A DNA stretch of 32,427 bases. Source: a virus. The notes below the pieces were generated by a model. That model was not told the DNA's origin and did no database searches. It saw only the letters and a program-made list of their open reading frames with translations. Shown here piece by piece: positions 1 through 32,427 of the stretch. Positions within the stretch are counted from its first letter, which is position 1. Each line of letters opens with the position of its first letter. The DNA is taken from positions 1 through 32,427 of IMG/VR virus record IMGVR_UViG_3300000298_000020; one strand, 5' to 3'. The position numbers and the translations under genes are program-made.

Positions 1-52
1 CGAAGCTACACCTCTTGCCGAAGCTACACTTCTCGCCGAAGCTACACCTCTC
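1..52 (-). repeat. 18-bp tandem repeat (gccgaagctacacc-n-c-n-c), left-end portion of the array at 32234-32427
   Basis: Units at 17-34 and 35-52 plus a partial unit at 1-16. Same unit as at the right end of the window. Confidence 0.9.
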
Positions 53-154
53 GCTAAATTCCTTAATTAGAGAGTAATCTCCGCTCGGACATATCAAGCG
101 TCCGTTTTTGTCCCTTTCAAAATTTTTTAAATCTTCGATTGTGTATATTTTCAT
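1..154 (-). CDS. N-terminal part of Cys-containing hexapeptide-repeat protein (paralog 2); continues at 32398..31992
   Basis: ATG at 154-152. Translation is MKIYTIEDLKNFERDKNGRLICPSGDYSLIKEFS, followed by ERCSFG, EKCSFG and KRCSFG units that run off position 1. The frame matches the right-end ORF only with the 29-nt overlap removed, giving 561 nt (186 aa plus stop). Confidence 0.75.
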   Translation of the reverse strand, partial: MKIYTIEDLKNFERDKNGRLICPSGDYSLIKEFSERCSFGEKCSFGKRCSF

Positions 155-156
155 TT

Positions 157-402
157 TCAAATCTCCATTATTCTCTCGCGCAGTTCTTTCACGCTCTCTC
201 CCGCTCCCGCTTTAATCCCGCGCTGTTCCATTACCTCTTTCAAGAGCTCGGGGACCGAAAGCAGCTGCTTATACCTGCCATACGAAAGCCCCAGCTTTCC
301 CGCTTCCGTCGTAAGCTCGTCTAATTTTGTGTGCGTCCTCTTAACTTTTCCGCTGTACAGCCGCGACGCCGTCAGGCTGTCTGTTATTGTCTTTTTACGC
401 AT
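157..402 (-). CDS. Hypothetical small basic protein (81 aa)
   Basis: ORF tightly packed between the C5-MTase and the repeat protein (stop at 157, next start at 154). No family recognised. Confidence 0.5.
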   Translation of the reverse strand: MRKKTITDSLTASRLYSGKVKRTHTKLDELTTEAGKLGLSYGRYKQLLSVPELLKEVMEQRGIKAGAGESVKELRERIMEI

Positions 403-475
403 GAATTTCTACCTCGCTCAAATTTTGCAATTGCTCGGAATACCGGGTATATCTGTTGAGGAACTACAGCATTGC

Positions 476-1397
476 CTAAGCATTTAAGTCTGTCCACCCT
501 GTCGGAAACCCCATAAGCCACTCTACCCACGTCGGGTTCAATTTTCTACCAGTCCACGCCTGCATTCCTTTTCCGTTCTCTTCTGCTTTCTTCAATTTCT
601 GCCGTGCACCCGAACACCCACAGCTCGTTGCCTGTGGCTTCGGAAATACGGCGACCCACTCGCTTAGATTGCATCCAGCTTTCTTGTATTCTCCTTGCGT
701 TCTGCGTAAACCCACTTTGCGCAAACTCTCTTCGCTGTATCGCATGCGTATGGCATCGCTTGCAAGCGGCGTAGGAAATGTCTCCAGAAAAGCCACTTGT
801 TCTGATAAATGTTTTATATGGTTTTTCCTCCAGCCATTTACAAGAGATTCGTTTTGTCTCTGCGTAAATTCCCCGTCGCTTGCCATTGGAGTTCGCCACA
901 ATAAATACTCTTTTTCTTTCGTGCGATGCTCCGACGTCACAAGCTCCCCATATTCCCCATCCGACGCTATACCCCAACGCGGCAAGGTCGGCAAGTATTC
1001 ACTTGAAGTACCTTTGATTAGCTCTGGCAAACAAACCGGGTGTATTTTCACCGACAAACCAGCGCGGGCGAATCTCTCCGATAACTCTTGCCACTTCTCC
1101 CCAGAGGTCACGCTCATCACTATCGCCGAGACCTTTTCCTGCAAGGCTGTAAGGCTGGCATGGAAATCCCGCCGACAATACCGTGATTGTCTTTCTGTCG
1201 ATTCCGAGTACGGCAAGCCGCTCATTTGTAACTGTTCGTATGTCATGTAAATTCGGCACTCCTTTGAAATTTTTGGCAAGCACCTTGCTTGCGTACTCGT
1301 CTATTTCGCACTGGGCGATTGTTTTATACCCAGCCCATTCCGCCGCAAGTTCTATCCCGCCTATCCCGGTGCACAGACTCATATGTGTCAGCTCCAT
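476..1397 (-). pseudogene. dcm: DNA (cytosine-5)-methyltransferase, reading frame interrupted by an in-frame TGA and one frame change
   Basis: Frame A carries motif I LCTGIGG, motif IV GFPCQPYS, GENTPG (ENV-like), then TGA at 999-1001, then GYSVGWGIWGACDVGASHERKRVFIVA (motif VIII) in the same frame. TPMASDG, FPTPLASD and NPTWVEWLMGFPTGWT (motif X) lie in a +1 frame. The switch must occur near 890-895. Confidence 0.8.
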
Positions 1398-1407
1398 ATT
1401 TGCCCCC

Positions 1408-2241
1408 CTAAATGACTATATCGTCTAAATTGTCGAAAAGGGCATTTAACTCCTCTGCGGTATATTTCCGCTCAGACCCTGTCTCTCGCGCCCTTTTTTC
1501 ATTTTTAGATGAAGATGCCTGCGTCCGCTCTCCGTCCTGCGCACGCCCAAGCCATGCCGTTACAAATCGCATAATGCCATTCGCAGTTTTCCGATGTCGA
1601 GGATTCCCCAACAGCCACCCCTGCATTTTTCGCATCTCCTGCTCCACGTCCACAGCCGGGTATAGCGGTGCAAGCTCATCAATCGTTCCTTGCGTTACTC
1701 CGAAATTTTTTCCGTTGTTCAAAATTAAATTTACAACGACATTTTCCGGCGTCGGCGTTTCGGACGACGCATATATACTTCTATTCTTTTCTTGTTCTAT
1801 TCTATTCTGTTCTATTGGTCGGGGAACGGTCGTCGAACATTCGGGGAGCATTCGGGGAACGGTCGGGGAATGGTCGTCGAAAGCGCAATTCTCCCCCTTA
1901 CCCCCATCAATCGGTGCGGGTATCCTGCTCGGTGTAGGCTTTTCGACTTTTTGCCATGTTTTCCAATTTCTGAAAGCGTAATATTCTCTGCCGTTCCGAG
2001 CGTAAAAATCAACGGACATTTTGGAGCCTATTTCTTTTAGGGTCTTACTCACGTCGGCTATTCTTAAACCCTCATCGTAGGGGAAAATCTTACCTTTCAG
2101 AACCTTGGCTGAGGCTTCGCCTCGACCTTCGTCGTCAGCCATGCTGAATAATCCTATGAACAACAACCGCCCTCGCTCACTTAACTCGCCAAAATTTTCG
2201 TCTGTCCATATTGACGGGTCAATCATTCTTTTGCGGGGCAT
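1408..2241 (-). CDS. Putative replication initiator / replisome-organizer-like protein
   Basis: N-terminal IDPSIWTDENFGELS..LLFIGLFSMADDEGR signature as seen in phage replication proteins. Sits at the end of the recombination/replication module. Contains an iteron cluster in its central linker. Confidence 0.55.
   Translation of the reverse strand: MPRKRMIDPSIWTDENFGELSERGRLLFIGLFSMADDEGRGEASAKVLKGKIFPYDEGLRIADVSKTLKEIGSKMSVDFYARNGREYYAFRNWKTWQKVEKPTPSRIPAPIDGGKGENCAFDDHSPTVPRMLPECSTTVPRPIEQNRIEQEKNRSIYASSETPTPENVVVNLILNNGKNFGVTQGTIDELAPLYPAVDVEQEMRKMQGWLLGNPRHRKTANGIMRFVTAWLGRAQDGERTQASSSKNEKRARETGSERKYTAEELNALFDNLDDIVI
1779..1881. repeat. Putative origin of replication: AT-rich TTCTAT repeats plus iterons phased at 11 bp
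   Basis: TTCTAT at 1779, 1795, 1800 and 1810. TCGGGGA at 1819, 1841, 1852 and 1863 (spacing 22, 11, 11). TCGGGGAACGGTCG at 1819 and 1852. GGTCGTCGAA at 1828 and 1872 (44 bp apart). Confidence 0.55.
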
Positions 2242-2255
2242 TATTTCATACCTCC

Positions 2256-2480
2256 TTATCTGACGTATATTACTACCGGCTCGTTTGTCTTTTTTGCGTC
2301 TTTATCTAGCTGAGCCTTAATAAGTTCAAGCGCAACGCTTACCGTTTTACTGGGGCTTACTCCGTCGTCAAAAACGCGCTTCATTATGCTTTCATAAAAG
2401 TCCAACCGGTCTCGCGAGTCCAGGCAACGCGCTATTTCGTAGTATTCGCGCCGAAATTCAAATCCGCTCACTTTGCCCAT
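2256..2480 (-). CDS. Hypothetical protein (74 aa)
   Basis: ORF in operon context between the nuclease and the replication gene. No motif recognised. Confidence 0.5.
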   Translation of the reverse strand: MGKVSGFEFRREYYEIARCLDSRDRLDFYESIMKRVFDDGVSPSKTVSVALELIKAQLDKDAKKTNEPVVIYVR

Positions 2481-3072
2481 TTCTGTTCTCCGTTATCTTT
2501 TTTATAAAATCTTTGCCGTGCGCAGCAATCATTTCGTTGCGCCAGTAGTAATACATCATGTCCGCCATTTCGACCGCAAGGTCATACTGCGACAGATTGC
2601 ACACCGTTTTAAAGCCGTAGCGGTTGTTACAAGCCCAAGAAAGCAGTGTCGAGTAAATATGCCGACCCGCGTCATTGCCCCGCACAGAAGCCGCAGAGAG
2701 CCGCGTATGCCGCGCCTCGTACAGGCTGCGCGTGCCCTCGATGAAAAGAACGAACTCTTTCACTCCCGCGTCTTTGACGCGCTTGCATTCTTCCTCAAGG
2801 TTGTTCCGCTCTGCCGACGCTTTGTCTTTGTTTTTAGCCATGACGTTTCCGTACAGCTCTGACATGCTTCCTTTACGTTCGCCTAACCATTCGTTGCGAT
2901 AGTCCTTGCCGTCTATTCTGAACGAGTAATCGCCGCTTTTAAACGTCGTGCGCTCGATGATTAGCCCCATGTGCTTCAATGCTTTCAGATACTCGAAATT
3001 TTCCTTTTCACGAGTATCGTACAGCACGGTTGCGTTTTTGTTGAAATAATCTCTTGCAGTTATTGCCGCCAT
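2458..3072 (-). CDS. ERCC4/Mus81-type nuclease (candidate junction resolvase)
   Basis: GDYSF ... ERKGSMSELYGNV matches the GDx(n)ERKxxxDL-type ERCC4 signature. Preferred start is ATG 3072 (MAAITARDYF), preceded by AAGGAGGA at 3081-3088. Confidence 0.6.
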   Translation of the reverse strand: MAAITARDYFNKNATVLYDTREKENFEYLKALKHMGLIIERTTFKSGDYSFRIDGKDYRNEWLGERKGSMSELYGNVMAKNKDKASAERNNLEEECKRVKDAGVKEFVLFIEGTRSLYEARHTRLSAASVRGNDAGRHIYSTLLSWACNNRYGFKTVCNLSQYDLAVEMADMMYYYWRNEMIAAHGKDFIKKITENRNGQSERI

Positions 3073-3085
3073 TATGTAGTCCTCC

Positions 3086-3490
3086 TTAAAACGGCAAGTC
3101 CATATCGTCGTCGTCTTCATCGGCGGGAGGCAAATCTTCTATCCGCTCCTGCACTTCCTCCTGCTTCCGCTCCGAAGCGGACGAGAGAAATTCGACGTTG
3201 TCCGCCACCACTTCAGCAACCGTCCTTTTGTTACCGTCCCTGTCCTCGTATGAGCGTATTTGCAGACTGCCCTCGACAGCCACCTGCTTGCCTTTGGTCA
3301 GATACCGGCAGCAATTGTCCGCAAGTGTCCGCCATGCCACTACGTTTATGAAATCCGTCTGCTTGTCTCCGTTGGCGTCCCTATATCGCCTGTCTACGGC
3401 TATAGTCATTCGCGCGACGCTTACGTCGCTTGCAGTGACCAGAAGCTCGGGCGACCTCGTTAAACGTCCTATAAGTGTAATCCTGTTCAT
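3086..3490 (-). CDS. ssb: Single-stranded DNA-binding protein
   Basis: OB-fold SSB pattern (MNRITLIGRLTRSPEL ... FINVVAWRTLADNC ... VAVEGSLQIRSYEDRDGNKRTVAEVVADNVEFL) and acidic tail ending DDDDMDLPF. Confidence 0.93.
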   Translation of the reverse strand: MNRITLIGRLTRSPELLVTASDVSVARMTIAVDRRYRDANGDKQTDFINVVAWRTLADNCCRYLTKGKQVAVEGSLQIRSYEDRDGNKRTVAEVVADNVEFLSSASERKQEEVQERIEDLPPADEDDDDMDLPF

Positions 3491-3494
3491 ATCC

Positions 3495-4031
3495 TTAATT
3501 CCTCCACGTTTCTTTTAATAGCGAAAGCTCTTCCGGCGTCATAGTCTCAATTCCAAGCTCTTTTGCGTCGCTGACGACGCCGTCTATAAGCCGAGCCATT
3601 TCAGCCATATCGTATGTGCTTGAGCCGTAATACACTTGCACCTGCACTCCTTTCTTGCCGTTCACTTCGACGTCGCCCAACACGACGGATGCCCGCCATT
3701 CTTCGCATACGCGCTCTACCGCCTGCGGCTTGACTATAAGGTGGGTAAACACGCCGTAATCCCGAAGCGCCTTTAAATACAGAGCTTCCTTATCCGTCTT
3801 GAGATTTGCCGCCATTTTGTCCAGCAATACCCACAGATAGGCGTTTGCGTCAAGACTGCGGCGCTTGCGGAAAGGCTTGACGGTCAACTCTATAAGCCGT
3901 CCGTTCTCAGCCCATTTTCGCGCTTTTAAAGCCGTCTCGCGGCATTCCTGCGTGCTTTGCCGGTCCGCCGTAAAGCATAGCTCACAGCGCCCCTCAAGGT
4001 CATATTTGACCGTGCAATCCGTCACTTTCAT
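3495..4031 (-). CDS. NinB/Orf-family recombination mediator-like protein
   Basis: KRRSLDANAYLWVLL aligns by eye with lambda NinB RNRSLDQNRKLWACL. A later GSSTYDMAEMARLIDGV segment resembles lambda GQSTSRMRVGEFAELLELI. Lies in the recombination module. Confidence 0.55.
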   Translation of the reverse strand: MKVTDCTVKYDLEGRCELCFTADRQSTQECRETALKARKWAENGRLIELTVKPFRKRRSLDANAYLWVLLDKMAANLKTDKEALYLKALRDYGVFTHLIVKPQAVERVCEEWRASVVLGDVEVNGKKGVQVQVYYGSSTYDMAEMARLIDGVVSDAKELGIETMTPEELSLLKETWRN

Positions 4032-4918
4032 AATGCGCTTTTTAACGTCACCTTGACGGCGTCCTTGACGTTTGTGACTTTTTTGTAAGCCGAATAGATT
4101 TCTGGCTTATCCGCTTTGAGCTTCGTCGCGTCTACGCTCTCGCGTGTGTAAGAGTCTATGTAAGTTATCTTGAGCAAGTCATCCTCATATGATTTCACTC
4201 CCTGCTCTTTCATTCTGGCTTTTAATTCATCTTTCATTTCGTCGTAGGATTTTGTATAGATATCTATTTGCTTTTTTAAATCCGAAATGCGCCTTTCCAC
4301 GTCTGCCATGTATGCTAATTCGGATTTTGAAATTGAAAGCGCGGTCGATTTCGGAACAAACAACTCCCCGTTTCGCTCGCACTCGAACAGCCGTTCAATC
4401 TCCTCCAGTGGCTTCCGCTCGACCTCGACGAGCTTTGCCGAAGTACCGTTAAGATGTATTCCGTAAAGCGCGGACACGTTTGCGCCTGGATGCACCTTTT
4501 GAAACAGGTACTCGTAAATGGATAGCTGCCAGGCAAGCGCGTCCTTGTGCAAGGATGACGTGGTTTTGACGTCCGCTATAATGCGCCCCGACGGGCACCG
4601 TCCTATAACGTCTATAGTCCCGGCGACGAGGTTGTCATAAACGATAGCCTCGCTTGAGGTCGGAGTAATATCATGCTCCGCTATAAGGGCTTTAAAGGCG
4701 TCCAGCTCGTCCGTGAAGCCCTCTGCAGCGAATTTAATATAACTTTCTATCTCTTTATGAATAAGGCTTCCGCGCTCCGCTTTGGCGTTCAGTATATCCG
4801 CCTTGACGGTGGAGTAATCTGCCGAAAGCCCGTGCTTCTTCATGAGCTGCGTTACGCTGATGAGCTGCTTGTCGCCCAGCCAATAGGTGTGGTCACTCTC
4901 CCTGAATTTTACTTCCAT
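4028..4918 (-). CDS. PD-(D/E)XK (RecB/Cas4-like) phage exonuclease
   Basis: ESDHTYW..ISVTQL, ERGSLIHKEIE and IADVKTT (D-x-K) motifs. Preferred start is ATG 4918 (MEVKFRES), preceded by GGAGGAG. Adjacent to the annealing-protein candidate. Confidence 0.65.
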   Translation of the reverse strand: MEVKFRESDHTYWLGDKQLISVTQLMKKHGLSADYSTVKADILNAKAERGSLIHKEIESYIKFAAEGFTDELDAFKALIAEHDITPTSSEAIVYDNLVAGTIDVIGRCPSGRIIADVKTTSSLHKDALAWQLSIYEYLFQKVHPGANVSALYGIHLNGTSAKLVEVERKPLEEIERLFECERNGELFVPKSTALSISKSELAYMADVERRISDLKKQIDIYTKSYDEMKDELKARMKEQGVKSYEDDLLKITYIDSYTRESVDATKLKADKPEIYSAYKKVTNVKDAVKVTLKSAL

Positions 4919-5633
4919 TGCTCTCCTCCGCTGCTTTCGCCGCAGCCTTGCGTTTTTTGACAATTATCTTTTCCACATCCTCCGAAGTGAGCTGTTCAAC
5001 GGTCTTTTTCAGGTACGTTGCCACCTGCTCCGGCTTGACGTTAAATGCGTCCAACTCTTTCAACTGTTCTGCCGTAGGCGGATTAGGCTTGTCCGCATTT
5101 GGCTGTTCTTCGCTCTCCTGCTCTTTGAACTCTTCAGCCTCACTGTCGCTGTATATGCCCGAATACGCCAGCTTGCAGAGCTTGAGCACTACTCTGTCGA
5201 ACAGCCTTTTAAACCCCATAGCGTAAGGATATTCGTTTTTGCAGTTCTTTGCGGACACCTCGCCCACCTCGTACAGCCCTTGAGCGGGGTTGCTGTAGGT
5301 AAACACCAGGCTGTCCTTATATCCGGACTTGTCCACGCTTACGCATTCTGGCATGAATTTTCGCTTTTCATCTGCGGCGTCGTTAATCTTAAGGCACCCG
5401 TTGTGCGAGATGATTAAGCCGGAGTAATTCATCTTCGTGCCGGCAGCGTTCTTATTCATCAAAATCCAAAAATCTTCTTCGCCTACAATGCCGTGCTCTT
5501 TGATGAATTTGACAGCCACGTCCCTTGACTGTCTGTACCTTGCCGACAGTACGACAGGCAGCTCCTGCCCCGTTTTTGAGTCATACTCTTTTAATTTCTC
5601 ATTAAACATTTTTTCTTTCTCCTTCAACTTCAT
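4893..5633 (-). CDS. Putative single-strand annealing / recombination protein (family uncertain)
   Basis: Position immediately upstream of the exonuclease. YPYAMGFKRLFDRVVLKL segment with an acidic C-terminal half. Alternative start at 5609 has a GAAGGAG RBS. ATG 5633 overlaps the upstream stop as ATGA. Confidence 0.35.
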   Translation of the reverse strand: MKLKEKEKMFNEKLKEYDSKTGQELPVVLSARYRQSRDVAVKFIKEHGIVGEEDFWILMNKNAAGTKMNYSGLIISHNGCLKINDAADEKRKFMPECVSVDKSGYKDSLVFTYSNPAQGLYEVGEVSAKNCKNEYPYAMGFKRLFDRVVLKLCKLAYSGIYSDSEAEEFKEQESEEQPNADKPNPPTAEQLKELDAFNVKPEQVATYLKKTVEQLTSEDVEKIIVKKRKAAAKAAEESNGSKIQGE

Positions 5634-5773
5634 TCGTCAACTTGCCTATGTTTTATAAAATCCCACATCATTTGTAATATAAGGGCATTCATTGATATCC
5701 CCATTTCTTTCGCGGTCTTAACGAAATACGTTTTTACTTCTTCCGGCGCACGAATTAAGATTTTCTCGGTCAA
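5630..5773 (-). CDS. Small ribbon-helix-helix (Arc/CopG-like) protein, 47 aa, absent from the ORF track
   Basis: TTG at 5773 lies 8 nt after AGGAGG. Translation is TEKILIRAPEEVKTYFVKTAKEMGISMNALILQMMWDFIKHRQVDE. This gives the beta-strand plus two-helix RHH pattern. Its TGA overlaps the next ATG. Confidence 0.6.
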   Translation of the reverse strand: MTEKILIRAPEEVKTYFVKTAKEMGISMNALILQMMWDFIKHRQVDE

Positions 5774-5792
5774 TATTTTCACCTCCTTTATA

Positions 5793-5847
5793 GCGGTTAC
5801 CACCTGTCAACACTGTTATAATAACATGGCGGTTACCACCTGTCAAC
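5793..5847. promoter_or_regulatory. Two identical 19-bp direct repeats GCGGTTACCACCTGTCAAC (candidate operators)
   Basis: Copies at 5793-5811 and 5829-5847, 36 bp start to start. Each carries TTGACA on the minus strand. Confidence 0.6.
5818..5846 (-). promoter_or_regulatory. Leftward sigma-70-type promoter (TTGACA-17-TATTAT) for the recombination/replication operon
   Basis: Minus-strand TTGACA at 5846-5841, a 17-nt spacer, then TATTAT at 5823-5818. The -35 lies inside repeat copy 2. Copy 1 covers the predicted start region. Confidence 0.55.
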
Positions 5848-5921
5848 TATTTGATAGCAGTTTTTTTGTTAGCACTGTGTTATCATATAGTTAATTTATT
5901 GCCACACAAGGAGTTAATATC

Positions 5922-6113
5922 ATGGGTAAACATCTTTTTCCCCAACGCGGTCTGCGCATTGACGACGAGCTTTATCTCAAACTTCGCAAGCTGGCAGCTG
6001 ACGAAAATCGCTCTTTCAACAACTACGTCTACACACTATTGCAGCGTTTTGTTGCCGATTATGAAACCGCCAACGGTGTTATTGATGTCGATACTGACGT
6101 GCTTTATGAATAA
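5922..6113 (+). CDS. Ribbon-helix-helix (Arc/CopG-like) DNA-binding protein, antisense to the early operon
   Basis: AAGGAG lies 8 nt upstream of the ATG. RGLRIDDELYLKLRKLAADENRSFNNYVYTLLQRFV fits the RHH fold pattern. Confidence 0.6.
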   Translation: MGKHLFPQRGLRIDDELYLKLRKLAADENRSFNNYVYTLLQRFVADYETANGVIDVDTDVLYE

Positions 6114-6228
6114 GTATCAGTACATACTCGTTAAAGCTGACTCCATATCTGACAGCTTCGGTCATTAGCTGTTCCTTTAATTCTGACGGTAGCCGTAGGC
6201 TTACCGTTTCTTTTTGTGCTTTTATCAT
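6079..6228 (-). CDS. Small ribbon-helix-helix protein, 49 aa, absent from the ORF track
   Basis: Translation is MIKAQKETVSLRLPSELKEQLMTEAVRYGVSFNEYVLILIHKARQYRHQ. Its ATG overlaps the stop of the upstream HTH gene (TAATG). Its 3-prime end overlaps the convergent plus-strand RHH gene by 35 nt. Confidence 0.5.
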   Translation of the reverse strand: MIKAQKETVSLRLPSELKEQLMTEAVRYGVSFNEYVLILIHKARQYRHQ

Positions 6229-6434
6229 TATTCCCCATAAAGTGCCGCCGTCAAATCCACGACCGTCGTCGGTGCGCCGAGTTCGGTCATGGCTGCTGCT
6301 ACTTTTTTTAATGTTTTCGCTGTTGGCGTATAATTAATGCCTAATTTTGATATCGCTTGAGTTGAAACGCCTAAATGTTGAGCTACTGTTTTTACCATCA
6401 GCCCACGACGTTTCAAATACTCGCACATTGTCAT
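6228..6434 (-). CDS. Cro-like helix-turn-helix regulator (68 aa)
   Basis: VKTVAQHLGVSTQAISKL is an HTH motif. It is the first gene downstream of the operator-controlled leftward promoter, with an AAGGAGG RBS. Confidence 0.65.
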   Translation of the reverse strand: MTMCEYLKRRGLMVKTVAQHLGVSTQAISKLGINYTPTAKTLKKVAAAMTELGAPTTVVDLTAALYGE

Positions 6435-6468
6435 GCTTTATCCTCCTTGTCTTATTACTTAATCAAGC

Positions 6469-6516
6469 ACCACACTCGTCTGTGGTTTATTCGATATTAC
6501 CACATTGTTCTGTGCT
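6469..6516. promoter_or_regulatory. Two palindromic operators ACCACA-N6-TGTGGT / ACCACA-N6-TGTGCT
   Basis: O1 at 6469-6486 is a perfect inverted repeat. O2 at 6499-6516 has one mismatch. Centres are 30 bp apart. Confidence 0.6.
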
Positions 6517-6522
6517 TGTCAA
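6494..6522 (-). promoter_or_regulatory. Early leftward promoter TTGACA-17-TAATAT
   Basis: Minus-strand TTGACA at 6522-6517 and TAATAT at 6499-6494. O2 occupies the spacer and O1 lies just downstream of the predicted start. Confidence 0.65.
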
Positions 6523-6541
6523 CTAATTTGGGCGCAAAAAG

Positions 6542-6569
6542 TTGAAGTTTTCTGTGTTTTTTTTATAAT
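6542..6569 (+). promoter_or_regulatory. Rightward promoter TTGAAG-16-TATAAT for the repressor/integrase genes
   Basis: TTGAAG at 6542-6547 and TATAAT at 6564-6569. Divergent from the early leftward promoter. Confidence 0.5.
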
Positions 6570-6591
6570 AGATTTTAGAGGTCGTCCACTT

Positions 6592-6951
6592 ATGAATCTA
6601 GATTTATGGAAGCAAAGAAAAAAGGAATTGCATTTAAATTATGGAGAAATAGCCAAATCAGCAGGGGTTTCGAAAAGAACTGTTGAGGATATTTTTCGAG
6701 GATTTACGCCAACCCCCCGCATAGACACCGTTCAAGCTATTGAAAAAGCACTTGGAATAACAGACAGCGGGTTGTGGACTGCCGAAGATTACTCCGACGG
6801 AGATATTTTCAGCTTAAAAAAAATAAGCGTCACCCCCATTGAGGATGAGCTGCTTTATAAATTTAAAGAAATCGGTAACTGCGTCGGCGAAAAAGGGCAA
6901 ACCCTTTTACTCGAATTTGCAGATATAATTTTAAATGTGTTAAAAAAATAA
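6592..6951 (+). CDS. cI-like XRE-family repressor (119 aa)
   Basis: LNYGEIAKSAGVSKRTVEDIF is an HTH motif. Divergent from the cro-like gene and upstream of the integrase. Start moved to ATG 6592, downstream of the promoter. No S24 peptidase domain seen. Confidence 0.65.
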   Translation: MNLDLWKQRKKELHLNYGEIAKSAGVSKRTVEDIFRGFTPTPRIDTVQAIEKALGITDSGLWTAEDYSDGDIFSLKKISVTPIEDELLYKFKEIGNCVGEKGQTLLLEFADIILNVLKK

Positions 6952-7048
6952 AAAACGAAAATGCTTGCCAAGATAAATTTATCAACACATTAACATGTTT
7001 TTGTTAAGTTACCGCAAAAATGCGGAATAACTTAAGGAGGTAGTCACT

Positions 7049-8197
7049 ATGACTACGGAAAAGCTGTTAAAAGAACTATTAGGCAAGCTCGAGGGGTTGG
7101 AAAAGCAAATTGGCACAAATTCTACCTCGCAAACACAAGATTGGGCAGAAAACAGGTTTTTGAAATTCACCGAAAAGGAGATTTTACAAATGCCTAAAAA
7201 AATCAGAATAGTAATCCGTGAATGCGACTGCACGGTTTACGCCCGAAAAAGAACAACAGGGAGGTATAAATGTTCATACGAAATTCAATTTAATAGAAAA
7301 GGTTACCATATTTCCGCATCTGGCAGAACAAAAGAAGAAGCAAAAGCGCGTTTTATCGCAAAAGCAAAGGCTCTTGATATTCAACAAGGGAACGGCGCCA
7401 TTTCTGTTCCAACGAACTTTGATAAATTTGCAAATTACTGGTTTGAAAATTTTCATAAACGCAAAGTTGGAGCGAATACGTTTGAGCACGACATAAAGCT
7501 TTACAAGAGGCACATAAAAGAGCGCTTCGCAAAGTTTCCAGTAAATTACATAAATGCTGCTATGCTTCAATCATTTTTAGATGATTTTTCAGACCGCCCC
7601 AAAACGACAAAAGACTTGTTTTCGCTGCTTAACCAAATATTAAATATGGCAGTCAAGCACGGATTGATAAGATTAAACCCTATAAGTATTTGCATCATCA
7701 AAAATTATGAACAAAATCACGGGTCGTTAATCGATAAAGACGAGGAGTATAAGCTTCTTAACACTTATAAGGGGACTGAATGGGAATTGCCGTTTGCTAT
7801 TGCTATTTATACCGGGCTGCGCCCTAATGAATACGCATCAGCGATTATTGAAAATGATTTTATTAAAGCAGTAAACAGCAAGCGGCATAACAGTAACGGC
7901 AAGATTGAATATAAATATATTCCCATTACGCCAATGCTTCGTCCGTATTTGAAAGGTATAAACGAGCTGCCTGCAACGCCTAACTTGCAGAATTTAACCC
8001 GGCGGCTTAAAAAAGTGCTTCCCAATCACAAATTATATGATTTGCGCACCACTTTTCAAACGCGTTGCACAGAGTGTGGAATTACTGACAGTGTTATCGG
8101 TGTATGGATGGGCAATTCCATAGGCAAATTAAAAGAAGCTTATACAGATTTTTCAAAAAGCTTTTTATTAAAAGAAGCGGAGAAATTTCTCTATTGA
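7049..8197 (+). CDS. int: Tyrosine recombinase / phage integrase
   Basis: YTGLRPNE (catalytic Arg region), LYDLRTTF (xxLR box), GVWMGN and KEAYTDF (candidate Tyr). AAGGAGG RBS. The attP-like region follows directly. Confidence 0.85.
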   Translation: MTTEKLLKELLGKLEGLEKQIGTNSTSQTQDWAENRFLKFTEKEILQMPKKIRIVIRECDCTVYARKRTTGRYKCSYEIQFNRKGYHISASGRTKEEAKARFIAKAKALDIQQGNGAISVPTNFDKFANYWFENFHKRKVGANTFEHDIKLYKRHIKERFAKFPVNYINAAMLQSFLDDFSDRPKTTKDLFSLLNQILNMAVKHGLIRLNPISICIIKNYEQNHGSLIDKDEEYKLLNTYKGTEWELPFAIAIYTGLRPNEYASAIIENDFIKAVNSKRHNSNGKIEYKYIPITPMLRPYLKGINELPATPNLQNLTRRLKKVLPNHKLYDLRTTFQTRCTECGITDSVIGVWMGNSIGKLKEAYTDFSKSFLLKEAEKFLY

Positions 8198-8462
8198 ATA
8201 CCCTAAAATACCCTATATTTTCAATAGCATGTTAATGTTCTAACATGCGAAAAGTGCCCCAAATAGGGCAAAAACAGTGATAAAACACCCAAATTTTCAT
8301 TATTTTACCCTATTTAGGAGCACAAATTTAGGTTCGAGTCCCATCATCTCCACCAAAAAATGAGGTAAAATCAGTGATTTTATCTCTTTTTTTATCGTTT
8401 TTTGCCCTATTTTCTAAAATTTAGGGTCAATATTTAAGATGTACCCTAAATGTACCCTAAAT
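8198..8462 (+). other. attP region with arm-type repeats
   Basis: CCCTA(A/T)(A/T)T-type motifs occur on both sides of the tRNA-like core. They include ATACCCTAAA 8198, ATACCCTATA 8208, TACCCTATTT 8306 and GCCCTATTTT 8404. There is an inverted copy at 8419-8427 and a tandem GTACCCTAAAT at 8441 and 8452. An 8-bp inverted repeat GCATGTTA/TAACATGC lies at 8227-8248. Confidence 0.65.
8331..8355 (+). other. tRNA 3-prime-end fragment (T-loop, acceptor 3-prime strand, CCA): probable attP core
   Basis: GGTTCGAGTCCCATCATCTCCACCA. No matching 5-prime acceptor strand or other arms are present upstream, so this is not a full tRNA gene. It is followed by a hairpin at 8363-8385 plus a T7 run at 8387-8393, which would replace the host tRNA terminator. 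Confidence 0.7.
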
Positions 8463-8494
8463 TTTTAAAACTTTCAAAAATCTGTTTCTGAACA

Positions 8495-8533
8495 AAAAAT
8501 TAAAACAAAGCCGCCCGATTTTAAGTCGGGCGG
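8495..8533 (-). terminator. Rho-independent terminator ending the late operon
   Basis: Stem CCGCCCGA (8511-8518) pairs with TCGGGCGG (8526-8533). On the minus strand it is followed by CTTTGTTTTAATTTTTT. Confidence 0.75.
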
Positions 8534-8558
8534 TTCTGCTGTGCATATATTTGTAATT

Positions 8559-9401
8559 TCAAGCAGCCTTTTCCTTTTCCAAAAATTTTTGGATGAAATC
8601 AAGGCGTCTTTTCATTTTGTCCTGCAACGTGTATTTTACGAAATTCGCACCGTCTGTCATTCCGGTAAACGCGCTTGAGGCAATTCTAAATAGTTTGGCA
8701 AGCGTGCTTACTATAACACCTAACCCAATCACTTGATTAGTGAAAAACAGTGTGCTGAACGCAAAGGACATGGCTACAATCATTGTTAATTTTTGTATAA
8801 CCATCTTGCTGATTGCCTTGCCCTCATTTCCGTACAAATCGTCATCGTCATTTGAATTAAGGTCTACGCCGCTGAATATCGTGCTTGTTTTTATCGGAAC
8901 ATATCTTATCCAGCGGCTGCCCACCTTTATATGTTTACCAGCGACTTTAAAACAATGTATATCACGGTCCGCCGTTTCAAGTTTTTCTGCCCAATACTTT
9001 TTTTTGTTAATCCGGGCAAACATCATACGTCTTTGAAGATAAGCAGTGTATGCAGATAACTTCTTCTCGTCGTTCCGCTGTTTTACATAATCCTCAAATT
9101 TCGTCATGAGGTCGTGCGAAACAAGCCCCTCATGTGCTCCCTTTATTTTTGCCTGAACCTCTTTAACATCCTGATTAGCGTTAATCTCCCTTTCACGCGA
9201 ATACGCTCTTGCGGATAAGGCTACAAATATGACGGATAAAACGGTAAGCCCCAATTCCACCCAATAAGACGTATCTTTAAAAACACTTGGGTCAAACCCT
9301 GCGTGCACATAATCCATCAATACCTCTGAGGCGGTAATGAATATTAAAAGGCATATCAGGAAGAATTGTTTTAAATTAAATTTAGATTTATCAATATTCA
9401 T
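8559..9401 (-). CDS. Membrane protein, 280 aa (2 TM, soluble region, 2 TM), unknown function
   Basis: Hydrophobic segments FFLICLLIFITASEVLM, WVELGLTVLSVIFVALSA, LTMIVAMSFAFSTLFF and VIGLGVIVSTLAKLF. AAGGTGG RBS. Last gene of the late operon. Confidence 0.6.
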   Translation of the reverse strand: MNIDKSKFNLKQFFLICLLIFITASEVLMDYVHAGFDPSVFKDTSYWVELGLTVLSVIFVALSARAYSREREINANQDVKEVQAKIKGAHEGLVSHDLMTKFEDYVKQRNDEKKLSAYTAYLQRRMMFARINKKKYWAEKLETADRDIHCFKVAGKHIKVGSRWIRYVPIKTSTIFSGVDLNSNDDDDLYGNEGKAISKMVIQKLTMIVAMSFAFSTLFFTNQVIGLGVIVSTLAKLFRIASSAFTGMTDGANFVKYTLQDKMKRRLDFIQKFLEKEKAA

Positions 9402-9411
9402 CTATGCCACC

Positions 9412-9903
9412 TTACCGTTTTGCAAAAACCTCGCGTGAGTATAGCACATTGAATACAATGCCTATACAGAAGCTGATACTAATCCATCCTAACGTTGCCG
9501 ACAGCTTTACTAATTGAGCCTCGAGCGCGTTAAACGCAGTCAAAGCGGCTATTAGGAATAATAGCGGCATAATGCTGTTCAGTACCGCCTCTATAGTCCG
9601 TATATTCTTTATTTCACGCTCTAAAGCTTTCAGCTCGGTCTTGTCCTGTTTTGTCTTTAAATCTGCAAGCATTATATTGCACTGCGATTTCATGTCTGAC
9701 AGCTTTCTGTCGACAAACAGCTTTTTAATAACCCAAAAAAGGAAAAGCAAAAGCAAAATTCCGGTTATTCCTATCTTAAATCCGACAGCAGCCTTTGTGT
9801 CCCCTATGTTGCTATATTGAATAATGACGAGGATGATAGGAATCACAGCCGAAAACAACGCGTGTAAAATAAAAAAGATTAATCTCTTTTTTGTTACTTT
9901 CAT
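9412..9903 (-). CDS. Membrane protein, 163 aa (about 4 TM), holin candidate by position only
   Basis: Segments LIFFILHALFSAVIPIILVIIQY, ITGILLLLFLFWVI, IMPLLFLIAALTAF and GWISISFCIGIVFNVLY. ATGA overlap with the upstream gene. Confidence 0.55.
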   Translation of the reverse strand: MKVTKKRLIFFILHALFSAVIPIILVIIQYSNIGDTKAAVGFKIGITGILLLLFLFWVIKKLFVDRKLSDMKSQCNIMLADLKTKQDKTELKALEREIKNIRTIEAVLNSIMPLLFLIAALTAFNALEAQLVKLSATLGWISISFCIGIVFNVLYSREVFAKR

Positions 9904-10412
9904 TTAAGCCCTCCGAAATTCACTGAGGCTTGCGCCGGAGCAGCTTCTTCCTCGACAGCTAACGGCTGCAATACTACCGTCATTACCTCGTCAGGCTCTT
10001 GCGGCTTGTATTCTCCTTCTAAGCCTTTTATCGCGTCCGCCAGCTCGGCTACTTCCTCTTTTGTCAAAGCCTTTAGTTTCGCTATTCCCTTGCCCATAGG
10101 CACAAGTAAGCTTTTTAATGAATTAGTAATTTTTTCTATCTTCTCCATACGTGCGTCTAATTCTTTTGTAAGCTTCTTCAATGACTTTTCCGTGACGGCA
10201 GTGACGTCAATATTAAGCGTTTTTCCGGCAAGCTTTTCCGAGACCTTTTGGCTCAGATTGTCCACGTTAAAAGTGGCGTCCAGCATTTTATTGTTTTTGT
10301 TTACCAATTTGCCGATTATAGCCCGTACAATCGTGTAGATTATAAGCCCCGCGCCACTGGCACCGCCGAGAGCTGCGACATATGGCGATATCAATTCCCA
10401 AACATAATCCAT
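9900..10412 (-). CDS. Single-pass membrane protein with long coiled-coil, 170 aa
   Basis: N-terminal SPYVAALGGASGAGLIIYTIVRAII, then a heptad-rich Lys/Glu/Leu region. AAGGAGA RBS. Confidence 0.55.
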   Translation of the reverse strand: MDYVWELISPYVAALGGASGAGLIIYTIVRAIIGKLVNKNNKMLDATFNVDNLSQKVSEKLAGKTLNIDVTAVTEKSLKKLTKELDARMEKIEKITNSLKSLLVPMGKGIAKLKALTKEEVAELADAIKGLEGEYKPQEPDEVMTVVLQPLAVEEEAAPAQASVNFGGLK

Positions 10413-10423
10413 TTTTCATCTCC

Positions 10424-11086
10424 TTAAACAAGTGTAGGGTCGTAGTTCTTTTCAATCGCGGTTATTCTTTCAGAAAGGTTGTTGATAACTCCGATTGCTT
10501 TGTTGTATGCGTTTATTAACCGCTCGTTTTCTTTTTTTAATTCAGTCATTTGCGCATTTTGTGCAGACTTGTGTTTGTCAAAATCGCCCAGCACACGGTT
10601 AAATTCTAACCACAAATCTTTTTCCGTCTTCTCTCTTTTGCTCTTGTCGGTCATTACGAGAGTTTGAGTTTCGGTAAATACTATATTCGCTTGGGCAATC
10701 TGCTTTTCTATTTCGGCAATTCTTTCAAATGCGCTTTTGTCGGTCATGCCGCCCGATACCTGCCACTGGTTTTGTCTTAAATGAAAATAGGCGGTCACTT
10801 TCAGCGGCTCGCACACCCAAGCATGGACAACAATTTCGTCATTTACTTCAGTCACTATAAGGCTGACATATTGCTCTTTATTAAGCAGTTCAGGGGGGAG
10901 TTTTACCCTCCCACCCTTTATTACCGATTTATACTCAATGTTGTCTTCGCCCCTAAAAAGAGCTATATATGCACCTTTTTGGGGCAATAAAAAAGACACC
11001 TCAAAAGTGTCCCTTATATCTAACATGATTGGAGTTCTGTCAATTAAAACTCCTTTTTCACTCCCCATTAAAAGTTCATATTTCAT
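10424..11086 (-). CDS. Hypothetical protein, 220 aa, fibre-associated by position
   Basis: ORF immediately downstream of the fibre gene cluster. The C-terminal half looks like a coiled coil. Confidence 0.5.
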   Translation of the reverse strand: MKYELLMGSEKGVLIDRTPIMLDIRDTFEVSFLLPQKGAYIALFRGEDNIEYKSVIKGGRVKLPPELLNKEQYVSLIVTEVNDEIVVHAWVCEPLKVTAYFHLRQNQWQVSGGMTDKSAFERIAEIEKQIAQANIVFTETQTLVMTDKSKREKTEKDLWLEFNRVLGDFDKHKSAQNAQMTELKKENERLINAYNKAIGVINNLSERITAIEKNYDPTLV

Positions 11087-11308
11087 TTAACTACCCTGCC
11101 TTTCTCTCGGCTTTCCCTCCAACTCTCGAATGTCACCATGAATGCGCCTAAATTCCGCTTTTTTCTCCTCTATATTCGGTATTTCAACGCCCGCCATGAC
11201 TTGCAGCAAATCTTCGTTTAACGAAGTGAGTTGTCTTTTAAGCTTTGAAATGTTTGTCTTTCTTTCAAATTCTTCCTTATTCTTTAAATATATAGGGTCT
11301 ATATTCAT
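11087..11308 (-). CDS. Hypothetical small coiled-coil protein (73 aa)
   Basis: ORF abutting the next gene (TAAATG). No motif recognised. Confidence 0.45.
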   Translation of the reverse strand: MNIDPIYLKNKEEFERKTNISKLKRQLTSLNEDLLQVMAGVEIPNIEEKKAEFRRIHGDIRELEGKPRERQGS

Positions 11309-11334
11309 TTTTCTGCTCCTTTATTTTTATTCTT

Positions 11335-12882
11335 TTATACTCTCGGAGAAAATCTCAGAGTGAAGCTGCATAATATGTCTTCGGTTATATTCGAATTAGA
11401 GTCTGCGACGTTCAATTCTGTATCACCAACAAAAGCAATGCGAGGGAGATTACTTGTTAATCCCGAACAATCCTTTAACAGCACATACTTGCCCGTGTAG
11501 CCTCCCACGTTTATATCTGTAGCCGATGTCAATGTCAAATCGAAATTATAATCACCACCATTATTCGTTGAATATACGTCAAAAATTGAGTCAACGTCAT
11601 TAAGAGAGTGGTTCATAAAGTCCAACATTGCGCCTATGTAATCAGCTGCTATGCCTCCGCCGCCGCTTATAGTCACTTGCCCTACTATTCTGTCTTCGTA
11701 GAATGTGTAGGAATTAACAATATAATTGCCTGAGCCGCCTCCCGCTATTGTTCCGTCTATTGCTCCAGTCAATGTGGTGATAAGTTTTCTTGTAGAATCA
11801 CCACCGCCGCCATCACCACCACCGCCGCCATCGTCTATGGTATCTGTCGTTATAATATCTCCGTTATCGCCTACGACAAGGAATTGCCCTGCTAATCCTG
11901 CCCCCAGATTTTTGTCCAGCTTGTTGGGGACATTGTTTATATTCACAATCTGTTGAGAGGATAAGGCGTCTTGCTTTTCCGATAATTCTTGTTCTACTTC
12001 ATATACCTGCGCCTCTGTCGCTATAGAAGTGCCGGAGTTCGTCGCCTTCGTCGTCTTGTTCGGAACAACCGGTGAGGTCGTGAATGTTTTCGTACCGCCT
12101 ATGGTCTGATTGCCCGAAGTCTGCACGGAGTTGACAATACGCGAATCGTTTCCTTGTGCAACCGTATCTGATGTAGTGCCGAAATTTTTATTAAACGCTG
12201 TATTTTTGTGAAAAGCAGGCTCTGCGCCTACGTCCTCCGCGCTTAGAATTACAGTCCCTGTCTTGCCGTTGACGCTGACTACCGCATCGGAATTTTTTAT
12301 ACTCTCCCAACCGCTGCCCGTTGACAACAGCCAGTCGCCAACGTTAAACGTTTCGCCTGCAAAAGTACCAGCCGTCTGCGTTATGTAATATATCCCCTCA
12401 TTGGCGGTGTAACCTGTTATAGGGGCGGTATCATTCGTCAGGGTAATCGTGTTTGTCGTTGCGCCTATTCGAGCTTTGGCGTCGTCAGTAAGCGTTGCGA
12501 CTGCCGTGTTCGCGTTCCATGTGCCGCCGTATAGCATTTGCCCGAGAATATGGTCGGGCAGCTGTGACGTGGGGACTTTCCCTGTACCGTCAAGCGACGC
12601 TATCCCGTTAGCTTGCCCTTTGCTGGCAAGAATTGAATTTATTGCCGCGACAAGGTTTGTTTTATCCGTTGTATCGAGGTTGTTGAGATTACCTATTAAA
12701 GATATCACCTCGCTTACGTCTCCCGACACGTAGGGCAAGCTCGACCAGTTATTTTCACCGTCTCCTATTTTGAATTTAATCTTACCATCGGTCGTCATTT
12801 CTACGCCCGGTCTGCCAAAATCCAAAACAATGTCATTTGCCGCCCACTCCGCCGTAGTGCCTCTTTTCAATAAAATTTTCAT
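11335..12882 (-). CDS. Tail fibre / receptor-binding protein with Mtd_N/HylP-like N-terminus
   Basis: LLKRGTTAEWAANDIVLDFGRPGVEMTTDGKIKFKIGDGENNWSSLPYV matches the KRGT..W....L..GE...E.DT...K.GDG...W..L.Y signature of phage fibre N-termini. Start moved to ATG 12882, preceded by AAGGAGA. Contains a GGGGGDGGGGD linker. Confidence 0.7.
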   Translation of the reverse strand: MKILLKRGTTAEWAANDIVLDFGRPGVEMTTDGKIKFKIGDGENNWSSLPYVSGDVSEVISLIGNLNNLDTTDKTNLVAAINSILASKGQANGIASLDGTGKVPTSQLPDHILGQMLYGGTWNANTAVATLTDDAKARIGATTNTITLTNDTAPITGYTANEGIYYITQTAGTFAGETFNVGDWLLSTGSGWESIKNSDAVVSVNGKTGTVILSAEDVGAEPAFHKNTAFNKNFGTTSDTVAQGNDSRIVNSVQTSGNQTIGGTKTFTTSPVVPNKTTKATNSGTSIATEAQVYEVEQELSEKQDALSSQQIVNINNVPNKLDKNLGAGLAGQFLVVGDNGDIITTDTIDDGGGGGDGGGGDSTRKLITTLTGAIDGTIAGGGSGNYIVNSYTFYEDRIVGQVTISGGGGIAADYIGAMLDFMNHSLNDVDSIFDVYSTNNGGDYNFDLTLTSATDINVGGYTGKYVLLKDCSGLTSNLPRIAFVGDTELNVADSNSNITEDILCSFTLRFSPRV

Positions 12883-12908
12883 ATATATTCTCCTTGAAAA
12901 TATTGTGT

Positions 12909-13484
12909 TTAATCTGCTGTTGACGGGAATCCGTCGTCTACTACGAAGTAAGTTTTCCTTAATTCGTCCACCGCTTCCCATAATTGCTCAATCGCTATGG
13001 TATTAGCATTTATCTGTGCCGCTTCTTGACTTTTTAAATCAACATCGATTTCCCCGTCTGTCTCTCCCCCCTCATCAACCGTTGTCCGATATAGATTTGT
13101 CGGCATACGGGCGGAAAGTAGTCCGGTTGAGGTTATTTCTGAATAATTTAAGAAAAACTCCAAATTGCCTACAATATCCGTAAACGGCTTGGGCAGCGGA
13201 CATTCAAATAAGAGATAATCATATCCGTCAAGCTTTACCGTTTCTACAAAAAGCAAGTTGTAAAATGTTGCTCCCGCCTGCTGTCTTTGTCCCCTGCTGT
13301 CGGTTATTACTGCTGCAACCGTACACAGCGGAGTTGACCCTGCGTCCCTGTTTTGCGTAACGGGGACGTAAGCTTGTAATCCTACGAATCTATAGCTTCC
13401 TTTGTATAAACGCGTGCTGTTAATAACCTGAGCTGTCCCGCTCACATCGAGTTTCAACGCAAGTTTTCGTAATTGTTGTTCCAT
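12909..13484 (-). CDS. Hypothetical tail-associated protein (191 aa)
   Basis: ORF between the 1201-aa protein and the fibre gene. Confidence 0.5.
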   Translation of the reverse strand: MEQQLRKLALKLDVSGTAQVINSTRLYKGSYRFVGLQAYVPVTQNRDAGSTPLCTVAAVITDSRGQRQQAGATFYNLLFVETVKLDGYDYLLFECPLPKPFTDIVGNLEFFLNYSEITSTGLLSARMPTNLYRTTVDEGGETDGEIDVDLKSQEAAQINANTIAIEQLWEAVDELRKTYFVVDDGFPSTAD

Positions 13485-13504
13485 ATTTCTGCTCCTTTTT
13501 GGGA

Positions 13505-13530
13505 TTAAAAAACACGAGTCGTTCTCGTGT
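13505..13530 (-). terminator. Terminator-like hairpin plus U-tract inside the late operon
   Basis: Stem ACACGAG (13512-13518) pairs with CTCGTGT (13524-13530). On the minus strand it is followed by TTTTTTAA. Lies between the stop at 13534 and the start at 13484. Confidence 0.45.
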
Positions 13531-13533
13531 GTT

Positions 13534-16500
13534 TTATGGGTTTGTTGTATAAGTCACATTAACTTTTGAACGTCGATACTCCGACGGGCTGTCACTTGCG
13601 CTTGTCTGATTATGGAATCTATACCATTCATTTGTATCGGCTAGCTTGAGGCGTATATACAACACGTTATTCTGTATGAAATTAACAACGGCGGAGACAT
13701 TTTCGGCGTCGTCGTTAAATCGGTATCCCTCCATGCTGACGTCTATAAGTTCTATTATCTCAATGCCGTCCAGCGGCGTTCCAGCTAATGGAATACTGAT
13801 ATATTCCAGCTGTTCTGCTTCGCTTGGAGCAGGAGGACGAGAGCTGCCATAAGGCGGAGGCGCAACCTGCATTTGAAAACTGGTAACGTCAAAAACAATA
13901 CCTGTATACGGAAATGTCACCGTCTCCTCTACAGGGTCAGTCGGTAAGCCGCCGCTAGCGCCGTCTATAAATTCTGGATAAATCCACCAGCTTTGAAGCT
14001 TGTCTACGTCCGCCAGCTTAGAAACGTTCTTAACAATGTAGGCATACCTGCTGCCCTGTTGGTTTTCCTGATACAATGCTATTGCCTGTACTTGACTTAG
14101 GTCTAGTCCATCGGGTGGCGTAATTCTCAACTCGATTGCTTCCTGTCCGTCGTCAAGCAAGTCGTAAACGACGTTGTCGGCAACTACGTTTGCGCCTGAA
14201 AGGTTTATGTTTTCATTGAACAAGCTTTGAGGTTCACTTAGCAACAGCATTTTAAGCTCGCTTTCTTTCTGTCCGAAAAGATTTGGAAAGGTTATAAAAT
14301 CCTCAACATCAGCTTCGCTTGCCTTATGCAAAAAGTTTATCTGATAATTGAAAGATATTGCTTCCCGCGCGTCCTTGTCCAACGCAATTCCAACGTTATC
14401 GTTACCCCCGCCGGCAACCGTCTGCCTGACCGTCGGCTTATCTGTTCCCATTATTGCCGTTTGTGCTTCTTCAAACGTCCAATCTGTCTTATTGAACAGC
14501 CTGAACTCGAATAAGTCTGCGCGTCCCATCACGTCGCAATATCTGAGCGGCTGCATAGATAAATATGACGCGTCGGCTGTATCGTCGGGCAGAGGCGTTA
14601 ATTTCCCCGTTTCAAGCAAACTGTTTACCGCGTCTATAATCTCGTTTATTGTGGAGTTGTCTCCATTCGGCACCTGTCCCTCGACTGGCGTATCTACGAA
14701 GTCACCCGCCTTGAAATTGTCTGCCATGTCCCACTCAAATATGATTCCGTCGTGCGTTGGAAAATGTAGTAAAGGCACTGTGCAGTCCGAGTGATCGCTG
14801 GGGTCTTTAGGGTGTATTTCGTTGGGGTCTGTTCTATCGATTAAACTGGACGGAAATAGCTGATTGTTTGGAATCACAAAGCCAGAAGCATTGGTATGTA
14901 ATCGCAATTTATCCGCTTTGAAACGTGTCCATGCGTAATTGGGTAGAACTGGCGGGTTGTTCGGGTCGTCCGGTTTATTAAACACAAGCCACTTTATAAA
15001 ATTACGCCAATAAAGAGGACTTAAAAAGCGCGGCGGCTTTGCTTCCGTGTTTCTCTGCGTGGATAATGTGAAAAAGTCCATTAAACGCACCTCGCGTCTT
15101 ATTTTCGACCTCTCACTTACCTCATAAAAGCGCGGCTCACTTGGTATAGTCACTATGTTTGCCAGCTGGTTGAAATTCTTGCTGTATGTGACCTTTTGAA
15201 AAATAGCGTCGGGATAGCATTCGTTTTCCGTTTCAGTAACATAATAAGCCTCTCCGTTTATCGTGACCATGTCGCCGCTTTCTTTTTCGTTTTCGGGCAT
15301 TGCATATTCTTGTCGCTGGTAAATTCCGTTCCCGACGCGGATGAGCTTGCCAAATAGATTTTGCGAAAACCTTTCACTGTCCACAATCTTATCCTGCTGC
15401 CCGAAAAACTGCTCATGGTGCGGATATTTCTCAAAAGTAGAATTTCGCACAAATGCCGCAAAATCCGGGCGGAATTGAGTAAAGCGCACAGTATCCTGTG
15501 TGTGGAATTTGACATGAAACATAAGGTTGTTGAATTTTATGTTGTCTATATTTCCTATGTCAGTGCCCTGCCACACAAGTTGCAATATGCGTTTTAAAGC
15601 CATAATCTGATCGCCGCTATTTACTCCCGGCGGCACAAAATTAAGCCCCTGTATCTTATTGTCGCCCAAAACGTAGTACAATGCCGCTCCCTTTGACGGA
15701 TATACGTCGTAAGGATTTGCATTGCTTAAAATGTCGTATATGGACTTTTCAAACACCATATCCAACGCCGAGCGCGTGTCCCAGTTCCCATCAGGGAGCT
15801 GCAGGGAGATATCAAACTCCTCAATTGCAAGCACGGAATAAGAAAGCTGTATCTCCGCAGTATTGTTGCTTATTAAAAACGACGGGTCACTCGTTTTTGC
15901 GACTACCCACTCGTCTACGATATTTTGGGGGCTGAATAAATTCGTGACGTAGCTTTCGTATTGCGTAAAGTATTCCGACAAATTCCGGCTGTTGAATACC
16001 GTTATTTTGCCGCTATTATCCGTTTTTGTACGCGTCCCGCCAAGCTGTCTGAATTTTAAAATAAACCTGTCAGTCTCGTCGTCCGCAAACTCCAAATACG
16101 GTATCGCATGTATGTAATAGCCGATTTGTAGCAAGACTTCCCATAGATTTTTTTGCTCGAATATTGTTTCATGCGCAATAGCTGTTTTAAGGCGGTTGTT
16201 CCATTCGTTATCCACGATTATGGCGTGTTCCAGCGACGGCTGGGTATTTCCCATGCTTCCGAACTCGTCAAGACTTTGAACGCGGTTGTCCAAAATGTGA
16301 GTATCCAAAGTGAGCAATGCTTTTCTCAGCAAATTGTAGCAGGAATATTTCTCGCCCGAAGCTATTAGCGGTCCGCCTATCGTAGTAACCGACATGTCTT
16401 TGTATTCAAACGACGTTGTTATTCTGACCGTTGACGAGTCAACTACGGGCGTTGCGCTTGTATATATGTCCCACCAGTAATACGTAACCGTTCCTATTAA

Positions 16501-17139
16501 AACAGGAATAATTTCACTTCCTCCTGTCATAGTCGCCTCGTAATACTCCAACATTGTATTAGCATTTACAGGATTAGCAGCGCAAGTTATTGTAAATCTG
16601 TATCCCTTGCCTGCCTCTATTTCCGCCGCTGTAAGAGCAGGGATGTTCAGCGTTATTGTTTTTGAATTTATACCCTGCTGCACCTGCGCCAATGCCAAAC
16701 CGGTAGTGTAATAATCCGACCAATCGCCTGCTTCGCTTGTAGTTTTATCCGCGTAACTTCTGCGTGAACTTTTAATCCTCCTCAAATAAGCCGTTCCATT
16801 ATTGGCATAATATACGGCGTTATCTGCGTTGGGAATTGACGTAGGTCCGCTGTAAAAAACTGCATATTCAATTTCCGTGCCCGGTACGTCTACGTATGGT
16901 CCGTCCCAATTCTCGCCGAACTCTGTCCTGTGTGTTTCTATACGACGCACTGTCGTCTTGACGTTCATTTCAAAGAGATTTTGAAATTGCGTTCCCGTTG
17001 ACGTGGCGGCTTTGCAATATAACGTAGGAGTTGTGAACGTAATAGTTAGCGGGACTGCCGCGTTCTGAACTGCCAAAAGATTAGATATCTCTTCCGTATT
17101 ACTCCATTCGTATTGATAGTTGTTTTTAAAGATTGGCAT
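13534..17139 (-). CDS. Large virion/tail structural protein (1201 aa)
   Basis: Longest ORF in the window, located in the tail module. No catalytic motif recognised by eye. Confidence 0.6.
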   Translation of the reverse strand: MPIFKNNYQYEWSNTEEISNLLAVQNAAVPLTITFTTPTLYCKAATSTGTQFQNLFEMNVKTTVRRIETHRTEFGENWDGPYVDVPGTEIEYAVFYSGPTSIPNADNAVYYANNGTAYLRRIKSSRRSYADKTTSEAGDWSDYYTTGLALAQVQQGINSKTITLNIPALTAAEIEAGKGYRFTITCAANPVNANTMLEYYEATMTGGSEIIPVLIGTVTYYWWDIYTSATPVVDSSTVRITTSFEYKDMSVTTIGGPLIASGEKYSCYNLLRKALLTLDTHILDNRVQSLDEFGSMGNTQPSLEHAIIVDNEWNNRLKTAIAHETIFEQKNLWEVLLQIGYYIHAIPYLEFADDETDRFILKFRQLGGTRTKTDNSGKITVFNSRNLSEYFTQYESYVTNLFSPQNIVDEWVVAKTSDPSFLISNNTAEIQLSYSVLAIEEFDISLQLPDGNWDTRSALDMVFEKSIYDILSNANPYDVYPSKGAALYYVLGDNKIQGLNFVPPGVNSGDQIMALKRILQLVWQGTDIGNIDNIKFNNLMFHVKFHTQDTVRFTQFRPDFAAFVRNSTFEKYPHHEQFFGQQDKIVDSERFSQNLFGKLIRVGNGIYQRQEYAMPENEKESGDMVTINGEAYYVTETENECYPDAIFQKVTYSKNFNQLANIVTIPSEPRFYEVSERSKIRREVRLMDFFTLSTQRNTEAKPPRFLSPLYWRNFIKWLVFNKPDDPNNPPVLPNYAWTRFKADKLRLHTNASGFVIPNNQLFPSSLIDRTDPNEIHPKDPSDHSDCTVPLLHFPTHDGIIFEWDMADNFKAGDFVDTPVEGQVPNGDNSTINEIIDAVNSLLETGKLTPLPDDTADASYLSMQPLRYCDVMGRADLFEFRLFNKTDWTFEEAQTAIMGTDKPTVRQTVAGGGNDNVGIALDKDAREAISFNYQINFLHKASEADVEDFITFPNLFGQKESELKMLLLSEPQSLFNENINLSGANVVADNVVYDLLDDGQEAIELRITPPDGLDLSQVQAIALYQENQQGSRYAYIVKNVSKLADVDKLQSWWIYPEFIDGASGGLPTDPVEETVTFPYTGIVFDVTSFQMQVAPPPYGSSRPPAPSEAEQLEYISIPLAGTPLDGIEIIELIDVSMEGYRFNDDAENVSAVVNFIQNNVLYIRLKLADTNEWYRFHNQTSASDSPSEYRRSKVNVTYTTNP

Positions 17140-17156
17140 TTTTAATTCCTTTTAAC

Positions 17157-17185
17157 TTGATTTTTGTAGCAACTTCTTGTATAAT
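17157..17185 (+). promoter_or_regulatory. Near-consensus promoter TTGATT-17-(TG)TATAAT for the moron
   Basis: TTGATT at 17157-17162, a 17-nt spacer ending in TG, then TATAAT at 17180-17185. It lies 31 nt upstream of ATG 17217. Confidence 0.65.
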
Positions 17186-17216
17186 TTCAACATCATTTAG
17201 TGGTTGAGGTGCTTTC

Positions 17217-17738
17217 ATGAAAAAAATAACCAAAAAGCAAATCGCGCTAATTCTCATGATGATTATTTGCGCGCTACTTTTTTTATTTTTTTTTGTAATA
17301 GGAATTATTGGTTTGGTCAATTTTTTCAAAAATAACGGAAAAATATCCGAACCAATAATTATCAGACAAATATTTGTGTATTTGTATTTTTGTTTGTTGT
17401 TCGGTTTAATAATTTGGCTTGCCGTTTTGTCTTTCAAAAATAATGTACTTTACTCTTATAAAAGACGAATCACCTTAATTGTTCTTGTACTTACTTGTGC
17501 AATTTTTCTTATTATAAGCATTTGGCACATGACTGATAACTTAATACACCAAACTATTCCTGCCTTAAAAGAACTTAAACAGAATTACCCAAACAATCCC
17601 CTAATAACCGAAATCAAAAAAACAATTTCTATCAACATTTGTTATCAAGTAATTCTCTTTATTTTTTATAGTTTCTTTTTATTATTATCAATACCCTTCA
17701 TGCGTAAGCTAAACGATAATTCCACCGCTACCATATAA
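17217..17738 (+). CDS. AT-rich, opposite-strand membrane protein (173 aa, about 4 TM): moron
   Basis: Only plus-strand gene inside the late region. Visibly lower GC than its flanks. Has its own promoter. Its 3-prime end overlaps the end of the convergent gene 17709-18227 by 30 nt. Confidence 0.7.
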   Translation: MKKITKKQIALILMMIICALLFLFFFVIGIIGLVNFFKNNGKISEPIIIRQIFVYLYFCLLFGLIIWLAVLSFKNNVLYSYKRRITLIVLVLTCAIFLIISIWHMTDNLIHQTIPALKELKQNYPNNPLITEIKKTISINICYQVILFIFYSFFLLLSIPFMRKLNDNSTATI

Positions 17739-18227
17739 AGGATATTTAAAGTCTTCCGACAACCTTTCGGCAGAAGAAGATCCCGCAGGCGGTGAAATAG
17801 ATACGTCGGCTATCTTGTCGCTGCTTTGCGTGGTTTTGTAGTTGAGGGAAACGTCCTTTAATTCGTATGTCAGCGCTATATTATCTACGTGCATGCCCTG
17901 CGCAACCACGCTTGCCTCTATCAGATAAATCCTGTGGCAGCATATTTCTGCCATGCCGACGTATTCCTCTACGTCGTCATGTTCTACGACAAAATCCCAC
18001 TTGCGAGGCGTATCTGAATAATCCGCTGTAATATACCGCTCCAGCCTGAATTTTGTTTTTGGCTGAAAAGCATTTCGCGTAGAAATAGGCATGCCCTCAA
18101 GGATAATCTCGCCGGTGTCCATTGTCTCGTCTAATCTGTCCTCGATATAAACCGGCGCGACCAAATATTTCGTATATTCTGTTGACTTAACTCCGTTCTC
18201 CCATAAAAATACTCTCCAATAATACAT
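17709..18227 (-). CDS. Hypothetical tail protein (172 aa)
   Basis: ORF in the tail module, immediately upstream (in transcription order) of the moron and the 1201-aa gene. Confidence 0.5.
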   Translation of the reverse strand: MYYWRVFLWENGVKSTEYTKYLVAPVYIEDRLDETMDTGEIILEGMPISTRNAFQPKTKFRLERYITADYSDTPRKWDFVVEHDDVEEYVGMAEICCHRIYLIEASVVAQGMHVDNIALTYELKDVSLNYKTTQSSDKIADVSISPPAGSSSAERLSEDFKYPLYGSGGIIV

Positions 18228-18788
18228 TTATCTGACTCTCCCTGTAAATACAGAATAATTTGCCCGCGCAAGGTTGTATGCCTGATTGTTGTTGTCGGTA
18301 AAGCGTTGGTATTGGTAATCCCGCTCCCTTTCCGCATATTTAAAGCCCAGATTGACGCCCGAGCTTGCAGCTCCCACAACCGCGCCGATGACAACTCCCG
18401 GAACTCCGAATACTGCGCCCGCGCCTGCTCCGCCAAGTGCCCCCTGTCCTAAGCTTAATACGTCCGTAACCTGTTCGATTCGCCTGTTGACTACTGCTTG
18501 GTAATTTGCGTCGCCATTCTTCCTGCCAATATCTGAAATGTAATAATTCGCGAATTGTTTAGCCGTCTGTGTCGCCAAATTTACGGCAGATTGCAGCGCA
18601 AAAAACTGTGTCGGCGTTGTTGCCTGCTTGACCTTGTTCTTGATTGTCTGATTTAAATGAAATATTTTGTAAAGCGCGGAGTTTTTCCCTCCTGTTTTTT
18701 TTTGTCCGCTGTCACCCGTCGTGCCGGTATTCTCATCGGTTACTTTTCCTCCGTCTACAACGGTTATCCTCAAGTTATGCAGAGCCAT
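18228..18788 (-). CDS. Virion protein with glycine-zipper hydrophobic segment (186 aa)
   Basis: Contains GALGGAGAGAVFGVPGVVIGAVVGAASSG. Could be an internal/ejection-type protein, but this is only inferred. Confidence 0.45.
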   Translation of the reverse strand: MALHNLRITVVDGGKVTDENTGTTGDSGQKKTGGKNSALYKIFHLNQTIKNKVKQATTPTQFFALQSAVNLATQTAKQFANYYISDIGRKNGDANYQAVVNRRIEQVTDVLSLGQGALGGAGAGAVFGVPGVVIGAVVGAASSGVNLGFKYAERERDYQYQRFTDNNNQAYNLARANYSVFTGRVR

Positions 18789-19767
18789 AATTCACCCCTT
18801 TAGGAGAAAGCTTCAAAGTGTGCGTTTCGTTACCCGTGTCCGATGCTACTATAATCTGGTGGTCTTGTATGACCACGTCGTGCACATAGGTCTTGTCCGC
18901 TCTTTTTATAGTCATGGAAAACACCTGATTATTATTACCCTGCTCGGAAAATGCTTTGTCCGAAACGTAATTTATAAACGGATTGTTGTAACCGTCAAAG
19001 ACGAGCACCCAACCGTTTGCCCGCGCAAGGTTAATTTCACCAGTGTTATAGGGCGCGTTCATGAATGGCACTGCCTTTTGCGTCATGATGCTTGCCGTAG
19101 AAAGGCTTGTAAGGGGCACTGTGGCGGTTTTATTCTCATCTCCGTCCAACCACTCAAAACTCACGGTATAGTCGCTATAACTGACAACGTCGGGATACAG
19201 CAAAAGACTTACGGTCACTTCGCACACCGCCATTTCGCCGCAAGCCGTTCCTGTCTGGATATCCACGACATTGGGACCGTTGAAGATTATGACCGCCTGA
19301 CGCGTCTCGCGAGTGTCTGCTTCGCCCGCTTTGGGCGGAATACCGAACTTGACCGGAAAGCGCAAGCCGCTTGTCGCAACATTGCAGTCCTCTATCAAGT
19401 CCTCGAGCAGCTTGACCTTGTCCGACTGTATCCAGTATTCCATTGTCGGCGAAAGCACGCAAACGTCTACGTCTTTAGAAAAAAGACGCTCGATTTCGCC
19501 GCGCACGACGGAACAAAAGCCCCTGTCCAATGCCGCCAGCGCGTTTGTCTCCGCTCCCTCTTTTATTTTTTGCGCGATTATAGCCGCAGTGGATACCGGT
19601 CTATGTTTGAAAGTGAAATACTCTACGTTAAGAATGTCCTGTATAGTTCTCCCCTGCCAATCCGGCGGCGCGGACGGGTCTGTTATGACGGTATTAACGT
19701 CCTCGTCGTCCAGAATGCTCTTTATAATCGTGAGCACTCCGTCCGCCGTAATTTTTACTTTCTCCAC
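18775..19767 (-). CDS. Hypothetical structural protein (330 aa)
   Basis: GTG start at 19767. Protein-like composition, unlike the Arg/Cys/His-rich antisense ORF 18721-19824. Confidence 0.55.
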   Translation of the reverse strand: MEKVKITADGVLTIIKSILDDEDVNTVITDPSAPPDWQGRTIQDILNVEYFTFKHRPVSTAAIIAQKIKEGAETNALAALDRGFCSVVRGEIERLFSKDVDVCVLSPTMEYWIQSDKVKLLEDLIEDCNVATSGLRFPVKFGIPPKAGEADTRETRQAVIIFNGPNVVDIQTGTACGEMAVCEVTVSLLLYPDVVSYSDYTVSFEWLDGDENKTATVPLTSLSTASIMTQKAVPFMNAPYNTGEINLARANGWVLVFDGYNNPFINYVSDKAFSEQGNNNQVFSMTIKRADKTYVHDVVIQDHQIIVASDTGNETHTLKLSPKGVNYGSA

Positions 19768-19770
19768 TTT

Positions 19771-20286
19771 TTACTCCTTGTAGTCCACTTTCTTTTTCCA
19801 CGCCTCCTGCTTTTTCACGTATGAGACCGGTGGTGGCGCGTTCCTCGACTTCGCGCTCTGAAAATCCGGATTGTACATTATATTTTCCAAAACCGCCTTC
19901 ATTGCGGATAGCTTCTTATACGAAGTATTAAGGTCCGCCATCTGGTCTAACGTCGAATAAGGAAGATATAAATTCGTATTATTTCTTATGCCCTTAACTA
20001 CAGTCGGCATGCTGTTAAAAAATGCCTCTATTATGCCTTTCATTTCGTTTGTGCGCCGCAAAATATTCTCATGCTTGCCTTTCACGACAAGTTCGCCGTC
20101 CCCCGTCACGGTGCCGTTGAATACACCTCGCAGGTACTCCAGCACGCGCCGCTCTGTTGTGGCAAATGAATAAACATTTTGCAACGGTGCTTTTTCATCA
20201 AATTGCGGAAATACGTTAGCAAGCTGAGGGTTTGAAAATAAATCCCGCATTTTGAATCTACTGCTATATTTCACACCTTTGTTCAT
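19771..20286 (-). CDS. Hypothetical structural protein (171 aa)
   Basis: ORF in the head-tail region, tightly packed. Confidence 0.5.
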   Translation of the reverse strand: MNKGVKYSSRFKMRDLFSNPQLANVFPQFDEKAPLQNVYSFATTERRVLEYLRGVFNGTVTGDGELVVKGKHENILRRTNEMKGIIEAFFNSMPTVVKGIRNNTNLYLPYSTLDQMADLNTSYKKLSAMKAVLENIMYNPDFQSAKSRNAPPPVSYVKKQEAWKKKVDYKE

Positions 20287-20684
20287 AGCAGCTTCCGTAT
20301 AGGGAGATAAACGGTGGCTAAATTTTTCATACTTTTTTTACAAACCCGTTGCGCTCCGCTTTCCTCAACTATCCACGGCTCGTCATCTATCACGAGAATA
20401 TCTCCGGCGTCCGGTTCATTTGGGTCGTCCTTGACCGGCTTCCAGCTTCCGTAAAATTTGATTGTCATAGAAGAATTGTCTACTAAAAGCCCGCCCACAG
20501 GCTGCTCAGTGCCGCCCTGCATGTCGTCCGCTTCTGTCCATGCAATACTCCCGCGCGTGCGGTAATAATTTTTTTGAAAAATCATGACAGTATCGTCCAT
20601 CTCGAAATTTTCCGTCGGAGTGAAACGCTTATATATCCGGGCGGGCGGATTGGTCTGACTTCCGTAAATCGGCGGCAGCCACAT
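20283..20684 (-). CDS. Hypothetical head-tail protein (133 aa)
   Basis: ORF with a 4-nt overlap to the next gene. Confidence 0.5.
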   Translation of the reverse strand: MWLPPIYGSQTNPPARIYKRFTPTENFEMDDTVMIFQKNYYRTRGSIAWTEADDMQGGTEQPVGGLLVDNSSMTIKFYGSWKPVKDDPNEPDAGDILVIDDEPWIVEESGAQRVCKKSMKNLATVYLPIRKLL

Positions 20685-20685
20685 G

Positions 20686-21243
20686 TCACATCCCCTCCTT
20701 AAAGTTAATTAAGCGCTTGCCGGGTATGTCGCCATTGAATAACAGCCCGAGAGATTGCAGGATGTCGAGAGATTTCGGCGATATATGCCTGAACTCCTTT
20801 CGGAGCTGCTTGTGATATATGCTAGTGTTGCTGTCAATGTCAATACCGTTAAAGTCACGCACGTCAAAGTTTTTAACTTTGTATTGCGCCTGAAAAAGCA
20901 ATGCTTTTTCAAACTCTTTCCGCGCCGCATATCTGCGTGGAAAACGCAATGAACGCGATTGAGCTATTAGCCAACAGCTATATTCGTAATTGAACGGCGC
21001 AAGCCTAGCTATAACTCCATACAGGTCGTCGCTTAACTCCTCGATAAACTCCAACAGCTGCTTGGGATTATGACCGGCATATATCGTTATTCCATAATCC
21101 TCAAGCTTATCTACTGTCAAAAAATAGCGAGAAATCATCGCGTCGTATATCATGTATTGAGTCGAACATGGATATTTCGCGGTGTCACCCAGCGTTTTAA
21201 AATCATCCGGATCGTTATAAATCGGAATGTCGCTTTGCTTCAC
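20686..21243 (-). CDS. Hypothetical head-tail connector-region protein (185 aa)
   Basis: ORF assigned by position only. Confidence 0.5.
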   Translation of the reverse strand: MKQSDIPIYNDPDDFKTLGDTAKYPCSTQYMIYDAMISRYFLTVDKLEDYGITIYAGHNPKQLLEFIEELSDDLYGVIARLAPFNYEYSCWLIAQSRSLRFPRRYAARKEFEKALLFQAQYKVKNFDVRDFNGIDIDSNTSIYHKQLRKEFRHISPKSLDILQSLGLLFNGDIPGKRLINFKEGM

Positions 21244-21719
21244 TTTTTGCCTCCTGTCGGCTCTCCAACCGAATTAAGCCGTCGCATAATTTTTTTGTCG
21301 TATCTTTCCTTGGCTTCTTTAGCCCATTGTTGAGTCGTGAAATTGGGGTCTTGCGCTTTTCTCTCTTTAAACCCCGGCAATGCAGTTTGGTTTGTGGAAC
21401 CGAGCGTTTTCATCATAATACCGCGTTCCGCAAGATAGCCCGCAGTATTCTGCGCCGGAGCGCCTAATGCGTTTCTTGTGCTGACTACGCGACCAAGTGT
21501 TTTGTATGTTTTCCCGCTTTTGGGGTGCGTGACGGTAGGCGTCACGATATCACCAGCGCGAACATTTTCTCCCGCGAGATAATTGTAAACTTTACCGCCG
21601 CCGTTATGTCCGTATAGGATTCCGACTTGACGTTGATTTTTTTGCCCCACTCGGCTTGTCGGTCTGTCTGTGGGCTTGCCGACAACCTCTCCAAACGCGT
21701 TTAATCTTTGAAATTGCAC
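21240..21719 (-). CDS. Hypothetical protein (159 aa)
   Basis: GTG start at 21719, preceded by GGGAGGA. Downstream of the tRNA. Confidence 0.5.
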   Translation of the reverse strand: MQFQRLNAFGEVVGKPTDRPTSRVGQKNQRQVGILYGHNGGGKVYNYLAGENVRAGDIVTPTVTHPKSGKTYKTLGRVVSTRNALGAPAQNTAGYLAERGIMMKTLGSTNQTALPGFKERKAQDPNFTTQQWAKEAKERYDKKIMRRLNSVGEPTGGKK

Positions 21720-21743
21720 AGCCTAATCCTCCCAATTCTTTTA

Positions 21744-21819
21744 TTGGCTGCCCCTGTCCGATTTGAACGAACACACTCCGGGTCAAAGCCGGTTGCCCTA
21801 CCCTGTTAGGCTAAGGGGC
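21744..21819 (-). tRNA. tRNA-Gln (anticodon UUG), 76 nt, CCA encoded
   Basis: Manual fold of the minus strand. Acceptor TGCCCCT/AGGGGCA (7 bp, U1-A72), then U8 A9. D arm GCCT-AACAGGGTA-GGGC. Anticodon arm ACCGG-CTTTGAC-CCGGA (U33, TTG, A37; one A-A mismatch at 27-43). Variable loop GTGT. T arm GTTCG-TTCAAAT-CGGAC. Discriminator G, then CCA. Confidence 0.88.
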
Positions 21820-21825
21820 AATAAA

Positions 21826-21851
21826 CGAGAGAGCGGAGTTATCCGCCCTCT
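21826..21851 (-). terminator. 11-bp stem-loop directly upstream of the tRNA (weak terminator or processing structure)
   Basis: Minus-strand GAGAGGGCGGA-TAAC-TCCGCTCTCTC, followed by GTTTATTG and then the tRNA 5-prime end. Confidence 0.4.
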
Positions 21852-21863
21852 CTTACGGTTATT

Positions 21864-22097
21864 CTACCAATCCCCGTTGGCATTGCGAATAATATCGCTA
21901 TCCAAAATCTCAGCTGCTTTATTCGATTTTGCTGCACTTCCTCTACTTTTCTTTCGCGACGCAGGAATATATTCCGCTGCAAATCCCTTTTCGACAAGTT
22001 CACTGCCACGCTCATCGTCCACTTCTATGAAAGAGCCGATTGTGCGAATTTCTTTAGTCAACCTGTCGCTAAATGATTTTAATATCTTAACAACCAT
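21864..22097 (-). CDS. Hypothetical small head-associated protein (77 aa)
   Basis: ORF directly downstream of the capsid gene. Confidence 0.5.
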   Translation of the reverse strand: MVVKILKSFSDRLTKEIRTIGSFIEVDDERGSELVEKGFAAEYIPASRKKSRGSAAKSNKAAEILDSDIIRNANGDW

Positions 22098-22107
22098 GAA
22101 AGTTCCC

Positions 22108-23367
22108 TTAAACTTCGGGCAATCCCGCCGTCAACGTCTGATTGCCGTCAGCCGTAGTAGTAAGGGTAGAGTCCGCTCCAACCATAGGGTCGTTGTCAAA
22201 GTTCAAGTTGGGGAGTACCAATTTTCCGGCGATAGCCTTGCGTATAGTTGTGACCGAAGCAAGTGCGGTTGCAGCGTCCGTCCAGCCAGTCCCACTGAAC
22301 ACTGCCTTAATCGAGTTACCAGACAAGCAACGTACGCCCATATTGACTTTAGGTTGAACGATAACTCCCTGTACATCTGGATCGTCCACCGTCTTGAACG
22401 ATGTCGGACGTATTCCGCGCAACGTGGTATTCGCCGGACAGATAAGGCATGAAATTTGAGAAAGCAAGGTGATTGTAGCCGCGTCGGTAGTGGAGTCAAG
22501 CCCCATATAATACCACGTAGCGTCTTTAATCTGTTGCAAGACCTGATAAACAGGTATTCCGTCTATCCAGCCGACGAAGCCCTTTTCGTAGTCTGCAACC
22601 GTTTTCTTTTCGTTTGTAAATGCATTCATGCCGCCGCCGGCAACCATTCTTGCCGCAATATCGCTGGCATGGTTAGTTGCAGGCAAGGACAGGTATACGA
22701 GGAATGTAGTGTCCCAGATAAAGGCTTGCCGCTCGTCGGCGGGGTAATAACCTGCGTATAGCTTGCTGTCTCCATTTGATACCTTTGCGTTTGCAAGCTT
22801 AAATTTAAGCAACGCTCCCGATTTGTCCGAAGAATCGTATGCAAAAGTTTCAATCGCCGCAGCAACTTCAGCGGCTGTAGGAGTGGCACTGAAGCTATCC
22901 ATAAAGAATTGATAAATTTGAGTTGCAAAAGTATACCCGTTGATGTTGATTGCGATGTCCTGTTCGATTTGCGCGCGGCAAATTTGCTCAAACCCCTCAT
23001 CGAGATTAGCTGCGCCTACACCCTCAACCTCGTCTTCGGATATAGCTATATTCTCGTCGTAACGTTTCAAGATGTCTATCGAGAAACGCTTAGACAGCAC
23101 GTGTCTGCGCTGCCCGGTGCTCGCGTCGGGCAAGTTCTTTTGATTTGCCCAATAACCGTTGGACGACGCGCCTCTCATGCGGAAACGACCGTTAAGCGGA
23201 ATTGGTACAAAGATATCCACCATCGACGCATTGGTCTGTTCCGGGCGGACAAATCTGTCTGTGATGCCAAAACCGTCCTTATGTATGACGTCTTGGTACA
23301 AATTTTTGTAAACCGTACGGCTTACAAGTCTTGCAACCTGCTGATTGCTTAAGTTAAAAAGTCCCAT
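22108..23367 (-). CDS. Major capsid protein (putative)
   Basis: 419-aa ORF following an acidic scaffold-like gene and the portal, which is the canonical order. No motif-level proof. Confidence 0.6.
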   Translation of the reverse strand: MGLFNLSNQQVARLVSRTVYKNLYQDVIHKDGFGITDRFVRPEQTNASMVDIFVPIPLNGRFRMRGASSNGYWANQKNLPDASTGQRRHVLSKRFSIDILKRYDENIAISEDEVEGVGAANLDEGFEQICRAQIEQDIAININGYTFATQIYQFFMDSFSATPTAAEVAAAIETFAYDSSDKSGALLKFKLANAKVSNGDSKLYAGYYPADERQAFIWDTTFLVYLSLPATNHASDIAARMVAGGGMNAFTNEKKTVADYEKGFVGWIDGIPVYQVLQQIKDATWYYMGLDSTTDAATITLLSQISCLICPANTTLRGIRPTSFKTVDDPDVQGVIVQPKVNMGVRCLSGNSIKAVFSGTGWTDAATALASVTTIRKAIAGKLVLPNLNFDNDPMVGADSTLTTTADGNQTLTAGLPEV

Positions 23368-23390
23368 AATTTTTTATCTCCTTTTAGTTT

Positions 23391-24032
23391 TTAATAATTT
23401 TTTCGCATGTGCGGAATGTCTGAAAGGTCATCGTCGTAGAGTGGATTGACTTTGCCGAAACCTGCAGGCTTACCCGCCAGTCCGAATGCTCCCTCCACCT
23501 TTGCTTTGAGCTGTTTGATTTCGGCTTCCAATGCCATGTTTTTAGCGTTAAGCCCGTCTATAATCTCCTGATAATCCACAGGTGGCGGGTCGCTGTCTTC
23601 GTTTGAAAGCGTAGATGTCGTCATATCGTCCGTCGGCTCATCGGAAGTCTGCTTCCCTTGCGTCATAGACGGAATAGGGTCAGTATCTGGTGCAGTTTCT
23701 GCATTTGGCACGACTTCGGGCTCGGTCTCTTTTACTATCTCATCAGTTTTCTGGTCGTCCTCGACAGCCTTTTTAAGTTCTTTCTCGTCTTCTTCTACTT
23801 CCTCGCTGGGCCCCCCTGTCTCTTTGTCCTCCTCGATATCCTCGATTACGTCTTCAGCCTTTTCCATCACTTCGTCATCTGCGACCTCGTCGGCGGCTTT
23901 CGCTTCGGAATTAGCTTTGTTTTTGGAATTCTCCACTTCGGGCGAGACTTCGGCAGATAAAGCTTCTTTTAACTTCTCCGTTTCCGCTTTAGTCAGCGAT
24001 TTTATCGCCGCTAAAATCTCATTAAGTTTCAT
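23391..24032 (-). CDS. Scaffolding protein (putative)
   Basis: Highly acidic, Glu/Lys-rich helical protein located between the portal and the capsid gene. Confidence 0.55.
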   Translation of the reverse strand: MKLNEILAAIKSLTKAETEKLKEALSAEVSPEVENSKNKANSEAKAADEVADDEVMEKAEDVIEDIEEDKETGGPSEEVEEDEKELKKAVEDDQKTDEIVKETEPEVVPNAETAPDTDPIPSMTQGKQTSDEPTDDMTTSTLSNEDSDPPPVDYQEIIDGLNAKNMALEAEIKQLKAKVEGAFGLAGKPAGFGKVNPLYDDDLSDIPHMRKNY

Positions 24033-25737
24033 TTCTCAAATCTCCTAAATTTTTATTACTACCCGCTTCGGCTAAATCCACATCAAAAAAGCCGCTTTTC
24101 AGCGGCTCTTCGGATTGAATTAGCGGTTGCGTTTGTATTTGTTGTTGTTGTGCTTGCACTTCACGTTTTTGCTCCTCTATATACGCGGCAAGTTCGTTGA
24201 CCTCTTTTATCGAGCAAGTGCCAAGTATTTTTTCTGCAAGCATTTTGGCTTGCACCTGTCCTTTTTCGTAAAGTTCACTGTATAGCTTAATTGTATCGGT
24301 GCGCGACGCTTGGCTTTCAGGCATGATGTTTATTTCTGCCGACGTTAGTCCGTAATAGTGAAAATAAATATCCACAAGCTCCTGCAAAGGTTCGCGGATA
24401 ATATCTATTTTTTCGTTTATAAACGCGTCGGTCTTGGTGCGTTCATACTCGATTTCTGTCGCAGTCTTTTGCGTCGTACCGTCAGACAGCCATGCGGCTA
24501 TGGTTGAGCTTGAAAGATTAAGTGCAAAAGCTGTATCGTTGAGTATGTTTTGCTTTTGCGTCTTGATTTCCTCTGCCCTTAACGGCGGCTGTATGGCTAA
24601 CGGCTTGCCGTCCTTTGCATCTCCTAAAGTATTGTCGTAGTAGGAAAACACAAGGGGGTCAAGAGCTTTTTTACGAGCGTCAGGGTCATTGGGGTTCGTT
24701 TGCCCCTCGTCTATCATCACCCGAGAACGAGCCACATATACCTCGAGCCTTTCAAAAAATTTGAGTTGGTCATAAGCATAACTTTCGTTCATCAAAAGAT
24801 CGGCTATCGGCTGTCCAAACGGCAATTTAGGAAATGCAGGAATATCTCGAGTAAATTTTAACAGCCGGACGCCGAGATCTTCGTCAAAAGGAAGTAAGGT
24901 GCACTTGTCGTATATGACCGAGCGTTCTCCATCGCTTCGCGCTCCGTTCCACCTTTCATTAAGAGAAAATGAGTCATAACCGTCTAGTTGTATATCCCCA
25001 TAGTCGCGTTCTATCATTTTGCGGATATCCGACGGGATATCTTTCCACAAAATACTATCCGACGGTGCCGGCGTGGTCTCGTTTGTCATATTTGTGGACG
25101 TTTTGTAAAATGTGTAATGCACCATAGGATAACGCTTCTGTTTCCCATTTTCAATTGTGTATCTAAAAAATCGCTCCTCGCAAAGGTAGTACTCGCTTAC
25201 CGCGCTTATAGTGTCATGATAGGTTGCAACGAAACATTTTACGCGTTCAATGTCTCCGTAAGCGTCTGTTTCTATAAAGAATCTGTCCATCGGCACCGTC
25301 TCAAAGCGCAATGTGTTGGTGCCGTCGTTATTTATCTTCAAAAGACCTGTCCCACCGGCAATGGCATATCCGTATACTTCCTTAACGCATTTGGCAAGTC
25401 CTGATTTTTTAAAACATTTGGATGAGATAAACTCCGCCGTTTCTGCGTTCTGCGTGTTAAATACTATAGGCTTTGAAAAAAGCGTATTGAGAATACCATT
25501 GCCAATACGCTGTAAAAACAAAGACGGCAGCACGCCGTATTCTATGTTGTGAAAGCCTTGCAGCCACCCCTTGTACATAAGTATACGCGGACGGATGTAA
25601 CTCGCATAAAACTGGTAATATCTATCTGAAGCAAGCAGATATGTATTGTCATATTGCGCAAGCCTGAAGCTTTCCGTAGTAAGTTCACTTCCGGCAAATA
25701 ATCCAAGCCCGATTGGCAATTTGTCTTGGTTTTCCAT
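24022..25737 (-). CDS. Portal protein (putative)
   Basis: 571-aa ORF downstream of terL and upstream of scaffold and capsid. Confidence 0.6.
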   Translation of the reverse strand: MENQDKLPIGLGLFAGSELTTESFRLAQYDNTYLLASDRYYQFYASYIRPRILMYKGWLQGFHNIEYGVLPSLFLQRIGNGILNTLFSKPIVFNTQNAETAEFISSKCFKKSGLAKCVKEVYGYAIAGGTGLLKINNDGTNTLRFETVPMDRFFIETDAYGDIERVKCFVATYHDTISAVSEYYLCEERFFRYTIENGKQKRYPMVHYTFYKTSTNMTNETTPAPSDSILWKDIPSDIRKMIERDYGDIQLDGYDSFSLNERWNGARSDGERSVIYDKCTLLPFDEDLGVRLLKFTRDIPAFPKLPFGQPIADLLMNESYAYDQLKFFERLEVYVARSRVMIDEGQTNPNDPDARKKALDPLVFSYYDNTLGDAKDGKPLAIQPPLRAEEIKTQKQNILNDTAFALNLSSSTIAAWLSDGTTQKTATEIEYERTKTDAFINEKIDIIREPLQELVDIYFHYYGLTSAEINIMPESQASRTDTIKLYSELYEKGQVQAKMLAEKILGTCSIKEVNELAAYIEEQKREVQAQQQQIQTQPLIQSEEPLKSGFFDVDLAEAGSNKNLGDLRNET

Positions 25738-26123
25738 TACGCCCTCCGTATTATAAGCTCGTCCAGATATTTAAGAAATTGCGGATTCCTCTTTATATCC
25801 TCAACGCACTCGACATCGAGATCGAAGTCTGGATGCTTTGCGTAAATTCGATCCAACCGCTCGGCTATATATATCCGCTCGGAATTTTTTTCCAGCACAT
25901 CCCCGATTTTAATGTTTACAACCTCTATTATTTTGCGGACGCGCCGCTTGGTGAAATGTACGGCGGGATCTATTTGCACGACTTCCGGAGCGGGATAATT
26001 AAACTCTATGGATAACCCCGGATAGGACTCTTCCACCCAAGCCCTTATTTCGTCCTCCGCTGCCTTGTACTCTTTTCCCGTGTTTATATACTCTCTTAAC
26101 TTCATATCTTTAAATTTCTCCAT
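25737..26123 (-). CDS. Hypothetical protein (128 aa)
   Basis: ORF between terL and the portal gene, with overlapping stop/start codons. Confidence 0.5.
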   Translation of the reverse strand: MEKFKDMKLREYINTGKEYKAAEDEIRAWVEESYPGLSIEFNYPAPEVVQIDPAVHFTKRRVRKIIEVVNIKIGDVLEKNSERIYIAERLDRIYAKHPDFDLDVECVEDIKRNPQFLKYLDELIIRRA

Positions 26124-27576
26124 TAGGACTTTCTTTTTGTAACTTTTCCAGAAACACGTTTGCGGAATAATCGATGTCGTATCTTGCTTTACGCTCGGGG
26201 AACGTAAGGTTATAAGGATTTCGCAATATCGTCATTACGGCATATTGCAAGCTGTCCGGTCTGTCGTTAGGCACCGTCGGGTCAAGCTTGCCGTTTTCCA
26301 AAAGCCTGCACGCTTTTAATTGATCACACAACACCCTGTTTGAGTACTGCGGAGAATAATTATCAACATTTACGATCCTTAGCGTTCCGTTTGCAAAAGC
26401 TGTATTGACTATCCCGTATTGCTTTTCTTTCTCCATTTTGTCAGTATATGGAAGCAACGCCACATTGCGCCAACGCATATAGTTCTTGTCTGTCTTTTTA
26501 AGCACCACCATCTGTTGGTACATTCCTCCTGCACAATCAAACACAATTATTACCGGCAATTGGTGTTCTCGATTGAAATGCTCGTTGATGTAGTCCAAGT
26601 ATTTTATAACTATTGCGCAACGCTCCGTAAGCGCGGGCTTTTCCGGCAATTCCTTGCAGGATATATATAGCCCCTCCTGTGCTCTCAGCAGCCCATTGTT
26701 ATGCACAGTTACACAGTCACCCGCCAAAGCATCCCTTCGTTCAGCGTCGTCTATGCCTATCACTATTGACCGAATAAGCGCGGCTCCGCCCAGCTTGCCG
26801 TCGTTGGCAATAAACCACTCACGAGGAATATAATGCTCACTCTCAATAAATGAGTGGAAACAATTTTCCCAGCCAGCGACGTCAAGGTCTCCCTCGTAAA
26901 TCTGAGCATATGAAACAGGGTCATCCCTCTGCATGGCGTATATTTCATCCAACAAATCTTGGGGCAACCATTCGAGTATGTCTCGATAAGTTGGCTTTAA
27001 CACTATCCAGTTAGGGTCGTTTAACTTCTGTTTATAGTATTCATAAAACCACATCGCACGCCTGTCCGGATTGCCTGCAAGTATAACCTTTCTATGCCCT
27101 GCTTTCATCTGCCGTAAAAACGTCGAAAGACAGTTGTCTAAGATTTTTTTACCATGCAACTTTTGAACTTCGTCCATAACAAAAAGGCTAATCGGTCTGA
27201 TTAGCTTTTTTGACTTTGTTCTATTTACGTCGTCCAATCTGTTAGACTGAACTGCATAAGTCTTGATTATGTTGTGACGCCCTTTCTTGTATATCTCAGT
27301 TGCTCCGAACACCCATGAATTGTCCTCGTTAAGCCCATGCGCCTCTATAAACGCCTGGAATTCGGCAAGAACGCCGTCGCCGGCGTTGGTAAAGCTATCA
27401 ATGCCTACGCCTACATCATAATCCCTGTAACGTTCATAGTAGAGATAAATAAGCAATCCGAGATTGGTTGATTTTCCGGAGGCTCTCGGAGAAAAAAGCA
27501 GGACTTTTTGCGACCCCTCTGTTTCTATATCGTATACTGTTTCGTAAACCTCTGACAATTCAAGGTCAATCTCCAT
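26110..27576 (-). CDS. terL: Terminase large subunit
   Basis: Walker A FSPRASGKST and Walker B-like LFVMDEVQ. Size and position after terS fit terL. Confidence 0.85.
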   Translation of the reverse strand: MEIDLELSEVYETVYDIETEGSQKVLLFSPRASGKSTNLGLLIYLYYERYRDYDVGVGIDSFTNAGDGVLAEFQAFIEAHGLNEDNSWVFGATEIYKKGRHNIIKTYAVQSNRLDDVNRTKSKKLIRPISLFVMDEVQKLHGKKILDNCLSTFLRQMKAGHRKVILAGNPDRRAMWFYEYYKQKLNDPNWIVLKPTYRDILEWLPQDLLDEIYAMQRDDPVSYAQIYEGDLDVAGWENCFHSFIESEHYIPREWFIANDGKLGGAALIRSIVIGIDDAERRDALAGDCVTVHNNGLLRAQEGLYISCKELPEKPALTERCAIVIKYLDYINEHFNREHQLPVIIVFDCAGGMYQQMVVLKKTDKNYMRWRNVALLPYTDKMEKEKQYGIVNTAFANGTLRIVNVDNYSPQYSNRVLCDQLKACRLLENGKLDPTVPNDRPDSLQYAVMTILRNPYNLTFPERKARYDIDYSANVFLEKLQKESPNGEI

Positions 27577-27589
27577 ACAAAACCGCCTC

Positions 27590-28135
27590 TTAAATCTCGT
27601 TATCTCTTTTTAACGCCGTACCGTCCACGATTACAGGGTCTTTCTCGGATATTTCGGGTTTGCGCTTGGATTTGTCTCCGAAAGTGATGTTTATTTTCGT
27701 TTCCTCACTTGCGCCGAGATTTAATTTCTCAGGTGCTTTGTAGCCTAAAATTTCGCTTGCAGTTTTAATCGCGCTTACGGCTACGCTGCGGGCTTTGGAG
27801 TCCAGACTCTCCATTACGATCTTGCCCTTAGACGTCACTTTTACCGGAGCATCCCTGCACTCGTCGGCAATACGTTTTAAATCCCGAATCATGTCCGCTT
27901 TCTCCCAAATGACCTTGACGCAAAGCTCTGTCTTCAATTCTTTACACCTTGAGTGTACCTTGATATTGTTTAACAGCCGACTGGCAATTTCATCAATGCT
28001 CTTGTCAGTCTTATTTCCTCGCCCATATGCAGTGATATACGCTTGACGTTGACTTTTTCCCTCTATCGCATAAGCACGGCAAAAGGCTTCCTGTTTAGGC
28101 GTCAATTTGTTTTTCTCATTCATACTTTTTCCCAT
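27590..28135 (-). CDS. terS: Terminase small subunit
   Basis: LTPKQEAFCRAYAIEGKSQRQAYITAYG ... ASRLLNNIKV matches the terminase small subunit N-terminal HTH signature. Alternative start at 28123. Confidence 0.8.
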   Translation of the reverse strand: MGKSMNEKNKLTPKQEAFCRAYAIEGKSQRQAYITAYGRGNKTDKSIDEIASRLLNNIKVHSRCKELKTELCVKVIWEKADMIRDLKRIADECRDAPVKVTSKGKIVMESLDSKARSVAVSAIKTASEILGYKAPEKLNLGASEETKINITFGDKSKRKPEISEKDPVIVDGTALKRDNEI

Positions 28136-28168
28136 TAAAAAAGCAAGGACGCACTTTTATCCTTGCTT
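28136..28168 (-). terminator. Intrinsic terminator abutting the terS start codon
   Basis: Stem AAGCAAGGA (28141-28149) pairs with TCCTTGCTT (28160-28168). On the minus strand its U-run continues to 28136, directly before ATG 28135. Confidence 0.6.
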
Positions 28169-28253
28169 TGTAATTTTTATATTTAATTGTAGTTGCTCCT
28201 ATTATTTAAATGACGCATAAAAGGCTTTTGCTTGACTCGGGAGGTTTGGCGTG

Positions 28254-28430
28254 TCAATAAGTTCTTGCTAGCTCTTTATCAGTCATTTGAGATAATAATT
28301 CTTTTTCCTTGCTTGAATAGTAATTTTCTCTATCGGGGGACAACTTGTAATTATTTGCCTCAAGCTCTGCTGCTTCCGCTGTTTTAAAGTTATCATATTC
28401 GATACATTTTGGAGAGTTGTATATTCTCAT
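28254..28430 (-). CDS. Hypothetical small protein (58 aa), absent from the ORF track
   Basis: Translation begins MRIYNSPKCIEYDNFKTAEAAELEANNYKL. ATGA overlap with the upstream small ORF. Confidence 0.4.
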   Translation of the reverse strand: MRIYNSPKCIEYDNFKTAEAAELEANNYKLSPDRENYYSSKEKELLSQMTDKELARTY

Positions 28431-28603
28431 TTTTTATAATGGCTTAACCACATTTTTGTGGCAACACAAGTTGACAGCGATATTAAGTGATCGATTAAGT
28501 CATTATCTGCCGCGCGCATAAAATCACCACGTGCCTCTGCATTTTCAAAACTATCAAGAAACTCTGTTAGTTCCATATTAGTTTTTATTTCTTTTAGCTC
28601 CAT
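28427..28603 (-). CDS. Hypothetical small protein (58 aa), absent from the ORF track
   Basis: Translation begins MELKEIKTNMELTEFLDSFENAEARGDFMRAADNDLIDHL. Starts 5 nt after the stop of the 192-aa ORF. Confidence 0.4.
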   Translation of the reverse strand: MELKEIKTNMELTEFLDSFENAEARGDFMRAADNDLIDHLISLSTCVATKMWLSHYKK

Positions 28604-28607
28604 AAAA

Positions 28608-29186
28608 CTAACTCCTCTTTATCTTATTGCCTTTCTCAGCATCGTATTGCGTATTTATTATTAAGGCATTGTCCCAGTCGCCACATCTCGCCGCCGCCCA
28701 ATCAAACACGCTTTCTTGGTTGTACTCCACAGCAATGCGCATGGCTTCGTTAATGTTGTCCGTATGAAAAGATATCTCAGGTACGCCTGCATATACACCG
28801 CCATGTGCTCTTGAACCTGTGCGTTTTATCATTTCCGCAACCTTGTCATCATACTCGGCATCCGTATATGTATCACCTGTCTGTTGAAAAGATACTTGAT
28901 ATCCGCTTTCATATGATACCGCTTCTCCGGTCTCAAGGTCATAAGTGCCGTCCGGTTTATTTTTAAGAGCTAATAGCTTTGCCTTTTGTCCTTTTATTTT
29001 ATGCTTTTTCGGCTCCGTTGTCAACCCTTCGGAATTAGATGCATCCATTAAGTCTGCGCTTTTCTTAAACACCCCTGTTTGTCCTTTATTCGTAAATTTT
29101 CCGTCTTCATCTCGCGGGTGTTCGCTCTCGTTAAATTCACTTGAACCGCCGTCCAAAATTGAGTTGCTTTTCTTAAAACTATCCAT
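28608..29186 (-). CDS. Hypothetical protein with EHPRDEDGKF motif (192 aa)
   Basis: The HPRDxxGKF motif recurs in phage morphogenesis and polyvalent-protein domains. Function unknown. Confidence 0.5.
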   Translation of the reverse strand: MDSFKKSNSILDGGSSEFNESEHPRDEDGKFTNKGQTGVFKKSADLMDASNSEGLTTEPKKHKIKGQKAKLLALKNKPDGTYDLETGEAVSYESGYQVSFQQTGDTYTDAEYDDKVAEMIKRTGSRAHGGVYAGVPEISFHTDNINEAMRIAVEYNQESVFDWAAARCGDWDNALIINTQYDAEKGNKIKRS

Positions 29187-29298
29187 TTTATCTCTTTCTT
29201 CTACTTTGTTATCGAATTGGTTTTGACCATAAAACCATTATAACGTATATCATATTTTACAGTAACATTCAACCACATTTTTTAACTTTTTTTAACAT

Positions 29299-29727
29299 TT
29301 AAGGATCCAACTTTGATTTTATATGCAGTCTGACATATTCTAAAGCCTCTGGGTGCAGCCTGTATGTTATGTACCTTATGCTATAACCCATGAAATTAGC
29401 TATATCCTCCCATGACTTGCAAAGTAAATAGCGTTGTTCAAGCAATATCCTGTGCGAATAGTCTTCAAGGCTGTTGACTACATCGCTTATTTCTTTTTTG
29501 ATAGTTACAAGTTCATTAAGCTGCCGCTTGATATCTGCCTCTGCGTCCGCTATTTTTATGCAGTAAATTTCAAGGCGACCTTCATTATTTCCGCCATTTA
29601 CATGCTCTGACACTAAATTACTTGACATTTTAGCAGCGAGATTGCGCCACATCTCTATCTGCTCGTATTTGCTCGTGATTTGCTGGTCGATTTTATTCGC
29701 CCGCGAAAGCCAGCTTTTTACATTCAT
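29299..29727 (-). CDS. ArpU/RinA/DUF1492-like late-gene transcriptional regulator (sigma region-4-like)
   Basis: C-terminal HRILLEQRYLLCKSWEDIANFMGYSIRYITYRLHPEALEY fits a sigma-70 region 4-type HTH. Positioned upstream of the packaging genes. Confidence 0.6.
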   Translation of the reverse strand: MNVKSWLSRANKIDQQITSKYEQIEMWRNLAAKMSSNLVSEHVNGGNNEGRLEIYCIKIADAEADIKRQLNELVTIKKEISDVVNSLEDYSHRILLEQRYLLCKSWEDIANFMGYSIRYITYRLHPEALEYVRLHIKSKLDP

Positions 29728-29738
29728 ATTTTTTCCTT

Positions 29739-30426
29739 TTATCGGACAAACATCCTCAGCTGTCCGCTTGACTCTTCCCCTTTTAAGCGATTACAGGCAA
29801 TCCTATACCACTCCTTGTTTTTCTCAAAACCTATGTAGCTACGTCCATTTTTTATGGCGGCAACTGCCGTTGTTCCGCTACCTATGAACGGGTCTAATAT
29901 AATGTCACCCGGTTGCGAGGCGTGGAGTATGTGACGTTCTACAAACTCTAACGGCTTTATTGTGGGGTGAGAATATTTCTCCTTATCCGCTTTATTTATT
30001 GAACTGTTGTACCATTTGCTTTTTAACTCATATCCGTTATTTAAATTTACTCCCGAATCTCTGAAATGCAGACATATTTCAATATCTTCCAAATACCGTT
30101 GATTGCAAGTCGGAATAGGATTATTTTTCGTCCACACAAGCAACGTGTAGTTATAATTTTTAAAAAAATTTAAAACATCCCGCATTTGCAAACGACTGCA
30201 CCAGATGAATATATTTGTTTTTTTGCATACTCGAATAAAATCGTGGAATATAGAATAAGCAATACCATTACTTATTTCTTTTAGCGACTCTTCCATTTTC
30301 TTCGACGGAAACTCCACCTTGCATATACAGATATGGAATATCTGTGTATATCATGTCTACGCTTTTATCCGGGATTTCCTTAATAAGTTCAAAAGCATCG
30401 CCCAAAAGTATTTTATTTAATAGCAT
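29739..30426 (-). pseudogene. Beta-class N6-adenine/N4-cytosine DNA methyltransferase with a +1 frame break
   Basis: The N-terminal frame carries SVDMIYTDIPY, a DPPY-type motif IV. The second frame carries HPTIKPLEFVERHI and DPFIGSGTTAVAA (motif I). The frames meet near 30306-30315 (QGGVS / FPSKKMEE), and one extra nucleotide is required. Confidence 0.75.
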
Positions 30427-30497
30427 AGTATCTCTATTTTTTCTCCCTGTTTTATTCTTTGCCGTTTTAGTATTTGAAAATTCGTAAACAAACCTCG

Positions 30498-30743
30498 TCA
30501 ATCTATCCCGTCGCAATGTCTATATTTTTCAAACATACATTCCTTAGCATACTTGACGCTGTTTCTGTCATATTCTTCGGACGTGCAGGGCAATTTCGTA
30601 TACGGGTCTTCCTTAAGCCCATACCTTTCTATCATTTCGTCGAAAAATTCTCTTGGGACGCATATGCCGCTGAAAATTAAATTTTCCAAAAAATCAACCG
30701 CAATCCTTTGTTCCTTTTCCGTTAATGTTGTTTTGCGCTTCAT
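30498..30743 (-). CDS. Hypothetical protein (81 aa)
   Basis: ORF between repeat-protein paralog 1 and the N6/N4-MTase. Confidence 0.45.
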   Translation of the reverse strand: MKRKTTLTEKEQRIAVDFLENLIFSGICVPREFFDEMIERYGLKEDPYTKLPCTSEEYDRNSVKYAKECMFEKYRHCDGID

Positions 30744-31289
30744 TTGCTCTAGGCTCCTCTATAGTTTCAACGCCAAAATGTACTTTTATCAACTCAATTA
30801 CAAGATTATATTCTTTCCCGAATTTACTATCACTGTGTTTGCTTTTAACTGCCTCTGCGAAATCCTCTATAGTTCCGAAAAAGCAGCCGCATGATATTTT
30901 GATATCGCTGTTTTTACATCTGAAAGCTGTTGTCGTGCCCAAACGTGAGCCTATTTTTGAAATCCAAATTATATCTGCATTGCCATAGACCCATGCATCG
31001 CCAGAGACCTCTGCATCGCCATAGACCCATGCATCGCCATAGACCTTTGCATCGCCATAGACCTTTGCATCGCCATAGACCTTTGCATTGCCATAGACCC
31101 ATGCATCGCCATAGACCCATGCATTGCCAGAGACCCATGCGTTGCCATCTTGTGAGAAAGATTGCTTTCTTTTTCAATCCAACCTCCTAAATCTCCGACT
31201 TTGACTGAACCAAAATTGGCAAGACTTTCAATTTGAAACAATGTCCTACCATATTTTTCTATCTTGTTATCGGTGAGTTTGTATTTCAT
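30694..31289 (-). pseudogene. Hexapeptide-repeat (left-handed beta-helix/bactofilin-like) protein, paralog 1, with a -1/+2 frame break
   Basis: Frame 0 starts at ATG 31289 (GAGGAG RBS) and reads MKYKLTDNKIEKYGRTLFQIESLANFGSVKVGDLGGWIEKESNLS. The -1 frame has no start codon and so is invisible in the ORF track. It reads [99 protein letters not shown] and continues to the stop at 30694. Confidence 0.75.
30979..31149 (-). repeat. 18-bp tandem repeat (about 9.5 units) encoding G-[ND]-A-x-V-[YS]
   Basis: Units start at 30979, 30997, 31015, 31033, 31051, 31069, 31087, 31105 and 31123. Four of the six reading frames stay open across the array. Confidence 0.9.
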
Positions 31290-31506
31290 CTTTTTTCTCC
31301 TCTTTCTTCGGCGGCTTGCAACCGTCCTCACACTCTCTTATTTCGGGGTATTCGCGAGGAATGTAGCAGTCATACCGGGATACCAGCTCCTCGCGCATAC
31401 ACACGCAATAATCTTCGCAGGTTACCAAATCGGCGCAGTCCTCGCAAAAAACAACGTCATTTCGCAACAGACAATCGACGTTGCAACTCTCACAGTAATT
31501 TTTCAT
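31267..31506 (-). CDS. Cys-rich acidic small protein (79 aa, 12 Cys)
   Basis: Translation begins MKNYCESCNVDCLLRNDVVFCEDCADLVTCEDYCVCMRE. No family recognised. Confidence 0.5.
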   Translation of the reverse strand: MKNYCESCNVDCLLRNDVVFCEDCADLVTCEDYCVCMREELVSRYDCYIPREYPEIRECEDGCKPPKKEEKKDEIQTHR

Positions 31507-31865
31507 TCTTTAACCTCACACAATGCTCTCGCCCATCGCTGCTTTTTGCACGTAGGCGCCGAAGTATTTCTTGGTCGGCTTTCCCTACTCCAGCTCCCTC
31601 CGCCGCAAGAGGATGTCTCTAGCTTCCACCCCGAAGCGACAAGGCTATTCCCGTTTTCCTCGTCAAGAATATATGTAATTATTTTGCTATAACCAAGCTC
31701 CTTAGCCACCCTTGCGCATTTCGAATAAAGAAATGAACACGCATTCTTGACTCCGTCCAAAACGCACAAACGCACTACCTCAAGCGTTTCCCCGTCATCT
31801 AAATGCCGGGACACAGGACGTCCTACTTGTGCCACCCTACTCAATACAACGCCTCGCACGCACAA
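31503..31865 (-). CDS. GNAT-fold-like protein (resembles the XF1762-type phage family), apparently N-terminally truncated
   Basis: GRPVSRHLDDGETLEVVRLCV..NACSFLYSKCARVAKELGYSKIITYILDEENGNSLVASGWK..GGGSWSRESRPR..KKQRW matches my recollection of that family core. No ATG start. There is a stop codon immediately upstream in frame. Confidence 0.4.
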   Translation of the reverse strand: MCVRGVVLSRVAQVGRPVSRHLDDGETLEVVRLCVLDGVKNACSFLYSKCARVAKELGYSKIITYILDEENGNSLVASGWKLETSSCGGGSWSRESRPRNTSAPTCKKQRWARALCEVKE

Positions 31866-31936
31866 TCTTTACTGCAATAACGATTGCTTTTATTATCGTC
31901 GAAATATTTGACTTGCAAATAATCATCAAAAAACAT
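31841..31936 (-). CDS. Possible 31-aa ORF with RYCSKDC segment
   Basis: Translation is MFFDDYLQVKYFDDNKSNRYCSKDCACEALY. Weak RBS. Overlaps the annotated start of the GNAT-like ORF. Confidence 0.2.
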   Translation of the reverse strand: MFFDDYLQVKYFDDNKSNRYCSKDCACEALY

Positions 31937-31991
31937 ATACGCTTCTTTGTGAAGCTTTTCCCCTCAATTTGCGCATTAAAATTGCTTTCAT

Positions 31992-32427
31992 CTACATCAC
32001 CGCCTTGACGTATTTAATCGCCTCAATGTACTCTTTTCTGTACTTTTTGTTTCTTGCGTGCGTTTCGTTTACTTTTTTCTCAAAATCCGCTATCGTTCCG
32101 AAAAAGCAGCCGCACCGGACATAGATGTCTGTCGCGGTTTTGAAAAAATACGTACAGCCGAGACGTGAACCTATACGGTCAATTTTTAAAAATCGGAGCG
32201 TCGTTTCGGACATGCCTTCATATTTTATCCCCTCGCCGAAGCTACACCTCTCGCCGAAGCTACACCTCTCGCCGAAGCTACACCCCTCGCCGAAGCTACA
32301 CTCCTCGCCGAAGCTACACCACTCGCCGAAGCTGCACCCCTCGCCGAAGCTACACCTCTTGCCGAAGCTACACCCCTCGCCGAAGCTGCACCACTCGCCG
32401 AAGCTACACCTCTTGCCGAAGCTACAC
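31992..32427 (-). CDS. C-terminal part of Cys-containing hexapeptide-repeat protein (paralog 2)
   Basis: In frame with the listed ORF 31992-32213. Upstream, the same frame reads (E/K)xCSFG repeats, then [80 protein letters not shown]. The C-terminal domain is paralogous to that of 30694-31289. Confidence 0.75.
32234..32427 (-). repeat. 18-bp tandem repeat array (10 full units plus one partial; 12 units after circular closure)
   Basis: Units start at 32234 and every 18 bp up to 32414. The consensus is gccgaagctacacc-n-c-n-c. Confidence 0.92.

Follow-up and report, generated by a model that had tools for sequence, protein, structure and literature searches.

At the site where phages of Firmicutes keep holin and endolysin, this phage carries the genes of three membrane proteins, and the question raised by the locus is how the host cell is opened by a phage in which no endolysin can be recognised. 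The window, that is, the whole 32,427-nt stretch of DNA analysed here, had an 18-nt tandem repeat common to both of its ends and one ORF crossing the junction, so it represents the complete closed circular genome of a temperate phage of gut Clostridia. Its hosts belong to the Christensenellales; for Christensenella, both a peptidoglycan wall and LL-DAP in the cell wall have been reported. A wall-less host, which would have explained the missing lysin, was discarded on the basis of these hosts, the LL-DAP and the standard code. Recoding of stop codons that could hide genes was also discarded, because the late ORFs read without interruption under table 11 and the sole phage tRNA is an ordinary tRNA-Gln(UUG). 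Our analysis indicated that the host is probably burst in a non-standard way, and that the three proteins (the trio) are conserved, previously unannotated membrane proteins of three unannotated families.

The trio consists of ORFs of 170, 163 and 280 aa, all on the minus strand at the end of the late operon (Table 1), with the positions, sizes and transmembrane (TM) layouts that the sequence-only reading had given. Its placement of the trio just before the late terminator and attP was also correct. The terminator hairpin was GC-rich with a U-tract and had a folding dG of -21.6 kcal/mol (z -3.5). Two integrated copies of the phage (L001 and L003) matched the window at 100% identity from 19401 to 8331 and parted from it there, inside the 3' end of the host tRNA gene, so the attP is real. 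An Rfam search over 8000-11500 gave no credible match.

Table 1 Features at the end of the late operon and at the adjoining attachment site
Feature	Position	Strand	Basis or remark
Tyrosine integrase gene	7049-8197	+	Adjoins attP core
attP core	8331-8355		Equals 3' end of host tRNA gene, TGGTGGAGATGATGGGACTCGAACC on minus strand
Intrinsic terminator	8511-8533	-	Closes late operon; eight-pair stem with 7 GC pairs, then CTTTGTTTTA
280-aa membrane protein	8559-9401	-	Alignment A1, hydropathy, AF2 model
163-aa integral membrane protein	9412-9903	-	Hydropathy peaks up to 2.8
170-aa bitopic membrane protein	9900-10412	-	Hydropathy, alignment A10
220-aa soluble protein	10424-11086	-	Homologues directly upstream of trio in close and distant relatives

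Translational coupling, as proposed earlier, was confirmed by an ATGA overlap at the 170/163 junction and by remaining gaps of 11 nt (TAAggagatgaaaaATG) and 10 nt (TAAggtggcatagATG), each with a GGAG or GGTGG ribosome-binding site inside it. The GC content over the trio region was slightly lower (36-42%, vs 44-48%). Hydropathy analysis gave one TM segment for the 170-aa protein, four for the 163-aa protein and 2+2 for the 280-aa protein. A TM segment was found at the start of each of them, so the three proteins are expected to insert into the membrane of the producer cell, and under the positive-inside rule their large soluble parts, which are predicted to be helical, would all face the cytoplasm. 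The only other membrane protein on the late strand was a 186-aa Gly-zipper protein of the tail region.

The 170-aa protein starts with an acidic N-terminus, which leads into a Gly/Ala-rich TM segment of weak hydrophobicity (about residues 7-37) and a Lys-rich flank; a long coiled coil, an acidic stretch and the C-terminal VNFGGL follow. This C-terminus and LAGKTLNIDVTAVTEK were invariant in alignment A10, and the predicted orientation is N-out/C-in. The same architecture was repeated in the positional equivalents of eight relatives (L029, L033-L036, L038, L053 and L054). No family was matched in Pfam, PHROGs or PADLOC, and the PDB gave nothing beyond coiled-coil noise. The 163-aa protein has its four TM segments arranged as two hairpins with a charged helical loop (about 64-103) between them, and both termini are predicted to be cytoplasmic. 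It was the most conserved member of the trio: its homologues (n=126, all unnamed) in Christensenellales-group relatives were 62-82% identical where tail genes were only 26-62% identical. Remote homology to the equivalents in L034 and L038 was detected by HMM and by hhalign (probability 95%, against a profile of distant 163-aa equivalents headed by L034). Searches of Pfam, PHROGs, PADLOC and PDB gave no match, and a single-protein search with this sequence found no relative.

The 280-aa protein is built as 2TM-soluble-2TM, with a first TM hairpin (13-33 and 46-66), a predicted cytoplasmic domain (about 67-200), a second hairpin (about 201-245) and a charged amphipathic helix at the C-terminus. 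The cytoplasmic domain is helical and carries a conserved NxxRKxxAY motif and an acidic disordered loop. The AF2 model (pLDDT 71, moderate confidence) agreed with the hydropathy topology and folded the soluble region into helices, arranged as a hairpin or bundle, plus a very small beta hairpin. Foldseek of this model against the PDB gave no match (best E 0.17), the PDB sequence-profile search was empty, and the BFVD matches were only four uncharacterised phage proteins of 293-307 aa (probability 1.00, E 1e-6 to 3e-3). Clustering at 50% identity divides the family into 168 clusters, and at 90% identity a single cluster had 1521 members. Pfam, PHROGs, PDB and GenBank phages do not contain this family, and 0/70 diverse members matched any PHROG family. 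tblastn against GenBank phages (INPHARED) with the window portal, the 280-aa and 163-aa proteins and three distant members of the 280-aa family returned nothing usable, and the diverse alignment A3 offered no stretch conserved enough for a pattern search of viral contigs. The 220-aa protein, whose homologues are almost always encoded immediately upstream of the trio, has a beta domain at its N-terminus and, at its C-terminus, a coiled coil that ends in LEKNYDPT. No Pfam, PHROG or PADLOC family matched it, and its PDB profile search gave coiled-coil matches only, among them reovirus sigma-1 and a short tail fiber (9cuy_c, E 1e-3). It is a candidate for the final fibre-like component or for a partner in the cytoplasm.

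The sequence-only reading had recognised no endolysin in any ORF, and the profile searches bore this out: neither Pfam on about 50 ORFs nor PHROGs on 30 (E<=0.1) identified a peptidoglycan hydrolase, a wall-binding family or a holin family. The lysin classes covered were amidase_2/3/5, GH25/GH24/GH19/GH108, CHAP/NlpC-P60, M23/M15, transglycosylase and LysM/SH3/CW-binding. The only lysis-labelled PHROG rows were phrog_12609 (E 0.19) and phrog_2083 (E 0.019), both non-significant coiled-coil noise. Spanins were not found either: the coiled coil of the 170-aa protein is predicted to be cytoplasmic, and reading of the translations showed no lipobox ORF. A muralytic enzyme of unrecognised type had been suggested to lie in the soluble domain of the 280-aa protein or in the 1201-aa protein, and neither suggestion held at the fold level. 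Because its large soluble parts are predicted to be cytoplasmic and helical, the 280-aa protein is, on its model, predicted not to be muralytic. The model of the 1201-aa protein was beta-rich (pLDDT 67) and contained no lysozyme or peptidase fold; its best match, the lambda tail tip (8k35_A), was weak (E 5e-3), no fold match was significant, and the PDB profile search was empty.

A divergent enzyme could also be hidden elsewhere among the unannotated late proteins, with the trio serving as the holin system of a conventional holin-endolysin lysis. The candidates would be proteins of 159, 185, 133, 171, 330, 186, 172, 191, 73, 128 or 192 aa. Some dozen of the late ORFs fall into no family and were judged by sequence profiles, the only screen applied to most of the small ones. 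Unrecognisable enzymes are frequent in divergent phages, of which this is one: GenBank phages contain no relative of its portal, 280-aa and 163-aa proteins. However, we consider such a hidden enzyme quite unlikely. The Pfam lysin models are broad, yet they found nothing in the window even at E<=0.1-1, and both of the candidates named earlier had failed. A catalytic domain would moreover have to be exported, but no large soluble part of the trio is predicted to be extracytoplasmic, and no export route was found for the other late proteins, which had no signal peptide or TM segment apart from the 186-aa protein. The absence of lysins was also repeated in all relatives scanned.

In these relatives, the order of the trio, usually with a small beta-domain/coiled-coil protein upstream, was kept across many phage lineages (>10). 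The module was the last of the late or structural block, after tail or fibre genes, in the window and in L005-L007, L008-L025, L029, L033, L036, L038, L053 and L054 (L036 has three further unannotated genes between the module and the replication genes), and no Pfam lysin was found within 7-10 kb of any of these terminal modules. The position of a Firmicutes holin/endolysin cassette, as claimed for the window, therefore applies to most relatives and fails in two arrangements: in L027 a trio of the same architecture is flanked by the portal and connector genes, and in L037 a lone homologue of the 280-aa protein is encoded between TerL and portal. In L034 and L035, Q/N-rich proteins and one of >3147 aa come after the module. 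The Q/N-rich proteins were considered as homologues of the window's 186-aa protein and rejected, being not homologous. No endolysin was linked to the trio within 7-10 kb in >15 contexts or anywhere in the complete genome of the window, and Pfam on 65 + 89 extra ORFs from relatives detected no peptidoglycan hydrolase. A second contig (L027, L050, L052; 37,984 bp), which was read end to end and carries a trio of the same architecture after its portal gene, had no lysis cassette after the fibre genes (partly profile-scanned, last third by eye). A papain-fold match (PF15644) in relatives was rejected as a relocated lysin, since this is not a lysin family. The match probably belongs to a 294-aa ORF after TerL in L027 and L047, a head-module or polyvalent-protein position, and this ORF has no homologue in the window. 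No recognisable holin or peptidoglycan hydrolase was thus encoded by the relatives examined, including the L027-type contig. With lysins missing there too, the proposal that lysis proceeds by another route was strengthened and remains the best reading.

The varying position of the module also bears on whether the trio has anything to do with lysis. It could form a late membrane complex with another role (a platform for capsid assembly or DNA packaging, a genome-delivery channel like the ejection proteins of T7 and P22, or a block to DNA entry into the infected cell), and the lysis genes would then lie elsewhere. The L027 and L037 arrangements place these genes beside the portal gene, and in L034 and L035 the module sits among virion-type genes. 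Like T7 gp14/gp15/gp16 and P22 gp7/gp20/gp16, the trio is membrane-active and encoded by three consecutive late genes, here in a podovirus-like genome that has no tape measure and whose portal matches the T7 Head-tail_con family. The trio is also conserved above the usual level of holins, and its large cytoplasmic coiled coils would suit the docking of other proteins. However, the trio consists of integral membrane proteins of the classical type, each starting with strongly hydrophobic TM segments (Kyte-Doolittle hydropathy up to 2.8). This points to co-translational insertion into the producer membrane and makes packaging as soluble cargo unlikely. No significant sequence or fold similarity to these ejection or internal virion proteins, or to known assembly proteins, was found, and the sole PHROG row in this comparison was again the noise match to phrog_2083. 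A role outside lysis would also leave the genome without any lysis gene, which is harder to explain. We judge such a role less probable than the lysis reading given below.

That the trio is a superinfection-exclusion or anti-phage defence module, the further alternative in the sequence-only reading, became far less attractive. Such a moron would be expressed from the prophage, and the site beside attP is a classical one for morons; the slightly lower GC content would also fit. Multi-TM proteins with cytoplasmic partners recall systems of the RexAB type, and lambda RexA/RexB resembles the trio in that a four-TM protein of roughly 150 aa is combined with other components, close to att of a temperate phage. 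But RexA/RexB is co-transcribed with the repressor gene, whereas the trio lies in the late operon and has no convincing promoter of its own, being bound to the late genes by its overlap and 10-11-nt junctions. In PADLOC, the 280-, 163- and 220-aa proteins had no match, and the 170-aa protein had nothing but coiled-coil noise (E>=0.0036). The gene order was kept in >10 lineages, in some of which the trio is not beside att, and the high identity of the 163-aa protein also speaks against this alternative. The true morons of these genomes vary and are encoded on the other strand, as at 17217-17738 in the window. A defence role is thus very improbable.

We favour, at a little short of an even chance, the reading that the trio is a new holin-like lysis module, with the wall being broken down by host autolysins or by an unrecognised enzyme. 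The trio would form a late-expressed complex in the cytoplasmic membrane that acts like a holin, either permeabilising the membrane or timing this step. The 163-aa and 280-aa proteins may oligomerise through their TM hairpins, and the cytoplasmic coiled coils of the 170-aa and possibly the 220-aa protein may regulate or time the oligomerisation. When a critical level is reached, the membrane would be permeabilised and the proton-motive force would collapse. The wall would then be breached without a canonical phage endolysin, by de-repressed host autolysins or by an unrecognised phage activity. De-repression of autolysins is known for Bacillus and pneumococcus. This reading is supported by the coupled genes at the end of the late transcript with terminator and attP directly after them, by a complete genome without a Pfam or PHROG lysin in a phage of walled hosts, by the trio being the only late-strand TM proteins besides the 186-aa tail-region protein, and by the charged hydrophilic C-terminal helix of the 280-aa protein, as in holins. 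Against it stand the absence of any sequence or fold link to known holin families (no trio protein matched one in Pfam or PHROGs), the size and conservation of the proteins, the modules that are not terminal (L034, L035, L027 and L037), and the fact that no wall-degrading step could be identified among the genes of the genome.

The lysis-module reading can be compared with two kinds of known systems. Like the multi-component cassettes of Firmicutes phages (PBSX xhlA-xhlB-xlyA, the two holins of SPP1) and T4 T/RI/RIII, the trio comprises several late membrane proteins encoded together. Further shared features are a site that usually follows the tail-fibre genes and precedes attP, a bitopic protein whose soluble domain is large, multi-TM proteins of small size, and C-termini that carry charges; the trio may also have a soluble cytoplasmic partner, as RIII in T4. 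Unlike them, it has no adjacent or distant endolysin gene. The four TM segments of the 163-aa protein and the C-terminal helix of the 280-aa protein fit the traits of holin classes loosely, but a length of 280 aa, cytoplasmic helical domains of about 130 aa, far stronger conservation and a varying position are atypical of holin cassettes. Amurins (phiX174 E, Qbeta A2 and the Sgl proteins against MraY, MurA and MurJ) also lyse without a phage muralytic enzyme: they are small membrane proteins directed at conserved parts of the host's envelope machinery, and a target of this kind would agree with the high conservation of the 163-aa protein. However, an amurin is one short protein of a ssDNA or ssRNA phage, whereas the trio consists of three larger proteins of a tailed dsDNA phage, and no similarity to amurins was detected. 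We found nothing relevant in the literature on endolysin-less tailed phages or on lysis by Christensenellales phages.

To our knowledge, lysis without a phage peptidoglycan hydrolase has so far been known only for wall-less hosts or for tiny ssDNA/ssRNA phages. A bolder form of our reading, which we regard as doubtful, extends this to a whole, widespread clade of tailed dsDNA phages whose hosts are walled gut Clostridia (Christensenellales and relatives). They would be released without such a hydrolase, by a dedicated three-protein machine of the cytoplasmic membrane, assisted by a soluble coiled-coil protein, and the machine would either set off the autolysins of the host or stop wall synthesis at a conserved step. 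If the trio is a lysis device and the endolysin is truly absent, this would be a sizeable natural exception to the holin-endolysin rule for tailed phages of walled bacteria, and a new killing route for Gram-positive anaerobes (autolysin triggering or inhibition of wall synthesis) could be tested directly. Even as a mere new holin family or late membrane complex, the trio defines three unannotated families, which mark a large group of uncultured gut phages. A related prophage is present at about 56-77 kb of NZ_CALPCE010000006.1 in the cultured strain Anaerocaecibacter muris CLA-AA-M11, so a bench approach is possible.

The sequence-only reading had noted three membrane proteins at the lysis-cassette position of this phage and no recognisable endolysin, and this was confirmed, since the ORFs and topologies checked out and searches of the window against Pfam (about 50 ORFs) and PHROGs (30 ORFs) turned up nothing from a peptidoglycan-hydrolase, wall-binding or holin family; for most of the small late proteins without annotation, coverage was at the sequence-profile level only. 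ORF sizes, the ATGA overlap and the 10–11-nt gaps with ribosome-binding sites were all as described. The only other late-strand membrane protein was a tail-region Gly-zipper protein of 186 aa. That a conventional endolysin is hidden in the genome, with the trio as its holins, seems to us quite unlikely. The three families had no match in Pfam, PHROGs, PADLOC, PDB or GenBank phages; the gene set is best described as a putative holin-like late membrane module without an endolysin, and we infer its function throughout.

Coordinates of the features discussed (window numbering)
Feature	Position	Strand	Remarks
C5 cytosine DNA methylase	476–1397	−	in-frame TGA at 999–1001
attP core, 25 nt	8331–8355		equals 3′ end of host tRNA gene
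Intrinsic terminator, strong	8533–8511		directly beyond 8559, end of late operon
280-aa protein	8559–9401	−	trio
163-aa protein	9412–9903	−	trio
170-aa protein	9900–10412	−	trio
548-aa fibre ORF	11335–12981		overlaps 191-aa gene at 12909–12981 as listed
1201-aa protein	13534–17139	−	late gene
173-aa four-TM protein	17217–17738	+	low GC (~35%); between 172-aa and 1201-aa genes
172-aa protein	17709–18227	−	late gene
tRNA-Gln(UUG)	21745–21820	−	in late operon, between capsid-associated 77-aa gene and 159-aa gene
Late operon	terS (27590–28135) to 8559	−	terS, TerL, portal, scaffold-like acidic protein, 419-aa capsid protein, tRNA-Gln, small proteins, 1201-aa protein, fibre proteins
N4/N6 DNA methylase	29739–30516	−	apparently split into 82-aa and 192-aa ORFs
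Second repeat protein (MAMHGS/MAMQRS)	30969–31331
Mom-like DNA-modification protein	31503–31865	−	phrog_1384, E 4e-22
18-nt tandem repeat	1–60 and 32250–32427		CGCCGAAGCTACACCTCT and variants

Hydropathy gave a single weak Gly/Ala-rich TM segment plus coiled coil for the 170-aa protein, four TM segments for the 163-aa protein and a 2TM-soluble-2TM layout for the 280-aa protein, which together with the AF2 model of the last bore out the topologies claimed. By the positive-inside rule, read directly off the sequences, the 170-aa protein is predicted to be N-out/C-in, the 163-aa protein to have both termini and a charged 40-residue loop inside, and the 280-aa protein its N-terminus, ~130-residue central domain and C-terminal amphipathic helix inside; because of these orientations, every sizeable soluble part of the trio is predicted to face the cytoplasm. 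For the 280-aa protein, the AF2 model (39 aligned sequences, pLDDT 71) has a pair of TM hairpins, a helical hairpin or bundle of some length, a beta hairpin with four-residue strands, an acidic loop that is disordered and, at the C-terminus, a long helix. Foldseek found no PDB fold match (best E 0.17) and, in BFVD, probability 1.00 only to four uncharacterised phage proteins of similar length (E 1e-6 to 3e-3), and none of the three families matched any PDB sequence in profile searches. Because of this helical, cytoplasmic model and the empty PDB fold and profile searches, the proposal that the soluble domain is a muralytic enzyme does not appear plausible.

The 1201-aa protein, the other place suggested for a muralytic domain, fared no better: no Pfam domain was found among 120 listed of its 235 homologues, and searching PDB sequences with its profile gave no match. 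Its AF2 model (residues 1–1200, 42 sequences, pLDDT 67) was beta-rich, with a weak best Foldseek match to the lambda tail-tip protein (8k35_A, E 5e-3) and no lysozyme, amidase or peptidase fold among the matches, and the protein is most simply read as a predicted tail hub or tip protein. Since the 172-aa sequence is the N-terminus of the large protein in most relatives (A6 consensus), a moron, the 173-aa gene, appears to have split this tail gene of the window into 172-aa and 1201-aa parts. Other opposite-strand genes (185–244 aa) adjoin the large tail gene in relatives, between its two parts in L027 (part of a related 37,984-bp contig) and just downstream in most others.

In relatives, the 191-aa sequence forms the anchor domain at the N-terminus of far larger fibre proteins (418–2182 aa). 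The true start of the 548-aa ORF is taken to lie downstream, because the product is 515 aa long in the gene calls of identical contigs; its Mtd_N match was sub-threshold (E 0.0013; 19 bits, cutoff 26.3 bits). No reverse transcriptase was found in the window genome. In relatives, the fibre genes are adjoined by a reverse transcriptase gene (RVT_1, matched by 6 of the 65 ORFs scanned) at loci L008, L014, L018, L020, L023 (about 5300–6600) and L052 (3394–4449), so these relatives have a diversity-generating retroelement.

The window is a complete temperate-phage genome closed into a circle, with the same 18-nt tandem repeat at both ends and one repeat-protein ORF crossing the junction; near-identical copies occur as contigs of 31–37 kb and as integrated prophages. 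The portal matches the T7-type Head-tail_con family, and the virion is probably podovirus-like because the genome has no tape-measure gene. Beyond the terminator come attP and then a plus-strand tyrosine integrase and a cI-like repressor. The attP is proven, since identity between the window and two integrated copies (L001 and L003) is 100% from 19401 to 8331, after which these copies run into the host tRNA gene.

The 280-aa family had 81 close relatives and, by exhaustive HMM search, 168 clusters at 50% identity, nearly all 280–350 aa and all unnamed; one 90%-identity cluster had 1521 members. The 163-aa protein had 126 homologues (62–82% identity). Hosts in the genome records were Christensenella, for which an LL-DAP peptidoglycan wall is reported, MAGs of Christensenellaceae and of Clostridia, and the cultured strain Anaerocaecibacter muris CLA-AA-M11, which belongs to GTDB family CAG-552 (proposed name Pumilibacteraceae). 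In Christensenellales-group relatives (L005–L025) the last late genes are 220-like (counterpart of the soluble beta-domain/coiled-coil protein directly upstream of the trio), 170-like, 163-like and 280-like, in that order. Checks by hydropathy, iterative HMM and hhalign showed this architecture and gene order again in distant lineages whose tail genes are unrelated (L029, L033, L034, L035, L036, L038, L053 and L054). No precomputed Pfam lysin lay within 7–10 kb of the module in any of these contexts, and Pfam scans of 65 and 89 further relatives' ORFs without window homologues gave no peptidoglycan hydrolase.

This kept synteny, the translational coupling to late genes, the lack of a PADLOC match or of a convincing promoter of the trio's own, and the fact that genuine morons in these phages vary and lie on the opposite strand make the superinfection-exclusion or defence module earlier proposed highly improbable.

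The gene after the 280-like gene in close relatives encodes a tyrosine integrase (window, L024), a 335–346-aa DDE rve-type integrase or transposase (most) or a 530-aa serine recombinase (L016), three mutually unrelated enzymes at one site. The rve-type phages L005, L006 and L007 have phage genes in common and different host flanks, which suggests transposition-like insertion.

The lysis-cassette position, the usual holin/lysin site of Firmicutes phages, held in most lineages but not in all. In L034 and L035, Q/N-rich proteins follow the module on the same strand, and in L034 also a protein of >3147 aa. In the L027-type phage, whose head and tail genes are 40–71% identical to the window's, the portal gene is directly followed by a trio with matching layouts: TM plus coiled coil (194 aa), four TM (201 aa) and 2TM-soluble-2TM (337 aa); the 337-aa protein is tied weakly to the 280-aa family (two distant members at phmmer E 1.6e-5 and 4.5e-5, hhalign probability 36%). 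The whole of this 38-kb contig was read (L050, L027 and L052): its late operon ends in a fibre gene, DGR variable protein, reverse transcriptase and rve integrase, and reading the L052 third by eye gave no lysis genes. In L037, a clear 280-family homologue (phmmer E 8e-9, same topology) stands alone between TerL and portal. Because of these positions, the module is always late yet not bound to the att-proximal end. Some relatives carry after TerL a 294-aa ORF without a homologue in the window (L027 4168–5052, L047 11482–12366), from which we infer the papain-fold match (PF15644 Gln_amidase, E about 4e-12) to come; its product is probably an effector, head-associated or polyvalent, and not a lysin.

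The portal-proximal positions, together with the trio's unusual size and conservation and its cytoplasmic coiled coils, would fit a different membrane function late in infection: the trio might be a platform for assembly or packaging, supply channel proteins for genome delivery, or block entry, for example. But the strongly hydrophobic N-terminal TM hairpins make virion packaging unlikely, and these phages would then have no lysis gene at all, so we consider such a function somewhat unlikely. We tentatively read the trio as a lysis module, at a little short of an even chance: no other proteins of the window genome, or of the second contig read end to end, are candidates to carry out the membrane step of lysis, most lineages have the module at the usual holin/lysin site, and no canonical lysis cassette lay alongside it in any context seen. 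As a lysis module, the trio would supply the membrane step, and the wall would be broken down by host autolysins freed by membrane de-energisation, or else through inhibition of a conserved wall-synthesis step or by an unrecognised enzyme. Membrane de-energisation is known to free autolysins in Bacillus and pneumococcus. It is doubtful that these tailed phages lyse their walled hosts with genuinely no endolysin; this would be of high interest if true.

Outside the late operon, the in-frame TGA of the C5 methylase (...RYFK*ILADLAALGY...) could mean a pseudogene, a sequencing error or read-through; in the near-identical phage L002 the gene is intact (331 aa). The 18-nt repeat encodes on the minus strand a CSFGE/K hexapeptide-repeat protein across the circular junction, and N- or C-terminal parts of both repeat proteins match PHROGs 5070, 7964 and 20532, all of unknown function.

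Follow-up and report, generated by a model that had tools for sequence, protein, structure and literature searches.

The stretch of DNA analyzed here (the window; 32,427 nt) codes for a large terminase, a portal protein, tail proteins, a tyrosine integrase, an exonuclease, a replication initiator, and DNA methyltransferases, and the element is a temperate tailed phage of gut Clostridia. No annotated relative was found in the cultured-phage collection, in which tblastn gave one weak partial match and megablast of 24 kb gave no match. Both window ends lie in one gene and in one orientation, and the molecule is thus circular or circularly permuted. That gene, on the minus strand, carries a tandem array of 18-nt units, each encoding a hexapeptide of two varying residues (x1 and x2) followed by Cys-Ser-Phe-Gly (CSFG). 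We refer to its product as the CSFG protein and name each unit by its x1 and x2 residues (e.g., ER).

Tandem Repeats Finder (TRF) located a period-18 array at 32229..32427 (11.1 copies; 90% matches; score, 321) that resumes at 1..54 (3.0 copies). Unit parsing, together with the overlaps between the window ends, placed the units ER, EK, and most of KR at 1..52 and the remainder of the array, about 10.7 units, at 32235..32427 (both on the minus strand). The range given in the initial annotation, 32234 to 32427, holds about 10.7 units, and the remaining ones lie at 1..52. The 5' part of the gene (53..154, minus strand; ATG at 154..152) encodes an N-terminal cap (codons 1 to 34, MKIYTIEDLKNFERDKNGRLICPSGDYSLIKEFS) with three cryptic hexads. 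The 3' part (31992..32234, minus strand; stop codon at 31994..31992) encodes two degenerate closing hexads and a C-terminal α/β domain. The CSFG frame is unbroken from the ATG through both array flanks. An alternative open frame (ARGVAS) was rejected, as it closed just beyond the array.

An 81-amino-acid (aa) open reading frame (ORF) lies directly upstream (157..402, minus strand), with its stop codon 2 nt before the CSFG start codon (TGA-AA-ATG), and this position is kept in relatives: the 81-aa gene also precedes the homolog in L004 and L006, and a PAPS-reductase gene intervenes in L001. The two genes are probably cotranslated. In the genomes examined, the CSFG-type gene was always in the early/accessory region. 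Its neighbors in this lineage are C5 and N6/N4 DNA methyltransferase genes and a Mom-like gene, joined in relatives by a PAPS-reductase-like gene. The same region of the window contains decayed genes, namely, a frameshifted paralog and a methyltransferase with a 23-nt deletion.

Regarding the number of units, two exact overlaps (11 nt and 29 nt) exist between the window ends, the longer of which makes positions 32399..32427 a duplicate of positions 1..29. Raw joining of the ends broke the minus-strand CSFG frame. Merging 29 nt produced a minus-strand ORF of 186 aa (ATG, 154..152; stop codon, 31994..31992) with 12 units in the order ER EK KR EW EG KR EG EW EE EG ER ER, each followed by CSFG, while merging 11 nt produced 13 units, with one extra KR (192-aa product). 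An exact lookup of both products (186 and 192 aa) in a collection of 15 billion proteins returned no entry. Evidently, the repeat interrupted the contig. Because both of its ends stop within the array and the end overlap falls in the KR unit, which occurs twice, the unit number here is uncertain. Twelve units represent one admissible, lower-bound closure rather than a measured count, and 12, 13, or more are possible. Thus, the twelve units listed initially are read exactly with the 29-nt merge, but a count of twelve is not established, given the 13 units obtained with the 11-nt merge.

The units of the window array vary at nt 1, 4, and 5 (all nonsynonymous, in codons 1 and 2) and at nt 9 (a synonymous TGT/TGC change, in two units); the other 14 nt positions are invariant in all units. 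For this array alone, the probability that at least three of four variable sites fall within the first 6 nt by chance is about 0.08 (255/3060). The clustering of variation in codons 1 and 2 is therefore suggestive but not significant when judged from the window array alone, and it is significant across relatives.

A protein search identified 1,356 relatives of the CSFG protein at E ≤ 1e-3 (clusters at 90% identity), with lengths of 132 to 313 aa that step by 6 aa. Three parts are common to them: an N-terminal cap (M-K-x-Y-T…ICPSGDY…F), a CxFGxx hexapeptide array, and a conserved C-terminal domain (IGSR…VRCGCFFGT…THx…EY; IGSR…RCGCFFGT…ETH…EY in the CSFG protein). The representative genomes carrying homologs were gut Clostridia metagenome-assembled genomes (i.e., Christensenella, Oscillospiraceae, Acutalibacteraceae, and Eubacteriales). 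A profile of 1,500 units parsed from 116 proteins showed near-invariant Cys at position 3 (92%; entropy, 0.59 bits) and Phe at position 5 (95%; 0.37 bits), followed by Gly at position 6 (76%; 1.37 bits). Position 4 (Ser, 57%; 2.50 bits) varies also in older arrays. Position 1 (x1) is Glu in 51% and Lys in 16% of units (E/K, 67%; 2.54 bits), and position 2 (x2) is hypervariable (3.67 bits). The two codons noticed initially as variable in the window are therefore also the variable ones family-wide (1,500 units; 16 independent arrays).

In sister subfamilies, the same caps are combined with SxFGxx (P0145), CSFAxx (P0140), or NxIGxx (P0181) units. Cys is not universal at its unit position, since Ser, Ala, or Asn is found there in sister subfamilies. 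This argues that the position calls for a small buried side chain and not for special chemistry, and metal binding would not be favored. We found no earlier characterization of a CSFG-type hexapeptide, in agreement with the initial annotation: the CSFG protein had no match above threshold in Pfam or NCBIfam, PADLOC gave 0 families at E ≤ 0.1, and a literature search returned no relevant description of such a repeat, with NeuO as the sole analogy.

The AlphaFold2 (AF2) model of the CSFG protein, based on a 94-sequence alignment, had a pLDDT of 94.4 and a pTM of 0.83. DSSP assigned a strand every six residues from residue 20 to residue 111, with two-residue Ser-Phe strands through the array. About two degenerate hexads close the array and are followed by a four-strand, two-helix domain. 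The cryptic hexads of the N-terminal cap have I21, Y27, and F33 at the "F" position and DSSP strands at residues 20 to 22, 26, and 32 to 33 (spacing, 6), such that the cap may already hold one degenerate turn. Among 94 homologs, P23, D26, Y27, and F33 were invariant, and C22 and G25 were conserved in at least 90%. The predicted structure thus bears out the repeat solenoid that had been proposed from the 6-residue period. Two details of that proposal do not follow from it. In LβH (left-handed β-helix) and bactofilin folds, three hexapeptides form one turn. With more than one hexapeptide per turn, the cysteines would be distributed over several ladders instead of stacking in one line, and the variable pairs over several corners instead of one exposed face.

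We examined the type of helix through sequence and structure searches. The Pfam Hexapep model (PF00132) matched the CSFG protein with 16.7 bits, below the cutoff of 27 (E = 0.0058), and the register F-G-x-x-C-S is compatible with the Hexapep pattern [LIV]-[GAED]-X2-[STAV]-X. Further subthreshold Pfam matches were LbH_EIF2B and GMPPB_C, and the LpxD model of NCBIfam matched at 6.1e-5, below the family cutoff. The best PDB sequences in an HMM search were LpxA (0.032) and LpxD (0.085), neither significant. The homolog P0181 aligns end to end with the CSFG protein (BLASTP, 5e-23), with the NxIGxx and CSFG units in register (C↔N, F↔I, and G↔G); it passes Pfam Hexapep (33.2 bits versus the cutoff of 27) and matches NeuD, LpxA, and LpxD at about 1e-8. 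Bactofilin (PF04519) gave no Pfam match at E ≤ 1, and one match in BFVD was named "polymer-forming cytoskeletal protein."

Foldseek of the whole model against PDB gave no match at E < 1e-3. At the top of the list were SV2 luminal domains, CAP, and ice-binding proteins, which are mostly right-handed, and the first LβH (AntD) was at rank 41. Against BFVD, 11 matches were below 1e-3; most were phage proteins whose names refer to families of β-solenoid repeats (hexapeptide, bactofilin, and pentapeptide). A lag-3 identity excess at unit position 4 (z = 5.2) and a multiple-of-3 signal in the unit counts were both weak and confounded by block duplications and shared ancestry. The three cryptic hexads of the cap are likewise no more than suggestive of a three-hexapeptide turn. 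Left-handedness of the solenoid would thus be favored only by weak sequence matches. A triangular helix of the LβH type, with three hexapeptides per turn, is the most likely form that we infer.

Given the predicted fold, the register of the LβH motif, and the conservation of C, F, and G, each unit would form one hexapeptide rung (x1-x2-C-S-F-G) of a rigid β-solenoid, in which Cys and Phe would pack in the core, Gly would make the turn, and x1 (E/K) and the hypervariable x2 would be exposed at corners. The CSFG protein resembles hexapeptide/LβH proteins (PF00132; LpxA, LpxD, and NeuD) in its strict 6-residue period and in its unit, with [small]-x-[hydrophobic]-G-x-x mapping onto [STAV]-x-[LIV]-G-x-x; these proteins also provided the best, though weak, sequence matches, together with the homolog that passes the Pfam threshold. 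It differs from them in having Phe in place of Leu/Ile/Val and a nearly invariant Cys, in the lack of an enzyme domain or active-site loops, and in units that are near identical in DNA and variable in number. Moreover, no solved LβH structure was near the CSFG model in Foldseek.

To compare alleles, we used phages whose flanks are 97 to 100% identical to the window where aligned (L001 to L003 and L026 also contain 90 to 96% segments). A single unit (ER, reading ERCRFG) is present in P0069, and two (ER ER) are present in L027 and L028. Three-unit alleles read ER EK ER in L004, a 462-kb prophage-bearing contig with 99.97% identity to the window over 3.2 kb, and ER EK KR in L006 and L007. Six units (ER EK KR EG EW ER) are found in L001 to L003 and twelve (ER EK KR EG EW EE EG EK EK ER EW ER) in L005 and L026, where the array is internal to the contig. 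The expectation that such an array would expand, contract, and shuffle its units is thus realized in near-identical phages, with alleles of 1, 2, 3, 6, and 12 units. All alleles are made of six unit types, except for the single ERCRFG of P0069, and blocks such as EG(TGC)-EW-EE-EG are common to different alleles. On the basis of these few unit types and shared blocks, replication slippage or unequal recombination between near-identical units is the likely cause of the changes in copy number and order. The copy numbers were derived from short-read assemblies, which may collapse arrays, and the longer counts are uncertain (one contig, L012, has an N run inside the array). The short alleles are read supported rather than collapse artifacts because these arrays are shorter than the assembly k-mer (e.g., L004 was assembled at k = 141, above its 54-nt array). 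The longest array family-wide has 39 units (L015).

Within-array nucleotide diversity, averaged over 16 independent arrays, was 0.64 at nt 4 (the first base of the x2 codon) and 0.40 at nt 5, versus 0.23 to 0.33 at third positions of conserved codons and 0.01 to 0.05 at first and second positions of the Cys and Phe codons. Diversity at nt 4 exceeded that at synonymous third positions in 15 of the 16 arrays (sign test, p of about 3e-4), and neighboring units avoided identical x1 (z = -3.5) and x2 (z = -5.3) residues. The variable positions are therefore more variable than the rest in relatives also, as the initial reading would have it. The x2 position is kept diverse while the units are homogenized elsewhere, which is the signature of diversifying selection. 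In mechanistic terms, selection would preserve C, F, and G while holding x2 more diverse than synonymous sites.

We also considered a broader scheme, in which the solenoids of gut phages would constitute a retroelement-free form of diversification by repeat shuffling. Through slippage and unequal recombination, a small set of 18-bp units would provide combinatorial corners and lengths, x2 would be selected against a rapidly evolving host target (e.g., a defense protein), and the C-terminal domain would deliver the effect. The logic of such a system would resemble that of variable LRR receptors; we regard the scheme as speculative and, as a whole, unlikely.

The C-terminal ~65 residues of the CSFG protein match phrog_20532 (1.2e-12) and phrog_7964 (1.3e-6) and belong to these families. 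A profile of this domain detected at least 3,229 cluster representatives at E ≤ 1e-3 (50% identity clusters) and 1,338 at E ≤ 1e-10, and the domain was located at or near the C terminus in all but a few of the 3,229. It occurs behind CxFGxx arrays, behind YdcK-type AxVxGx arrays, behind true pentapeptide repeats (P0151), or alone (66 to 90 aa). AF2 predicted four strands and two helices, with a pLDDT of 94.4 when the domain was modeled alone. Regarding solved relatives, the best Foldseek match against PDB had an E value of 1.5, and an HMM search against PDB sequences gave nothing significant.

A paralogous YdcK-type gene with WVYGDA units and the same C-terminal domain lies ~1 kb from the CSFG gene (30694..31289, minus strand; detected by TRF, PF18836, and BLASTP), with its own 18-nt array at 30976..31148 (9.6 copies; TRF). 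The paralog changes frame near 31150. An N-terminal domain with matches to phrog_5070, phrog_20149, and phrog_7964 is encoded in one frame, and the repeat and C-terminal part are encoded in another. With one base restored after AAG near 31150, the product passed PF18836 (35.3 bits versus the cutoff of 30), matched YdcK_fam at 2.4e-16, and matched the CSFG protein at 6e-17 (BLASTP). No intact version of the paralog was found in the viral-contig search. A repeat search identified a 32-nt stretch encoding GCFFGT in the CSFG gene (32083..32114) that is 94% identical to 30860..30891 in the paralog, and L001 carries a chimeric 113-aa gene joined exactly at the GCFFGT motif; this stretch is likely a recombination point. 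Solenoid paralogs often cluster together in other phages too. The CSFG protein resembles YdcK-type phage proteins (PF18836; PHROGs 5070 and 7964) in architecture and C-terminal domain and, as far as the window paralog is concerned, in its 18-nt array. In contrast, the N-terminal domains differ, the YdcK unit is A-x-V-x-G-x, and the CSFG protein had no PF18836 match.

With respect to function, the architecture, the selection pattern, and the neighborhood (DNA methyltransferase, Mom-like, and PAPS-reductase genes) lead us to a tentative proposal. The CSFG protein may be a cytoplasmic, nonstructural accessory protein whose C-terminal domain engages a conserved partner and whose solenoid acts as an adjustable surface that binds a rapidly evolving host factor or serves it as a decoy, with counter-defense as a plausible role; for this role, the gene neighborhood is the sole pointer. 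We regard this detailed proposal as possible rather than probable. DNA mimicry was rejected after a charge analysis, in which the arrays were only mildly acidic (median, -0.33 per unit). Alleles of 1 to 3 units exist, and a long solenoid is thus not essential for persistence of the gene.

These short alleles bear on another explanation, namely, that the solenoid is a neutral spacer, that the function resides in the C-terminal domain, and that the variation in length and surface is an unselected by-product of an unstable repeat. One-, two-, and three-unit alleles persist in otherwise intact phages, the C-terminal domain exists alone as proteins of 66 to 90 aa, and the frameshifted paralog and the methyltransferase with a 23-nt deletion lie nearby. 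A neutral spacer is at odds with the strong conservation of C, F, and G over 1,500 units, with an x2 diversity above the synonymous level in 15 of 16 arrays, with the avoidance of identical x1 and x2 residues in adjacent units (z = -3.5 and -5.3, respectively), and with the maintenance of arrays of up to 39 units. We consider it unlikely.

Alternatively, the array could form a right-handed helix of the pentapeptide-repeat kind, quadrilateral and with each face longer by one residue, and act as a DNA mimic, e.g., against restriction enzymes or for the protection of a topoisomerase. The pentapeptide pattern is [A/C/S/T/V]-[D/N]-[L/F]-[S/T/R]-[G], which C-S-F-G-E resembles. Pentapeptide-repeat proteins (e.g., Qnr, MfpA, and the SV2 luminal domain) are likewise β-solenoids with a core of Phe/Leu and small residues. 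SV2 luminal domains and a pentapeptide-repeat protein were the top Foldseek matches in PDB, several BFVD matches were named pentapeptide repeat, P0151 has this C-terminal domain behind true pentapeptide repeats, and DNA-modification genes adjoin. However, the period is strictly 6 (18 nt) and not 5. The pentapeptide models (PF00805/PF13599) gave no Pfam match at E ≤ 1 and no NCBIfam match at 0.1, whereas LβH models do match. The Foldseek matches were not significant (TM ≤ 0.3; root mean square deviation [RMSD], 8 to 12 Å), and the net charge is only mildly negative. These results make a pentapeptide-like helix decidedly unlikely.

A functional role of the cysteines, as a metal-ligand ladder (Zn, Fe, or Cu), as redox-active thiols, or within zinc-finger-like units, appears very improbable. 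Their conservation (92%) is much stricter than is usual at the small-residue position of hexapeptide repeats, and there were subthreshold zf-CCCH_2 matches (1.3e-4; 22.8 bits versus the cutoff of 25.8). Nevertheless, the C-x5-C spacing alone explains these matches, the CSFG protein remained below threshold for CCCH zinc fingers (PF14608 and relatives), and the units contain no His or second ligand. In addition, Cys is replaced by Ser (P0145), Ala, or Asn (P0181) in the sister subfamilies that share the caps, and the AF2 model is highly confident without metal. The antifreeze protein of Tenebrio molitor is, like the predicted CSFG solenoid, a β-helix with Cys at every sixth residue. Unlike the CSFG protein, it is a secreted eukaryotic protein with 12-residue coils, TCT motifs, and disulfides and has no Phe core.

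That the protein is an LβH acyltransferase, like the phage-encoded NeuO or LpxA/LpxD, is a remote prospect. Weak LpxD and LpxA matches and the JGI automatic names of two homologs point in this direction, and NeuO of prophage CUS-3 is a prophage-encoded LβH enzyme with hexapeptide repeats whose gene contains a variable-number tandem repeat (PMC3046976). The scores were about 10 times under the family cutoffs (22 bits versus 207), the LpxA/LpxD matches cover the repeat motif only, the protein has no loops and no flanking catalytic domain, and arrays of 1 to 3 units exist. The two variable repeats also differ: the repeat of NeuO is described as a 5' 7-nt tract that toggles the frame on and off, whereas the 18-nt CSFG unit is always in frame and would itself form the solenoid. 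Finally, although both contig ends stop inside the array, L012 has a gap within it, and the variation is limited to few positions, we attach practically no weight to an assembly artifact, given that the same array is internal to contigs of several independent samples, or to a target of a diversity-generating retroelement, which was rejected because no reverse transcriptase was found among ten further large ORFs of the window scanned against Pfam, the window contains no template or second copy of the array, and the invariant A at nt 2 and 10 is incompatible with adenine-specific mutagenesis.

Returning to the preferred reading, we consider it reasonably probable that the locus is an in-frame 18-bp variable-number tandem repeat encoding a hexapeptide β-solenoid accessory protein of a temperate gut phage, with binding of a host factor included in this explanation. 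Taken by itself, the structural and evolutionary description of the CSFG protein is well supported. For metagenomics, contigs that break or collapse at such arrays make the copy numbers obtained from short reads unreliable. If the fold prediction holds, the CSFG protein would represent a previously undescribed Cys/Phe-core version of the hexapeptide β-helix in a widespread phage family. No structural relative has been solved for its C-terminal domain, which is present in at least 3,229 cluster representatives. The solenoid would also be a natural scaffold with tunable length. Length change between near-identical phages, combined with a diversifying x2, is typical of molecules involved in host-phage conflict. 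On the basis of this length variation and of the signature of diversifying selection at one surface position, the CSFG family is a testable candidate for a new class of phage accessory/counter-defense proteins.

The YdcK-type β-solenoid gene (30694..31289, minus strand) has a C-terminal domain in common with the CSFG gene and carries a second 18-nt tandem array, consisting of 9.6 copies of WVYGDA-type units (30976..31148). Its reading frame is broken in two near position 31150 of the window, and the family consensus NLSHK-DGNAWV is regained by a -1 shift after AAG. A single deleted base, decay into a pseudogene, or an error in sequencing might account for the split.

A 32-nt stretch encoding the GCFFGT motif occurs in both hexapeptide-repeat genes, with 94% identity between the copies (30860..30891 and 32083..32114). 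The same motif forms the junction of a chimeric gene on L001, a contig with a relative of the CSFG gene, where an unrelated N-terminus is fused to the second half of the C-terminal domain (113 aa; 3454..3795). Taken together, the shared stretch and the chimera suggest that the GCFFGT stretch is a recombination hotspot.

The Mom-like region (31503..31991, minus strand) contains a 120-aa ORF with a TTG start that covers only positions 63 to 176 of the 245-position profile. Between this ORF and the CSFG stop codon, there is a short start (MKAIL…) followed by several stops. The region has the appearance of a remnant, either decayed or mosaic. A 79-aa ORF with a very high Cys, Asp, and Glu content (MKNYCESCNVDCLL…; 31267..31506, minus strand) is flanked by the Mom-like gene on one side and the YdcK-type paralogue on the other. 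Relative to the 236-aa gene of L001, the N6/N4 methyltransferase gene (29739..30516, minus strand) lacks 23 nt at about 30268..30317; because this deletion splits the gene into two overlapping ORFs, the methyltransferase is probably inactivated in the window.

Short repeats were also observed at two other genes. Two adjoining tandem repeats (1779..1881), namely, TTCTA (7.4 copies; 1779..1816) and GGTCGGGGAAC (5.5 copies; 1817..1876), lie within the replication-initiator gene (1408..2241, minus strand) and might be iterons belonging to a replication origin contained in it. Directly downstream of the integrase gene (7049..8197, plus strand) are short direct repeats with ACCCTAA (8197..8215 and 8439..8462), the repeat sequences being AATACCCTAA (1.9 copies) and ATGTACCCTAA (2.2 copies). 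These could represent integrase arm-binding sites or an attP region.

The early region of L004, a 462-kb prophage-bearing contig, is 99.97% identical to that of the window over 3.2 kb. In L004 it belongs to a prophage whose recombinase is of the serine type and whose late region differs, whereas the window has a tyrosine integrase. The phage modules are strongly mosaic. Two arrangements are seen in the contig entries L019 and L023 and L021 and L022: some phages have two CSFG-type genes a few kilobases apart, and in others one such gene precedes two genes that match the YdcK β-solenoid family (PF18836) only faintly. Solenoid paralogues tend to cluster.
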